Of a stretch of 64,000 bases of DNA, positions 1 through 64,000 are shown one piece after another. The position numbers and the translations under genes are program-made. Under the pieces are notes generated by a model. It was not told the origin of the DNA, made no database searches, and saw only the letters and a list, made by a program, of their open reading frames with translations. The stretch is from Azolla caroliniana (lineage: Eukaryota; Plantae; Polypodiophyta). The stretch covers positions 1,240,001 through 1,304,000 of the forward strand of contig JBHGNT010000005.1 in the NCBI GenBank assembly GCA_043228905.1, read 5' to 3'. The stretch's first letter is position 1, and each line of letters starts with the position of its first letter.

Positions 1-31
1 ATAAGTATAAGTTGACTAATATAATATATTT

Positions 32-341
32 TATTTTTTTTCAAAATGAAGCCACTTTCCCATTAGTTAGGTAAGATTATTACAAAGAGACTGTACAAGG
101 AGGCTTAAGCATAGATCGGGGAATCCCCCTCCGATCAAGTTCTAGAAATTGAGACTAGTTACATCGCCTTTCGGACGGACTACTTAGTGTAAGTACCTAC
201 AATTAAAACAGTGCCCTGTAGTGATGGCTAGTACAAGACAACTCTTGGGGTCAACAACAGAGGGAGGGTGGTAAGTGAGCCGGAAACAGCCAGCGTGGGG
301 GCTGGTAGTTCCACCTCGGGCTACTTCCTCCTTGTGTCACA
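32..341 (-). mobile_element. 3' terminal fragment of a LINE with poly(A) tail; same family as the LINE at 43714-54838
   Basis: Reverse complement aligns with 45307-45382 joined to 54607-54838 (e.g. GATTATTACAAAGAGACTGTACAAG, ACTAGTTACATCGCCTTTCGGAC, GGGGGCTGGTAGTTCCACCTCGGG). The T-run at ~32-41 corresponds to the A-run at 54829-54838. Confidence 0.85.
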
Positions 342-3080
342 ATATCATGCATTTGCATAAGTGGTATATCAATGCTAGTATTTATACATATTCAAACGTT
401 TTATGGTTTTTATAAGTTGCATTAATTCCTTCTAATACCTTTACATTTCAAAAATAAATTTGTCCATTTTTTAAGTTAAACACGCTACTTCTAGTTTGCA
501 CTTGAAATTAGTCAACTTTAGGCACATTGTTCAACCTTATTATCATACTTACGAATCTATGGCCCAAGTTGACAATCTTAATAAGAAATGTTGCTTTTTA
601 GGAGCAAAATCATCAATTTTAAATTTATATGAATATGTTACCTCAGGTTGTTCATAGTTCCAATTCAAATAAGTAGGTGTCGTGACTCATGAACATAATT
701 GGGAAAACTAATATACCATCCAATTTTATGTTTCATATTGTAGTTCGTGATGTCTAATTTTATCTAGATTTTGGTAGACTTATGGATATGGATCCATCTC
801 GGTGAGAGACAACATACACAAAGGGACATTGGAAAAGTTGATGTGAGGATGGGTGGAGTCGAAGTAGAGAAATCATATTAGTACAACTACACAAGGCAAG
901 AAGGAGCCTATGCACAACCCACAAGGTTGAAGCAAGAAATGAGAGGGAGCCATGCATATAAGGTGAGAGTAAAAGGATGGATGATAAAACAATGGCTATA
1001 CATGGCATATGTATAATGCATTATCTACGCATGTGGATGGTTTGGTCCACATAAAAAATCTGAAACTCGTGGAAATTGTATTCCCATCCATTTTCATCAT
1101 ATAATAGAGCCTTCATTTTCATAACGCCTTTCTCTATCTCCACAATTGCAAGATATATATGCATCTCTTTGAGGGGTATTTCCTAATTTAAATCATCCAT
1201 GAACGTTCTACATGTGTGTCATAGACATTTTTAATTTTTTTTCTATAAACTTAGTGTTCACAAAACTAAAACTCATTGTGCCACATCTCAATCATCGAGT
1301 ACTCAATTACTAGTAACATATGTTCCTATTAACTAGAAACATAGAGTAGATAGAATGAGGTATAGTAGTTACCTCCTGCAAAATAAGGTTTCCATTCAAG
1401 ATTTTGAAGGTCTGCTTGTCAAACACGACATCATAACTAATCTCACTCCATTGGCACATCAACTTCCTCCAAAATGAGTTGCTTTCATCGACCAAATTTA
1501 GAGTGATAAATTAGATGTCCAAAACCATGCAATTGACCCAAGTGAAAGGTTCCTAGTTCGTGGGCTTGATATGATATGAAGTGAAATGATGTGCCCAAAT
1601 CAAACAACCAAGTGTGTGATAGGATTATGATTCCTTGTGAACCATTTTCACACAATTGGATGTTGTTCATTATGAATGTTAACCATTTCCATACACTTGG
1701 AAGTTGGTGGAAAAGGAAGGAATAATTGTAGCACTATTGAATGAAACAAATGGATAAACAAACTTGTGGTAGAATGTGAAAAGGCCCAAGGGCATTATTC
1801 TAAAAGCTAGAAAATACACCTTTATAGGTCCATAATGGTTTTTCTTCTTAACATTTAGTGAGGCTTAAGCCTATCTTAAATCTTAAATTTCTTCTTAGTT
1901 ATAACCCCAATTATTTAATTTAAGGCTTAAGTCTTAAACTCACGTTTTGGGCATTGGTTGTAGCTTTTGAAGAGCATTCTTTGTCTCGCGATCGAGTGCT
2001 TTGCTGTATCATTTCTTTGCTTTTCTTGTTTACTGTGTTGAATACATTAACATTTATATTTAAGCGATTAAGCACTTTTGGTTATATTCTAACCTCTTGG
2101 GTACGTGATTGATTCAGTATTAATTTCATAGTTTGTTTTCTCATTTATCGCTATGTGTTAGTAGGGTGAAGAGTGGATTGACACCCACTTGTACTCATAT
2201 TCAACAATAGAGTAGACTTTGCCCCAATCCCATAAATTTGTTTCTATGTTAGCGTGGGAAGACTAGCTATAACAACAACGTAAGTAAACTTCCCCACATC
2301 CCTTAGTCTTGATTTGAATCTTATACAATGTGCTTGTCGAATAGACTTTGTTGGAGCCACCATTCTTCTCATAAGTGTCACCCAAACTTCTCCAACATAA
2401 TTCAAGTTTCAATGATTCTTTTCGCACATTTGCTAGTTGATGTAAGTCTTCCTGGTGTTCAAAGTCCATTTCGACACGTCTCCTTTCCTCTCGTTGGTCC
2501 TCCCTGGACTACCTATCTCTCACTTAGGACATTGCTAGCGCAATGCTTCCATAGATAGAGAAAATTTGCATGTATGAAATTGATACAGGTCTGAAGGTTA
2601 AACCCCTTCAGCCCTGCCTGAGGCAGGTAATCCCTCCTTGATTCAGTTCCCAAGTAGTGGAAGCCCAATTGAATGAACCGCAGGACGCCTCTGATTACAT
2701 TCTGGCCGTCTTCTGATGTTTGATGGTCAAAGTCCTCCCCCCACACAGGCCCATTGTTTGTGGTATGTTTCCTAATTCTTCTTCACTACTTAGTATACTT
2801 AGTCTTCCAGATCTTCTCCTACGTTGGACGACTATTGTGGCCGAACCTATAAGTCTGATACTGTTTGTTGGAGTTAGGCATACTACACAGAGGTTTGAGA
2901 TCGGTGGATTAGTTTCCACAAGCAGCAGCAATGCTAGAGTTGTACATGCAAAGGTTAGTACATGGTTTATACATAATGTAGAAACTATGTAAATGCAAGA
3001 TAGTCTTGCACTAAACCAAGAGGGAGATAGAGCAACAACTAGACATTAGGCCAAGAATGGTGTCAAATCTATGTTAACAT

Positions 3081-3698
3081 TGTTATTCAAACTATTAGAC
3101 CAGACAGCAACTGAAAGGAATACAGGGGTCAGTCTCGGCCTGGCCGACTCTTAGGTTAAACTTAAGCTAGACAGTCGGACAAACAAGTGAAAAAAGAAAA
3201 GAGCCGACGCAGAAGTTTAACGTGGAAACACTAAATGGGAAAAACTACGGGAGCTGACAAACTCCGAACAGATTCACTATCGGAGAGTGTATATAAGAAC
3301 TCATGGTCATAACCTTGTTAAGATCTTCGTCTCAATAGGCGGATATACACAGCGAACAAGGGAAACAAAGAAACGATCTATGCAGAGTCATCAACCTGTC
3401 GGGTCAGATTCGAGGGTCGGCTGCTACACAAGCTCGACCTCCACAGCACACAGTCCTTTGATCTCCTTTCTCTTACTGTTCTATCTTCTCAGTTCTATCT
3501 CACAATATTCTACTTTGTTATGTGTAGCAATCACTAATCATGCATGCCTAGGGTTTATACATACATACATACATATGTATGTATGTATTTACATATTTGT
3601 CCTTAGCCGGATAGCCGGCTCTCAACCGGCCCATATACCAATCCGACTCTTAGCCGAATCAGCACTTCTCCCATAAGGAGGGACATCATCTCATAACA
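3081..3698 (-). mobile_element. Probable solo LTR, copia-like
   Basis: TGTTAT...ATAACA termini. Internal minus-strand motif CCGTAGTTTTTCCCATTTAGTGTTTCCACGTTAAAC resembles copia U5 regions. No clean TSD, so the left boundary is uncertain. Confidence 0.45.
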
Positions 3699-4283
3699 GC
3701 ATGATGCACTATTTGTACAAGACCTTTTTTTGAAGCCCTACATTACCTCCTTTTATAATTAGGGCGGAAGGGTTCGCACTAGGCTAGTCTCACTATCTAG
3801 CATTCCAGCAGCATGATTATGATTGTATGGTAAAGCTTATGACTCCAAGTCTAAAATTGGTGGCTCATGAACCTTGGATGGATTGGTGAATTGATAGCAA
3901 GAAACTGATGTTTGCAATGCACATCAATGACGTCTACTATATGTTGATTAGAGATCAATCTTGGTTTGTGGGATGCCTTAAAATGACCCTGTCCTAGTTA
4001 TATCATGCTCTCAAACAAGGAGAAAAAGAATCTTTATCTTTTATACTAATTACATATTGGTAATATAGAGCTATTTATATGAGAAATTGCATTCACCATC
4101 AACATGAATTAAGTGTATAGGTTTGATTATGGTAATATAGAGCTATTTATAACAGTCTTGTTCATGTTGTGTTTAAAACTTAATAAACCATGTACCAACT
4201 TTAAAGCATTGGAGGATATGTTCAGGACAATGCAAGTAAATGTTCCCTAACATGTACAACTATGCGAGTAAATGTTCACTTCC

Positions 4284-6064
4284 TCACGTAAGTAAGTTGA
4301 CATTGTGTTTAGTAGTGAGTCCTGAAATACAGGACGATAATGTGTTGACAGCTCCCACAAAAGCTGCAGTCCTTTGGCTTTCCACTTCTGCTAAGATGTC
4401 CACCGATGCTTTTACTACTTTAATTTTCTCCTTTTCCAGTGCAATTTGTTGTTCATGAAGCTCAGCATTCCTTTCGTGCACATTGATCCAGTATTCTTGA
4501 ACTTTGTTTAAATGAACTGAAGTCTCATTGATGTCTTTGAAGGGTATGCTCAAACCTTGTCCAACCTCATCTGCATAGCCTACATACATTAAAAGCTCTT
4601 TATTATTAACCTTTATTAGCATTGTCTCTTACAGGGGGCAATATATTATTTTTAAAACCATAGTAACTGCATGAAAATACATAAAACTACCAAGAAACAG
4701 GTTGTTTTTCATTATATTAAAATTATTATGTACAAATCCTCCTCAGTCCATCCATCTTTCTTTATGAAGGATACTTGATATTTGTAGGACATTACATTGG
4801 GATTTACCAATCATATCTTGTTTCCTTATGAATGATATGTTTACATATGTCCGAAATCTAAAGAAAAATGTAACACCTATATAAGAGAGACAACAAAGAG
4901 AAATGGATCAAGAGAACTCAACTGAAGTGACACTTATTAAGCATTCATCTAAAAATATGAACGCTAATTTGCTTTACAAGATCTATGCATATAGTTTACA
5001 AACTTTAATCTACAAATCATCTTTCCAGCTGGAAACCTAATGCATGTCCTTTAAATCCAGTTGCACTTCCTTGGAGCAAAGCATTGGCAATTGATGCATT
5101 CTGTATCAATTGCATAATGTTCTTCACATTACTCTCAGAGAATTTTTCCACAGCCAACTTGTGTGAATGGATCATGACATCCACTACGAATGTTTTTTTC
5201 AACCATGCACATGAGAAAACTTGTTTGAAGTGAACCTATGAAGAAAGTGATTCACCTTCTATCAACAATGGTTCACATCTGCAATGCAGTTTTCAAGGTG
5301 GCAGCCTTGTGCATTTTTTATGATTCACTGAAGTTTCCTGCTGTCTATGCTGCAGTAAAGCCTACAGCTTATCTTGCAAGCCACTGAAACTCTCAAACTT
5401 CAGCATCACACCTTCCTCATAATCCTTTGCTATTCCTAACAGTGTCAAGTGATCATAAATATGTGTCTGAAACTAGCACTCCATTTGTCATTGCTAAGCC
5501 CCCATCATACGATCTTCCAGCCACTTATGGATATCGAGCATAGCTATTCTATAATATCCTGCTGGAGATCCAATGTTTCCGAAGAGCCATGCAATCGCAG
5601 TTGCATGAAATTGTTCATACCGGATTGAATTGGCCCAAATACATTCCATAAGCTGTACATTGAAAAAATGCAGAAATTTTAGCCGTAACCTCAAATGCCG
5701 AACCCCTCCACAATCACAGGAATGTGATGGGGACAGTGGAATTATCCATAAACAATCTGTATACTACGGCGATTCAATGAGACAATTATTGTCCATGCAG
5801 TGGACATGTTGCATTCTATTCGGTAATAAGGGTCCCAACATCTCGCTTCCTCAATTGACCTTTTACATTTCTTTCTTGCAAGACTCTATATGTTCTGTTT
5901 CCTTTTGAGATATGGAAGAGATGCATCTGTACTCTGTAAAATTTGGATTTCATATCAGCTCCGAAAATATATTCAGAATGTAGAGTTTTCTTTAAACAAG
6001 ATGTAATCCTTGATGGTTGCAATGATAGGTATGTGAGAAAACGAATGATCGTGGATAAAAGCAC
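4284..6064 (-). pseudogene. Degenerate, stop-interrupted coding region of unknown (probably transposon) origin
   Basis: Chain of co-oriented minus-strand ORF pieces (5816-6064, 5494-5694, 5017-5202, 4284-4622) with protein-like composition. The last piece is coiled-coil-like (HERNAELHEQQIALEKEKIKVVKASVDILAEVE). No family recognised. Confidence 0.35.
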
Positions 6065-7427
6065 ACAAAGCAGCGGTTAAGGAGATCACACTAAGAAAAC
6101 CGGATGACTGGAAGACCTCACTATTAGTAAAGATGAACCATTATAGTATGAGTGAAGTGAGAGTTATATGGAAAACCTTAACTTCCCTAAGTACTGTGTA
6201 GCACCACATATGAGGTATATCATGTACATGTGGTTACGTGGGTAAAAATGCTCTTGCCAGCTCCAAAGTAAAAAGTTCCCATGTATAGGAAAATGGTTCA
6301 CATCAAAGCTACTCGAGGACCAAAGGGAGATATTGGTGAGCATGCAATACACTAAACATGCTTATAGGAATACCAACATAGACATGTTTTGTCACTCGTT
6401 GATTTTTATGACCAAAACAGGAAACCTCTTTTGAGTTTCCATCCATTGTCAAGACACCATTGTTCAACAAAAAGACTGGATACAGTTATAGAGGTTCTGG
6501 CCAGCATCTCTACAACAATTGGGTTGATCTGTGGTTTTGACAAATAGACTAAAAATTACTGTAGAAAGACCAGTCACCCAAGTTATTGGCTATTTACGTA
6601 CCATACTGTACCATTACAAACCAGATTCGTTTACATGTTTCTATGGATGGATTTGGAGGACTCTGAGACTCTAGAGGTTGAAGACTCAGATGCCATTAGT
6701 AATGTGGCAGTTCTTTCTAGGAGCAAGAGTCAATAAAGTAAAGTCTTGTGTAAAATATACACAGATCTCCCATCAGCATAAGTAGATAGTTCAGCTTTTC
6801 ATTCCAATAATTTGCCTCTCCCTTGCACTGATTTCAGTGCAAAAATCTGAAATAAAATACCACTCCATAAAGCAACAATCAAACCCTTGCACTTCTTCTA
6901 TGATAAGAGTATATACCATTGCAAGAGCAGCACTTATCGTCCTTCCTAACGCACAATTTTATTGGAGATCGTAACACAAAAAATGGACAGTTTTGAAGAC
7001 ATTGTCTATCAACAGATAGAATTTACAGGCTACACAAGTTCAATTAGGTTTCGATTCTCTTTCTGAAAGAAGCATGTCTGAAAGTATATCTCACCAGGAG
7101 GAAGGAATATTAGACATCAATATTTTCTTCTTCCTTTTTCATTTCACAAGCATATGGATGGCATATTAAATAAAAGCAGCAAATGAACCAAATATAAAAA
7201 ATTATTATACTCACTATATTACAGTACAACTATCTTTACATGAAAATGCCCTATTAAAACTTACTCACTTTGCTTTGAGTTGTTGAGGGTTTGTTTTGCA
7301 GCTGTATTTTCAATAACCTCAAGAATGAGGGTCTTGACAATATAAAAACCATATGGTGTCATTTCCTGCAGAACTAAAGACATTAAATGACTCCAATACT
7401 GCTCTAACGCTCTCTTTTTATTAAGAA

Positions 7428-8670
7428 AGCAGGGCCTTCATATATTAACTGTTCAAAAAAAAATCAGCATTGCCATGTGACCCAGTTCAGAGGATATTAC
7501 AGAATGTGATATATACAAGTGCAGTTCAACCACTTGAGTGCATAAGAAACTACTCTGGTGTACACCATAGGATGCTTAGGGATATATATGCTCATAATTT
7601 CAACCTCTCATAGTTTAACAAAACATGTGGAGTCTGCATCCTCTGTACTGAGCATACATCTGAATCATTACTAATCAATTGGATGTTGGTAAAGAGGCAT
7701 GAACACATGTAAATTGTACATACGCATTATCTGGAGTCCCATCATTCTTTACTTGGCATTTTCAGCATAGCGAAGTTGATCAGATAATATCATTCGCTTC
7801 GCACAATATATACACAGATTCAACTTGTGCAAAAACAAAAACAAAAATTATACTGTATGCAAATGGCAAGTGAAAGCGAGTTTATTCCACGCATTTGAAT
7901 GCCTCACTGGAAGGCAATCTATCCCCAAGGATCTTGACTCCGTTTAGAAAGACAGATAGATAGAGGCATGAATGCATGTAAATTGTACAGATGCATTATC
8001 TGGAGTCCCTTCATTCTTTACTTGGCATTTTCTGCATAGCGAAGTTGATCGAATAGCATTGTTCTCTTGGCACAATATATACACAGATTCAACTTATGCA
8101 GAAATTTACCTGTTCAAAACAGGGCCTTCATATATTAACAGTTCAAAACATCTTTCAGCATTGCCATGTGACCCAGTTCAGAGGATATTAAAAAATGTGA
8201 TATATACAAGTGCTGTTCAACCACTTGAGTGCATAAGAAACTACTCTGGCGTACACCACGGGATGCTTAAGGATATATATGCGCATGATTTCAACCTCTC
8301 ATAGTTTAACAAAACATGTGGAGTCTGCATCCTCTGTACTGAGTATACATCTGAATCTTTACTAATCAATTGGATGTTGGTAAAGAGGCATGAATGCATG
8401 TAAATTATACAGATGCATTATCTGGAATCCCTTCATTCTTTACTTGGCATTTTCTGCATAGCGAAGTTGAACAGATAAAATTGTTCTCTTGCCACAATAA
8501 TACACAGATTCAACTTATGAGGAAATCTACCCTTCCTCCAAAATCCCAAAAAACGAAAATTATACTGTATGCAAATTGCAAGTCAAAACCAATTTATTCC
8601 ATGCATTTGAATGCCTCACAGGAAGGCGGAATCTATCCCCAAGGACCTTGACTCCATTTAGAAAGATAGA
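7428..8670. repeat. Complex local tandem duplication (~690-bp period plus a third partial copy)
   Basis: CAGGGCCTTCATATATTAAC occurs at ~7430 and ~8120. The GAGGCATGAA...GCATTATCTGGA block occurs at ~7695, ~7963 and ~8386. Confidence 0.85.
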
Positions 8671-8784
8671 AATGTCATCTGAAAATGGAATTTAATATAG
8701 GCATGAGTTTGACAACTGGCAAGTTATCCCTGAGAAATACCAGAAATCAGAACTTGCATGACCATTAGTGAGTGCACAAATGAA

Positions 8785-9380
8785 TAGATAGATAGATAGA
8801 TCTTTTTGGCATCCATAGAGAGGCCAACATTGACCCATGGAACCTTCTAGATGTGTCTCCTTCCTAAGAAGGGATATTTATATTTCGACGCACCAAGTCT
8901 CGATGTGTGAATAAGGCATACACATATGAGCTCAACCTTCTAGGTGTTCTCTTTAGTGTAACACTGAAGTCATCACCCCCTCTTAATATATCATCATAGC
9001 TTTTACGAATTGCATTATATGCAGAGCATGTAGAAAACAACTGATCCTCATCCTCTAGAAGCCCTTCCTTGCAAACCTTGCATGCCTTTATATTTGGCTG
9101 ATTTTGATGCGATAATGCAACTTCAATACCTAGATTGTGTGATCAAGTGTGAAGGAGCGTTAGGGCTCTACGAGAGTTAATACTCATGTTAGTAATGAGG
9201 TAAGGTTGAATACGATCAATAGGCCCTCTTGCCTTGTATAGAACCCAACATTCAGGATTGATGTTTGCAATGTAATATTCTAATTTTGTTCTTTTAGCAT
9301 CTTTCCACTTCTTTCTTAATGGTTCCATTAATCTTTCCTCAATAACTACATATTTCATAGCATCACGTGAAAGCTCTAAG
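8785..9380 (-). mobile_element. Decayed 3' end of a non-L1 LINE (RTEX/CR1/L2-like) with a (TCTA)n tail
   Basis: Minus strand reads SRRALTLLHT*SHNLGIE...CKVCKEGLLEDEDQL..CSAYNAIR, a typical ORF2 C-terminal SHxLxIE plus Cys motif. It ends at the ATAG tetranucleotide run at ~8785-8800. Confidence 0.65.
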
Positions 9381-12120
9381 AGAGTATTATAAACGTCATT
9401 ACAATTTATGAGACATATCCCTAATGTTCAGTTCCTAGAACATGAACTAAAGGCAATGGTAACCTTCATCTCCACGCATAGGCATCAAAAAGCTTGTGTT
9501 TCTGCACTACAACATTCAAGGTTACTTGTAGTTGAATGTGTAAAGATTTGGTGCGACAAAAGCTTTGGGGTCTCCAGCTTCGTATGTATAGAGAGAATTT
9601 GTAGTTCCTGAGATAAATCAGAAAAGGCAGGCAGCAAAAGAGCATTTCATCTCTTGGCTTAACAGAAACTCTAATTTCTCATGACACCCAAAGACTTACA
9701 TACATTGTTTTTAAGGCTACATAAATTTATTTTTCATGGCCATGTACAAAGGTGTTACTCGTAGATTGGTTCATCTATGATATAATGCGAACCTAATCAA
9801 TTTTCATCAACATTCCCTGGGGTATAACTATTTTTATTAGAGTCAAGAATAACATCAAGAAATATCGTGAAAAAATTTCAGTAGTTTTGAGATCTAACCT
9901 TTTGAACATAAGCAGTAGCAGATTCCTTGATTTCATCTTGATTCTCATAAAAATCACTAGCATTCATTTTCGGTATGGTGGTCATGATCACTAAAGAACA
10001 AGAAGATTTAATAAAGTTTGATGTTCCAATTCAAGAAGGCATCAATGTAAGCAACAAAAACTGGATCTCACTATCTCGAATAAATGATTTGATCTGCACC
10101 CTTGGATCTGTGAGGTTGTAGAACCCGTTGTGAACAAACTTTGGACAAACTTTATATTGAACTGCCATCAACATGGTAAGGAAAACATTGTCCTACAATT
10201 GCATTAACAAATCCAAGACATCAGATTTTTTATACATCATTCTGAACTCTATGAAATTAAGATAAGTAAAACCTTTGTTTTGGATTGGCACTTAACATCG
10301 AGTTGCTGAAGTCGCAAAGATACAACTTGTTTCAGATTCTCCCCTCTACACCAATTCACGCAATGGATCCCAGATTCAAGAACTTCATCAAATCTCCCCC
10401 ATTTTTCCTTGATGCCAATGTATGAATGGCCAACTTTTACACAACAACACATCTGACCCATAGATATAGTAGCTGTAAAATGACACTGAGAATAGGACAG
10501 AATAAAGAAGCCTAATTAGATTTTCAGCCAAATAACATACTTGACTTAAATATGTACTTAGTCATTTATAAACAGTTAACCATAAAGGTAACACTTTCTT
10601 TTTACTATCAATTTTTTTACTAACATGTAGCTCCCTTTTATACATGGTTTCCACTCTCATCGATCAATTGCAAGACAGATGGAATTGTGTACTTCCATTT
10701 TTATTTGAACACGCACATATATATACACACTAGATTTAATAAATATATAAAACTTAATAAAAGTCAGCTTTTCTCAACTAGAAAAACGAATACAATTTAC
10801 TCAAAACACGCAGAAAAGAGAGAAAGGTCTCATGGATTCTTGACTTTATGTATATGTCAAACTACACGCAGAACGAATTGCAACGAAGGGCAAATATAGA
10901 GAAACTAACTACAATATTGGCATGGACTGTGAATTACAAACGTTAGTCGGTTTTGGATATAGAATAAGCACTTACATTTCAGCGTGCAAACTCTCTGATG
11001 ATGATCGAGTGCACTGCCATTTCCCTTCCATCTCCATGGTTTTGGATGCCATGGAGGTATAACTTTCAAACACAGGAAAGAAGCTAGAAAGAACACGCCA
11101 CCCACAAAGAAAGAAAGGCAGCGATGCTTGTTCTCATAGAATTAATTCCCAACTTATCCCTCGCGGTCCCCTTCACTCTCCCGTTTCTAAAATTCCCACG
11201 GTACCCTTCATTTTCCTTCTTGTCCAACACCGGCCATCATTTCTACAACAGTTCTATCCTCATATGCTCGGACAATCCAGCATTACTTCGGAGCATCATC
11301 CGACAAGGGGTTGTCTTGGTATAGGCTTTCATGAGTTCCTAATGTGGATAGAACCCCCTCCCCGTGATACGTATATCGCCTATTCTGGGCTGCTCCACTC
11401 GACCATAGAACCTAAATTCATGGAAGATCCAAGCAGTTGCTTGCACTTCGTAAATCGACTTATTTTTTACATTCTTTTGTTCTGCTTTACAATCCCCCAC
11501 CTTTAAGGCTCAAAAGAGTACTTTGGGATTCTTGATTTGTTTCATGTTTCAAGCTTTGCCCCCGTGTATGCTAATATCTCCTCGTTGTCATCCCTCTTTA
11601 TACATTTTACCTCTTCCTCGTTGTTCTTTGTTTGAGATCACTAACCCAAAGTATGGTCGTTGACTGTTTTTATTGTTTTTCGTAGTGAGGAATATGGTTT
11701 ATTTATCGTGAAATATTAACAATTACTTCTAAGTGTCTTGTTTTGATCATTTATGGATTTGCTCTTTCGTTGTTTTTTATTGGATCTTTTCGTTCTCTTT
11801 GTAACATAGGTGCAATGCTCCCTTCCATTCTCCTTGTATGTTTGTATATGTGTTAAATAATGTTTAGAAACATTTTGCAAGGAGGTATATTTGTAAATTG
11901 TAACTTGATCATGCATTTATATATTTTTTATATTTTTGTACCCATTAATATATGAAATTACACTAGAGATAATCTCTCATATTTTTTATTGTAATTATCT
12001 CACCCTAGTGGTAAGTTGGTACTAGCAGGTGGTATTACATAGTGGGTTCAAAACCCAAATTTTCACACCTCTCTATTACACCATAGATATCTCTTATTTC
12101 ATTAGATGCCACCATAGAGT

Positions 12121-12180
12121 GTAGGGGTTGAACCATGACCTCCTCGTCTCCATCGAGCAACATTACCAACTAAGCTACAT
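12121..12180 (-). other. tRNA-derived (SINE-head-like) fragment
   Basis: Minus strand TGTAGCTTAGTTGGTAATG...GGTCATGGTTCAACCCCTAC has A-box-like and B-box-like motifs at tRNA spacing. No intact cloverleaf. Confidence 0.45.
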
Positions 12181-12500
12181 GTGAATTTTTATTAATAGCA
12201 GATATAATCAATCACAAGACAAGGATATCCCATCAAGCTTTTGAACCATCTCAATCACTCTATTACTCCGGAGATGCTAGCTCCTGGGATAGTGTTGTGG
12301 TAAGTTGACTTTTCGCATGAGGCCAAGACATTAATAACCTACCTCCTCTTAGGGACAACCATGAGACTGGTAAAACTTTAATCTCTCATGAGGATCGTAA
12401 TAAAATAATATGCCAAGAAATATGGCAAATTTATAATTGACATAAATGGATCAACGTATTAAAGCAACACCCATCTAAAATGTTGTATTATAAGGAACGT

Positions 12501-13514
12501 TGTCGTGAAGATTTTCGGCAATAGTGTGAAAATCCCATAAAACGTACAAAATCGAGTATGAATCATGTAATACAATAATTGTGAAGATAACATTTTTAAT
12601 ATCTAAGTACAAAATGATGGAGGTTTCGAATGCACTTTATTACACGAGAAATGGACAACTAAATGTCAAGATATGAGGGTATAAAGTTTGTGAAAAGAAA
12701 AGAGAAAATTGTGAGATATCCCACATAGGCACGACAAATACGGCTCTCATCATATATAAGGAGGAGCAAAAGATATTATCTTTGTGTCTATGTGTGGAGC
12801 ATAGAGAGTTCAAGGTAACTTGAACTTAGAGTGGAGGTGGCTAGCTACTCGTAAAAGGTTTTGGCCAACCAAAACCGAACCGGCGATGGAGCCGGTGATC
12901 CGACGGCATGCGGCGGCGGCACCGATATCCGGCGTCGGTATCCGGCATCCGGCGGCGGCACCAGTATCCGGCGTCGGCATCCGGCGACGGTATTCGGCGA
13001 ACCGACGACTAGATAAAATAAATATATAAGAATATATACATATACAAGGAGGGCAAGTATGGATTCAAACCTTGCACCTCCAAGTTAGGAGTCAAATGGC
13101 TTACCATTAAGCCATAATATTTAGTTGAAATTATATTTCTATCATTGTAGTTTTACATGTAAATTCTCATCCATGAGTGCTAAAATGAGTGACATGGTTA
13201 GCATGCACCACATGTAATACTTAAGCGCCAAATGGCAAACATGCAATTTATGCATGTCTTGTACCCTCACATGCATCATATGCATGAGAGCATCTATAAA
13301 AGAGGGAAGGGGGAGGAGAAAAACATGGTTTTTTTTATGAAAATTAAGAAGGAGAAATTCGTTGTCAAATCAATCGTGTAATCTCATCTTCTCTCTTTCC
13401 CAATCTATCTTAAGTACTTTCTCGCCAAAGCTTGTATCGACTCTAAATCCTTCTGGTCCAGAACCCCGGCGGTTCCGCCTCACGATCCGCGCGTAGTGAC
13501 GGATCTTCACGACA
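12501..13514 (+). repeat. 5' LTR (1014 bp)
   Basis: Direct repeat of 26412-27433 with 12-bp terminal inverted repeat TGTCGTGAAGAT/ATCTTCACGACA. Contains a GC-rich 39-bp tandem duplication (~12912-12990) and CTATAAAA at ~13294. Confidence 0.97.
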
Positions 13515-13522
13515 TAATTAAG

Positions 13523-13540
13523 TGGTGAACCCGACGTGAA
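13523..13540 (+). promoter_or_regulatory. Primer binding site complementary to tRNA-Trp
   Basis: TGGTGAACCCGACGTGAA is the reverse complement of the plant cytosolic tRNA-Trp 3' end (...TTCACGTCGGGTTCACCA, recalled). It lies 8 nt downstream of the LTR. Confidence 0.85.
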
Positions 13541-13581
13541 AGAGGCGGTAGGAAGGATCAAGTCGAGATTAATACTTGGAG

Positions 13582-15780
13582 ATGGCGTCCTCAAGCAACC
13601 AAGCAGGAGAGCTCGAAAGGATGATGCTAATCGTCGAGCAAATGATGAGATCTCGGGACAACGACGCGAGCGTGGAGAAGGCTGTCGATCGTGTCGTAGA
13701 GCTCGAGGGCCAATTCGATGGAAGGAACGTTACGAAGTTCCTTGATGCATATAAGAGGGAGATGAATCAAAGGGACGTGTCCGAGGCACGTCAAATCGCA
13801 AGCTTCAAGAGAGTTGTCGCCAACAACATCCAAAGACGCGTCATCGAGCTTCAAGAAGGAAAGACAACATGGTCCGAGTTCGAGAAAACGATACTAGCGG
13901 AGTTCGTGACTGAAGACTCAACGAGGATGACTCGACATGCCCTGATGAAGTGGATAGAGAAGAAGAATAAGAAGATGAGCGTCTCGAGGGTGTATGACGA
14001 ATTCGACCAGATGTTTAGTCGTCTCCCCAATACGGACCAAGTATTGCTTGAAGAGGACAAGACTTTGTACTTCTTGAAGGCCGTGGACATAAAGGATAGA
14101 CGGGAGTTGGGGACTCTTCTCGAAGATGATACCCAAGCAAATGGGCTCGTAGCGGACTGGATCGCGGTGAAGCGGGCATGCAATAGGCTCGACAAGCGTC
14201 GCCAATGGGTTGATGACACCGACTTGACGGGACCGACTACCACGGAGAAAGCAAGACCGCCGAAAGTAGTTGAGCCGCCGAGACAAAGTAACGTGGAAGA
14301 AAAGAAGATTGATGACGACATCATTGAAGAGCTAGCGAAGAAGTTCAAGAAGGTCACGCTAGCCAACATGAATCGTCGGGGCCCTAAAGGAAAAGAACCC
14401 TTTAGATGCGTGTGGTGCGATAGCATGGACCACATGAGAAGGGATTGTGCGAGCCTTCGAGAGGCGATTCGACAAAATATCGTATACATAGAGGACAACA
14501 TGATCTGCTCAAGCGAGACTAGAAGACCCCTACGGGTGAATTTCGGAAGAGGAGGAATGAAGAGATCTATGGAGGATGCCGATGCGACTCATGTGGATGC
14601 GATGCACTATGCTGCGTCGGCCGGAATAAGAGTCGGGAAAGACAAGACTGAAGCTGCTAGAGCGGGAGCAAAGTTTTGGACTTCCGTTCTCGAATATGAG
14701 AAGAAGGGAAAAGTCACATCGAACGAGGTAGAGCTTGCGGACCGAAACGTGCAAAGCATAACCGGGTGGTCGGATCCGGTGGATGACAACACCATACTCG
14801 CAGAGGTGATGTGCGACAACCACGAGGTGTTCGTCGAAGAAAAGAGAAAGAGAATAGAAGACCAAGGGCCATCAAAAAGACATGAAACAAGGAACGCGAA
14901 AAAGAAGGACGATGCGGAGACGAGTCGACCTTTACAAACGGAGGAACGAGAATCAAGCCGAAAAGGGGAGCCGAGCATACGAGTTGAAGAAACGGTTCGG
15001 CCCGTGAAGGTTGGTGTCGAAGACCCCGCTCGGAGGACAAGGACCATACCTACCTATAAGCTAAGGTCGGACATAGAGCAGACGACGGACCTAAAGAAGA
15101 TTCTTGAAGAACGAGTTCTTGATAGCCATGTAACTTTGTCCTTGAGGGAATTGCTTGGCATTACAAAGAAGGAGTTCCATGACACGATCGTGGACCTTGT
15201 AAAGAGAAAGAGACAACAATCGGACGAGGAAGAAGAGAAGCCGCAGAAAGCAAAAACGAATGCCATAACGATGGCAAGAGACGAAATCGATGAAGATATG
15301 GTGGACAGCCACTACACTCGACCTCATTGGGCACGAGCGACAACAGAGACGCCGGTGAAGATCGGGGAGAAGAAAGAGACCGTCGTAGCCTTGATCGACC
15401 ACGGCTCGGAGATCAACCTCATGTCAACCGACTTCTACAAAAAGGGAAGATGGCCAATCAATACAAACCACGGATGGAAGATTCGCGCGGCAACAAAGTC
15501 TACGGAGGACTTGTACGGAGCTTGTCCCAATGTCAAAGTCACGATCGGGGATGTGGAGATGGATCAACACTTCTTCGTACAAGAATCGGCGTCGCATCCT
15601 GTCATCCTAGGGCAACCTTATATCACATCATCTCGGATGGAGACCAAAGTGTTCGATAATGGAGCAGCCTTCGCACGAATAAAGAGTCTTGACAACCAAA
15701 GATCGGTCCAATTCCTAACGGTGCGAGCCAATCATGAAAGGAATCGAGATAGTCTCGGAGGCGAATCCTCGTATTTTTAG
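13582..15780 (+). CDS. gag: Gag-protease ORF1 of gypsy element
   Basis: First ATG at 13582 in the 734-aa ORF. CCHC knuckle CVWCDSMDHMRRDC and aspartic protease motif ALIDHGSEIN...ILGQP. Confidence 0.92.
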   Translation: MASSSNQAGELERMMLIVEQMMRSRDNDASVEKAVDRVVELEGQFDGRNVTKFLDAYKREMNQRDVSEARQIASFKRVVANNIQRRVIELQEGKTTWSEFEKTILAEFVTEDSTRMTRHALMKWIEKKNKKMSVSRVYDEFDQMFSRLPNTDQVLLEEDKTLYFLKAVDIKDRRELGTLLEDDTQANGLVADWIAVKRACNRLDKRRQWVDDTDLTGPTTTEKARPPKVVEPPRQSNVEEKKIDDDIIEELAKKFKKVTLANMNRRGPKGKEPFRCVWCDSMDHMRRDCASLREAIRQNIVYIEDNMICSSETRRPLRVNFGRGGMKRSMEDADATHVDAMHYAASAGIRVGKDKTEAARAGAKFWTSVLEYEKKGKVTSNEVELADRNVQSITGWSDPVDDNTILAEVMCDNHEVFVEEKRKRIEDQGPSKRHETRNAKKKDDAETSRPLQTEERESSRKGEPSIRVEETVRPVKVGVEDPARRTRTIPTYKLRSDIEQTTDLKKILEERVLDSHVTLSLRELLGITKKEFHDTIVDLVKRKRQQSDEEEEKPQKAKTNAITMARDEIDEDMVDSHYTRPHWARATTETPVKIGEKKETVVALIDHGSEINLMSTDFYKKGRWPINTNHGWKIRAATKSTEDLYGACPNVKVTIGDVEMDQHFFVQESASHPVILGQPYITSSRMETKVFDNGAAFARIKSLDNQRSVQFLTVRANHERNRDSLGGESSYF

Positions 15781-18700
15781 AGCGGACTATTGAAGCATGG
15801 GGCACAAATAGTCCGAGCAATCACAAGACCCCACAAGAAAGAAGAGTGCGTGGATTGCAAGGAGAAGCAACATGTGTCACACCTAGTGGCGCATGTAAAC
15901 TAGTACTACCCGACAAGAAGCACAAGAGCCGGATACAAGAATTCGAGAAGATGCTGAAAGAAGAGAACATAATAGAAGAAGGAGAGTTCGTGACTCATAT
16001 TATGGAAGAAGCCTCATTTAACGACACCATCGGCGAAATCGAGGACGTCGTGGACTTGAGCTATCTTCACAACCAACGTGTGATTTCGGTTAACTCCGTC
16101 AACATGTATGTTATCATTGATGAATACCGTCATGGCATCTCGATGAATGAAGCTGACATCAACACGAAATATAAAACAGTGGGTAAGAAGATCGAGCCAG
16201 TTGCGGTTCCGCTACCGGAAGATAGCTGGCAAAAGATGAAGGAAGTCGCTAACGATCCAAGCTTAAGAGATCCGAAGAAGATAGGTCATGACTTCATCAA
16301 AGAGACGAAGGGGAAGCTACGAGTTGGAAAGGAGGATTTCCTTCTCCCTGAAGAGGAGCGAATGTTTCGCGATATGCTTGAGAGACATGGGAAGGCTTTC
16401 GCATTCTTCCCACGAGAAATCGGATGCGCCGACCCAAAGGTTATAGAGCCAATGGTGATCTTCACGGTGCCTCATGTGCCTTGGAATTTGAAACCGATAC
16501 CGGTTTCGAGAGCACACCTTCCGAAGCTGATCGAGCTCTTAAAGGAGAAGGTGAGTATGGGAATTCTAGAACCGTCGAATGCTCCTTATTCCAATAGGTG
16601 GTTCACGGTGCCGAAGAAGAATGGATCATTGCGATTCATCCAAGATCTTCAACCCGTCAACAAGGTGACAATTCGAAATGCAGGAATCGGTCCGAGCGTG
16701 GACGAATTTGCCGAAGCGTTTGCGGGCCGGTCCATCTACTCCATTGGCGATCTCTACTCCGGATATGACCAATTCCAGTTGGCGATCGACAGTCGGGACA
16801 TTACAACCATGAGGACTCCGATCGGGCTTGTGCGGATGTGTACCTTACCCCAAGGCGCAACGAACTCGGTGGCTCATATGGTGAATGCCATGAATAAAGT
16901 CTTGAAGGATTGCATTCCGGACATCACGATGCCATTCTTGGATGATATTCCGATAAAAGGATGTTCGGATGAGGAGAAAGATGAATCGAAAGATAAGGAA
17001 GGTTGTAGAAAGTTCGTTGCGGATCATATGAAAGATTGCGAGAAGGTGCTTCAAAGGCTCGAAGATGCGAATTTGACATTTTCGGGAGAAAAATCCGCAT
17101 TCGGGAAACCGGAGATCTTGGTGGTAGGTCACTTGTGTGGAGCATACGGCCGGAAGCCCTCGCCATCCAAAGTGAACGCAATCCAAGACATGAAAGAAGA
17201 ATGCGAAAACCAAACGGAGGTTCGAAGGTTCCTTGGAGCGTGCGCATTTTATCATATATGGATTCCTCACTACGCTCATGTCGTTGAACCGTTATATGGA
17301 CTACTAAAGAAAAGAATAAAGTTCGAATGGCGAGACGAGCACACAGAGGCGATGCGAAGATTAAAGAAACTGCTTCTTGAAGCTCCGGCACTAAGGAAGG
17401 CCGACTATGCCGAAGGGAAACCAATTTATGTGACCGTAGATACAAGCCCAACCAGAATCGGGTGGGTCATCAATCAAGAAGGTGAAGATAATGCGCGATA
17501 TGCCGTCCGGTTCGGAGCAAAGGTTCTCAGCGAACGGCAACAAAGATATGCCCAAGTCAAGCGGGAACTTTGGGGTATTGTGTCGGCAGTGAAGACGGAC
17601 AAAGATTACCTGATCGGATCAGAAGTGATAATAGAGACAGATTGTCTCCCAATTCTCGGAATGGTCTCAGGATGTGCGACCCCAGATCTTGCTATGCTAA
17701 GGTGGATCGCCTACATCAAGTCTTTAAACCCAGAGATCCGTCACATCGCAGGGAAGAAGAACGCCATGGCTGACATGCTGTCGAGGGCAAGATTTTCAAA
17801 TGGAAGTAACATGGTTTCGGAAGATGAAGATGTCGCCCTCGACTTCTTCAAGATGGCTCGATTGTCGGCGGAAGACCAGGACATGCAAACCCTCCACGCC
17901 TTCAACGAGAACGAGTACGAAGGAGAATGGTTACTCATCGGTAGATTCCTAAGAACATTGACGACAAATGCTTCGTTGACAAAGGAGGAGGCCCTACGAA
18001 TCCGAAAGAAAGCTTACCGATACTTCTTGAAGGGAGGATTCCTTTGGCGACATCCAAAAAGAAGGACAGGAATACCACGTCGAGTGGTGGTAAAGAAAGA
18101 AGAGCAAGAGACGTTGATGACCGAATTCCACGAGAGTGCTTGGGCAGGTCATAGAGGAACATGGGCGACGTTCGAAAAATTGAAGGAGAAGTATTGGTGG
18201 CCAAGCATGTACAAAGATGTACTCCATTTCGTGTCCACATGTGAAACTTGCCAAATATATTCAAATATACGTCATCGTGATGAGTTAAAGCCGACATACC
18301 CACTCACCATTCACTTCAAATGGATGGTGGATCTGGTCTCGATGCCAATGGGAGTGGGACAAATGAAGTACTTAGCGCTCGCAAGGGAAGACTTGACAAA
18401 TCAAGTGGAAGGACGAGCCTTGACAAATAAGACGACTTCAGCCGTTTGCAAATTTCTACTTGAAGATGTTGTTTGCCGATATGGATGTGTAGGGAAGATA
18501 GTGGCCGACCGAGGGGAGTTGGACGCGCACGAAGCGACGGAGCTCTTCGAAAGACTAGGCGTGAAGCTCTCCCTCACGACTGCCTACGATCCGGAAGCAA
18601 ATGGGAAGATCGAGCGAGGGCATGGACCTATCGTTAAAGCCATCGTACAGGCATGCAACGGTCGAGTCGGGAATTGGCCATGACTATTACCCTATGCCTT

Positions 18701-18813
18701 GTGGGCCGATAGAACGACACATAGCTCGGTGACAGGGTATATGCCGACGGAGCTTATGTATGGACAAAAGCCGATTATGCCCATCGAAAGGACGATCGCC
18801 TCATGGGTAGCGA
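15774..18813 (+). pseudogene. pol: Pol ORF2 (RT-RNase H-integrase) in the -1 frame; premature TGA at 18681-18683 and cut by a TIR element at 18813
   Basis: RT motifs DLYSGYDQ, LPQG, FLDD. RNase H VDTS...E...DCLP...AD. Integrase HHCC (HESAWAGH...CETC) and D,D,E (VDL, ADRG, IER). The frame continues after the stop as LLPYALWADRTT...SWVA. Confidence 0.93.
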
Positions 18814-19049
18814 CCTGGGGACTTCACTATCAAAACTTGTATGATAGCACGTGAGTTCATCAAAAGGGGTTTTAATTAATCAGTGAGATACAGAATATAT
18901 ATACATAAGGGTATTAATAAAGATTTGAAAATATTTTTACATAAGGGTATTATCAATTATGCTGAAAAAAAAATTACGTAAGCCCATGAAATATTAGATA
19001 TTTCAATGAAATAGTAAAGAATATATTATGCAAAGAATACTCAAATTTG

Positions 19050-21042
19050 AAGTGGCATACATACATACATACATACATACATATACATGCATGCATCCAT
19101 ATATACCTACATTCAAACATTACATCCATGAATATGTATATACATACATACATTACACCCATTTATACATGCATGCTGACTAAACATAAATATATATTAC
19201 CATATGTAAATATGTACATACACATACATACATGCATTACATACTACATACATATTAAAATTGGCCATATATATTGACATACATATATAGATAATACATA
19301 CATTAAAATTACATATTACATTTATACATACACTTCCTTACAAACATATTTTATATATTACATATGTACAAATATATATTACCATATGTAAATATGTACA
19401 TACACATACATACATGCATTACATACTACATACATATTAGAATTGGCCATATATATTGACATACATACATAAAAATTACATATTACATTTATACATACAC
19501 TTCCTTACAAACATATTTTATATATTACCATATGTAAATATGTACATACACATACATGCATGCATTACATACTACATACATGTTAGAATTGGCCATATAT
19601 ATTGACATACATACATAAAAATTACATATTACATTTATACATACACTTCCTTACAAACATATTTTATATATTACATATGTACAAATATATATTACCATAT
19701 GTAAATATGTACATATACATACATGCATGCATTACATACTACATACATATTAGAATTGGTCATATATATTGACATACATACATAAAAATTACTTATTACA
19801 TTTATACATACACTTCCTTACAAACATATTTTATATAGGGAAAAGTACCAAGATACCCTTGGAAGTTTGTCTATTTACCAGAATGCCCCTGGACGTTCCA
19901 AATTTACCAAACTACCCCTATGTCCAAAAAAATACACAGGGGTAGTTTGGTAAATTTGGAACGTCCAGGGGCATTCTGGTAAATAGACAAACTTCCAGGG
20001 GTATCTACTTTTCCCTTTTATATATTACATATTACATACATTTATTATTATACACACAATTATATACAAATGCAAATATACAAACCAAACACAAAAAATA
20101 TAAAATTCATATTATATATATATATATATTATATACACATACATACACATACACACATTCCATACATATAATACAATACAATATGTACATATATACACAC
20201 ACAAACATAACACACATCACACATGCATATCATATACATGCATATATACCTACAAGCTACATTCATATATCACACATGCATATATACCTACATACATGAA
20301 TATGTATATACATACATTACACTCATTTATACATACATATTAACTAAACATAAATATATGTACAAATATATATTACCATATGTAAATATGTACATAATAC
20401 ATACAATAAAATTACATATTACATACATATATACATACACAAATGCATATATACATACAAAACACACAAAAATAAATTACATATTATATATATGTATACA
20501 CATACACATACATATTAACACCTAAAGGCTAAGATTACATACTATATATATACAAATCTTCATACTTACAAACAAGTTACATATATTACATATATATACA
20601 CGTGCACACACATAAATAAATTAGATATTACATAGCATATATTACACAATATTCAAATTTACACATACATAAATTACATATATACATATATAGATACATA
20701 CATAGATATACATATTACATATGTACATACATATTCCACATATCACCATATATATATGTATAGATTATACTGGACCATACAAACCACAATACTTATATAC
20801 ACACACACACACACACATTAGATATATGTATACTTACACACACATTAGATATGTATATGTATACTTACACATAAATAAATTAGATATTACATAGCACATA
20901 ATCCATACCTATTACACAATATACAAATTTACACATGCATAAATTACATATATACATACATAGATATATTACATATGTACATACATATTCTACATATCAC
21001 CATATGTATAGATCATACTAGACCATACAAACCACAATACTT

Positions 21043-21076
<34 letters not shown>

Positions 21077-22237
21077 TAGATATATGTATACTTACACATA
21101 CATTGGATATATACATGCATATTACGTACATATTACAAACATACATCCATATATGAGCCATATACATATGTACTAAACATGATAATATCCCAAAAATATA
21201 GATACATAAATACATTACATATATACACATACATACATTCATACATTTACATATATATGACCACATACACACACATACACACATACATTAGATATATATG
21301 CACATATTACAAACATATTCATACTCATTAAATCATGTATATCGACATATACATATATGCATACACATACATACATTACATATGTACATACATATTCCAC
21401 ATATCACCATATATATATGTACATATGCCTACAATGTTAAAAGTTTTACAAACATACATCCATACACATATATACATACATTACATGCATGCATACACAT
21501 AAATATGTTACATACACATACATACATACATTTCATCACAGACTACAATACATACATGTATACTTACACATACATAAATATTATGAACACACTCATGTAT
21601 GCATAGTACACTATTACACATACAAACATACATGCATTGCATATTACATATATATACATATGTACATGCATACATGTACATTCATGTGTGTACATACATA
21701 CATTGCATATGCATATATTACAATCACATTCATATACATTGAATCATGTACATTGTCATATATATGCATACACGTATGTACATTCATACATGGACATACC
21801 TATATTCATTTATATATTGCTACAGTCTACATATACATAAATTAGATATATACATAAATATTACAATCACACATCCATACACATTGAATCATGTACATTG
21901 TCATATGGATATATGCATACACATACATACATACGTGTATGTATACATACATACATATGTGTATGTATACATACATACATTAGATATGGATATATGCATA
22001 CACATATGTACATTCGTATATGGACATACATATCTTCATTTATACATTGCTACACATACATACACATATATACATTAGATATCTACATAGATATTATGCA
22101 TATATTACAATCACACATCAATACACATTGAATCATGTACATTTGCATATGCATATATGCATACACATATATACATTCGTACATGGACATACATATAGTC
22201 TTTTATACATTGCTACATGTACATACACATACATACA

Positions 22238-22270
<33 letters not shown>

Positions 22271-22683
22271 TAGATATACACACACATACGTATATATATA
22301 TATACACCTACATATAGTCTTCTATACATACACATACATTACATATGGATATATGCAAACACATATGTACATTCGTACATGGACATACATATATTCATTT
22401 ATACATTGCTACATATACATACACATATATATACATAGATATTATGCACATATTACAATCACACATTGAATCATGTACATTTGCATATGCATATATGCAT
22501 ACACATACATACAATCTTTTATACATTGCTACATGTACATACACATACATACATATTACAAACAAATATCCACACACACACACACACAAATATACATACA
22601 TTACATATTACATATGTACATTTATATATTCATTCATTCATGTTTATTCATTGAAGCATACATATTTTATGCATACATTACAT

Positions 22684-22742
<59 letters not shown>

Positions 22743-23685
22743 TTCATTCATTCATGCATGCATACATTATGTGCACATACATACATAACATACATTCATA
22801 CTAAACATACATTCAAACATTCATGTTTTTTTATTTAGATATTTGCCTCCTCCTCCTTTGCTCCCTCCTCTTCTTTGCTCATTTCTGTGATTGCTTCTTC
22901 TCCCCTTCTTTTTGTCCTCGTTTTGCCGTCGCCACCGCTCGCCTTGTCGTGCCGCTTTTGCTCACCATTATTCTCTGTTGGGGCTGCCACAACTATTCTA
23001 CAAATATTTTGCAGGTACACATAAGTACAAACATAAACCAACACATAAATTCTTAGCCACACACACACACGTACATACATACATACATACATAAACACAC
23101 ACACACACGCGCGCGCGCGGGCCATACATACAATAAACGAAATTAATACATTACAATATTATATGTACATATATACACACATACCTATGTACACATACTT
23201 ACACATTTACACATATAACACATACATACAATACAATATGTACACACATACATACATACACATGGAATACAAACAATACATACATAAACACACACACACA
23301 CACACACATGTGTAGAATATACATACACACATGTACACACATATATACACTTACATACATACACATTTACACATATAACACATACATACAATACAATATG
23401 TGCACACACACATACATAAACACACACACACACACACACACACACGTGTAGAATATACATACACATATGGACACATATATATGTTGTATGGAACATACAT
23501 ACACACACACAAACATAACACACAACACTCACATGAAATACATACAATAAATGCAATACAATATGTACATAATACACACATACCTATACACACATGCATA
23601 CAATCCATACAATACCTATATACACATATAATGCACACATACATACATAAACCAACACATAAATTCTTAGCCACACACACACACG

Positions 23686-23736
<51 letters not shown>

Positions 23737-24069
23737 GCCATACATACAATAAACAAAATTAATACATTACAATACAATATGTACATATATACACACATAC
23801 CTATATACACATACATACACATTTACACATATAACACATACATACAATACAATATGTACACACATACATACATACACATGGAATACAAACAATACATACA
23901 TAAACACACACACACATGTGTAGAATATACATACACACATGTACACACATATATGTTGTATGGAACATACATACACACATACCTATATACACATATATAC
24001 ACTTACATACATACACATTTACACATATAACACATACATACAATACAATATGTGCACACATACATACAT

Positions 24070-24106
<37 letters not shown>

Positions 24107-24172
24107 TAGAATATACATACACATATGGACACATATATATGTTGTATGGAACATACATACACACACAAACAT
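19050..24172. repeat. ~5-kb CA/TA-rich low-complexity tract with embedded 150-300 bp tandem duplications
   Basis: Near G-free + strand built of CATA/CACA/TATA. A ~150-180-bp unit occurs four times at ~19190-19837, with further duplicated blocks at ~23030-24170. Confidence 0.95.
19838..20015. mobile_element. Mutator-type fold-back MITE (178 bp)
   Basis: GGGAAAAG...CTTTTCCC termini, ~80-bp near-perfect inverted arms and a 9-bp TSD TTTTATATA (19829-19837, 20016-20024). Confidence 0.92.
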
Positions 24173-24175
24173 ATT

Positions 24176-24895
24176 GTTGAGGATGAGACTGTGATTAAGC
24201 GGAATGTTAAGTGGGATAGCTCAAATGAATTACTTTTGGGTTTTTGTGGGTTGAAGTCATCCAATCATTAATGTGTCTCATCATGTATGATAAAGGTTGG
24301 TGACTCTAATGCTGATTATGAAACCATTGTTAGCTCCTTTAAAGACTATGTGGTTGGACATTATGCTAGGGTGTTAATTGCGAATCCTCTTCACCCTAAA
24401 CTTCCACAATTAGTATTGGTTGTACAATGTACATGTAATTGCTTTGATGCAGATTTTGTAAAATGCCAATGGAATGAAGTGGAAACTTTATGGGAAAAAC
24501 ACCTCTCCACAAGTATTGGGCCAATTGTTGGACATGTATTTGATGGAGATAGTAGGAGAAGAAAGATTATGCTTCAAGTTTACTTAACCCCAAGCATATG
24601 CTTAAGATATAAATTGCCTTGGGATGGTTGGATCTTCATAGGTCAAATGCATAATGATATGGTAAGTTGTCTTCATGATCAAGATTTCATCCATAATCGA
24701 AAGAAACTTGTGAATGCACTAGATAATCCCTCAAGACAATTAGTAATTGGGGATGTATGGATCACATTGAATCATGTGTCTTTGGTATATAATAACTTCT
24801 CTATTGATGCACATGGCTTAAGGGAATGTGATATTACGAGAGAAGATAGGCAAAATTGGGCTGGAGCTCAAAGAATTGCAAGTAGAAATGTAGAA
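24176..24895 (+). pseudogene. P-element/THAP9-like DDE transposase fragment
   Basis: One frame with a single TAA (24269-24271): VEDETVIKRNVKWD..LLGFCG ... GHVFDGDSRRRKIM ... QDFIHNRKKLVN ... DRQNW. This gives first D, second D, a DxxHxxK motif and the insertion-domain region. N- and C-termini are missing. Confidence 0.7.
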
Positions 24896-25887
24896 ACCAA
24901 ATATAAACCTACTGTATTCCAAATATATTTTCTGATTTCTTTACTTCCATGTATATTAAGATTTCTTGCTTTTGTTGTTACATTTTATGATATAGGTCCA
25001 ATGTTGAAGATGGAAACGACATGAAATTTACAGCCTAAAATGAACTTCTTAGGGTTTTCTTTTTATATACTCAGTCTTTATAAGGGTAACCTTTATTGCA
25101 ATAAGTTTTTTAAGTAGATATTCCAATAACAAAATGATTTATTTTATTTCATTTTGATTTGGGTAAGAGTATGTGAATAGATGATGTCTTACATTTCAAA
25201 TGGAAATATGAAGTAGGTTGCCATTTGTTTGATCAATGTGTTTGAGAAAAAATAATATTATGTCTTTATATGAGTCTATATCCATGAAACCAAACATAAT
25301 GTTAATTTGTTAGTAATTTCATTATTGATATGCATTTTGGATTGTTCCATATGTGCTCTTTGAGATGTATGTGTTAAGTTCAAGATTGTTTTATTGTAAA
25401 TTACATTGTTTTTTATCACTCAATGTTCTTCATACGTCTCAATAAACTAAAAACAAAAACTTATATGTGGCTTGTATATGTTATACCTGTAGTGTTTTTG
25501 GGTAATGTTTCCTAATTGTGTGTACATTACTTTGTACTTTACACATTGTGTTTTCAATCTATGTGGCACTTAATGAAACATTTCTAGGAATTTGCATATG
25601 ATGTTTAATGTCGATTCATAATTTTGCGAGTCATCAATTGTAAAGATGGTCATTGATCCCTTCTAGGATCACAACCTATGTGTGCATGTATATTTTATAT
25701 GTAAGGGTATTTAAAATGGGTGGTTATCAAAAAATATATTGGTAATAAGGGGTATTTTTATTAATCTTTTTTCTACAGAAGGGTTACTAAAATAGTAAAA
25801 ACCATACGTATAAGGGGTTTATAAATGATGTCATGAACGCACGTGATACAACCTTCTTATGTATAGTGGAGTCCCCGGGGGTAGCGA

Positions 25888-26339
25888 TACCGTGGGGGAA
25901 CGAGATGAGCCGAGAAGAGTTATTAGCAGCGCGGATAAGGCAACTTGAAAGAAGACCTGAAGATTTAGAAAAAGCGCGAAAGATGATGAAGGCAGGCCGA
26001 GTAAAGAACAAAGTTCGGTTCGACAACACGCATCGACTTCGTCCCAAGAAGATTGAAGAAGGGGATTGGGTTTTAGTTTACGACATCACCCTTGACAATC
26101 AACATAGTACAACAAGGAAGTTCGCAAGAAGATGGTTCGGGCCGTATGTGGTGACAAGTGCCAACGATAATGCCACATACCACCTTACGGAACTAGACGG
26201 ATCAAGGTTGGTCGTACCCATTGCGGGAAAAAGAGTAAAGCTTTTCAAGAAAAGACAAGACAAGGATCCTGACCTCGATTACCTCGACGATGAACATAAT
26301 AGGCCGGATGAAAATGAAGACATGGAGGAATCTAATTGA
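25888..26339 (+). pseudogene. pol: C-terminal remainder of gypsy integrase (GPY/F module, no chromodomain)
   Basis: IPWGNEMSREELLAARIRQL...GDWVLV...KFARRWFGPYVV continues the frame interrupted at 18813. Confidence 0.9.
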
Positions 26340-26398
26340 TCATCGTAGCCGAAATCTCACTTCTTCTCTTCTTGGCACGTACCGAAGGACGTGCGGTT

Positions 26399-26411
26399 TG
26401 GTGGGGGTGGA
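26399..26411 (+). promoter_or_regulatory. Polypurine tract
   Basis: G-rich GGTGGGGGTGGA immediately before the 3' LTR. Confidence 0.75.
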
Positions 26412-27433
26412 TGTCGTGAAGATTTTCGGTAATAGTGTGAAAATCCCATAAAATGTACAAAATCGAGTATGAATCATGTAATACAATAATTGTGAAGATA
26501 ACATTTTTAATATCTAAGTACAAAATGATGGAGGTTTCGAATGCACTTTATTACACGAGAAATGGACAACTAAATGTCAAGATATGAGGGTATAAAGTTT
26601 GTGAAAAGAAAAGAGAAAATTGTGAGATATCCCACATAGGCACGACAAATACGGCTCTCATCATATATAAGGAGGAGCAAAAGATATTATCTTTGTGTCT
26701 ATGTGTGGAGCATAGAGAGTTCAAGGTAACTTGAACTTAGAGTGGAGGTGGCTAGCTACTCGTAAAAGGTTTTGGCCAACCAAAACCGAACCGGCGATGG
26801 AGCCGGTGATCCGACGGCATGCGGCGGCGGCACCGATATCCGGCGTCGGTATCCGGCATCCGGCGGCGGCACCAGTATCCGGCGTCGGCATCCGGCGACG
26901 GTATTCGGCGAACCGACGACTAGATAAAATAAATATATAAGAATATATACATATTTACATATACAAGGAGGGCAAGTATGGATTCAAACCTTGCACCTCC
27001 AAGTTAGGAGTCAAATGGCTTACCATTAAGCCATAATATTTAGTTGAAATTATATTTCTATCATTGTAGTTTTACATGTAAATTCTCATCCATGAGTGCT
27101 AAAATGAGTGACATGGTTAGCATGCACCACATGTAATACTTAAGCGCCAAATGGCAAACATGCAATTTATGCATGTCTTGTACCCTCACATGCATCATAT
27201 GCATGAGAGCATCTATAAAAGAGGGAAGGGGGAGGAGAAAAACATGGTTTTTTTTATGAAAATTAAGAAGGAGAAATTCGTTGTCAAATCAATCGTGTAA
27301 TCTCATCTTCTCTCTTTCCCAATCTATCTTAAGTACTTTCTCGCCAAAGCTTGTATCGACTCTAAATCCTTCTGGTCCAGAACCCCGGCGGTTCCGCCTC
27401 ACGATCCGCGCGTAGTGACGGATCTTCACGACA
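26412..27433 (+). repeat. 3' LTR (1022 bp)
   Basis: Matches 12501-13514. By eye the only differences are two C/T substitutions near the 5' end and an 8-bp indel (~26954). Confidence 0.97.
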
Positions 27434-27799
27434 ACGCTTCATGCATTTCGATGAGTTATGTTTTATTATGCAACCAAAACACCTAAATATGTTGCCATTG
27501 GACATTTTGAGTATTATCCCACCAACTTGAGATTAAAAATGGTTGTGCTAACGGAGTTCCGAAAGAGGAAAGGATGTATAGATTATGTCACATAGAGATA
27601 GAGGATGAGTATCATTTTACATGCAAATGTCAAACTTACGTCAAGCTAAGGAAAAAACACGAAGACATAGTTGAACTCTCTCCCAACTATTGGATACCTC
27701 GGATATAAAGACACTACATAGGTATACCTTAGAGTTAAACAACATAGAGAGAATAAGATACAACATGTTAATCATAGCCTTTCTAATATTCACCAATAC

Positions 27800-28330
27800 A
27801 TTTCCATTGAAATTTTTGACAGCCAAGGGGGAACGATGAACATGGACACAATTGCATCACTCAACCTCTTCCTCAATAAATCAGAAAATCGAAGAACAAC
27901 CAAACGCACTCAAATACTAGGCTTCAGAGTCACTTGTCGTACAGAAGCAATTAACAAGATAAGGGAACATGAGTTACCTTGCATAGAATATATGGTCAAG
28001 ATACAATTCACATTAAGACCATGGGCCACACCCACATCGAAACCCACATGCTATACTTCATGGAACATTGCATTCTTTGATTGCAACTTTTGTTGTCTCA
28101 TATTATTTCTATCAACTCTCTATCTCCACCTAAATCTAGGGTTTGGCTACAAGATTGTCATATCTTGCATTGCATGTTGGCTTGCACTATGCTTCTCTTT
28201 ATGTTTGGATGCCCTACATTGCTTCTTTATAGTTCAAGAAAATATTTCGGACCTTCAAGAGATTCAAAATACAAAGGACAACCTTATGTCCTCCATATCT
28301 CCAACATAGTAGGAACCGCGAACTAACTTC
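27800..28330 (-). mobile_element. Highly decayed LINE 3' fragment (tentative)
   Basis: Minus-strand LWEIWR motif near 28300, typical of the L1 ORF2 C-terminus. Many stops; boundaries unknown. Confidence 0.3.
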
Positions 28331-29003
28331 TCCCCTTAGCCAACGTGATGCCAAATCTAATCAAATAAAAAATGTTTTATTTTATGACGTGTTAATTTGT
28401 GTTTATGCAGCACACAAACTTCTTGGGTGTGATTTCTATGTTTGATGTGTTATACACTAAGTGTAAAAACAAATCAAAAGAAACCAATGAACTAAAGGAA
28501 ACTCATTTTTGAAATAGGATAAAATCCATTACTTTGTTTTCACATTTCGACATAGCTCCTTTTTTCAAATTTTCGTACATTCTGTAAATTTAAAACTTTC
28601 ATATGGGTTGATAGGAAATTACATTTTTATGCATCTATTTCTAATACACTTAGAATGTCAAATTGGAGTGAATTGATTTATCTTGTCTTGTGCATATACT
28701 ATAACGCACATATTTTCATATTATCTTATTTTATAGGATTGAATGCCTTGCATGTAGTCATAAGCATACATACATGCATAGGCTAGATAGATCTCTGACT
28801 AATAAATAGAAAAGTTGACTAATATTTGCAAGAACAACCTTGAAGTCATCTTCCAAATGAGGCAAGATTCTTACCTAAGAACCTTAGTCTAGGGTCACAC
28901 AATGACTTCCCAAAGAAAACAATAGGGAGGGTTGACAAAAAGTTGAAGCAATGAGGATATTTTGAAACCATATTAAATTAAGGTTGAATGTGCATGCATC
29001 TGG

Positions 29004-29476
29004 TAGGGATCGGCAATGGTTCAGTTTAGGCTTAATCGGTTTGGCTTGGATAACCTTAAACCGTTCTTGGGGTTCTCAAACCTGAACCAAACCAAACCGA
29101 TCCCTAAACCGGTTTGGCCTAAATCAAGTTGGGAACCGGCTTAGAAACCTCCCTCTCTCTCAAACGATTCACCTTGTAGTATACAAGTTCCCTCCCTCCC
29201 TCTCCCTCTCTCGTTTGTGTAGTCTCTCTCTCTCTCTCTCAAGTTTCTAACTAATTTCTAACTTTGAAGTTTTTCTAGTTTTTCTTTAACCTAACTAGTA
29301 AACCACATAACCAGCTTAATCGGTTTGGCAAGGCTCAAGCCGAACCGAACCGAGCTCAAACCATTTAGTCTAGCTCAAGCCTGAGCTTGAGCCGAGCCGA
29401 GCCGCTAACCGCTAAGCCATTTTAAACCAATTTAGCTCAACGGTTTAGGCTTGAGTCGAGCCGTTGTCCATCCCTA
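29004..29476. mobile_element. hAT-type MITE / non-autonomous element
   Basis: TIRs TAGGGATCGGCAATGG / CCGTTGTCCATCCCTA and 8-bp TSD GCATCTGG / GCATCTAG (7/8). Many subterminal AACCG/GAGCCG repeats. Confidence 0.85.
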
Positions 29477-30056
29477 GCATCTAGCAAACATCCTCTAACT
29501 TTCCTACTAACTATATGGGCATCTAAGTTTTGGACTACTATTTGATTTATTTCACTAGAATAGCATGTACACATATTCAACCAATCTCTTTTTGTTTGTC
29601 ATGTCACATGAAATACGAGTGATTCCAATGATTGCATATTAGATGCATTAGGGGTAATCTTAGCCCATGCAAAATTCTAAGCTTTAACCTTTCTCAAGGC
29701 ATGAATGTTTTATGGTCTTGGTAGAATGGGCTCGTTTTTTTTTCCTCAAAGATTTTCTTTAGTAGTATTAAGAAAAAACATCTTAATGCTACAACTTGAA
29801 CTTGTCTGCCCAAAAGCTTACAATTTTTCATGTACAATGATGTACAATAATCCTAAGACCAAAGATAGGACTTTGTAAAAGGTGTTGGAATTTGCTGCTG
29901 CACTGCCATGATTCACTGGTATTCAAGAATGGGCTCCTATTTTGTAGACATGTGGGTGTATACCTACTGTTTTTATTAGAAAGCTTAATTTACATGAGGG
30001 AACCCTCAAATGTAACCTTTCTCTCTCTCTCTCTCTCTCTAAGAAAAACACACAAT

Positions 30057-30057
<1 letters not shown>

Positions 30058-30120
<63 letters not shown>
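30058..30120. repeat. (TG)n microsatellite
   Basis: Pure dinucleotide run. Confidence 0.98.
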
Positions 30121-30123
<3 letters not shown>

Positions 30124-30308
30124 AACACTATTGACAATGGGTGTCATAGTGGAGTATGGCCACCCACTAACTACATGGGTAGTGGAACATGTTGAATTGC
30201 CAATATACAAGATGAACACTCCATTGAGGAAAGAATTTTCACTTGCTCCAATAAAGAAAATTGTCACATTAGTACTCCCTTCAACTTTCGTAGATATGAT
30301 TTGACTCC

Positions 30309-30310
<2 letters not shown>

Positions 30311-30382
<72 letters not shown>
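30311..30382. repeat. (CT)n microsatellite
   Basis: Pure dinucleotide run. Confidence 0.98.
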
Positions 30383-30384
<2 letters not shown>

Positions 30385-33300
30385 GCACATACACACATGC
30401 ATACAAGATTAGTATAGACGATGCACTAGAAAACCGTAAGTTGATTACATGTACTTGTAGCAAAAACCTCATTAAAAAAGAGGAGCCATATTACATGTCC
30501 CCTAAAAAATCAAGGAGAAGTTCAACGTACAATTTATAATGATTAAGTGTCAAATCGAAGCAAATGAGTACCAACCTATTTGCTAGTCAAATCGTGTACA
30601 AAAAGGCATCGAGTGTTTGAAAAGAAGAAGCAAGGCATTGTATTTCCCACAACTTACATGTGAATACATACATTATGTGATATGTCATCTTGAGTATGTT
30701 ATGTGAATCTCATGAGTTTCATTTTACAAATTTCTAGTGTTCACAACTTGATTATGTACAACTTGTTAGTTCAGAGTTTGACTATGTAGAAGTTTGTGTG
30801 ATAAACTAAATACCTGTTCTTATGTCCTACTATATAGACGCTTGAGTCATTAACTAGACAAAAGTTTATATGATCAACTGGATAACGAATGCATAGAAAG
30901 ATGCAAGTTTTGGAAAAAAAATGGACGGATGACCCCTGAGAAGGCAATATGGGAAATGTGAGATTGAGAAGAAAAAGGCCTTTGAATGTAGGATATTATG
31001 CAACATAGTACCTTTGGAGTAAAGTAAAAGCTATTGTTTTAGGTGTAGATATGGAACACAAATATTTTTAACAAGACCTTTGAGAGACTAGCGTTCAAAG
31101 TACATATCTAAATTTTAACAATAATAATAATAGCCATTAATCTCTCTCATATTTCGAGATTATCATTTTGATTGAGTTTGTATACATATAAAATTTTATT
31201 TCGCAGAAATAATCTATATATAATAAATGAATTTAATAAGTATATATTTATGATGAATTGAACTCTTTTTGTATACTTTATATTTCATTTTACTCTAATT
31301 GAAATTATAATAATTCTACATATAGAAGTAAGATATAATCATTCAAATTTTAAACTTATACTAGAAGAGATTGAATTATTCATCGAAAAAAAGGGTGAAT
31401 TATTCAAAATGTTTATTGGTCATTTAACATAACCTGACAATTCTCAGGAACTAGCAAGCAGAGAGAAACTAGACATCTTAATCAATTTCCATGTAATAGT
31501 CGAGTTGTGAATTTTTTCATTCTATAAGTTTGAGTCTTAATTTAAGATGCTTTGATAGATAATAATCAATTGATGTTATTTTTCTTTTCAATTGGTATGT
31601 ACAAGTTACATGCACATCATTGAAGTACATGCCATAAGATTGTGGATTTTATGGGACCACAATGTTACACCCTTGACATCAAATCATAATGTGTGCTTGT
31701 AATGCTATTTGGAACATGCAAAAAACGATAGTTTGGTTGCCCATTATGTGGAAGAGTTTATAATAATTTCTAGATACAACATTTATTTGGAGGTGCTTAA
31801 ATGGGAGTCTTACCTAGAGGAGTGTTGCTACAATATTGTATGATTGTCATCAACATTCACTCATAAGATAATGGAAACATAAAGGTTACGATACTTCATT
31901 TGCACCATGAACCTCTAGAAATCACTAACTTATCACAAGAAATTACTCTTGGTCTTTGATTATGGTTTCATGCTCATGAGTGTAGTAGTTTTACCATTTG
32001 CCTAATTTATAGGGATGAGATATCACAGGCTTCATGGACAATATGAATATCTCACAACCAAGTGTTGCACTAAAGTCAATTGTAAAACTATGAATTTTAT
32101 GTCTTCACTCGAGAAATCTTGCATTCCGGATTTTAAGCAAATACAAAACTAGAAACCATTAGGTTGTTTTATGATAGTAGTATTTGTAATTAATGATTTT
32201 GAATGAGATGTAGCTCTATGAACTTCTAAAATACTTCATGATTGAGTTCAATAATACCATTTGAATAAATAGAATGGGTCAATAGATATAGAAGAGCATA
32301 CATATGACCTCTACTTTGATTGTTTATGAAACGAAGCCACATATCACAACTCAATTGCCATTTAATTTAATAATGTTTTGGGGTTCTCACGAGTCTCATT
32401 GAGGTTTCCCGCAACTAATGTAAGTCTTGTGTTTGCCTACATATATAACACCTAGTGAGACAATGCCAATATGAGGTTAAGAGGTGAATAGGTAGTCATG
32501 CAAACCCTACATTACACAATAAATATTGGCCCAACGTGTTGTGTGTAAACAAGCTAAAATTTAAGGCTTGATTCAAAATAGAGGGTTCATAAATAGGAAT
32601 TATATGTGATGGTGGGAGATTGAGCACACAATCTCGTGTTATCTTAAGTCTCACGCACATGACACGTTAAGCTTTAGCGGCATGTGATGGCACTCTAAGC
32701 ATAAACAAGTGCATATTGTGAGTTTTAATTGTCAATGAGAGGGGTTAATGGCAAAACTAACCTTTTCTATCCATAAATTGAATACAATATTATACAATGA
32801 TTCAATACACTATATCAAAATCTCATGTTATTCTTGATATGCTATACATACTATTAGTTTGATCAGTTGACATGGAAGAAGGTCACAAACTACAATCAAG
32901 GCCCCTTGAAATTTAATGTTTGATCATGCAATTGTCTAAAAAAGCAAGTCCTACTTATTGCACATCAAAAATTAATTTTACCACAACTTCAATGATGAAA
33001 CACAAAGTTTATGTCTTTCAGGAATGATTGATCTTCATCCTCCACCCAACAAGAATCATAACAATTATCCAAAAAAAGGGTTTTACTTATTGCACATCAA
33101 GAATTAATTTTACCACAATAATGATGAAACACTAAGTTTATGTTGTCCAACATTGGTTGATCTCCAAATTGATAGCTTAAATCCTCATTGTTTGTATTAC
33201 GTGGATGAGATTTGGTTTAAACATCGTGAATTGATCTCTAGTTAATGTATGACCTTCTTATATTTGATTTAAAATCGATAGAACACATAAGGACAAACAA

Positions 33301-36300
33301 TAAAGTTGGGTAAGTTGTAGGCAATTCTAGATAAATTGTGTGAAGTTCTTGAAATTTGTTTTCTTCGACACGAAAATCACTACAATTGGATTGAAATGTT
33401 TATAATTACTCATATTAGGTTATAAAAAATCATTAATACGCCATGGCAGAGAATTTATAATATTGAGTGCATTAAAAGCAATGAACGGAGAATCTTATAG
33501 ATAATCCAAAGTGAGACATACGTTAATTATGTTTTCTTTGAGTGAGTGGGCATAAAATCATGGAACATATCATTTTTTGGTAATTTGTGATTTGACATCA
33601 AAATAAGGATTCTTAGAACGAGGAATGCTATGTGTGTAATTCTTTCCCGATGCATATTAGGATAGAAGGTCCTCTTTGTGTTTTTAACTCCACGCAAAAC
33701 CAAGGGGTTAACTCTCTGTTTCGTCTTTGTTTTTTGTTTTTAACATGACTCACAACAAGAGATTTAGGTAGGTAACTCCCTTTCCCCCTTTTGTTTTGTT
33801 TCATTAAATCTCGCCCACAAGTCGAGGACACAATTGGCTCCTCTTTTCAGGACCACACAGAGAGACTACATCTATCAAGCTTTTATGTACATACTTAGGT
33901 ATAACAATAATACCAACAATGAAGACCATGTCATGTTAAGCCAAAACTAAACGAATAACACACAATGTTGTGGATCTATAATGATGCACTCAAATATCTT
34001 ACGAATTCTTTTACAACCATGTAAGGAACAAGCTTGACAATGATCATGTGCCACGTCTTATTGTCATGGCAACACAATCTATGATGACACTGTCAGGCAA
34101 GGGCTAGGTCAACATGTAAAACCACAATAATTGTGTTATATGCCCAACTCTTATGAAGATGATGGAGCACTAACTACATATAAACCACGAATCACGATCA
34201 ATCAAATGTAGAACAAGATTGTAATTATATTAATTCAATACAACCATGCCAATCATGTATCGCTATCATACGATGATATTCATCATTGGTGGGCACACAC
34301 AAGATTTTATGTGATTTAATCAAAGTATTTTAATATCTAAAACCCATAATTCAATCAAATCCTTCATTAACATGGTATGCTAATGTGTGAGTTTTGATTC
34401 ATGAACACATTTTCGAATTTTTTTATGTAGGGAGTAATAAACATGCTTCGAAGGCCTAAGGGTTGAGTTGTTGGAATGAGGATCGTTGTGTCCTAACTCC
34501 AATATCCCCTTTAAGCAACCCTTCACGCACTTAAGACCTTCAAGCCATCGTGTGTGGTGTGAATAAAAAAGTGAGATTATTTTATAAAGATCGTTGCAAG
34601 AACAATTGGTCAATGTAGGCCTCTAATACCCATTCACATAGACATTTGAAATGAGTAGAGAGAGTAAACAAACACTTGCAAGATAAGTTGATAAACTCTT
34701 TGAGGCTAAAAGGAGCCCCAAAGAACACAAACTACCTAGATGGAAAGTAGAAACGATATAATGGTGATGCATGAAAAAAATGTCACTTAAATTGAAGGAG
34801 CTCGAAGTCATTGTGCAACCTATCTCCGACAGTGTTGCAAGCGACATGTTTTTAAAGAAAGGACTCAAGATGTTGTTCAATGTAGCAAGTGAAATTGGCT
34901 CAAAATAGAGTCTTAGTTATGCTAACAATATTCTAAAACAACTGATACAAAAGAAGAATTCATAAAAACAAAATGAAGAGAACAATGGAGTGGGAAGGTA
35001 GGAGATAATTGTGCGTGGGGAGATGAAAAGGATGCAATAAACCATTGTGTTGGTGGTTAGTATAAACACAAGTCAAAATTGATTAGATATGACAAATTAT
35101 ACTATATTTCATGGCCTAATGTGAACGTGCCTATTGGAATTCGAGAGTCTCGATGGGAAGAAACTATATTTCTCCAGCTGCCTTATGAAAAGAATCCTCA
35201 ACAACAACCAACATATAGACTTATGGCCCAAACCAAAAATAGCTAGCAACGTGATGGTAAACTTACTCAAATCCAATATATTGACTTATAGCCTGAACTT
35301 AACGAGGCTAAGCACATGACGGGAAACTTGATTGAGATCCAATACGCATCATATAGTTGTTAAGGTGTGGAGGAAAGAAATACCATTGAATTCGGTTTCA
35401 TGGTATTAAACTCCACCCACTCGGGAATGTTGCACGGCAATGCGTCAACAGGCAATCAGACAACAAGATGAGAGACAAGGGTCATAAGAATGAGAATGGT
35501 GACGTCAACGGGCAATTCCGACAACAGGATGAGACAAGGGTCATAAGAATGAGAGCATATGTGAGTCTTAAAACAAATATCGTTCTTCGCTTGCTTGTAG
35601 ACACCCGTATCCATCCTCCTCCCACCACCAACTCGATTGAACGAATTAAGTTGTATTGGATAGGCCAAAAATATTCCTGATAGGAATGAGAAAGACTGGC
35701 CCAGGGTAGTCAGGAGACCAAGGTCAAAATAGTGTGGTGTACCGTGTATGGGATGGTCATGGGGTGGACTAGGAGCGTGTGGTTTACTCTTTGGGTGTCG
35801 TTGTGGAAGTGCGTTCTTTCTCTCTCTCTCTCTCTTCCCATACGTCATTCTCTTCAAATTCTCAAAGTTTGGAAAATTGGAGACCCAAGATTGAATATGG
35901 TTTCAAACCCCTTCCTTCCGTTGTCTCTTTCTCTCTCACTCACACACACTCACTCTTTTGTACATTCCTAAATATAAGTACATACAGAGCTCAAGTGCTT
36001 GAGCCTTCTCCATCACCCACAACATGGAGGAGGCACGCGTGACACACACACACACCCCTTCTCTCACTCTCTTACTTGTCCTTTGTCCTCTTAACCGTCC
36101 AACCATCGATCTATGTATGTATGTATCCCATCCATCTCTCTCTCTCTCTCTCTCTATCCCACCATTCTTTTGCCAACTTGGTGGGATTGAATGTTAATAA
36201 TAACACACCCACACTTCTACTACAGTCTCTACTACTACTACTACTACTTTAGTCTTCTACTTCTTTCCCCTCCCCCAAGTAAAAACAAAAAAGAACAGCA

Positions 36301-36503
36301 GCATCATCATTAGCCCTAAATTTATTATGCCCCCTGCCCCCACCACCACACACATTTCTTTTACTTCTTCCTCCATTGGTTTGGGTAGAATCAAAGGTTT
36401 AATGAACTCCACACAAAAAAACCCACCACTTCTTGCCGTTTTCCCTCAACTTAAAATCCTGGACCTTCCTTTTTGTGAAGAGCTTTAATCATCTAGCTAC
36501 CTA

Positions 36504-39360
36504 ATGGAAACCATCCATTGTTCATTTGCCTTAATGACCAACAATACCAATATCTCAATGCTTGCTGCCTTACTCTTATTGATCCTTATTCCATTACCTA
36601 CCTCTTCTTCTTCTTCTTCTTCTTCTAAATTTTCCAATTCTTCTTTTAACTCCGACTCTCAATTATACCATGAGTATGCCCTCATACTACTAGAGATTAA
36701 GTCTCTTCTCATTGATCCAACGCACTCCTTGCAAAGTTGGTCTATGGACAAATCTTCTTCAGTTTGCATGGATTGGGTTGGCATAACTTGTACCAATACC
36801 AATTCTTCCTCAGATAATCACCATACCGATCAGGCTATTATCACTAATTCCTCTCTCGACAATGCCCACATGACCGGCTACGATGTGATTACTACCATTA
36901 ATCTCGCCAATAAGAACCTCTCTGGTTCTCTCTCCCCTGCCATTGGCTCTCTCACCTCTCTTCAAGTCCTCAACCTAACCAGCAATTGGCTCTCTGACTC
37001 TCTACCCATTCAACTCATGGATTGCCGGAGCCTACAGAAACTAGATCTTTCCACTAACAACTTCTCTGGTGAGATACCTGTTGGTTTCTCTAAGCTTGCC
37101 AACATAGAGGTAATTGATCTTTGGACTAATTCCTTTGTTGGGTCTATACCTCAGGACATTGTGCTTTGCTCTAATCTCCATTACCTAGACTTGGGTGGTA
37201 GCTACCTTGAGGGTTCAATACCACCTGATATTGGAAACCTCACTAAACTAAGATACCTCACATTGGCTGGTAACTTGCTGAGTGGTTTTATCCCCACATC
37301 TATCAAGCTCTTGTCTCAATTAGAATGGCTGTATTTAGGCTATAATGAACTGAATGGAATCATACCTTATGAAATAGGTGAATTAACTAGGCTTAACCAT
37401 CTTGATCTAGTGCATAATAACCTATCTGGACCCTTCCCTCCTAGTATCACCAACCTAACTGGGTTGCAAAACCTCTTCTTATATGACAACATGATTGAAG
37501 GTCCAATCCCACCGTCTGTATCTAATCTAACCCAGCTTTTGTCTCTAGATTTGAGTAACAACAGGATGGTGGGCACTATCCCTGCAGGGATTTCTAACCT
37601 AAAAAACCTTCAAATCCTCAATCTCTTCTCTAATGGCTTCAATGGGGAGATACCCAATAGCATTGTGAACCTGAATAACTTGCAAGTGTTAGCCCTTTGG
37701 AAGAATTCATTGTACGGTGAGGTGCCAGCAGGGTTAGGTATGAATTCACCCTTAATGGAGGTAGACCTATCTAGCAATCAGTTGACAGGACCTATCCCCC
37801 AAGGTCTGTGTGCATCTAAGGTTCTTAAGAAGCTCATATTATTCACAAATTACATGAATGGACCCATCCCAACAGGTTTATCCCATTGCCATAGCTTGCG
37901 AAGGGTGAGGATACAAGGGAATCTCTTCAATGGGACCTTCCCAAGAGCATTTGGAAGTCTTCCCTTTGTGTATTACTTGGACATTTCTTCTAACAATTTG
38001 AATGGAAATCTGGATGATTTCACTTGGAACATGCCATCCCTCCAAGTCCTCCATCTTCAAAGCAATCACTTCAGGGGGTCTATACCTCCTTCCCTTCTCA
38101 AAACCTCAAAATCCCTTTTCACACTAGACCTCTCCCACAATGCTTTGTCGGGAAGCATCCCTCTGGAGATCGGCTCCTTGTCGGAGCTCAACACATTCAA
38201 TGTTAGTGGGAATGCTATCGAAGGAGAGATGAACGATGGGTTGCTAAAGTGTGTGAAAATGGTGTCTTTAGACCTTAGCAATAACAACCTAAGTGGTCAA
38301 ATCCCGCCACAATTGGCTAACATGAAGATGTTAAGCACGCTGGACATATCGTGTAACAACTTGTCTGGGTCTATACCCCTTGAATTAGGGGGCATGGAGT
38401 CCCTTGTATTTGTTAATGTCTCATTCAATCGTCTATCCGGCAAGGTTCCACTCAATGGTGCCTTTATGAACATTAATGCAAGTGCCACCCAGGGTAATGA
38501 AGGTCTTTGTGGAGGAACCAGCCTTGGTCCTTGCACTGCCAGTGAAGCTACTAATGCGAATGTCATATCTTTGAAGACAAGAATCATTGCAATTCTCCTC
38601 TTGATTTGTCTCTTGTTGGCTATGGCTTGCCTATGCCACCTTATATGGAAGCTCAAGCAAGTAGGTTTCCTCGACGCAACCACCAATATCGTCGGTGCCT
38701 TAACAAAGATGACAGGAAAAGCGAGACGAAGGAAGGCGATTCGAACTAAAAGGTGGGGAGAATGGAGCCTCCAGCTATTCCAACAAGTGAACCCTAGCAT
38801 AGAAGAAATCTTGGAAGCTATAAACAATCAAGAGATTCATCTCTTGGAAAAGAGGCACTCTTCCTCTCGGGGTAGTCATATCATGTACAAGAGCAACACC
38901 CAAGAAGGAGAAACATTTGCAATCATGGAGTTGACACTAACCTATGGCTCTATGAATAACGAGGGGTTTCGTTCCCTCGAGGACGTGCTTCGGATGATGG
39001 GCACATCAACACACCCGAACGTTGTGAACGTATACGGGATATGCTCATGCGTAGCTAGCTCTATAGTGGTGTTTGAAGTGGTAGATGGTATTAGACTCAG
39101 CAGTTTGCTTAATGGTTTCTCATATGATATCGAGCAAGGTGGTGAGCATCACTTGGATTGGGCCAAAAGGCTCGACATTGCTATTGGTATTGCGGAAGCG
39201 TTGGTTCACTTGCATAGCTTGTCCATTATCTATGGATGTGTGTGCTCTTACAACGTGCTCGTGGAATGGAGAACCCTTGGTGTAGTAGCTCGATTGCTCC
39301 CGCCCACCACTTCCGGTACTGCACGGCTTATTGTTCGTCACGATTCGATAAAAGATGAAG
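36504..39360 (+). CDS. LRR receptor-like (pseudo)kinase, SKM1/At2g25790-like, exon 1
   Basis: Signal peptide, LRRNT (CMDWVGITC), ~21 plant LRRs, GNEGLCG cap, TM helix (IIAILLLICLLLAMACLC) and a degenerate kinase. LDLGGSYLEG, WLYLGYNELNGIIPYEIGELTRLNHLDLVHNNL and GAFMNINASA recall At2g25790. Splice donor GAAG|GTAAAC at 39361. Confidence 0.92.
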
Positions 39361-39838
39361 GTAAACAAACAAGCATGCACTGTCCTTTCTTTCTCTGCTT
39401 TTTCTTGTCTTCATTTTTTAAAATAATGGTAGATGAGACTAGGATATGTCCCAGAGGCTCACGTCCAATGGTGTCCAATACCCCTCTATGTTTATTGGAA
39501 AATCTGGAATGGCAAGGGATAAGCCACACAATTGGACTGTACATATATATGCATGGTTGGGTCGTGAATCATGTCTGATTTTATTGGGTGCTTGTACATC
39601 AAAATGACGCACAGAATGCTCAACATTATTGGGTAACTAACTGCAACTAAGTACAAGGGGTAGCAAATTACAACTAGTAAGGTATGTAATGGGGCTGCAG
39701 TCGCCCTTCCTTACATGTGGTGTTAGATGGGGTAGTGGCATTTTGCAGGATGTGTGAGTGAGTCTAAGGCTGCAAGACAAGGTATATTGAATTGTAAATG
39801 AAGAATATTATGCATTTGCTCATAAAGAATGTGTATAG

Positions 39839-40275
39839 GTGATGTAGGAGGAGGAGGCTATGATTGGGAGGAGGATGTGGCGGGATTTGGCGGGATATTG
39901 GTAGAGCTATGCGGACTCGGAGGAGCATGGGGCGAGACAAGGAAATCGAGAAGCGAAGGCGAGCTACGGAAAACCATAAGAACCAAGGGGAGCGTGGGGC
40001 GGTCGGGACATGGGGTCGTCGGTAAAGGGGACGACAGTGCCTCGGAGGAATGCGGGAAGGCCATGGACATTATTAAAGCTGGGACAAGAAAGAAAGAAGA
40101 AGAAGAAGAAGAAGAAGAAGAAGAAGAAGAAGAAGAAGAAGCTGAAGGAATGGTTGCGTTGGGGAGGAGGCTCTCCTCCCCCCGTGCAAGACCCCAGTCA
40201 TTGCCTGAAGTCCTGCAGGTGCTGCTGACGTGGAAGCACCGGCGCACCCAAAGCCATTACATATCCCTAACATAA
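39839..40275 (+). CDS. LRR-RLK terminal exon (kinase C-lobe)
   Basis: Acceptor TATAG|GT is phase-compatible with exon 1. Encodes EDVAGFGGILVELC (subdomain IX-like) and PRARPQSLPEVLQVL (subdomain XI-like). Contains a (GAA)n poly-Glu run. A 33-nt in-frame microexon at 39749-39781 is possible. Confidence 0.75.
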
Positions 40276-42333
40276 GGGAAGAGGTGCATACACTCACTCA
40301 TGTTTTGCGGAAACGCAAAAAAGCAAAAAAGCAAAAAGCAAAAGGCGGAAAGCAAAAAAGGCTTCTTAAGAAGGGCTGCCCTATTTATTTTTTAACTTTT
40401 GTGTGAGAATGGATGAACACCCCATTTGGGAATGCACTCTCCTCCCAACGCGATTTGCTTGTTTCCCTCTTTCTTTCATCTTATTATTAGTTGTATCGGT
40501 GTCTTCTTCCATCTACCCTCCCCTTTTCAAAAACAATTGTCCAAACATAGCGAGAGAATGTACGTTGTTGAGAGAATACGCGTGTTTTGGTTGTAAGAAC
40601 TATGCGGATCCGCGAAGATGCTGTCGCATCCGTAAATGCATCGCTGACTTTCTAACATTAGTCAAATAAGAACATAGCCATCTTGATAGAGGGATGCATT
40701 GGTTAATATTAGTAGAACCTTACGTGGTATGTATCATGCAACATCTACGGAATGCAAGGTACCAACATAGATTGCGGCCAACAGATGCCATCTGCTCTAA
40801 ATTGTTGTTATTTTTCTTAGTGAGAAATAAATAAGGATATTTGCTACTCCATTAGTGTTTTCTCGTTTGAATGAGATCGTTGAAATGGATTGTGTAATTA
40901 TATTGACAAGCATTTGTTGTGATGTTGGCTCTCTCATTAAAGATAGAATTTCCTCATTGGTTCAAATTTTAACTATTTGGAAAACTTTACTACACAAGAT
41001 TTTTTGAATATTCTTCCTTATCAAACATTCACTTTTTGATGTGAGCTTTGTGTCTTCAAACATGCTCTTCGTCAAGCATTTAATGTTTGATGAACGTTCT
41101 CTTGTACGAACACATTAGTAGATTTTGTTGCTGTCCTATTGTTCTCAACCATGTTACAACTTCTTATACTTTATCAAAATTTTGCTCTCTTCCTTTCCTC
41201 TCTCTATTCTCTACGGCAATCACTTTCATCTTGTTTTTCCAAAGTAGGTATCATGTAGAAAATAACTTTGTATAAAGAGCCACAATGTCATCATTGAGAG
41301 CTTGCACATGAGAATATCTAAAACTTCGAGTCTTTTGGCGTTTCTTACCAGATTAGTTGTTGCCAATGACACTTGATGTTCACTCATAATAATCATCTTG
41401 TAGTAAGATAAGTTCAAGACAAATCTTGGCAAGACGTTACATGCTACATATCAATGCATTCCAACATTGTTACATTGTTACACACATGCCCTACCATCAA
41501 TTCCTTGGGCAAGAATAATTCATTGTCCTATTGGTGAATTCCTTTTTTTCTTTTTCTTTTTCCCAAAAAAAAACTCCTCAAAGTGGTTTATTTTGAACGT
41601 GCAATAATTTAATTTTCCAAATACATTATTTTGGGTATTGCATTTATAGACAACATAAACCATGTTTAAGAGTGGTTCCTTTGGGCAAAAAATCAATTGT
41701 TGGCAACATGATGAACCTAAAGAAGAAGTGCAACTACAAAAATTTCCAGGAAGTTGGTTTCCAATCAAGGTGACAAATTGCAAAAACGTTTGGTGTTCAT
41801 GATCACAATTGGTGGACAAACCTTGGGCATCCCCAAAGCTTTCTCATTTCCCGTCTTACCTCTTTAAACAGTTTTCCCTCTTTAGATCCTTCATTTACAT
41901 ATTTCTAAAATGTTTCCGTATCTCTCCATGCCCTTTTCACATCTCTAACTCATTTCCCCTTTCATATTGCTTGCTTATTTTTCTCTATGTAATATTTGTA
42001 ACCTATCTCTTTAACCTAATAATATCATAGTATGAACCATTGGTACCATACGCGCATTTGCATTCGAGTATGGTAAATACCATACTTTTATATTCATTAT
42101 TTACTATAGGGTAAAAAAGTAAGAAAAAATATATATAAAATGTCAAAAAAAAAGATAAGTATGTTTTCATAGCATACACATCCATTTGTAAACGTATGAA
42201 AACGGAATGTTTGAGCAGAAGAATGTGAATATTACGTTTTGTGCTTGATATAATATTGCTTTGATAATATAACTGTTCAGTGGTTTGTGAATATTTTGTC
42301 CCTTGTTTGGTTGTTCGGTTTTTGTCCTTTGCA

Positions 42334-43082
42334 GTTGGTCATCAAGTTTGGCTCTTACATCGCCATGTCGACACTACTCGACCTTGCGGAAAGTTGGACT
42401 ACAAGAAGTTGGGGCCTTTCCGCATCATTGAGCGTATCAACCCCGTCACTTTTCGGTTGGAACTTCCTTTGCATTTCCGGATTCATAATGTCTTCCATGC
42501 CTCTCTCCTTGAACCTCATCATCCATCCACTATTCCTGGAAGACACTCTCCACCTCCACCTCCACCTCCACCTCCAATCGAGCTTTCCACAAGTGAGGAG
42601 TATGAGGTTGACAAGATTTTGGACTCTCGTTCGCATCGATGACAACTTCAATACCTGGTCCTATGGAAAGGGTCTCCCATTTTAGAGGCAACTTGGGAAC
42701 CAACCTAACACTTGGAGAATGCACTAGATGTTGTTCATGCATTTCATCACCAATATCCACAAAAACTAGGGAGGCATCTTAGGAGGCGGCCTTAGCGGGA
42801 GGATAATGTCATGGACATGACAACAGTCATGCCATGATTCGAACTCTTGACCTATTGTATTATAATTAAATGATATGACCTTAGTAGATTATGAGTAGAT
42901 TATCTCTTCCACATGCTAGGAGATTTTAGAAGCTTCTAGAAAGCTCTAGAAGTTGGAACATTCTAGATGTTTGTGCATGAAAATGAGTCTCTGCATGGAA
43001 CTACATTTAGAACCCACAAACATGTACAAATATAGGGGTTCACCTTGACCAATATTTTGCTTGTCTATCTCTTGCTTCCTTG

Positions 43083-43127
<45 letters not shown>

Positions 43128-43182
43128 ATCTTACCTTTCACCTAGCTCTGTTTTGCTCTATGTATTCTATTTGTCCGTGACA
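42334..43182 (+). mobile_element. Truncated, decayed Tcn1-like chromovirus: integrase end + chromodomain + PPT + LTR (42807-43182)
   Basis: VWLLHRHVDTTRPCGKLDYKKLGPFRII...EYEVDKILDSR is homologous to the integrase end at 53378-54142. LTR has TGTCA...TGACA ends. Confidence 0.88.
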
Positions 43183-44430
43183 CACTCAACCAAATCCCTA
43201 AACATGTCACCAAGAAAAATGCTCACAAAAAAGAAAACCCAACTTCCAATGCATCTACCATTTGAAGCATTGTTGTCGTTGCAGTTCATGGATGGAACTA
43301 ACAACAAAGTAAATGCAATCATTACAAAGTGCAAATTTCATTAGATAATTATATGTATATGTTCTCTTAGTAGTTAGACCATATTGTAATTGATGTTAGC
43401 ATAATCAAGCTATTACTACATATTAAAGAACCTACACTAAAATAATCAAGCTCCCTATTTGTATCAGATATACTAATAATTAATTGATTGTTTGTAAGTG
43501 ATATATTTTAAGCATTAAAACGGGTATTTGATTTTGAGAACATGTTGTGGCCTCGAAAAACCCATAGAAAAAGAAGGATGAGTAAGCAAATAATTAGTCA
43601 AATTACACATAAAACTTAGAAAAAAAGGCATCAATGAAGCAGATATAATGAATCAAATAACACACAAAACTTTGAAAAAAAAGGATCAATGAAGCAGATA
43701 TAGCGAATCAAATATGGGTACAACACTAAACTGGGCCGAACTTTTCAACTGCAACTAGACGGCCCCTTATGCAACGGCTGGCGTACATTGGGCATCCCTG
43801 ACGAGGTGCTCATTACCTTTTGGAAGGATCTCTAGCGTCTCCACATGCCGGAAAAGATAAAGCTTTTTTGGTGGCAAATTAGTCATAATGTGGTTCCCGT
43901 TGGCGAATGGCTAGGTAAACGTGGTGGCCCGTTAGGTTGCCCACTTTGCCATTCACCTATTGAGACTTTGACGCATTGTCTGTGGGATGGCCCTCAAGCT
44001 CAAAACGTATGGGATAGAGTGACTCGCCTCCTTGCGGCATGTGAATTGGAAGGAACAACATCGTGGAGTGCTACGGCATGGCTTGATCACTCCGTTGATA
44101 GGTGGACGAACGCCCTCAATGTAGATAGTTGGTGTTACGTATGCATGAGAGGCAAAATCGCCAAGATTCGATTTGAGAGAGGCTTGCAGTCCGCATCCCC
44201 TAGGTTCCCAGACATTTGGATGCTGATCGCAGGATTCACCTTGTGGTATGTATGGAAAGCACGTTGCCTAAAGGTCTTTCAAGATCTGGTGTGGCCCCCG
44301 GAGGAAGTGATAATGGACATATGGTTTGCGCTAATCAGCTGCTTATGAGGGGAATTGGACGAGGTTTGTTGCTATTCCAATGACGTGGTTACGGCCCGTT
44401 TGCGCTTTTGGTAGAAATGGCGGAACACGT

Positions 44431-45295
44431 TGTCGTGAAGATCCATCACTATGTGCGGATCGTGAGGCGGAACCACTGGGGTCTTGGACCGGAAGGATTC
44501 GAAGTTTGCACTAGTTTAGCGAGAAAGTATTTAAGATAGATTGAAAGAGAGAGAGAGAGAGAGAGAGATTAAGATTGAACCCTTGACTTTAGACTTAAGA
44601 AACAAGATACACCATCAATTGGATAACGAATTTTCTTCTTCTTAAATTCTTGAATCATACATAGCCCCTCCTTTTTTCTTTTTTATCCACTCTTTTATAG
44701 ATGCCCCCATGCATATGATGCATGTGGGGTACAAGACATGCATAAAATGCATGATGCATGTTTACCATTTGGCGCTTATGTGTTACATGTGATGCATGAT
44801 AACCATGTCACTCATTTAAGCTCTCATATGAGAATTTTCATGTAAAACTATAATGATAAAAATTATAACTTTAAGGAAATGACTTGGCTTAGTGGTAAGT
44901 ATATTGCTTTCTATCTTGGAGGTGCAAGGTTCAAGTCTTTTGGACCAAATATCTTTAAAACACCATGCACCGCGATCATCCGACCCGACCGATCCATCCA
45001 ATTTGCACCCGTTTGGTCTGGCCCGGTTCGGTCCACATCCCGAGGTCACCAAGTGCCGCATCCTGAGGTCGCCACATAACTTCATACCCACATAACTTGA
45101 CACTTAGATGTCCGTTTGTTATATAACAAAGTACATTCAAAAACTCTTCAAGACCTCCATCTTTTTGTACCAAGATATTAAACTTATTTAAAATAGTATC
45201 TTCACTATTATTGTTTTATATTTCATGAGAAGAACCGCACTCGATTTCGTATGTTCCTCACAAGTTTCACACTATCGTCGAAAATCTTCACGACA
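44431..45295 (-). mobile_element. Solo LTR related to the 12501-27433 family
   Basis: Same TGTCGTGAAGAT/ATCTTCACGACA termini and clear reverse-complement similarity to both ends and the TATA region of 12501-13514. The central part is diverged. Flanks ACGT / ACGC. Confidence 0.92.
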
Positions 45296-45382
45296 ACGCC
45301 TATGGTGGCACAAGGAGGAAGTGGCCCGAGGTGGAACTACCAGCCCCCATGCTGGCTATTTCCAGCTCACTTACCACCCTCC

Positions 45383-45672
45383 TGTCATAACTAGACTCGA
45401 ACCCATAACCTTTTGTTACACGGGTCGAGACTTTACCATTAGGTTATGAGTTGTAATTTGAAGGATATTATTTTCATTTAGGTTTTATTAGGAAATTGAT
45501 GTATATTCCAGATTTCTCTGGAACATTCTAGAAACTTCAGGAGTATTCCTGAAGACACTATAAAAGGAGGCGCAAGGCATTAGTTCGAACCAAATCGGTT
45601 CAACGCCAGTCTTAAGCCTTCTAACTACTGTTGTATATCTTCCGTCATATAATACATATATCTTTCGCATCA

Positions 45673-45718
<46 letters not shown>

Positions 45719-45851
45719 ACTCATTCCTTCTCTCAAAGTTCGACACCTCTCATAGTACTAATCCTTCTCTGTCTTAGTACTATTCCCCAACAATAGTACT
45801 AATCCTTCTTTTAGTACTAATTCCTTCTCTGCCTTAATAGAGTTCCTGACA
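45383..45851 (+). repeat. LTR-A (469 bp)
   Basis: TGTCA...TGACA ends, TATAAAA at 45559-45565, a (CT)n tract and four TAGTACTA repeats in U5. Confidence 0.97.
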
Positions 45852-45853
45852 GT

Positions 45854-45865
45854 TTGAACCGATTT
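45854..45865 (+). promoter_or_regulatory. Self-priming-type primer binding site
   Basis: TTGAACCGATTT lacks the TGG of a tRNA PBS and is the exact complement of AAATCGGTTCAA at 45592-45603 in the LTR. A second copy lies on the minus strand at 48453-48464. Confidence 0.85.
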
Positions 45866-47221
45866 GACCTTGGCTGGGTCCATAGATATGCCTTCTGAGG
45901 AGATGACATAGCCGAGAAACTCCACTTGGTTGCACCCGAAACTACATTTCTCTAACTTTGCATACAGACCATGTTCTCGAAGTCGTTTTAGTACTAATAG
46001 TACATGAGAATCATGTTCTTCTTGGGTCTTTGAATAAACCAGTAGATCATCCAAATAGATGATCAAAAAATCATCCAAGAGGTCTCGAAATATATCATTC
46101 GCCATGTGCTGGAAGACTGCCGGCGCATTAGTGAGTCCGAACGGCATGACCGTATACTCGAAGTGCCCATATCTGGTGCGAAACGCGGTCTTCCATTCAT
46201 CTCCTGGTCGGATCCGTACGAGGTTATAGGCTCCTCGTAAGTCGATCTTCGTGAAGAACCTGGCACCGTTGATCCGTTCTAAAAGACTTGAGATAAGGGG
46301 AAGAGCATACCTATTTCTTACTGTGACCTTATTCAAGCCACGGTAATCTACAACGAGTCGAAGCGAGCCATCTTTTTTCTTGACGAAGAAAATGGGTGCG
46401 CCGGCTGGAGATTTCGAATGCCGAATGAAACCGTTCTCCAAATTCTCCTCTATATAGGCTCGAAGGACTTCTAGCTCGGTTGGTGACAAATTGTAGATCG
46501 GCCCCCATGGCGGCTCTTTTCCCGGTTGTAAGTCGATGGCGCAGTCGTACGGCCGATGATGAGGAAGTGTGTTGGCTTGTACTTTATCGAACACATCAGC
46601 ATACTGACGATACTTCTCGGGAAGTTGAACGGTGGACTCCTCTTTGGTGGTGCTGGAGGGTTGTACTGATATTGCAAAGAGAAACATTTCCTCCTTGCGC
46701 CCTTCCTCACGCAACTGACGTAGCGAAATGGTTGCAACCTTCTGGGTAGATCCTTGGGTTTGTCGCAACCGGATTTCCCTTGTCCTCCAATCTATGTCTG
46801 GGTCATGTAACTCGAACCATGGTAATCCTAAAACTATGGGATGTTCTGGAATACTAATAATATTAAATGATACTACACATGTTAAGTTATCTAGGACAAT
46901 ATTAACGGGTTCCGACTCTTCTATGATATTACCAGAAGCAATGGGACGACCATCAATGACTACTACTGAGGCTGGACATGGGAGCTTTCTGAGAGATATC
47001 TGATGAGCTCGGGCAAAATTCCTATCCATGAAGCAAGAATTAGCTCCGGAATCTAGAAGGGCTAAGGTATGTACTGGAGGGGTACTTTTAGTACTAACTG
47101 CTACTTGGACTACGAACACATCACTAACTTGCTTAGAGGGAATGGAACCACTAATGGGCTGCACAGATCTAGGGCTGTCCAACCAAACGGCTCCTATTTT
47201 GGCTGGACTTAGTCGTTTAAC
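45863..47221 (-). pseudogene. pol: Pol copy 1 (protease + RT), truncated at the inversion junction
   Basis: ALLDSGANSCF, DLRGAY, MPFGL, YLDD. Homology stops at ISMDPAKVK; the remaining ORF tail is read-through into antisense LTR-A. Confidence 0.93.
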
Positions 47222-48378
47222 TCTTCTTCTAATTGGCTAAGGACATCAAATTTGTTTGCGAGATTCGGACTATTAGTACTATTAGGACTATTATGACTAT
47301 GAGGATTATCAGAGATTCCTACTGACATAGACTCGGGTTTAGTATAGTCAGAACTAACAATGACTTGGTTTACCTGCCTTCTTGGTCTATGGGGACAGTT
47401 TATCGCGATATGCCCTGGTCCACCGCAATAAAGGCATAATCGGTTTGTTCGGCGTCGTTGCTTTTCCTCCTCCGATAGCGGCCCACGACGACGTGTAGTG
47501 TCAATTTCCATTGGAGTTGGAGTACTTACTGGAGGCGCATTATGTGACTCCCTTTGAAAAGGTTTCGCTACCATTGAGGCATAGGTAGGCTCGGATCTTG
47601 CCCTCGGCATCTGAAATTGTCGTTCCGAACGTCGCTCGAAGAGGCGGTTGTCACATCTGACCGCTCGACTGATTGCTTCTGTTAATGATTTTGGCTCTTC
47701 AGGGAAAGTCAAGAGTAAATCCTTGACATCGTTGCGTAGACCATAGCGGAACTGCTCCATCAATGCTTGATCATCCCAGGGGATATCGGCGGCGAGTAGG
47801 CGGAAATCTGCAGCATATGCGGAGGCTGGACGGTCACCTTGGCGTAATCGCCGGATTTTGTTGATTGCAGTCCTTATGCTGTCAGTATCTCCAAAACATG
47901 CTTTAAACTCACTTATGAATTCTTCAAAATTATTTAGTACTGGAGATTCCTTTTCTAGTAGCGGAGCGAACCATGCTAATGCTGAGCCATTTAACAACGT
48001 GCCTACTAAACCCACTCGTGATGCATCGGTGGGATATCGGGACGGATGCATTTGAATAACTAACCGTACCTGGTTAAGAAACCCTCTAAACTGCGATCGC
48101 GTTCCATCGAACTTCGTGGGAAGGCCAATCTTGGGTTCTTTATGAATCCCTTGTGCTCCGTGCCCTTGTTGTTGCATTGCTACGATGGTTGCTTCGAGTT
48201 GTTGCACGCGTAACGCAAGTTCCCCATGCTGTTGTTGCGTTTGCTGCTTTTCTAAGGAAATTTGCTGAAGATCCCCCAACAAGCGTTGATTTTCTTGTTC
48301 CAAAGCATGAAACTTCTCTTTCAAGCATTGAAATTCCGAGAAAACGGATTGATACTCTTCAGCGCTAACGGTGGCCAT
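47209..48378 (-). CDS. gag: Intact Gag (389 aa) with CCHC zinc knuckle
   Basis: N-terminal coiled coil, PTKFDGTRSQFRGFLNQ (Tf1/sushi/PEG10-type capsid), LRQG..SAYAADF, PMEID and CLYCGGPGHIAINC. Confidence 0.95.
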   Translation of the reverse strand: MATVSAEEYQSVFSEFQCLKEKFHALEQENQRLLGDLQQISLEKQQTQQQHGELALRVQQLEATIVAMQQQGHGAQGIHKEPKIGLPTKFDGTRSQFRGFLNQVRLVIQMHPSRYPTDASRVGLVGTLLNGSALAWFAPLLEKESPVLNNFEEFISEFKACFGDTDSIRTAINKIRRLRQGDRPASAYAADFRLLAADIPWDDQALMEQFRYGLRNDVKDLLLTFPEEPKSLTEAISRAVRCDNRLFERRSERQFQMPRARSEPTYASMVAKPFQRESHNAPPVSTPTPMEIDTTRRRGPLSEEEKQRRRTNRLCLYCGGPGHIAINCPHRPRRQVNQVIVSSDYTKPESMSVGISDNPHSHNSPNSTNSPNLANKFDVLSQLEEELND

Positions 48379-48529
48379 GGGATGAAGGAAAAGGGAAATA
48401 AGAGACTAGTAGGAAAGGAGAGAGACAGAAGGAAGAGGGAGACTAGTAGGGGAAATCGGTTCAAACTGTCAGGAACTCTATTAAGGCAGAGAAGGAATTA
48501 GTACTAAAAGTACCCCTCCAGTACATAAC

Positions 48530-48662
48530 TGTCAGGAACTCTATTAAGGCAGAGAAGGAATTAGTACTAAAAGAAGGATTAGTACTATTGTTGGGGAATA
48601 GTACTAAGACAGAGAAGGATTAGTACTATGAGAGGTGTCGAACTTTGAGAGAAGGAATGAGT

Positions 48663-48706
<44 letters not shown>

Positions 48707-48996
48707 TGATGCGAAAGATATATGTATTATATGACGGAAGATATACAACAGTAGTTAGAAGGCTTAAGACTGGCGTTGAACCGATTTGGTTCGAACTAAT
48801 GCCTTGCGCCTCCTTTTATAGTGTCTTCAGGAATACTCCTGAAGTTTCTAGAATGTTCCAGAGAAATCTGGAATATACATCAATTTCCTAATAAAACCTA
48901 AATGAAAATAATATCCTTCAAATTACAACTCATAACCTAATGGTAAAGTCTCGACCCGTGTAACAAAAGGTTATGGGTTGGAGTCTAGTTATGACA
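48530..48996 (-). repeat. LTR-B, internal and inverted (467 bp)
   Basis: Reverse complement of 54135-54601 with one substitution seen (48980). Preceded on the minus strand by the PPT (48997-49009). Confidence 0.97.
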
Positions 48997-51900
48997 CTAT
49001 CCCCCCTTTAAAACGACGAGTTTCACGAGTCGTTTTGGATTGAGGACCCGGTTTCTCGGGATATCGTCGATGGAAGTCTTCTAGAAGAGCACGAGCATTG
49101 GTCACATTCTCGATCGGTTCCCAAGTACGCTCGCTGGGACTATATCCTAGCCAATCGACTAGATAGTAGAGCTTGTTGCGAACAATCTTGGAATCGAGGA
49201 TGGCAGCGACCTCATACTCAGGTCCATCTTCGAGCTCGATAGGAGGTGGAGGTTGTATAGTACGTCCTGGGATAGTGCTCTCGTGATAGGGTTCGAGGAG
49301 AGAACTATGAAACACCGGGTGTATCCGAAGTTGCGGAGGTAGCTCGAGACGAAAAGCGACATCATTAATCTTCCCGATAATACGGAAAGGACCTAATCGT
49401 CGATAATCCAACTTCTCACATGGGCGAGTAGTCTTGATGTGTCGTCGTAGCAGCCACACCCGATCTCCAATGTTAAAACTGGATGGAAGTCGATGACGAT
49501 CTGCGTAGTCCTTGTGTGATTGTTGAGCTTGCTGGAGTTGAGTAGATAAATCCGCTTGTATCTTGCGTAACCGCTCCAAACGATCCTCCGCGCAAGGATT
49601 TGTGGACACTTCTGGGGTTTCAAGGACACACCACCGGGGATGATATCCCGTATAAGCGTAGAATGGCGTGACTTTAGTCGATGCGTGGATAGCGTTATTA
49701 TAGGCAAATTCGGCGAACGGAAGAATATCTGCCCAGTCATTCTGATGATAGTTGAGAAAGCACCGCAGATACTGCTCCAGTGTTTGATTTGTTCGTTCGG
49801 CTTGACCGTCGGTTTGTGGGTGGTAGCCGGAGGAGAGGTTACAAGTGACCTTCAGCATTTTAAAAAGGTGCTTCCAGAATTTTGACACAAACTGGGGTCC
49901 ACGATCGCTGATGATATTATCAGGGAGTCCATGATGCCGACATACTTCCCGCATGACAATTTCGGCGGTGTCTTCACTAGATATTTCTTTAGTACATGGT
50001 AAGAAATGAGCCATCTTCGTATATCGATCCACCACTGTGAGAATCGCACTGAATCCCTTAGAGACTGGAAGATCTGTAATGAAGTCAAGAGCAATGGATT
50101 GCCATGGCTTGCTTGGAATTGGTAATGGTTCTAATAAACCATATGGATGATGTCTTGGCATTTTCGCTCTGCAGCATGTATCGCAAGTCCGAACAAAATC
50201 TTCGACAAATTGTCGCATACGGGGCCACCAGAATGATCGTTGTACTAAATCTAATGTTTTAGTACTACCAAAATGTCCTGCTGTATATGTGTCCTGGCAG
50301 TTTTGTACTACGCGAAGGCGGCAAGAACCATTAGGAACATACAAAAGTTCTTTAAAGAAGAGTAATCCATCACAGTATTTGAATTGCCGATAATCCGTAC
50401 CTGGTGATTGTGATTGTGAACATGACGCTCGAGAGGGGTCAATTTGTGCTAGTATAGCTTGGGCGAAAGCGTCAGTCTTCAAGTCCTCACGTATAGTATT
50501 GGTAATGTCGGAATCCACGGGCATGTCAAAGATCTGTGCTGCTTGCAGTCGTGCTGGACCCAAGATTACTTGCTTCTGGTTATCGAAAGCTGGCTCACCG
50601 GGACGTGGTGTTAGATACGAACGCCGTGATAATGCATCTGCCTTCCCTTGGTGCTTCCCCGGACGATATGTAATTTTGAAGTCGAAGCGTGTGAGGAAAT
50701 GGGCCCACCGAGCTTGACGTCGATTCAGTACACGAGCATCTTGAAAGTAGGCAAGGTTCTTGTGGTCACTGAATACAGTGACCTGATGAGGAGATCCCTC
50801 CAGGAAATGCCTCCATTGCATAAAAGAATCAACTATTGCTAATAGCTCTTTATCATGAATTTCGTAGTTGATTTCGGCGGCGTCAAACTTACGGGAGTGG
50901 AAAGCCACAGGATGTAGCTTCTCGTCGTTACCCTGTTGTGACAGAATGCTCCCCAATGCGAAATCCGATGCATCAGCTTCGATAATGAATGGTTTTTCCG
51001 GATCCACATGACCTAAAATTGGAGCTGATGTAAACGCCTTCTTAAGACTCTCGAAAGCCATGTCCGTCTCTTTAGACCAAATGAATGATTGTCCCTTCCT
51101 GGTGAGCTGTGTGAGAGGCAGCACAATTTTTGAGTAATTTTGTATGAACTTCCGGTAGAAATTTGCAAAGCCTAGGAAGCATTGCACATCCCGCACCGAA
51201 CGCGGAGTGTGCCATTCTATCACCGTTTTGACCTTGGCTGGGTCCATAGATATGCCTTCTGAGGAGATGACATAGCCGAGAAACTCCACTTGGTTGCACC
51301 CGAAACTACATTTCTCTAACTTTGCATACAGACCATGTTCTCGAAGTCGTTTTAGTACTAATAGTACATGAGAATCATGTTCTTCTTGGGTCTTTGAATA
51401 AACCAGTAGATCATCCAAATAGATGATCAAAAAATCATCCAAGAGGTCTCGAAATATATCATTCGCCATGTGCTGGAAGACTGCCGGCGCATTAGTGAGT
51501 CCGAACGGCATGACCGTATACTCGAAGTGCCCATATCTGGTGCGAAACGCGGTCTTCCATTCATCTCCTGGTCGGATCCGTACGAGGTTATAGGCTCCTC
51601 GTAAGTCGATCTTCGTGAAGAACCTGGCACCGTTGATCCGTTCTAAAAGACTTGAGATAAGGGGAAGAGCATACCTATTTCTTACTGTGACCTTATTCAA
51701 GCCACGGTAATCTACAACGAGTCGAAGCGAGCCATCTTTTTTCTTGACGAAGAAAATGGGTGCGCCGGCTGGAGATTTCGAATGCCGAATGAAACCGTTC
51801 TCCAAATTCTCCTCTATATAGGCTCGAAGGACTTCTAGCTCGGTTGGTGACAAATTGTAGATCGGCCCCCATGGCGGCTCTTTTCCCGGTTGTAAGTCGA

Positions 51901-53302
51901 TGGCGCAGTCGTACGGCCGATGATGAGGAAGTGTGTTGGCTTGTACTTTATCGAACACATCAGCATACTGACGATACTTCTCGGGAAGTTGAACGGTGGA
52001 CTCCTCTTTGGTGGTGCTGGAGGGTTGTACTGATATTGCAAAGAGAAACATTTCCTCCTTGCGCCCTTCCTCACGCAACTGACGTAGCGAAATGGTTGCA
52101 ACCTTCTGGGTAGATCCTTGGGTTTGTCGCAACCGGATTTCCCTTGTCCTCCAATCTATGTCTGGGTCATGTAACTCGAACCATGGTAATCCTAAAACTA
52201 TGGGATGTTCTGGAATACTAATAATATTAAATGATACTACACATGTTAAGTTATCTAGGACAATATTAACGGGTTCCGACTCTTCTATGATATTACCAGA
52301 AGCAATGGGACGACCATCAATGACTACTACTGAGGCTGGACATGGGAGCTTTCTGAGAGATATCTGATGAGCTCGGGCAAAATTCCTATCCATGAAGCAA
52401 GAATTAGCTCCGGAATCTAGAAGGGCTAAGGTATGTACTGGAGGGGTACTTACTGGAGGCGCATTATGTGACTCCCTTTGAAAAGGTTTCGCTACCATTG
52501 AGGCATAGGTAGGCTCGGATCTTGCCCTCGGCATCTGAAATTGTCGTTCCGAACGTCGCTCGAAGAGGCGGTTGTCACATCTGACCGCTCGACTGATTGC
52601 TTCTGTTAATGATTTTGGCTCTTCAGGGAAAGTCAAGAGTAAATCCTTGACATCGTTGCGTAGACCATAGCGGAACTGCTCCATCAATGCTTGATCATCC
52701 CAGGGGATATCGGCGGCGAGTAGGCGGAAATCTGCAGCATATGCGGAGGCTGGACGGTCACCTTGGCGTAATCGCCGGATTTTGTTGATTGCAGTCCTTA
52801 TGCTGTCAGTATCTCCAAAACATGCTTTAAACTCACTTATGAATTCTTCAAAATTATTTAGTACTGGAGATTCCTTTTCTAGTAGCGGAGCGAACCATGC
52901 TAATGCTGAGCCATTTAACAACGTGCCTACTAAACCCACTCGTGATGCATCGGTGGGATATCGGGACGGATGCATTTGAATAACTAACCGTACCTGGTTA
53001 AGAAACCCTCTAAACTGCGATCGCGTTCCATCGAACTTCGTGGGAAGGCCAATCTTGGGTTCTTTATGAATCCCTTGTGCTCCGTGCCCTTGTTGTTGCA
53101 TTGCTACGATGGTTGCTTCGAGTTGTTGCACGCGTAACGCAAGTTCCCCATGCTGTTGTTGCGTTTGCTGCTTTTCTAAGGAAATTTGCTGAAGATCCCC
53201 CAACAAGCGTTGATTTTCTTGTTCCAAAGCATGAAACTTCTCTTTCAAGCATTGAAATTCCGAGAAAACGGATTGATACTCTTCAGCGCTAACGGTGGCC
53301 AT
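48989..53302 (-). CDS. pol: Fused Gag(delta)-Pol polyprotein, 1437 aa: capsid, PR, RT, RNase H, integrase, chromodomain
   Basis: Uninterrupted ORF with DSGA, YLDD, ADAS...E...DHKNL...AD, DDE, GPF and YEVAAILDS...YLVDWLGY...TWEP. Lacks 440 bp present in copy 1 (47082-47521). Confidence 0.95.
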   Translation of the reverse strand: MATVSAEEYQSVFSEFQCLKEKFHALEQENQRLLGDLQQISLEKQQTQQQHGELALRVQQLEATIVAMQQQGHGAQGIHKEPKIGLPTKFDGTRSQFRGFLNQVRLVIQMHPSRYPTDASRVGLVGTLLNGSALAWFAPLLEKESPVLNNFEEFISEFKACFGDTDSIRTAINKIRRLRQGDRPASAYAADFRLLAADIPWDDQALMEQFRYGLRNDVKDLLLTFPEEPKSLTEAISRAVRCDNRLFERRSERQFQMPRARSEPTYASMVAKPFQRESHNAPPVSTPPVHTLALLDSGANSCFMDRNFARAHQISLRKLPCPASVVVIDGRPIASGNIIEESEPVNIVLDNLTCVVSFNIISIPEHPIVLGLPWFELHDPDIDWRTREIRLRQTQGSTQKVATISLRQLREEGRKEEMFLFAISVQPSSTTKEESTVQLPEKYRQYADVFDKVQANTLPHHRPYDCAIDLQPGKEPPWGPIYNLSPTELEVLRAYIEENLENGFIRHSKSPAGAPIFFVKKKDGSLRLVVDYRGLNKVTVRNRYALPLISSLLERINGARFFTKIDLRGAYNLVRIRPGDEWKTAFRTRYGHFEYTVMPFGLTNAPAVFQHMANDIFRDLLDDFLIIYLDDLLVYSKTQEEHDSHVLLVLKRLREHGLYAKLEKCSFGCNQVEFLGYVISSEGISMDPAKVKTVIEWHTPRSVRDVQCFLGFANFYRKFIQNYSKIVLPLTQLTRKGQSFIWSKETDMAFESLKKAFTSAPILGHVDPEKPFIIEADASDFALGSILSQQGNDEKLHPVAFHSRKFDAAEINYEIHDKELLAIVDSFMQWRHFLEGSPHQVTVFSDHKNLAYFQDARVLNRRQARWAHFLTRFDFKITYRPGKHQGKADALSRRSYLTPRPGEPAFDNQKQVILGPARLQAAQIFDMPVDSDITNTIREDLKTDAFAQAILAQIDPSRASCSQSQSPGTDYRQFKYCDGLLFFKELLYVPNGSCRLRVVQNCQDTYTAGHFGSTKTLDLVQRSFWWPRMRQFVEDFVRTCDTCCRAKMPRHHPYGLLEPLPIPSKPWQSIALDFITDLPVSKGFSAILTVVDRYTKMAHFLPCTKEISSEDTAEIVMREVCRHHGLPDNIISDRGPQFVSKFWKHLFKMLKVTCNLSSGYHPQTDGQAERTNQTLEQYLRCFLNYHQNDWADILPFAEFAYNNAIHASTKVTPFYAYTGYHPRWCVLETPEVSTNPCAEDRLERLRKIQADLSTQLQQAQQSHKDYADRHRLPSSFNIGDRVWLLRRHIKTTRPCEKLDYRRLGPFRIIGKINDVAFRLELPPQLRIHPVFHSSLLEPYHESTIPGRTIQPPPPIELEDGPEYEVAAILDSKIVRNKLYYLVDWLGYSPSERTWEPIENVTNARALLEDFHRRYPEKPGPQSKTTRETRRFKGGIVS

Positions 53303-53377
53303 GGGATGAAGGAAAAGGGAAATAAGAGACTAGTAGGAAAGGAGAGAGACAGAAGGAAGAGGGAGACTAGTAGGACA

Positions 53378-54142
53378 AACTATCATCAGAATGACTGGGC
53401 AGATATTCTTCCGTTCGCCGAATTTGCCTATAATAACGCTATCCACGCATCGACTAAAGTCACGCCATTCTACGCTTATACGGGATATCATCCCCGGTGG
53501 TGTGTCCTTGAAACCCCAGAAGTGTCCACAAATCCTTGCGCTGAGGATCGTTTGGAGCGGTTACGCAAGATACAAGCGGATTTATCTACTCAACTCCAGC
53601 AAGCTCAACAATCACACAAGGACTACGCAGATCGTCATCGACTTCCATCCAGTTTTAACATTGGAGATCGGGTGTGGCTGCTACGACGACACATCAAGAC
53701 TACTCGCCCATGTGAGAAGTTAGATTATCGACGATTAGGTCCTTTCCGTATTATCGGGAAGATTAATGATGTCGCTTTTCGTCTCGAGCTACCTCCGCAA
53801 CTTCGGATACACCCGGTGTTTCATAGTTCTCTCCTCGAACCCTATCACGAGAGCACTATCCCAGGACGTACTATACAACCTCCACCTCCTATCGAGCTCG
53901 AAGATGGACCTGAGTATGAGGTCGCTGCCATCCTCGATTCCAAGATTGTTCGCAACAAGCTCTACTATCTAGTCGATTGGCTAGGATATAGTCCCAGCGA
54001 GCGTACTTGGGAACCGATCGAGAATGTGACCAATGCTCGTGCTCTTCTAGAAGACTTCCATCGACGATATCCCGAGAAACCGGGTCCTCAATCCAAAACG
54101 ACTCGTGAAACTCGTCGTTTTAAAGGGGGGATAGTGTCATAA
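53378..54142 (+). pseudogene. pol: Second, sense-oriented copy of the integrase C-terminus + chromodomain
   Basis: Reverse complement of 48989-49753 with two synonymous differences seen (~53542, ~53722). Followed by PPT AAAGGGGGGATAG (54122-54134). Confidence 0.93.
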
Positions 54143-54424
54143 CTAGACTCGAACCCATAACCTTTTGTTACACGGGTCGAGACTTTACCATTAGGTTATG
54201 AGTTGTAATTTGAAGGATATTATTTTCATTTAGGTTTTATTAGGAAATTGATGTATATTCCAGATTTCTCTGGAACATTCTAGAAACTTCAGGAGTATTC
54301 CTGAAGACACTATAAAAGGAGGCGCAAGGCATTAGTTCGAACCAAATCGGTTCAACGCCAGTCTTAAGCCTTCTAACTACTGTTGTATATCTTCCGTCAT
54401 ATAATACATATATCTTTCGCATCA

Positions 54425-54468
<44 letters not shown>

Positions 54469-54601
54469 ACTCATTCCTTCTCTCAAAGTTCGACACCTCT
54501 CATAGTACTAATCCTTCTCTGTCTTAGTACTATTCCCCAACAATAGTACTAATCCTTCTTTTAGTACTAATTCCTTCTCTGCCTTAATAGAGTTCCTGAC
54601 A
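54135..54601 (+). repeat. LTR-C (467 bp)
   Basis: Appears identical to LTR-A apart from one CT unit. Confidence 0.97.
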
Positions 54602-55973
54602 CCTCCCTTCGATGTCGACCCCAAGAGGTGTCTCGTACTAGCCATCACTGAAGTGCACCGTTTTTAGCTATAGGTACTTACATTAAGTAGTTAGTCCGAA
54701 AGGCGATGTAACTAGTCTCCTTTTCTTGAACCTGATCGGAGGGAGATTCCTTGTTCTATGTATAAGCCTCCTTGTACAGTCTCTTTGTAATAATCCTTGA
54801 ACTTGATCGGAAAGTAGCTTCATTTTGGAAAAAAAAAACACACTCACAAAACTTTGAAAAAATGGTTGATTACCAATATAGTTTAAAAAAAAAAGAAGTG
54901 AAGCTCATTTTTGTGAATTCCAAAATATGCTTCAAACGACCTTTGTGGTTCATAAGAATGATAAAGGAAGACATGAGTTCAAGCCTTGGCCTCACTTGTC
55001 TAACATGATGGAATCCTTTGTAATTAATAATGCTAACAATAAAATGGTTCTTGTATTTTCTTGTGAAAAAGAAGAAGAAGAAAGAAATGAGGGTAGGCAT
55101 TGCATTGGATAATTTCGTTATGTAAACAACATGAAGTCAAGGAGACAATGGATGGAGACTTCGCAACACTTGAGGTAATGCACATTATATTTGAATAGAA
55201 ACAACATTTGTGTAGGAAATAGAGGATATAGAAATATTTGATATTTTTTCATCGTAACAAGGCGGTGACAAGGTATCCCTCTCATGGACATAGATGAACA
55301 ATTTTTTATTGAAACAAAAGCTAGCATTTTTTTTTCCCAAAAAAAAGAAGCATGTTGTGCATTACTTAGATAGAAAAGAAATTTGAGGACATAAAACAAT
55401 GTCCTGGAGATGTAAATCAATTTTAATATTGAATGGACTCACTCCCTAGCATCTAACAATAGAAAAGAAAAGATTTTAAAGTCGTAAAGTAAACAAAGGA
55501 ATGGAAATACAAATCAAATTTGATTGTGGATGCAATGGGAAAGTAGCTCCTTTTTTGGAAAATTATGATTGTGGATGGACTCACTCCCCAACTAAATAAA
55601 GAATGGGGAAATTCAGGAATTTAGACCAAACTAAAGAAGCAAGAAGCGAAAGAAAGTGGGCAATTTATAAAGTATACCAATAACAAAGTTTCTACAATAC
55701 AAAAACAAAATTACATGGTTCACACAATTTTAGTAATGTTGTATTCATGTACTTTTTCTTTTCTTAAATGACACTCTCTCTTTTTTGAAAAAATATCCTC
55801 CATTGGTATTGAAATTACAGTGGCCAGAGGCAATATACAAAAAACCAGTCCAATAGTCCAATCTTTCTAAGTTAAGATAATTACATTTCACACACCCTCG
55901 AGTTGTATTCTCTCATAAAGTTTGAGAGCTTCATCTCCATTTCCATGCTCAACATATCATATCCAGTAAATCA

Positions 55974-56160
55974 GTGTAGGAGAACTATCATCTCTCATTC
56001 AGCTTCAATCTTGCCCTTATTATCCAACAAAACTATTCCTGTGTAGGAGAGTTATCATCTCTGATTCAACTTCAATCTTGCCCTTATTTTACATACATGT
56101 GTAGGAGAACAATCATCTCTTATTCAACTTCAATCTTGCCCTTATTATCCAACAAAAGTA
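55974..56160. repeat. Three ~60-bp tandem repeats
   Basis: GTGTAGGAGA..ATCATCTCT.ATTCA.CTTCAATCTTGCCCTTATT occurs three times. Confidence 0.88.
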
Positions 56161-56189
56161 ATCTTGTATTAGATGTTAAATGCATGAAT

Positions 56190-57100
56190 TCTACCATGTC
56201 AACTGATTTGGTCGTAAATCACCATCAAGAAGGAAGAATGCTACAGCAAGATCACGACAATGTTTTCCATTAGAACATATGCATTTTACTACAACAACCT
56301 GTTTTTTCCAGTCTTGAAAATCTCGAGTTATAAATACATACAAAACTTTATCCTTCTCATATTGGTGGAGGAAATACCCAGAGTGGTGGCTAATACCTCC
56401 AACGTATACCACCATTAACCATGCAGAATACCTTCATCCTTTCCCATCTCTTATTAAAAACCTCTTGCTTTCAAAAGACTACATCTGAAATCACCTTTGA
56501 TATCATCATATTCTCCTTTTAGTGTATGCACCAAGGTCACCCAAATCTCCTTGACTACATCCACAACATTCCACTGCATTTGCTGAAATATCCTTCGACA
56601 TCAACTAGTCCACAAAACCCATATGATTATTGAACTAACCGTCTCCCAAACCACTCCATTCTGGAGTGAATTAATAGGCATACATGGCGATACTTCCTCA
56701 ACATATTGACCTCTTGTATATAATGCAAATGTAACCTTTTCTTTTTCGTAATCTTGTACCTCACCCTTAATATCAACCCACATCTATGCCCCCCATTTAT
56801 ATACTATAGAGCCATAAACCTCATGCAAGAGACGTAAAAATCTTTTCCAAACCAATTTGGCAACCATAGATGACCAGAATAGGTGATGAAGTGGCTCCAC
56901 TTCTAACCCACAAAAATCAAACATCTTATCCACTTGTTTACAATACATCCAAACCCTAATAGGAACCGCATAATGAACAATCAACCATCTAAATAGAATA
57001 ATCTTCTTTGGAATTTGCATAGCCCATAGCCATTTCCGAAATGTTGTCGTGTGAGTAAGATCCACATTATAAGTCAACCATCTTAAATGACACACTTAAT
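56190..57100 (-). mobile_element. Decayed L1-type LINE ORF2 3' fragment
   Basis: zf-RVT-like WLWAMQIPKKIILFRWLIVHYAVP...FCGLEVEPLHHLFW and IIIWVLWTS; frameshifted. Confidence 0.75.
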
Positions 57101-58642
57101 CTCATTTTGTGTCGTTTGTCCACGAAGTTGAATGTAATGGATTGTTAACATGTTGGCCTGGTTGATTGGTCATGTTGAGTATGGCCTCTAGATGAATTTA
57201 ATATGACCCTTTTTATTTCTGTCTCATTCTCCATAATCTCTCTTTCCCCAACTCTCTACAAAACTCTAGAGAAAGGGAGGGATATATATTATATTATTGT
57301 CCTTGATGTGGTATGAATTATTATTGTAGTAGTATGTGTGGCCTTGATAACCGACACTTCATGTTCAACAGTTTTACAAATGAATGATGCATCTAAGAGT
57401 GCACAATGTGACATTGGTGTCACATCCCATTGCCCTACGTCACATCTATTAGTATTTTGATAAAATATGAAGAATAATGGGCATTGCATGTTCAAAAATG
57501 TTAAGGGTCATGCTTCTAATATTGTAAAGGAAAAGCTCCAAAAATACCCCAAAATTCTCTTTATTTTCCCACATGCATCTTTATATTTGACATTTCTCTT
57601 AATAACCTTGGTGAATGCCCGAAAGGGGCAAAACAAGGAGCAATTGACTATATAATTGCTTTTTCCAGGGAAAATACACACACAAAAAAAGAATATGAAT
57701 GCAAGTTGTACTTATCTAAGTAGGTGTAAGAGTGACGGTTAGGGTTATAGTCGACATGGTTTGAAAACGAACTAACAAATCTAAATTTCCTTATTAATGT
57801 GGTTCCTGGATTGTAACCATCCTCCATTTACTTTTTATTTAATAGTATTCACGAACATAATGCTTATGTTTAGTCGCCACCACTAAGTCTGAAACCCTTG
57901 GCTCAAATGCTAGCAACACATTATCGATCAAAGGCGTTTCAAAGTAAAAGCAAAGAGCTAGATAATGATAAAGACGGTGAGAGAAACCCTCTAGCAAGTT
58001 CAAAATCCATGAACTACATTAATATGGAAGTTTCAAATTTGCGAACACGTTGATATGAACAAATGTCTCTAATTTTTCAAACTTTTTTACGAACGCTTTT
58101 TTCAACTAGAAATTAAAGCTTTGCAAGTCATTTGATGCTAGCAAAATGTATTGAATCAATACATGTTTCTTGAGTTTGGCAATACATTTTGATTGGCCAT
58201 TTCTAGGAAATTTATTTGTCCTATATTTACATTTACCAATATCATGCATTTGCGGAATGAGTATAATTAACATCTCTATCGATGTGTACATCCCCTTATG
58301 GACGTATGTATACATCTAAAACAACACAAAAAAAACTTATTGACTCCTATAAATTATTACAAAACTATTGTGAATTGTTGTTCAAGAAAATGATGATGGG
58401 AATTAGGGATGAAAATAGTTTGGAGTTCAACATCAAGAAGCATGCCATGTGTGCCATATAACAATAAACGCGAAATTTCAAAGCCCAGTTGAAAAATGAG
58501 AGAGGTGTTTAAAGGTGTGAAAATGACACAAATAAGACTAATTTGGCCCCCCCCACCCAGATTATGGGGTTTAAAACTTGTTATATATAAATATATTTGT
58601 ATATATCTGATGTTAAGTGTTGGAGAATAGGTTATAAGTGGG

Positions 58643-59797
58643 TCACTTTGCCATGGACAGCTTACAATGAGCAATGGCACCTTGGATGGAAGCATGGAGT
58701 TCATAATGCATGCTCCCTAGGGAATGAGAAGATGGAATATTTACAAGATTGGACTTTCGAGAAGTGGCGATGGCATTGCCATGCTTCCTAGCGGGCACCC
58801 CCTTTAACGAGAAAATGTTGAGCTTGATCCCTTCATAGGTTTGCCAATACCTCTTGTCCTTCACTTGCTTCATAGGCACCTTGTGGGTTTGACCGGGGTT
58901 CATAGCACCAGGATTAGGTCTAGTGGCATGCGGGTCTGGGCCGGTAACGAATCGTGGGTCTACATGGGCTCGTGGGTTGACATTGGTGCTAAGGACATCC
59001 ATATGGTTGTTCCATATCTTGATGGGCCTTTTGGCCAACACATGTCTCCACTTCATCCCAAAGCTCAAAGGCCTATTGCCATGGTGGACCAGGCCACAGG
59101 TCCGAGCCTTACCAGCATTTCCATGCTCACACTCCTCAATCTCTGACTCGCCTGCCATGCTTCTCCTCATCTTCCTCACGAAATCGGAGCAGAGATATGC
59201 ATCAGACTCATGGCTGCTGCATAGCCCTGCACTGATCCTAAAACTAGCCCCACTATGGTTAGAGCTAGGGGCCTTGATGGACCGATTTGCACTACCGATC
59301 TTGGCTGGAATTCCAGCTGTGCAGGCTCTCTGATGATGAGTGGTCGCCCTTAGTCCACCCACATGAAGGTCGAATCGCGCGGAATTAGAAGTTGCCCACC
59401 TGTCACTGGCGATCGGATCCTTCATTACTCTGCAGGAATTGAATTGGAAGTCATTGATCCTCAGGATCGATGCAATGGTGAGGTTTCCTGCGTAGAGGAA
59501 GCTGTCTTCTTCTTCATCTTCTTGAGCGAAAGCCTCGTATAAGCATACCCTCTGTGGCTGCTTCATCCGATCGGAATCTGAGTTAAGAGGGGAATCGCGG
59601 GTAATTAGAGGGGCAGGATTAATAATATCAGAATCTGGATTAAGACGAATATCTCGGGTGATTATTGGAGGATTAACATCAGATTCTTGGGCGATTAACG
59701 ATGGGGGATCTGGATCAGCCTTAACGGAATCTAGGGGGATTAAGGGGGGATTAAGATGAGAATCTGTGGGGATGAATCCAGGATCTGATGCCGTCAT
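58643..59797 (-). CDS. BKI1/MAKR-like membrane-associated kinase regulator, single exon, 384 aa
   Basis: C-terminal SMHYELHASIQGAIAHCKLSM matches the MAKR/BKI1 IQGAIAHCKxS motif. Basic patches (KWRHVLAKRPIK, KQVKDKRY). GC-richer than flanks, with a TATA-like TATAAA on the minus strand at ~59909-59914. Confidence 0.82.
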   Translation of the reverse strand: MTASDPGFIPTDSHLNPPLIPLDSVKADPDPPSLIAQESDVNPPIITRDIRLNPDSDIINPAPLITRDSPLNSDSDRMKQPQRVCLYEAFAQEDEEEDSFLYAGNLTIASILRINDFQFNSCRVMKDPIASDRWATSNSARFDLHVGGLRATTHHQRACTAGIPAKIGSANRSIKAPSSNHSGASFRISAGLCSSHESDAYLCSDFVRKMRRSMAGESEIEECEHGNAGKARTCGLVHHGNRPLSFGMKWRHVLAKRPIKIWNNHMDVLSTNVNPRAHVDPRFVTGPDPHATRPNPGAMNPGQTHKVPMKQVKDKRYWQTYEGIKLNIFSLKGVPARKHGNAIATSRKSNLVNIPSSHSLGSMHYELHASIQGAIAHCKLSMAK

Positions 59798-60403
59798 AAT
59801 AGTAAATTAAATTAATTGGAATCCAAATGTAATATGTAATGGAAGTACAGGGAGAAGGGAGAACTGGGGTTTTCCACGACGGACTAGAAATGCGTGGCTT
59901 TTCCAGGATTTATACGTCCTAGGAAAAATAGAAATAAATAAATGAAAGGGGGGGGGGGGGTGGGAACAGAATTATAATTTCTGCAAAAACACAAACACAT
60001 AATTATTTATCGAGACACTCGATCCGTTATTTAAATAATTAAAATTTGCCCAAATAAAATAAATGCGTGTATCTCAGTTTTGATAAGACGTCGTGGTGTC
60101 TCTCTCTCGCCCTCATTTTAGTTTTTTATTTTTAAATATCTACATATGTATATTTATCAATCAAATCAGTTCAATCATTTTAGTGCAAACACAAAATAAT
60201 CTCCAGTTTACATGTATGTAATAATTCAAAATCAAATATTTGGCTTTAAAAAAAATAACAGCGTTGCTTAACCAGATTTCGGTCGAACAAAAGGGCCCCA
60301 CAAAATCTTTCCTCTGTTTTCGAACTCAGCAGAATACGTTTATACTATCTATATCCTGCGAGTTACCCCTCCTGTTTTATAAAATTCAAAAATATACCCT
60401 TCA

Positions 60404-60447
<44 letters not shown>

Positions 60448-60597
60448 GATTTTGAACATGTCCAAAAGCATTTGGTCTTGAGGTTTCTTGAAGTCGAGCC
60501 ACCATGATACTCTCACTTCTACATCTCAAAGACCGTATACATCAACTTCTTGGAATCGCACTCAAAGCAAGTAAAAATATTCAAAAAAGGTAGAGAG

Positions 60598-60975
60598 TAC
60601 ACTCATTTTGTTTTTGTAGGTACAAGATTTTGGTGATAATCGGCAACAACGAGATGGTTGATGTGGACTAAATGAAGCAGATTGTTTGTTTTTTATCAGG
60701 ATGAGTGATGATGGAGTGGGGGCCGAAGCATATCACGAGGAGATGAGGAAACTTTATAGACTCATTTTGTTGTTGTTTGTACAAGATTTTGGTGGTAATC
60801 GGCGAGATGGTTATGCGAACTGAATGAAGTAGATTTTATGTTTTTGAGAAGGATGAGTGATGTTGGTGTAGGGGTCGAAGCATATTTTCATGAGGAGATG
60901 AGGACACTATATCCATTTTGTTGTTGTAGGTACAAGATTTTGGTGGTAACCATCGAGATGGTTGATGTGGAAACA
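60598..60975. repeat. ~150-160-bp tandem repeat, about 2.5 copies
   Basis: CATTTTG...GTACAAGATTTTGGTG.TAA...CGAGATGGTT at ~60600, ~60760 and ~60912. Confidence 0.85.
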
Positions 60976-63914
60976 TGAAGAATACTTCTTGAGGTTGTGA
61001 TAAAGCTGAGTGTTGATGGTGTGGAGAAACATATTCTTGATGGTCGTGGAGATGAAGGACATGATTGGCATCGAGATGGGAGAGGATAGTTGTGGGCTAA
61101 CCAAGGTGGCCCACCGCGTTCTACGGGAAATCATTCATCATACCTCATGTAACATTACAAGAGTTGCAAGGTGGAGAATAGGTGACAAGAAAACAAGGAA
61201 AATTGTTCTAATTATGGAGCCGAAGGACATGGTCACATTCGAACGGAGGACGACATTCGATGTTCATTACATATACAATGTCTCCTGTCATTCCTTTTTT
61301 GTCTTTCACTATCCTTATTTTTGGTTGTCATAGGTCATCATGGCTAGAGCCATTGTAATGTTTTAAGCCTAATCATTTCGTCATGTATTTAGAATTCTAC
61401 CAATGAAGAACATTTTTTTCGAAAAAAAATAAAATAATCAAAAGACACATCCAACCAAAATGTGGGGTCTAAGATGGATGTAGCCAATTGGTCTAGAGAA
61501 TTGGATCCATTACATTTGCTTCTTGATGCATCAATATGTTCCTCCATCAATGAGACATTTTTTTGCAATACCTATGAATCACAATGTGGGAAAAAGATGG
61601 GCTTACATTTCACACATGATTTTACATATATTGTACCAAATTATATATGAAATCATGTTCTTCTACAAATTGGGAAACCATACTCGCCATAAATTTCTAG
61701 AGGCCATCCCCATGTTTGGCATCCACACCACTGCTTCCATACAGGTTAATTCACATCCTCTATGATGTGAGACATTGTGTAAAGGCATAATTGAGGAGGA
61801 GACTTGTTGATTATCATAAAGAAGTTCATGAGCCTTAAGTGTCACATGTTGATACAAAACCAAGTTTACCTTCACACATTCGTATTTGCTTTACACTCAT
61901 TGGCAATCCAATCCACTCCTTACATACATATCTCTTAGAGTCAATGTACCCTGTTGATTATAAAATTTCTTAAATATCGAGAGTCAGACTTACCCTTTTG
62001 ACCCAATTTAAGTTTTCTTTCAAAACATTGCCATTTCAGTCCAAGCCCTTTGATGCATTTTTCTTGTTGTCACAATATGCACTCCCAATTGCAACGTTAA
62101 TCAGTAGTAGACTTTTCAAACATCAAAACACATTAAACTCCATACATACTATGTGAAAATGTTTACTTTTTGGTCTTGTAGGTCTCGTCTAATCTTTTGG
62201 GAGGATGATGATAAACTTTTCTTCTCTCTCTCTCTCTCTCTCAAAACACCCTTTTGATTTCAAAACTCCTAAAGTACCTATCATTTCTCAAATACCTGGT
62301 TATTCTCTTTCTATTTATCATATAATGTGTTTTATTCACATACTAGTAGAGTATCCTTACACAAGGTCTTGGGTTCAAGTCCTTTTTCTTACACATCTAT
62401 TTAACACCAAATAATGGTTACCCTAGCATTCAAATTATAGCAATGAATCAAACTCACATCATAGTCTCCAAGATTGTATATAGTCATCTTAATTTATGTG
62501 GTCTCATCGGCTTCTCTCTCTCTCTCTCTCTCTCTCATCTAAGTAGCATACCCAAATCTCCACCAACAAGGGTGTGTACCAAAGAGTGTGTACAACCATC
62601 TCAATTTATGTGGTCTCATTAACTTCCTCTCTCTCCCTCTCTCTAATCTACATGGCATACTTGAGTCTCCCGCAAGAAGGCACATACATGTGTACATTAT
62701 TGTTTAGATAGAGAGGTTTTGTTGCAAAAGGATAGAGTCACATATAATATGATATGTTTCAAACTATCCTCCTTGTGGAGGATAGCTATATATTGCATTA
62801 TATTATTTGGTGAGTTGTATCATTTCAAATCTCACCAATTTACATTCATTTATTAGATCATATGATAGGTTATGAGGTTGGAAAGCATACCCTTAAGGGT
62901 TTTGATATGTAGTCATGGCCTAATTAGTTTGGGATGATGTTCTTGAATCGAAGAGACAATGTTATAAGCCAAACTGGCTATAGTTTGCATGAAATCACCT
63001 TGGCAATATCACTTTGTGCCATTGCTCATTTGCGGCCATGTAAACATCTAACACATGTCACACTCATAGTCACCCTTCAACATCAACATAACATTCCTCA
63101 TTTATGATGCCATTATGCATGAAGAAGCCTTTCCAACATCACTTGGTGCCATTGCAAATTTTCTTTGTCAACATTCATTACATGGACATGCATAGTGTCA
63201 CAAATATCAAACAAATGGATAGAAGGGTGTGCTAATAAATAGATGAGAGAAATGAGAGGATTGATATTTGATGAGTAGGAGACCAAATGAACAAACGAGG
63301 AGCAAACATGGGGGAGTTTGGATGAGACGATGAGCCAATAAATAGATGGTGTAGAGTTAATGCAAGGGTGCAAATAGAGACACAATGAACAAAAGAGAGG
63401 ATGAGTGAATAAGGAGGATTTTGATAAGAGCAAATGGAGTAACAAAATCAAACAAGTAGAGCCAAAAAGGGTGAAGGGTGAGGAACCTAGGAACAACCCA
63501 TGGGCCTGATGTGAGAGACAAGGAGAATGTAAGGGAGATGAGGGAATCTAATTTTAGGGAGATGATGCAAATGGTAGAACACATTAGTGCGACCATGACT
63601 AGTGTTGATATCCTTGAGATAAATAGGTGGGGGCTTTTATACGTTATAGTTACAATACACAAACTATGCATACAACCTCTCTAGACTTTAGAATATGGTC
63701 AAATTTCTCAACCAAACATTACAATACAAACTTAACCTACACACACCCACCTTACAATTCATCCCTTGGTGGCCATGGCATGTGGAGCCACCCTTCCAAC
63801 TTAAACATAACATTTCTTGTTCATTGACCACGCCAACATCCATCACCTACCACTTGCATTTGCTAAGTTTCTCCATATCTCAACAAAGCATCCTAAACAA
63901 TAAAGAAGGAAATG

Positions 63915-63917
<3 letters not shown>

Positions 63918-64000
<83 letters not shown>
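63918..64000. repeat. (GA)n microsatellite running off the window
   Basis: Pure dinucleotide run. Confidence 0.98.

Follow-up and report, generated by a model that had tools for sequence, protein, structure and literature searches.

P elements transpose by a GTP-dependent reaction in which the element ends are cleaved with a 17-nt stagger. Algal and fungal P-like elements are catalogued as Repbase P families of Chlamydomonas and as the RepeatMasker class P-Fungi. The Drosophila P transposase is, according to the available parts of PMC7776569, the only transposase known with a GTP cofactor, bound through D528, K385, K400, V401, S409, F443, D444 and N447; the same source restricts the THAP domain to animals, so that P lineages outside animals are expected to lack it. 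For the divergent P and BuT5 elements of the Drosophila repleta group, the accessible portion of PMC3698922 cites the D(2)H motif for P and includes TAAGGGTT among verified P binding sites (its Table 1). As far as the available text of two plant transposon reviews goes, PMC10741241 lists seven TIR superfamilies by name, without P, and PMC9033089 counts six. We found no report of P elements in ferns or bryophytes, where supplementary repeat tables of genome papers may list a P class; the accessible parts of PMC10952607 and PMC12477816 hold nothing on P.

The element described here is best read, with a probability of about 0.85, as a copy, non-autonomous after two deletions, from a cut-and-paste family, likely in a fern, whose transposase is predicted to have the P fold; a helper likely inserted it into a young gypsy element. 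The family resembles Drosophila P (6P5A/6PE2; PMC7776569, available parts) in its predicted helix-turn-helix, split RNase H, helical insertion and C-terminal domain; in a DDE core with D(2)H, 8-bp TSDs and short TIRs with subterminal repeats; and in many internally deleted copies and a gene whose splicing also gives a truncated form. It differs in carrying a predicted ubiquitin-like domain and a pair of C2H2-type fingers but no THAP domain; in a predicted BAH-like tail; in size (~1,370 aa and 10 kb, against an 87-kDa protein and 2.9 kb); in TIRs that are 17-bp and imperfect rather than 31-bp and perfect; in subterminal repeats placed on one strand at both ends; and in its plant host. With the divergent P and BuT5 elements (PMC3698922, accessible portion) it shares short TIRs, TSDs of 8-9 bp there, partners that are non-autonomous, and inversions recognisable by exchanged TSDs (2 of 19 copies here). 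TAAGGGTT of that source resembles the TAAGGGTA/TAAGGGGT repeats of this family, though the protein here is without THAP; the divergent P of the repleta group has a THAP domain and an animal host, the fern family neither.

The element and its insertion site

The window (the whole stretch of DNA analysed, 64,000 nucleotides) contains a transposon of 7,066 bp at 18814..25879, laid out with its host gypsy as follows.

12501..13514, plus strand: 5' LTR of the host gypsy
13573..18813, plus strand: part of the gypsy before the insertion, with gag, protease, RT, RNase H and integrase
18806..18813, plus strand: left TSD copy, GGTAGCGA, present once in 9/9 empty gypsy siblings
18814..18830, plus strand: left TIR, CCTGGGGACTTCACTAT, 17 bp
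18906-18913 and 18942-18949, plus strand: two left subterminal TAAGGGTA repeats, candidate transposase-binding sites
19050..24171, plus strand: CA/AT-rich simple-repeat tract, in all copies
19838..20015, no strand assigned: passenger MITE, a hairpin insertion of 178 bp with 73-nt arms; TTTTATATA (9 bp) is duplicated
22840..23014, plus strand: likely upstream (5'-untranslated) exon, 3' end AG|GTACAC, 5' limit approximate
24172..24891, plus strand: transposase remnant, P0001 residues 386-625, both flanks being deletion junctions
24892..25862, plus strand: 3' part, with the terminal exon end and 3' untranslated region; 109-bp intron in the C2 homologue
25702, 25746 and 25811 (25702..25818), plus strand: three right subterminal TAAGGG(T/G) repeats
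25863..25879, minus strand: right TIR, reverse complement CCCGGGGACTCCACTAT, 17 bp
25880..25887, plus strand: right TSD copy, GGTAGCGA
25888..27433, plus strand: remainder of the gypsy, integrase tail and 3' LTR (26412-27433)

The 17-bp TIRs and perfect 8-bp TSD reported by the initial annotation are thus present in the sequence. Left and right TIRs agree at 15 of 17 positions, and a fainter likeness between the ends extends to ~50 bp. The TIR pattern has 66 exact matches in the assembly and its reversed control 0, which excludes a chance origin of the ends. The subterminal TAAGGG repeats keep the same positions in all ten copies compared and share one strand at left and right; they may be binding sites for the transposase. 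Four of the nine other full copies compared also carry the passenger MITE. At least the 3' part of the simple-repeat tract is likely intron, and the upstream exon is connected with coding exon 1 of the C2 copy by the loose end of a contig from run X19.

The EDET, DGD, QDFIHNRKKLVN and DRQN motifs of the remnant, picked out earlier by the initial annotation, do share a single frame, from 24176; the first catalytic D lies at 24182, the second at 24542 and D(2)H at 24683-24694. The same reading held that this transposase is broken, and so it is: a TAA (24269-24271) interrupts the frame, P0001 residues 1-385 and 626 onward are deleted on the two sides, and the third catalytic residue has gone with them. 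With two deletions, the window element counts as a non-autonomous member of its family.

Age of the insertion, and the proposed helper

All nine gypsy siblings retrieved have the site empty, with GGTAGCGA single. Nothing supports the alternative in which a gypsy already carrying the element was duplicated: the other gypsy matches listed (39/39) end at the insertion junction, and the closest sibling gypsy has another flank. At the right junction, no bridging DNA contig occurs among the matches listed. Two C/T substitutions and an 8-bp indel separate the LTRs, matching the initial count of about two substitutions and one indel; the host gypsy flanks agree at only 3 of 4 bases, so the two LTRs might stem from different insertions. 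An LTR clock allows ~9 to 700 thousand years under two assumed rates. The window copy has 2 private changes in ~1,700 alignment columns, and one family site is occupied in run X1 and empty in this assembly. Insertion into a young gypsy thus stands, and of the earlier claim of a very recent jump the youth survives, on a scale of tens to hundreds of thousands of years. What that claim implied about present-day activity is not supported. As a separate observation, the flanks of several family insertions resemble retrotransposon coding DNA.

The family numbers at least 80 left ends in the Azolla assembly, and the full element is ~10 kb long. In 19 copies read at both ends, the duplications are 8 bp and the 19 sequences all differ: 15 are perfect, 2 match at 7/8 and 2 are exchanged. 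A pair of breakpoints on C3 (1,184,526-1,211,756) may reflect an inversion or a misassembly. Deletion junctions are shared between copies. The genome-wide search of TIRs that had been proposed as a check yielded many copies with 8-bp TSDs and, among those scored, none intact. Three assembly scans found the long coding exon open in no scored copy (50/50, 51/51 and 91/91 candidates), with 5 stops even in the copy nearest to complete; no autonomous element, with an open frame over all coding exons, emerges from the copies scored. The active autonomous partner inferred by the initial annotation finds no support in these copies.

Open frames of 1,122-1,153 aa do exist on public contigs (P0001, P0019, P0023 and P0025), but the source contigs are of 5-8 kb and may be collapsed averages of many copies. 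P0001, the relative of 1,122 aa, and not the window fragment, supplies the residue numbering and the predicted model used below. The family gene is predicted to begin with an upstream exon and coding exon 1, to continue after an 80-bp intron with a long exon 2 and a short last exon, and to encode a protein of ~1,370 residues. Run X19, whose RNA status is a tool's guess and which is likely RNA, probably contains spliced family transcripts: the joints are GT-AG and in frame, each seen in one contig. They include a short splice form, running from a donor inside exon 2 to the last exon, that would be without the catalytic core; the coding frame of one contig contains a 1-base gap. From three raw poly(A) runs of organism E, 0 reads fell on the transposase gene, a result that carries no weight because this organism was not shown on another stretch.

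One might suppose that an intact master copy, active in this plant, moved the element within historical time. The scarcity of private changes, the X19 transcripts, the X1 site and the open public frames are all compatible with this idea, and the assembly may be incomplete. The closed long exons, the 5 stops of the best copy, the span of the LTR clock and the 1-base gap in the X19 contig nevertheless make it unlikely. Under the preferred reading, of a helper-inserted copy, an enzyme made from a full-length copy, not intact in this assembly, would have put the element into the young gypsy. Its zinc fingers would take the place of THAP and bind the TAAGGG repeats; its core would cut at the TIRs and, like P, join the ends to target positions 8 bp from each other. 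In at least three subfamilies, copies with internal deletions but intact ends would have multiplied in trans, and the helper would since have decayed, segregated away, or come to lie in unassembled DNA.

Assignment to the P superfamily

The predicted order of domains is ubiquitin-like, two C2H2-type fingers, helix-turn-helix, RNase H core and BAH-like tail; the core (D389/D509/E746 in P0001 numbering) would be interrupted by a helical insertion domain of the P type. The terminal domains give middling matches: residues 1-82 of the model resemble ubiquitin-like folds (Z 7.5, rmsd 2.8, 70 aligned) and the BAH-like tail has Z 7.0. For the C-terminal part an Atlas search gave no usable match. The finger patterns of relatives read C-x2-C...H-x3-5-H, and the long relatives carry the same N-terminal fingers. 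Membership of the animal P/THAP9 family is rejected for want of an N-terminal THAP (C2CH) domain: PF05485 has no match on P0001 (E<=5) or on coding exon 1 (E<=0.02). No THAP structure appears in the fold-search lists either, where an absent row excludes nothing.

The P assignment made at the outset is upheld by predicted structure. With the P0001 model as query, a fold search puts P transposase first (6PE2/6P5A; E 1.5e-10 and 1.8e-10, target TM 0.68-0.71), the next matches being RAG1 (3e-4) and Hermes (3e-2). In the VIA comparison, 6P5A gives Z 26.9 at rmsd 3.8 with 411/442 residues aligned, and RAG, next best, Z 9.0. P-family clusters lead in the ESM Atlas at 0.95, and its ten best family-bearing matches all belong to that family or clan. 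Other features of the superfamily are here as well: the split RNase H DDE core (in the model), D(2)H, the 8-bp TSD, which lies within the 7-9 bp usual for P, and TIRs with subterminal repeats. The catalytic residues are conserved (D389 in 83/83 rows, D509 in 90/91, E746 in 76/78), as is D(2)H (D556 in 89/91 and H559 in 91/91, with C at D556 in 2/91). By spacing only, D743 (66/78 rows) would match D528, since it stands three positions ahead of E746, the distance that separates D528 from E531; in a spacing-based comparison, most rows near the plants have S622 (12/15) and D661 (11/13), but this conservation does not extend across the family (35 and 22 rows).

In sequence, the resemblance to canonical P is very weak. 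The remnant, which was to be compared with P and hAT profiles, receives no Pfam family, and it is the model of its relative P0001 that has the P fold; P0001 itself matches no Pfam transposase family. Across 68 proteins PF12017 and PF21787 are the only transposase families matched, and the curated P cut-off is passed by 1 of the 68 relatives. PF21787 run over the assembly misses this family, with a single match on a small AT-rich contig, and a PDB sequence search with P0001 and with a 96-row profile finds no transposase.

A second perspective supposes a separate superfamily, sister to P, with the fold of P but without its particular chemistry (a GTP cofactor and long staggered cuts). Identity to P transposase in the structural alignments is 14-15%, no profile matches 6P5A, THAP is lacking, the terminal domains differ, the termini read CCC...GGG, and the 2,400 relatives at E<=0.001 are mostly without a Pfam family. 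Against this, the whole span of helix-turn-helix, RNase H, insertion and C-terminal part aligns (model 286-784 with P chain 135-569), members found by the same search grade into PF12017/PF21787, and the D743-E746 spacing and TSD length are those of P; we regard a sister superfamily as improbable.

Relatives, descent and implications

The best named matches of a neighbouring receptor kinase are in Adiantum and Ceratopteris, which agrees with the land-plant host proposed earlier, likely a fern and not one of the flowering plants, from which the initial annotation has P elements generally regarded as absent. Relatives of the transposase occur in Adiantum nelumboides, Riccia sorocarpa, Riccia fluitans, Calypogeia fissa and the coral Desmophyllum pertusum, deposited without annotation as hypothetical or unnamed proteins. 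Over the catalytic core the plant sequences show 40-57% identity and the coral one 39%. In a quick, midpoint-rooted tree with mostly unnamed rows, all 14 named plant rows (the query, 5 Adiantum, 7 Riccia and 1 Calypogeia) form one clade with SH-aLRT 98, the fern rows group at 99, and the coral row falls outside. A single clade of fern and liverwort favours old vertical descent over recent transfer; given such a tree, ancient transfer into early land plants may hold.

A bolder account, which we offer tentatively and hold to be less likely than not, would have an ancient P clade of seed-free land plants, dating from the ancestor of ferns and liverworts and missing from seed plants. Its THAP would have been replaced by the ubiquitin-like domain and two zinc fingers, and a BAH-like, histone-reading tail would steer insertion; it would still be mobile in a living fern lineage, make inversions, and limit itself through an alternatively spliced, DNA-binding repressor of 347 residues, a parallel to the 66-kDa and KP repressors of the fly. 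Recent horizontal transfer into ferns from an animal or fungus, which the phylogeny was meant to probe, is very improbable: the coral protein reaches 39% identity over the core, and Basidiomycota make up most of the top Atlas cluster, judging by its few named members, but the named plants stay together, apart from the coral.

A multi-copy, spliced and recently mobile P-type family in a fern, with liverwort relatives, would extend the superfamily to land plants, and repeat libraries for ferns and bryophytes may miss or misfile it. With a lineage of 14% identity and no THAP, one can test which of GTP use, staggered cutting and repression through splicing are ancestral and which are specific to flies. 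Gene tagging in ferns could also draw on a native element of this kind.

Other superfamilies

Elements of the Kolobok superfamily duplicate TTAA. The 19 different 8-bp TSDs seen here do not fit that assignment. Mutator/MULE elements have long TIRs (PMC10741241, available text), against 17 bp here. Their fold is of the ISCth4 type, and hAT transposases combine C(2)H with a Hermes-type insertion domain. That this is a hAT or Mutator element is scarcely credible: 8-9-bp TSDs are common in both and Hermes and ISCth4 do enter the fold lists, but none of the 68 proteins has a hAT or MULE Pfam family, the D(2)H position holds D and not C in 89/91 rows, and, provided that the predicted model is right, Hermes (Z 8.2, rmsd 7.7) and ISCth4 (Z 8.6, rmsd 9.0) fall far below the Z of 26.9 for P.

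Superfamily assignment

The element family is genuine and belongs to the P superfamily, as a divergent land-plant member. Sequence profiles carry the P-like reading of the initial annotation only part of the way: the remnant in the window has no Pfam match, and a PDB sequence search returned none; among 68 proteins scanned with Pfam, the P-element families PF21787 and PF12017 are the only transposase families found, one exceeding the cut-off. In the ESM Atlas an unnamed cluster ranks first (0.97), followed by P-transposase clusters (0.95). The predicted fold and the catalytic residues bear the reading out. An AlphaFold model was made of P0001, a 1,122-aa public relative whose numbering is used here (96-row alignment; mean pLDDT 82.6, >90 across most of the core). 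It matches the Drosophila P transposase at E 1.5e-10, against 3e-4 for RAG1 and 3e-2 for Hermes; among 48,161 chains the same enzyme leads with Z 26.9 (rmsd 3.8, 411/442 residues), ahead of RAG (9.0), ISCth4 (8.6), Transib (8.5) and Hermes (8.2). D389, D509, E746 and a D556-x2-H559 motif are almost invariant across the family. A P-type fold is predicted, as is the order of the domains. In the fly enzyme the GTP contact D528 lies three residues ahead of E531 (PMC7776569); the D743-E746 spacing of P0001 equals this, spacing alone being compared.

The sole PF21787 match above cut-off in the host genome assembly (523 Mb, 1,503 contigs) is a broken one on a small AT-rich contig (C725:4495-4710, L093), which may be foreign DNA within the assembly.

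Insertion and ends

The element spans 7,066 bp and breaks the integrase region of its host gypsy retrotransposon:

12501-13514, long terminal repeat (LTR) of the host gypsy
18814-25879, P-element-type transposon copy
26412-27433, LTR of the host gypsy; divergence from the first: two C/T substitutions, one 8-bp indel

The ends and the nesting are as first described: the inverted-repeat termini (TIRs) agree at 15/17 positions, GGTAGCGA stands on either side as an 8-bp target site duplication (TSD), and the gypsy LTRs are nearly identical. This gypsy belongs to a large family, with 3,072 candidates of which 40 were scored; matching ends at the insertion point in all 39 other gypsy matches listed, and GGTAGCGA is single in all nine siblings fetched. 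The duplication was therefore created by the insertion, and the element entered the gypsy afterwards.

TAAGGG(T/G) words recur in 10/10 copies, at 93 and ~129 bp inward of the left end and at 69, 134 and mostly 178 bp inward of the right, always on the same strand. Five of the 22 window matches to TAAGKGKW fall <180 bp from the two ends, with ~0.1 expected at the window-wide rate, an enrichment affected by the pattern having been picked only once the repeats had been noticed. TAAGGGTT, part of the published account of fly P as a verified binding site (PMC3698922), resembles these words, a puzzling likeness for a protein without THAP (no match to that family in Pfam scans).

At 19838-20015 lies a 178-bp hairpin flanked by a 9-bp duplication, TTTTATATA; it is shared with 4/9 other full copies and repeated within one of them; judged from its TSD, it would be Mutator-MITE-like.

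Family copies and recent movement

A genome-wide search of the kind initially proposed found a family: the TIR pattern has 66 exact matches (reversed control, 0) and the left-end pattern 80. Among 19 two-ended copies (the window's included; fetched stretches showing one end or neither were left out), TSDs are perfect 8-bp repeats in 15, 7/8 in two and exchanged in two. The longest two-ended copy covering the whole gene (C2:23838239-23848419, 10,181 bp; the C2 copy) matches all 1,122 residues of P0001 at 98%, with five stops. Relative to it, seven of the ten two-ended copies compared first share the window-type deletion; a second group (two copies) keeps residues 386-1122, and a third only the first 67 codons. 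The window copy keeps only residues 386-625, so that N-terminal domains, third catalytic residue and tail are all gone. The second of its deletions has its junction at a short GT homology. The transposase motifs initially named lie in a single frame interrupted by one TAA.

Recent movement was also claimed, and several lines agree with it besides the empty gypsy siblings. The window copy has two private substitutions over 1,739 alignment columns with nine sibling copies, in agreement with the LTR divergence; it has seven substitutions in common with one differently flanked sibling. Two changes per 1,014 bp of LTR give ~76 or 197 thousand years (95% limits 9 to 712) at two substitution rates, an upper bound for the insertion provided both LTRs belong to one event; the gypsy's own flanks agree at 3/4 bases. 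Finally, a contig of DNA sequencing run X1 carries the element's right end running into a flank unique in the assembly (C1:12855251), where the element is absent: one site and one contig, the relation of the X1 organism to the assembly not being given.

Two oppositely oriented copies (C3:1184526-1190606 and C3:1205708-1211756; L072, L073) have swapped their 8-bp TSDs, as expected from either a 15-kb inversion via recombination between copies or misassembly of near-identical repeats; in an account of BuT5, exchanged TSDs likewise mark an inversion (PMC3698922). Copy pairs also lie 24-38 kb apart, at C5:12973968 and C5:12998157 (L011, L012) and at C3:23.02 and 23.06 Mb (L033, L035); the right flanks of the C5 pair are identical, hence one insertion duplicated locally, not two jumps. 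The closest sibling of the window copy (99.4%; L002, C5:24974444 onward) is truncated where contig C5 ends.

Gene structure, domains and mechanism

Contigs of run X19, counted as RNA on a tool's guess only, splice out an 80-bp GT-AG intron lying between two frames of the C2 copy, with the reading frame preserved (short side 255 letters), and a 109-bp GT-AG intron 3' of the stop; contig ends match an upstream exon, with its donor at window 23014/23015. Counting a last intron predicted without an observed joint, the full protein would have ~1,370 residues. One X19 contig splices an internal exon 2 donor to the last exon (short side 29 letters); the junction creates TGA after 347 codons, so the product would carry N-terminal domains only. 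By analogy with the 66-kDa and KP repressors described for the fly element (PMC7776569), we infer that this form might act as a repressor. Three further X19 joints are non-GT-AG and may stem from deleted copies. No read on the gene came from three raw poly(A) runs of another organism, which are uninformative on expression here.

Residues 1-82 of the transposase match ubiquitin-like folds at Z up to 7.5, and almost every one of the 50 leading rows covers this span. Downstream, two C-x2-C...H-x-H patterns occur in 5/7 long relatives and one in 2/7. Residues 970-1092 of P0001 give middling matches to BAH, chromo, PWWP and Tudor folds (Z up to 7.0) and nothing in the ESM Atlas. Either a Tudor (PF21743) or a SAP domain is present in P0249, P0426 and P0264, which belong to other branches; chromatin- or DNA-binding add-ons are therefore recurrent in the family.

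Ends, TSDs, copy number, deletions and nesting order are the directly established parts of the mechanism. Beyond these, the subterminal repeats would be bound by the zinc fingers, excision and insertion would be the work of the DDE core, whose stagger would be 8 bp, and movement of the deleted copies would have been in trans.

Search for a helper

The active autonomous partner initially inferred is unproven: queries with the core, exon 2 start and exon 1 found no intact helper in the assembly (50/50, 51/51 and 91/91 candidates scored); these counts are lower bounds, and the assembly may be incomplete. The longest open frame including the exon 2 start has 451 aa; frames of 781-866 aa are present, all without the N-terminus. 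Uninterrupted frames of 1,122-1,153 aa do exist in four public proteins, 96-100% identical to P0001; lying on 5-8-kb contigs, they may be collapsed copies averaged.

Relatives and origin

P elements occur in green algae; a literature search, with repeat databases (Repbase, Dfam) and supplements outside its scope, found no report of them in ferns or bryophytes. Named relatives are Adiantum nelumboides, Riccia sorocarpa, R. fluitans, Calypogeia fissa and the coral Desmophyllum pertusum. Neither a 17-row listing nor the best 120 of 213 rows of a second contains a seed-plant name, an absence weakened by the frequent masking of transposon proteins from gene sets. A library search gave 2,400 related clusters (E<=0.001).

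Horizontal transfer was addressed in part by a quick tree without named outgroup (169 cores from 250 matches, short ones left out). All 14 named plant rows fall inside one 52-row clade (SH-aLRT 98), the five Adiantum rows form a group together with the query (SH-aLRT 99), and the coral row lies outside the plant clade. Such a tree is consistent with a long history of vertical inheritance among seed-free plants; an ancient transfer is a possible alternative. The TIR superfamilies listed for plants in PMC10741241 are seven, P not among these, and PMC9033089 counts six.

Neighbouring features

3221-3676, ELO-family exon
7426-8670 and 60598-61024, degenerate tandem repeats, ~270 and 160 bp
36489-39578, LRR receptor-like kinase of the SKM1 group, long exon
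45383-54601, gypsy with chromodomain and three LTR copies
45383-45854, + strand, LTR copy
48527-48996, - strand, LTR copy
54135-54601, + strand, LTR copy

The best named matches of the kinase, below two unnamed rows and above seed plants, are Adiantum capillus-veneris (49%) and Ceratopteris richardii (44%), from which the host is likely a fern. The chromodomain gypsy contains a 1,224-bp inverted repeat and direct duplicates of gag-pol pieces, 99.8-99.9% identical, which points to either rearrangement in the very recent past or faulty assembly.

What the first reader, a model, noticed from the sequence alone, without database searches (positions are those of the whole stretch)
45383..54601. One insertion, three LTRs, inverted core: a chromovirus locus built to make antisense and hairpin RNA (candidate retrotransposon-killer locus)
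Seen: a single TSD (CCTCC) brackets LTR-A(+) and PBS, then an inverted head-to-tail dimer (45863-53374, reading leader-gag/pol-PPT-LTR-B-PBS-gag-PR-RT on the minus strand), then IN 3' end, PPT and LTR-C(+). Arms 48530-49753 and 53378-54601 form a 1224-bp near-perfect inverted repeat. LTR-A and LTR-B are also inverted relative to each other and their promoters converge. Known: rearranged transposon copies yielding hairpin or antisense RNA can silence their family in trans (maize Mu killer, Drosophila flamenco). Inference: transcription from LTR-A would give RNA antisense to nearly the whole element plus a >1-kb duplex. Because LTR-PBS...PPT-LTR cis signals are intact, the unit might also be copied by helper elements, giving a mobile silencer.
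Basis: partly seen in the sequence, partly recalled or inferred. Interest (0 to 1): 0.85.

Follow-up and report, generated by a model that had tools for sequence, protein, structure and literature searches.

The report
Three-LTR retrotransposon with flipped core
A young 9.2-kb insertion, likely in a fern, holds about one and a half copies of a jumping gene with its whole middle flipped; it was likely stitched together by template jumps while the element was being copied, and it is predicted to be able to make double-stranded RNA, though any silencing of its family is untested.

Summary
The structure is in the sequence as described: one 5-bp target duplication, three near-identical LTRs (A+, B-, C+), an inverted dimeric core and a 1,224-bp inverted repeat. 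The element is a self-priming Tf1/Sushi-group (Tcn1-like) chromovirus: its PBS pairs with its own predicted 5' end, not a tRNA. Three of the five junctions fall at natural ends of reverse-transcription intermediates: exactly at the PBS end, 2 nt past it, and 2-3 nt past an LTR end. One junction is a 431-bp deletion that removes the zinc knuckle. Best reading: a chimeric cDNA made by repeated template jumps, then integrated once. This is an inverted variant of published three-LTR template-switch insertions, not a locus 'built' to silence. Double-stranded RNA is plausible, most easily a 263-bp LTR stem from LTR-B's transcript; the 1.2-kb hairpin needs 8-9 kb of read-through. No reads confirm the junctions, and no RNA, small-RNA or methylation data were available, so the killer role (about 12%) and mobility (about 3%) are untested. 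This scan has noted similar single-TSD inverted chimeras on other DNA, one in this genome.

The parts
45378..45382 (+). left target-site duplication CCTCC
   Evidence: empty-site relative at window 240-290 has one copy
45383..45851 (+). LTR-A, 469 bp; TATA-like box near 45559; predicted self-primer / transcription start 45592-45603
45852..45865 (+). 2-nt spacer plus 12-nt self-priming PBS; junction J1 falls exactly at its 3' end
45866..48466 (-). core copy 1: PBS, leader, whole gag with CCHC knuckle (48378-47209), PR, RT polymerase domain, broken before RNase H at a PBS-like 7/8 site
48467..48510 (-). duplicated 3' end of U5; junction J2b with 13-nt microhomology at 48498-48510
48511..48527 (+). 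17-nt insert copied from the opposite strand of the PR start (source 47068-47097), the same spot as the J3 acceptor
48527..48529 (-). junction J2a: LTR-B end followed by only the 2-nt spacer and at most 1 nt of PBS
48530..48996 (-). LTR-B, 467 bp, one substitution (LTR position 17) against LTR-A and LTR-C; predicted start 48787
48997..53374 (-). core copy 2: leader (from 2 nt past the PBS), gag-PR-RT-RH-IN-chromodomain in one open frame of 1,436 codons, PPT at 48997-49012; no promoter upstream in its own orientation
52446..52451 (-). junction J3: 431-bp deletion (equivalent to 47088-47518) with 6-nt microhomology; removes the zinc knuckle and the gag/pol overlap
53375..53377 (+). junction J4: 3 nt matching neither donor, between inverted leader and integrase
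53378..54134 (+). integrase 3' part, SH3-like domain, chromodomain, PPT (54119-54134); two synonymous substitutions against the copy-2 arm
54135..54601 (+). LTR-C, 467 bp; same as LTR-A except one TC repeat unit
54602..54606 (+). right target-site duplication CCTCC

Best explanation
This is one young insertion of a chromovirus whose PBS pairs with its own LTR, and its inverted three-LTR layout likely arose before integration, when a single growing cDNA strand likely jumped five times between reverse-transcription intermediates of two co-packaged family members. Inferred path, read along the bottom strand: (1) normal minus-strand synthesis copies LTR-C, PPT and the integrase end; (2) J4, jump with 3 added nt onto the 3' end of a second minus-strand DNA that stopped at the PBS/leader border; (3) copy it in sense, skipping 431 nt at a 6-nt microhomology (J3), through LTR-B to that DNA's 5' end at the spacer (J2a); (4) a 17-nt detour onto the opposite strand at the PR start, then back to U5 by 13-nt microhomology (J2b); (5) copy U5, PBS, gag, PR, RT; (6) J1, mis-anneal at a PBS-like site in RT to the 3' end of a plus-strand strong-stop DNA and finish LTR-A. 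The product has normal TG...CA ends, so integrase would insert it once and leave one TSD. Shown: layout, junction positions, microhomologies, TSD, self-primer pairing. Inferred: the order of jumps and two templates. The copy is probably unable to replicate on its own. It is predicted to give some double-stranded RNA (a 263-bp R-U5 stem, convergent LTR-A/LTR-B transcripts); family-wide silencing is untested.
For: J1 ends exactly at the last base of the 12-nt PBS that pairs with LTR positions 210-221, about 30 nt after the TATA-like box (fold z = -7.2, 0 of 200 shuffles; same pairing in relative L003, z = -6.3, 0 of 100). About 50% of Tf1 cDNAs in particles keep a full single-stranded PBS copy at the 3' end, and Tf1 RT adds untemplated nt (PMC11042837, passages, citing Atwood-Moore et al., not read). 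The J1 acceptor matches the PBS complement at 7 of 8 nt, one of only 2 such sites in the 4,378-nt sense core. J2a lies 2-3 nt past an LTR end and J4 2 nt past the PBS end; two independent breakpoints both falling that close to such landmarks has a rough chance of 1e-5 even allowing four landmarks each (windows chosen after seeing the data). One TSD and outer LTRs with no substitution are the published marks of a single reverse-transcription and integration event (PMC1950507, whole text). All 3 substitutions fit a two-template split (A = C differs from B; arm B differs from arm C; 0 differences in 2,151 nt of duplicated gag and PR-RT); chance about 0.02 if mutations fell at random. Both integrase differences are synonymous. 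Relatives have the ordinary layout: 7 of 7 loci show PBS followed by a pyrimidine-rich leader and 4 of 7 reach and keep the J3 segment.
Against: No intermediate was observed; the path is one of several that give the same product. Five jumps in one round is more than in published template-switch complexes, which have direct-orientation cores (PMC1950507). J1 and J4 lie 2 nt apart on the element map, which a single post-insertion break at the PBS would also explain. Three-LTR tandems also form by Rad52 single-strand annealing at resident copies (PMC11042837, passages). LTR-A has one more TC unit than B and C, which the two-template split does not predict (slippage or sequencing error). Both arms share an allele at 49719 that most laid contig depth does not carry, so the two templates would be very close kin and the 3 substitutions could be later mutations. 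The junctions have no independent read support.
Confidence: 0.65

Rival explanations
1. Rearrangement after insertion: a normal element or a three-LTR tandem sat here first, then a break at the PBS was repaired by inversion and template switching (possibly using free cDNA), losing 1,479 nt.
For: J1 and J4 map 2 nt apart at the PBS, as one break would give. Tandems sharing one LTR form readily by single-strand annealing in Tf1/Tf2 (PMC11042837, passages). Microhomology and short templated inserts are also marks of DNA repair (general knowledge).
Against: It needs at least two separate events within a very short time (0 substitutions in 2,618 duplicated nt). It gives no reason for the break to be exactly at the PBS end, for J2a to sit at the LTR spacer, or for the J1 acceptor to mimic the PBS.
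Confidence: 0.2
2. Killer locus: the LTRs drive hairpin and antisense RNA that is diced into siRNA and silences the family in trans.
For: The antisense core covers the whole internal region. A transcript from LTR-B runs 2.7 kb in sense with no AATAAA on its strand and then enters antisense LTR-A, closing a 263-bp plus 58-bp stem. Mu killer shows that an inverted duplicate can do this (PMC2563033, passages). An antisense nested EVADE copy was proposed, not tested, as such a trigger (PMC11624286, passages).
Against: Loops are 2.6-3.6 kb, unlike the perfect 2.4-kb Mu killer hairpin. The top strand has 5 AATAAA hexamers, the first at 46033, before any duplex forms. The only evident promoters are the family's own LTRs; the nearest upstream host gene found lies about 5 kb away.
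Confidence: 0.12
3. Assembly chimera from collapsed or fold-back reads of a very repetitive family.
For: The family has many near-identical copies (contigs at 99-100% identity along the whole element in 4 of 4 runs), which is hard on assemblers.
Against: A correct TSD verified against an empty-site relative, five junctions with microhomologies or added bases, junctions at biologically meaningful ends, and arms that differ by synonymous changes are not what collapse or fold-back reads produce.
Confidence: 0.07
4. Antisense nested insertion of one copy into another, or an autointegration inversion circle, followed by deletions.
For: Both are documented sources of inverted LTR pieces (PMC11624286; PMC7197481, passages).
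Against: There is no inner TSD and only one inner LTR, with family sequence on both its sides; no junction joins a bare CA end to internal sequence, and J2a keeps the 2-nt spacer.
Confidence: 0.05
5. Mobile silencer: the whole unit is packaged and copied by helper elements.
For: A transcript from LTR-A would keep self-primer, PBS (13-bp pairing), PPT and R.
Against: It lacks sense leader and gag, where packaging signals usually lie (general knowledge); it would be about 9 kb, cross 5 AATAAA hexamers and fold into long duplexes.
Confidence: 0.03

Closest known systems
Template-switch complex LTR insertions (Sabot and Schulman 2007, PMC1950507; whole text read)
   Same: Three LTRs, one TSD, near-identical outer LTRs, origin proposed from two co-packaged RNAs.
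   Different: Their two cores are complete and in direct orientation. Here the core dimer and the inner LTR are inverted, one unit lacks 1,479 nt, the other 431 nt, and the junctions sit at PBS and LTR ends.
Tf1/Sushi-group chromoviruses, plant Tcn1 clade (PMC6317226 and PMC2864245, passages; Tf1 cDNA ends in PMC11042837, passages)
   Same: Domain order, chromodomain, self-priming PBS, about 5.8-kb unit with 467-bp LTRs, grouping with fungal and vertebrate elements.
   Different: Host is likely a fern, where those papers report no Tcn1 elements; no named Tcn1 reference was in my tree.
Maize Mu killer (PMC2563033, passages; original papers not held)
   Same: A rearranged copy with inverted duplicated transposon sequence able in principle to form a hairpin.
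   Different: Mu killer is a DNA-transposon derivative with a shown 2.4-kb perfect hairpin, siRNAs and heritable silencing. Here loops are kilobases long and nothing functional is shown.
Antisense nested EVADE insertion in Arabidopsis (PMC11624286, passages)
   Same: Opposed LTRs 2-3 kb apart, predicted LTR hairpins and convergent transcription, proposed as a silencing trigger for an LTR element.
   Different: That is two insertions with four LTRs; this is one insertion with three. Its role was not tested there either.
Autointegration inversion circles in plant virus-like particles (PMC7197481, passages)
   Same: Inverted rearranged cDNA made inside particles.
   Different: Those are circular dead ends joined at processed LTR ends; this product kept two free normal ends and integrated.

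Membership tests
Chromovirus, Tf1/Sushi group (Tcn1-like) | Ty3/gypsy order PR-RT-RH-IN with C-terminal chromodomain | tested here: met
   Pfam: Ty3_capsid, Asp protease (below cut-off in copy 2, RVP_2 above it in copy 1), RVT_1, RT_RNaseH, Integrase_H2C2, rve, SH3_Tf2-1, Chromo 3.9e-14
Chromovirus, Tf1/Sushi group (Tcn1-like) | Chromodomain with aromatic cage | tested here: met
   Tyr, Trp and Tyr at the expected places in the translation; cage positions recalled, feature cited from PMC6317226
Chromovirus, Tf1/Sushi group (Tcn1-like) | Self-priming PBS complementary to the 5' end of R | tested here: met
   12-nt match about 30 nt after the TATA-like box. In relatives a site with 0-2 mismatches was found in 4 of 7 loci; L004, L005 and L007 gave none and do not align over that part of the LTR. 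Transcription start not measured.
Chromovirus, Tf1/Sushi group (Tcn1-like) | RT-RH groups with fungal and vertebrate elements, apart from seed-plant chromoviruses | tested here: met
   31-row tree: window in a 26-row set with all named fungal and vertebrate rows (100/100), apart from 3 seed-plant and 2 algal rows; midpoint root; 30 of 120 hits chosen by hand
Tcn1 clade in the strict sense | Groups with named Tcn1 elements (Cryptococcus Tcn1, SM-Tcn1, moss elements) | not tested
   No named Tcn1 reference was among the hits
Template-switch complex insertion (PMC1950507) | One flanking TSD | tested here: met
Template-switch complex insertion (PMC1950507) | Near-identical outer LTRs and an internal LTR | tested here: met
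   A and C differ only by one TC unit; B internal
Template-switch complex insertion (PMC1950507) | Two complete cores in direct orientation | tested here: not met
   Core and inner LTR inverted; both units incomplete
Mu killer-type silencer | Inverted duplication of part of the element | tested here: met
Mu killer-type silencer | Long perfect hairpin transcript that is made | not testable with these tools
   No RNA run listed as holder; predicted stems have 2.6-3.6-kb loops
Mu killer-type silencer | siRNAs and heritable silencing of the family in trans | not testable with these tools
   Needs small-RNA, methylation and genetic data
flamenco-type piRNA cluster | Long single-strand cluster of many transposon families feeding the Piwi pathway | tested here: not met
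   One family, 9.2 kb; plant host; absence of Piwi in plants and the definition are recalled
Antisense nested insertion | Inner element with two LTRs and its own TSD | tested here: not met

The most novel reading that the evidence does not exclude
Self-priming retrotransposons leave sticky single-stranded PBS ends on their cDNA, so a burst of copying throws off, in one step, integration-competent inverted-core products. This locus is one, and it acts as a natural killer of an LTR retrotransposon family: a transposition burst manufactures its own off-switch.
Probability: 0.12. Interest if true: 0.8.

Novelty: new variant of a known kind. Interest (0 to 1): 0.38.

Why it matters
How silencing of a newly active LTR retrotransposon starts is open in plants (PMC11624286 lists hairpin-forming rearranged copies as one untested trigger). 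This locus is a very young, base-resolved candidate whose junctions record natural ends of self-primed reverse transcription, and it gives junction-specific markers for RNA, small-RNA and presence/absence tests. If it does nothing, it remains a clear fossil of a copying accident and a sequence-level sign of self-priming in a likely fern.

Tried and rejected
No whole genome is held, so other copies of the junctions with other TSDs could not be sought. Sequencing runs: 24 listed, 20 hold part of the stretch, best share 0.65, all kept as contigs; no RNA holder listed. Contigs laid on 45000-48575 (X1, X2, X3, X5; 4 of 24 runs): 15 of 23 joints shown, none is J3; 5 of the 8 hidden can be identified from table 5c and are not J3, 3 remain unseen. 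Contigs laid on 48400-53374 at 98% (X1, X2, X3, X7), chosen so that J1 and J4 would show as opposite-strand joints: 1 joint in all, caused by the duplicated ends of my stretch; no J1 or J4; LTR-B's allele at 48980 not seen in 4 of 4 runs. Contigs drop rare variants and these plants may not carry the insertion, so this is inconclusive and counted neither for nor against. What the contigs do show is the ordinary form: the undeleted sequence at J3 in 4 of 4 runs and a contig bridging the RT site of J1 (X2 record 12). A contig near J4 (X7 record 26) passes the site by 29 letters, under the 31-letter rule. Contig depths (about 300 to 10,000 against 16-87 for one-off joints) are not a copy number. 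A third, leader-side duplex of the Tf1 'pretzel' was sought: the native leader pairs only weakly with R-U5 (-3.4 and -5.7 kcal/mol) and none appears in L003, so its loss is no argument against mobility. J3 as a spliced intron: no placement gives GT...AG (sequence). Conservation of the PBS in L001-L007 is forced by my search pattern and is not evidence. No tRNA gene in the window. Look-up of earlier findings by sequence gave nothing. Ten paper searches listed no paper describing a single-TSD three-LTR insertion with an inverted core or a proven LTR-retrotransposon killer locus; I saw most hits only as listings, the library lacks most subscription journals, and supplements were not opened. Three primary papers were not held.
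Full report
Observation. It has three LTRs with TG...CA ends (A+, B-, C+), one TSD CCTCC, an inverted core, and a 1,224-bp inverted repeat at 99.76%. A relative of the repeat into which it inserted lies at window 30-344; it matches both flanks continuously and has the 5-mer once. LTR-A and LTR-C differ only by one TC unit. LTR-B has one substitution, the two integrase arms differ at two synonymous sites, and the duplicated gag and PR-RT stretches are identical. No substitution in 2,618 duplicated nt gives an upper age of roughly 44,000-115,000 years at recalled plant rates of 1.3e-8 to 5e-9, not measured for this lineage.

The element. The domains are capsid, zinc knuckle, protease, RT, RNase H, integrase, SH3-like and chromodomain. 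The unit length works out at about 5,768 bp (coordinates only). RT-RH groups with fungal and vertebrate elements and apart from seed-plant rows (30 of the 120 hits, picked by hand). The best named hits over RT-RH are fungal (64%) against 41-45% for seed plants. The sequence after the LTR is not a tRNA site: 12 nt starting 2 nt after the LTR are complementary to LTR positions 210-221, about 30 nt past a TATA-like box. The predicted 5' RNA folds on this pairing (z = -7.2), as does relative L003 (z = -6.3). Self-priming marks the Tf1/Sushi group and plant Tcn1 (PMC6317226, passages; bioRxiv 2022.12.06.519325, passages). A receptor-kinase gene at 36489-39575 has its best named hits in Adiantum (49%) and Ceratopteris (44%), so the host is likely a fern. 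The family has many near-identical copies in the laid runs.

Junctions. J1 (45865): LTR-A plus spacer plus PBS ends on the last PBS base and continues as antisense RT. The acceptor matches the PBS complement at 7 of 8 nt, one of 2 such sites in 4,378 nt. J2b (48498-48510): 13-nt microhomology between U5 and the opposite strand of the PR start. J2a (48527-48529): after a 17-nt insert, LTR-B begins with only the spacer and at most one PBS base. J3 (52446-52451): 431-bp deletion with 6-nt microhomology; its acceptor is the same spot that donated the J2 insert, so these events were probably coupled. J4 (53374-53378): inverted leader starting 2 nt past the PBS, 3 unassigned nt, then integrase. Relatives keep the ordinary order: PBS then leader in 7 of 7 loci, the J3 segment in the 4 of 7 that reach it, and the undeleted J3 sequence in 4 of 4 runs.

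Mechanism. The end of the PBS copy is where plus-strand strong-stop DNA ends; the PBS/leader border is near where a minus strand ends; the LTR spacer is where a minus strand's DNA begins (general reverse-transcription scheme: PMC5371799, passages; application to this element inferred). For Tf1, about half of particle cDNAs keep a single-stranded PBS copy at the 3' end and RT adds untemplated bases (PMC11042837, passages). Read on the bottom strand, the locus fits one nascent strand that starts normally, jumps onto the 3' end of a second minus strand (J4), copies it to its 5' end (J3, J2a), detours 17 nt, re-enters at U5 (J2b), and at a PBS look-alike in RT anneals to a plus-strand strong-stop end (J1) to finish LTR-A. 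That predicts LTR-A equal to LTR-C, LTR-B and its arm from a second template, and identical gag and PR-RT duplicates. All 3 substitutions fit (chance about 0.02); the extra TC unit in LTR-A does not. Two independent breakpoints landing on such landmarks has a rough, post hoc chance of 1e-5. One TSD with matching outer LTRs is the published signature of template-switch complexes (PMC1950507, whole text), though those are not inverted. I give this 0.65, rearrangement after insertion 0.2, assembly error 0.07, nesting or autointegration 0.05.

Function. Predicted duplexes: 263 bp (R-U5 of LTR-A with LTR-B, loop 2,672), 58 bp, 30 bp, and 1,224 bp (loop 3,624). The last needs an 8-9-kb transcript from LTR-A, whose strand has AATAAA at 46033, 47427, 48890, 50133 and 51397; plant signals are loose, so this is only a caution. 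LTR-B's transcript is the easier source: it is sense and free of AATAAA for 2.7 kb, enters antisense LTR-A, closes the 263-bp stem, and meets an AATAAA near 45484-45489. It could also encode whole Gag and a Pol cut before RNase H. Copy 2 has a long open frame but no zinc knuckle and no promoter in its orientation. Some double-stranded RNA is about an even bet. A killer effect needs lasting transcription from promoters that the siRNAs would target; Mu killer has a shown perfect 2.4-kb hairpin (PMC2563033, passages), and the closest LTR case, an antisense nested EVADE copy, was not tested (PMC11624286, passages). I give killer function 0.12 and mobility 0.03.

Limits. Supplements of the cited papers were not opened; those of PMC6317226 may list fern elements or primer types that bear on the clade claim.

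Novelty. My reading was written before consulting earlier notes. The scan has noted similar single-TSD inverted chimeras in other genomes and one scrambled chromovirus in this genome (unchecked notes), and one note led me to PMC1950507. Ten paper searches listed no identical structure. Verdict: real in the assembly, a new variant of a known kind of copying accident, with an untested but testable silencing potential. Interest 0.38.

Noticed in passing
window 45383-54601 and loci L001-L007: A self-priming Tf1/Sushi-group chromovirus family, with diverged relatives at 75-95% DNA identity, in a likely fern. PMC2864245 (passages) found no Tcn1-like clones in ferns by PCR and PMC6317226 lists Tcn1 only for mosses and club-mosses. 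Later surveys (PMC8282616, PMC13469084) were seen only as listings.
   Followed up: partly
window 47209-47236 (minus strand): pol overlaps the end of gag in the -1 frame, and the last gag codons hold G-TTA-AAC in the phase of a -1 slippery site (motif recalled from arteriviruses). Candidate ribosomal frameshift.
   Followed up: no
window 45750-45825 and equivalents in LTR-B and LTR-C: U5 holds four AGTACT palindromes that form two hairpins in the predicted 5' RNA; the same hexamer lies at or beside both J3 donors and J2b, so it may favour template jumps.
   Followed up: partly
window 12501-27433: A second Ty3/gypsy element, LTRs 1,014 and 1,022 bp at 99%, tRNA-type PBS, carrying about 5 kb of AT-rich simple repeats (19000-24200). 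Before its 3' LTR lies a small hairpin and a G/T-rich tract rather than a clean purine tract; earlier notes on this genome describe a PPT-less family. Flanking 5-mers do not match exactly.
   Followed up: partly
window 30-344 (minus) and 45301-45382 / 54602-54838: The target is an older repeat, 84-93% like the copy at the window start; a fragment like the neighbouring element's LTR lies at 44428-44931 and a LINE zf-RVT fragment at 43836-44345.
   Followed up: partly
window 36489-39575: LRR receptor-like kinase gene on the plus strand, about 5 kb upstream of LTR-A; best named hits in ferns.
   Followed up: partly

What the first reader, a model, noticed from the sequence alone, without database searches (positions are those of the whole stretch)
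45559..45865. tRNA-independent, Tf1-style self-priming signal in a plant retrotransposon
Seen: the 12 nt just after the LTR (TTGAACCGATTT, 45854-45865) are perfectly complementary to AAATCGGTTCAA (45592-45603). That sequence starts 33 nt after the first T of TATAAAA (45559), where the transcript should start. Imperfect pairing extends between R (CGCCAGTCTTAAGCC) and the U5 end (GCCTTAATAGAGTTCCTGACA). Known: S. pombe Tf1 primes reverse transcription with the first 11 nt of its own RNA. Inference: this plant Tcn1-like family uses the same fungal-type mechanism, consistent with the proposed fungal affinity of the clade.
Basis: partly seen in the sequence, partly recalled or inferred. Interest (0 to 1): 0.7.

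Follow-up and report, generated by a model that had tools for sequence, protein, structure and literature searches.

The report
Self-priming plant retrotransposon with trapped intermediates
This plant jumping gene has, right after its left repeat, 12 bases that match the likely start of its own RNA rather than the tail of a tRNA, so it likely primes its own copying, a trick already predicted in print for this group, and broken sister copies likely preserve the primer and the cut made just behind it.

Summary
Observation confirmed, but this copy is rearranged: after 45865 the DNA is antisense RT, and the normal leader lies at 48453-48466 (-). The element is a young Ty3/gypsy chromovirus with Tcn1-clade features. 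Self-priming is well supported. None of 3000 shuffles reaches the 12-nt match. Partner sequences change together: one compensatory pair in a sister copy, another primer in a second family, and 14 of 48 environmental relatives (controls 0 of 48), 31-37 nt after a TATA-like box. The concept is known: Neumann 2019 predicts self-priming for 83% of 1500 Tcn1 elements, and this scan noted it on other genomes. Extra evidence from genome copies, not found in ten literature searches: (1) in 6 of 10 independent aberrant insertions, a primer-plus-antisense-U5 segment stops within 5 nt of the predicted cut after base 12; (2) one U3-less copy starts at the primer's first base; (3) the bases just after the PBS are hypervariable (31 alleles in 64 copies) unlike a tRNA-primed control, but also unlike a second self-priming family. 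TSS and cleavage are unmeasured; the tRNA set checked was incomplete; the third 'pretzel' duplex of Tf1 is not predicted.

The parts
45378..45382 (+). Left target-site duplication CCTCC
   Evidence: Same 5-mer at 54602-54606; an uninterrupted copy of the target repeat at window 231-320 (-) has it once
45383..45851 (+). 5' LTR (469 bp, TG...CA)
   Evidence: 0 substitutions and 2 gap columns against the 3' LTR
45559..45565 (+). TATA box (predicted)
   Evidence: Sequence; 31-37 nt spacing to the primer is kept across families
45583..45591 (+). U3 arm predicted to fold on the 3' half of the R 12-mer in the RNA's 3' copy of R
   Evidence: Pairing probability 0.97-1.0 for primer bases 6-12 in the 3' LTR fold; not significant against shuffles here (z -1.5), strong in family 2 (z -7.5)
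45592..45603 (+). Predicted self-primer, first 12 nt of the RNA (AAATCGGTTCAA)
   Evidence: Exact complement of the PBS; intact in 90 of 96 copies; copy L381 starts at its first base
45604..45611 (+). Predicted cut site (45603|45604) and short inner duplex with the GT spacer and the LTR's GAC
   Evidence: Folds; aberrant copies stop at positions equivalent to 45602-45608
45852..45853 (+). 2-nt GT spacer between LTR and PBS
   Evidence: Sequence; 2-nt spacer in 13 of the 14 environmental hits
45854..45865 (+). Primer-binding site TTGAACCGATTT; in this copy joined at its last base to antisense RT
   Evidence: 7 of 8 bases match the RT antisense strand at the joint
45858..48510 (-). Inverted partial copy: U5 end, PBS, gag, PR, RT (truncated)
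48453..48466 (-). Spacer and PBS in their normal context, followed by the leader and gag
48490..48530 (+). About 30-nt piece of the protease region at a template-switch joint
48528..48996 (-). Third, internal LTR ending in CA plus GT
   Evidence: 1 substitution against the outer LTRs
48989..53329 (-). gag-pol with a 431-bp internal deletion, read as one 1446-aa frame (gag, PR, RT, RNase H, IN, SH3, chromodomain)
53374..53378 (.). Joint where the antisense strand stops 0-3 nt short of the PBS and turns into sense integrase
53378..54134 (+). Integrase C-terminus, chromodomain and polypurine tract (54122-54134)
54135..54601 (+). 3' LTR (467 bp)
54602..54606 (+). Right target-site duplication CCTCC

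Best explanation
This is a young Ty3/gypsy chromovirus family with Tcn1-clade features whose PBS is the exact complement of a 12-mer in its own LTR, and it likely primes reverse transcription as Tf1 does: the RNA likely starts at 45592, its first 12 bases likely fold onto the PBS, and a cut after base 12 likely frees them as the primer. Shown: complementarity, 2-nt spacer, TATA spacing, covariation, and the end points of aberrant copies. Inferred: (1) TSS at 45592; (2) cleavage at 45603|45604, by RNase H by analogy with Tf1; (3) minus strong-stop DNA running from the GT spacer to R base 13; (4) a primer left on the minus strand and copied into the plus strand, which then ends at the last PBS base and gains untemplated bases, so that second-strand transfer often rewrites the next 1-3 bases. 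The window's own copy is likely a mis-primed, template-switched cDNA integrated as one piece.
For: Match beyond chance: 0 of 3000 shuffles reach 11 nt. Primer:PBS helix is the dominant fold, mean pair probability 0.91-0.93 in 7 of 8 copies and 0.58 in one. Covariation: L293 (RT 94% identical) has AAATTGGTTCAA with TTGAACCAATTT; family 2 of this genome (RT about 68%) has AAGGTGAACAA with TTGTTCACCTT at TATA+32; L312 keeps the 12-mer at TATA+33 in a different LTR; 14 of 48 environmental loci show a 10-12-nt complement 1-2 nt after CA and 31-37 nt after a TATA-like box, 9 distinct strings (8 if two nested ones are merged), against 0 of 48 for reverse-only and 0 of 48 for complement-only controls. 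Trapped intermediates: 12 loci join U3-R12 to antisense U5; they are 10 independent events; in 6 the antisense part stops at reference 220-226 (primer 210-221) and jumps to unrelated internal sites; binomial p about 1e-7 for a 7-nt window in 250 nt (site predicted beforehand, width chosen afterwards). L381 lacks U3 and starts at primer base 1 (the only such copy). Post-PBS scar: diversity 0.57-0.68 at +1 to +3 against 0.003-0.008 in flanks; 6 of 125 flank-identical pairs share the allele. [quoted passage not shown]
Against: No TSS, cleavage product or cDNA end was measured; RNA reads were too few and from diverged copies. Of the 10 events, 2 stop 12-16 nt short of the predicted cut, 1 reads through it and 1 is interrupted by another LTR; microhomology blurs each end by 1-4 nt. 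The one such joint in family 2 (L320) reads through the whole LTR. Family 2 has no scar (27 of 29 share one allele), so the scar is not a general mark of self-priming, and the tRNA-primed control also has a weak one (24 of 30 share one allele). The third duplex of the Tf1 'pretzel' (sequence 3' of the PBS with the LTR) is not predicted in 7 of 8 copies. 34 of the 48 environmental loci failed the test (many lack a 5' LTR, some have only 8-9-nt matches or no TATA). In three relatives (L256, L237, L227) the primer:PBS helix is not favoured in the fold. The tRNA set tested was partial (71 distinct, 16 anticodons).
Confidence: 0.9

Rival explanations
1. A host tRNA or tRNA fragment primes, and the LTR match is a by-product. 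The primer's 3' half resembles a tRNA T-loop (GGTTCAA).
For: One tRNA-Gln(ttg) call (L356) holds an 11-nt internal match to spacer-plus-PBS, in its T-loop region; several tRNA-Asn calls hold 9 nt. The tRNA set was partial and no nuclear initiator tRNA was identified in it.
Against: No TGG at the PBS, so no mature tRNA 3' end fits. The match is internal and in one of 3 Gln sequences. A genome-wide pattern for a perfect T-arm holding the primer gave 1 hit, not called as a tRNA. Relatives change PBS and R together to sequences unlike each other. The neighbouring tRNA-primed family shows a normal TGG-type PBS matching tRNA-Trp genes.
Confidence: 0.04
2. The RNA 5' end pairs with the PBS and primes or blocks RT without a defined cut after base 12 (for example another RNA molecule's 5' fragment primes in trans, or RT simply stalls at the R:PBS duplex).
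For: A stop at base 13 would also arise if RT halts at an occupied R 12-mer; end points scatter from 220 to 238; the Tf1 third duplex is missing.
Against: An extendable 3' end at base 12 needs a cut; joints carry the primer fused directly to AC plus antisense U5 at all 12 loci. Trans versus cis could not be told apart here.
Confidence: 0.1
3. The inverted 12-mer is a DNA-level feature, and the odd joints come from genomic recombination between the two inverted copies.
For: Two inverted 12-bp copies about 260 bp apart could recombine; L320 and L377 read through R as a DNA template would.
Against: A clean inversion would leave antisense R followed by PBS and leader; 0 of 3 hits and 0 of 1 had that form. 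It does not explain the fixed TATA spacing or the absence of another primer site.
Confidence: 0.03
4. The post-PBS hypervariability is assembly error next to short homopolymers.
For: The site follows TTT and is often C/T-rich.
Against: Alleles include substitutions with G and A; flanks are nearly invariant; family 2 in the same assembly, with TT-CCC at the same place, is stable; contigs of another run also differ at +2 and +4 and one skips 150 bases from +1.
Confidence: 0.04

Closest known systems
Plant Tcn1 clade of chromoviruses (REXdb; Neumann et al. 2019, PMC6317226; passages and supplement table row read)
   Same: Chromodomain with aromatic cage, 5-bp TSD, size 5755 bp within 5466-9444, overlapping gag and pol frames, no tRNA PBS, complement of 10 or more nt in the 5' LTR starting 0-5 bp after the LTR.
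   Different: The paper's call is a sequence match only; the passages read give no covariation, end-point or scar evidence. Its element table and FASTA (Additional files 1 and 3) were too large to read, so whether this family is listed is unknown.
Tf1/Tf2 of Schizosaccharomyces pombe, with Tj1 and Tosmo1-3 (PMC7175516, PMC11042837, PMC4600332, bioRxiv 2022.12.06.519325; passages read)
   Same: Self-primer at the predicted RNA 5' end complementary to the PBS; predicted cut just behind it; PBS copy and untemplated bases at the plus-strand end would explain the joints and the scar.
   Different: 12 nt rather than 11; only two of the three 'pretzel' duplexes are predicted and the inner one is short; separate overlapping gag and pol frames; plant host; nothing tested at the bench.
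Tcn1 of Cryptococcus neoformans and SM-Tcn1 of Selaginella (PMC7175516, PMC2864245; passages read)
   Same: Cryptococcus Tcn1 was proposed to self-prime; SM-Tcn1 has similar size, two frames and a chromodomain.
   Different: Novikova et al. 2010 found no evidence for tRNA priming or self-priming in SM-Tcn1; here the signal is clear.

Membership tests
Plant Tcn1 clade | Ty3/gypsy domain order with C-terminal chromodomain | tested here: met
   Pfam gag, PR, RT, RNase H, IN, SH3, Chromo in order
Plant Tcn1 clade | Aromatic cage in the chromodomain | tested here: met
   EYEV...VDWLGY in the sequence; assignment of Y, W, Y to the cage is from my own knowledge of chromodomains
Plant Tcn1 clade | 5-bp TSD, 5.5-9.4 kb, overlapping gag and pol | tested here: met
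   TSD CCTCC; L012 is 5755 bp with gag 522-1715 overlapping pol 1691-5299 against the table row
Plant Tcn1 clade | RT groups with fungal and vertebrate Tf1/sushi-type elements, apart from other plant chromoviruses | tested here: met
   Quick tree of 39 rows: SH-aLRT 99 for the set with fungal, fish, frog and protist rows, excluding Closterium and Tanacetum; no bootstrap, long outgroup branch
Plant Tcn1 clade | Clusters with named Tcn1 reference elements | not testable with these tools
   No named Tcn1 sequence among the 120 listed hits; REXdb files too large
Plant Tcn1 clade | Host is a moss or club-moss | tested here: inconclusive
   A plant-type LRR receptor kinase lies in the window (LRRNT_2); the lineage within plants was not determined
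Tf1-type self-priming | PBS complementary to the RNA's first bases, kept by covariation | tested here: met
Tf1-type self-priming | No tRNA complementary to the PBS | tested here: inconclusive
   No TGG start; best match 11 nt, internal, in a partial set of 71 tRNA sequences
Tf1-type self-priming | Transcript starts at the primer's first base | tested here: inconclusive
   RNA reads too few; indirect support from TATA spacing and one U3-less copy
Tf1-type self-priming | Cleavage just 3' of the primer | tested here: inconclusive
   Indirect only: 6 of 10 aberrant events stop within 5 nt of the site
Tf1-type self-priming | Three-duplex 'pretzel' structure | tested here: not met
   Central duplex strong, inner duplex weak, duplex 3' of the PBS absent in 7 of 8 predicted folds; prediction only
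Tf1-type self-priming | RNase H dependence and rescue by compensatory changes | not testable with these tools
   Needs bench work

The most novel reading that the evidence does not exclude
This genome holds a fossil record of self-primed reverse transcription in a plant: integrated primer-plus-strong-stop DNA that marks the cut after base 12, and a junction rewritten at nearly every jump because the retained self-primer blocks the PBS, so that the second strand transfer runs through 1-3 untemplated bases instead of PBS annealing. Each insertion would then carry its own short barcode, and a U3 arm would mask the RNA's second copy of the primer.
Probability: 0.3. Interest if true: 0.62.

Novelty: new member of a known kind. 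Interest (0 to 1): 0.38.

Why it matters
Self-priming in plant Tcn1 elements rests, in the passages I read, on sequence complementarity alone, and one paper found no such signal in SM-Tcn1. Covariation and the end points of aberrant copies give independent, genome-only support for where the primer starts and ends. The same trick (reading strand ends from broken insertions) could test the many self-priming candidates in other lineages without cultures. The hypervariable junction makes a testable prediction about how second-strand transfer works when the primer is not removed, and may help tell sister insertions apart. The priming mode itself is not new.

Tried and rejected
RNA reads for the TSS: runs X15-X17 laid 12, 9 and 7 reads, mostly 90-95% alike, no pile-up of starts; no conclusion. 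Contigs of X10, X11, X1, X2 on 45200-46400: no joint across 45865; these are other samples, so the window's rearrangement was neither confirmed nor refuted by reads. Viral contigs gave 1 relative, without a hit in the scan. The first, looser scan of 52 loci gave 27 hits, about 11 at arbitrary TATA distances, so I used the anchored test with controls; 32 of the 80 loci fetched lacked enough upstream DNA and were left out. The scar as a general mark of self-priming was rejected by family 2. The U3 arm as a guard against fold-back is not supported: family 2 has a strong arm and still 1 such joint in 30 copies. The U3 hairpin is absent or not significant in L275, L227, L256 and in this family. Simple inversion was searched for and not found. 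The careful tree did not finish; only the quick tree is cited. PDB search gave Ty3 RT as nearest solved relative and nothing on priming. [quoted passage not shown] Ten literature searches showed no description of trapped strong-stop copies or of a post-PBS scar, but the library lacks most older and subscription papers.

Full report
1. Observation. The three motifs are at the stated coordinates and the two 12-mers are exact reverse complements. The LTR runs 45383-45851 and a GT spacer separates it from the PBS. In 3000 dinucleotide shuffles of the LTR the longest match was 10 nt.

2. Anatomy. The window holds one insertion, 45383-54601, with TSD CCTCC and an empty copy of the target repeat nearby. 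Its interior is rearranged. On the + strand: LTR, spacer and PBS; antisense RT, PR, gag, PBS and U5 end (45858-48510); a 30-nt sense piece; antisense of a whole element from LTR-plus-GT back to just before the PBS, with a 431-bp deletion (48528-53374); then sense integrase end, PPT and LTR. Pfam shows gag, PR, RT, RNase H, IN, SH3 and chromodomain. The genome has 266 exact LTR-end-plus-PBS matches. Sister copy L012 is 5755 bp with overlapping gag and pol.

3. Covariation. L293 (RT 94% identical) changes both partners at one pair. A second family in this genome (RT about 68%, 103 matches) uses an 11-nt pair at TATA+32. Eighteen loci chosen for holding both 12-mers kept TATA+33 in 17, one of them in an unrelated-looking LTR (L312). 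Of 80 environmental loci, 48 had enough upstream DNA; 14 of 48 passed an anchored test (complement of 10 or more nt, 1-3 nt after CA, 30-38 nt after a TATA-like box), with 9 distinct strings; reverse-only and complement-only controls gave 0 of 48 each. The primer:PBS helix dominates the predicted fold in this family, L293, family 2, L275 and L209, but not in L256, L237 or L227.

4. tRNA test. The PBS has no TGG start. Among 71 distinct tRNA sequences of 16 anticodons, a partial set, the best match was 11 nt, internal, in one tRNA-Gln call. A pattern for a perfect T-arm holding the primer gave one hit that is not called as a tRNA. The other gypsy family in the window has an ordinary PBS matching tRNA-Trp genes.

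5. Where the primer starts and ends. RNA reads were too few to map the TSS. Genome copies gave indirect evidence. (a) Twelve loci join U3 and the 12-mer directly to AC and antisense U5. Three are one duplicated event, leaving 10. Taking L012 as frame (primer 210-221), the antisense part ends at 226, 224, 222, 224, 220 and 224 in six events, at about 234 and 236 in two, reads through in one and is cut by another LTR in one; it then jumps to unrelated internal sites, never to PBS plus leader. The segment equals primer plus minus strong-stop DNA ending near base 13, not base 1. Binomial p is about 1e-7 for 6 of 10 in 7 of 250 positions; the width was chosen after seeing the data and short overlaps blur each end by 1-4 nt. 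The single family-2 joint reads through. No clean inversion product was found. (b) L381 lacks U3 and starts at primer base 1; it is the only such copy found. (c) In the window, the top strand leaves the element at the last PBS base, with 7 of 8 bases matching the RT target, and the antisense strand stops 0-3 nt before the PBS.

6. The scar. I examined 96 of the first 100 listed matches (of 266; the two window sites and the last two listed were left out). The search fixed the first 9 PBS bases; the free last three are TTT in 95 of 96. The next base is T 48, C 35, G 11, A 2. In 64 copies with all anchor motifs (32 dropped) there are 31 junction alleles. Diversity is 0.57-0.68 at +1 to +3 and 0.003-0.008 in the flanks. 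Pairs identical over about 634 flanking bases share the allele in 6 of 125 cases, no more than distant pairs (39 of 669); pairs are not independent. Controls: 24 of 30 tRNA-primed copies and 27 of 29 family-2 copies share one allele. So the scar is strong, starts exactly at the PBS end, and is specific to this family. Why family 2 lacks it is unexplained; its CCC junction might absorb C-rich additions (speculation).

7. Mechanism. Shown: sections 1-6. Inferred, by analogy with Tf1: transcription from 45592; fold of bases 1-12 on the PBS; cut after base 12; extension through the GT spacer and U5 to base 13; first transfer; plus strand copied through the retained primer, ending at the last PBS base and tailed without template; transfer with realignment of that tail, which rewrites 1-3 bases. 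For Tf1, PMC7175516 (passages) gives the 11-base primer and the RNase H cut; PMC11042837 (passages) says about half of cDNAs keep a PBS copy at the 3' end and most carry untemplated bases; PMC3035444 (passages) shows that RTs including Tf1's can extend 2-nt overlaps in vitro. Whether the PBS anneals in the second transfer cannot be decided from genome copies, since several silent generations with partial rewriting give the same pattern.

8. Known systems. PMC6317226 (passages and one supplement row) predicts self-priming for 83% of 1500 Tcn1 elements; its large supplements could not be read and may list this family. PMC2864245 (passages) found no priming signal in SM-Tcn1. bioRxiv 2022.12.06.519325 and PMC4600332 (passages) describe the three-duplex pretzel and Tj1; bioRxiv supplements are closed. 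PMC3601003 (passages) mentions hairpin priming in chromoviruses and no U3 arm in the passages shown. Here the third duplex is not predicted in 7 of 8 copies, so the element works like Tf1 but fails one structural feature in prediction. The quick tree puts the RT with fungal, vertebrate and protist elements, apart from Closterium and Tanacetum; no named Tcn1 reference was available, so the clade label rests on features. Earlier notes of this scan report the same layout in other genomes; I read them after finding the 2019 paper and they did not change the reading.

9. Verdict. Observation confirmed, interpretation supported (0.9), priming mode already predicted for the clade: new member of a known kind. 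The added value is the genome-only evidence for the primer's two ends and the family-specific scar, which ten searches did not show in print, with the primary Tf1 papers unavailable. Interest 0.38.

Noticed in passing
window 45383-54601: One insertion with a single TSD but three LTRs and a mostly inverted interior, joined at four template-switch points; LTRs differ by at most 1 substitution, so it is recent. Two joints fall at the PBS border.
   Followed up: yes
L277 family (e.g. G000:C12:8618700-8626700), L202, L209, L237: A hairpin across the U3-R border masks the primer sequence: 12-bp stem with a GGAA loop in family 2 (z -7.5), kept with another loop in L202, also in L209 (z -3.4) and L237 (z -3.1); absent in L275 and L227.
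   Followed up: partly
L381 = G000:C22:8495693-8498718: U3-less sister-subfamily copy fused at the primer's first base to sequence that reads to me like copia pol (recalled resemblance, not tested); a 3-base overlap is possible.
   Followed up: partly
L315, L375, L376: The same aberrant joint occurs three times, so a rearranged copy was itself duplicated.
   Followed up: no
L063 = G000:C2:12268420-12271442: PBS joined through a short overlap to the PPT end and a new LTR, giving tandem LTRs; resembles the PBS/PPT-homology insertions described for Tf1 in PMC11042837.
   Followed up: no
window 12501-27236: A second gypsy element with a tRNA-Trp PBS (13523-13540) after an 8-nt spacer and a long (CA/TA)-rich tract at about 19000-24200; 417 exact LTR-PBS copies. 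Used as control; 5 of 30 copies differ at the first base after the PBS. Its PPT was not examined.
   Followed up: partly
L141 = G000:C1:12869043-12872065: A copy of the self-priming family is inserted 12 nt behind the PBS of the tRNA-Trp family.
   Followed up: no
window 36489-39578 (+): 1029-aa LRR receptor-like kinase frame (LRRNT_2, LRRs, kinase).
   Followed up: no
window 58643-59806 (-) and 24272-25024 (+): Open frames of 387 and 250 aa without Pfam match.
   Followed up: no
G000:C5:17987927-17993943, C2:20108306-20111379, C11:692924-696555: Tandem arrays of tRNA-Lys/Asn, tRNA-Ile and tRNA-Arg genes.
   Followed up: no
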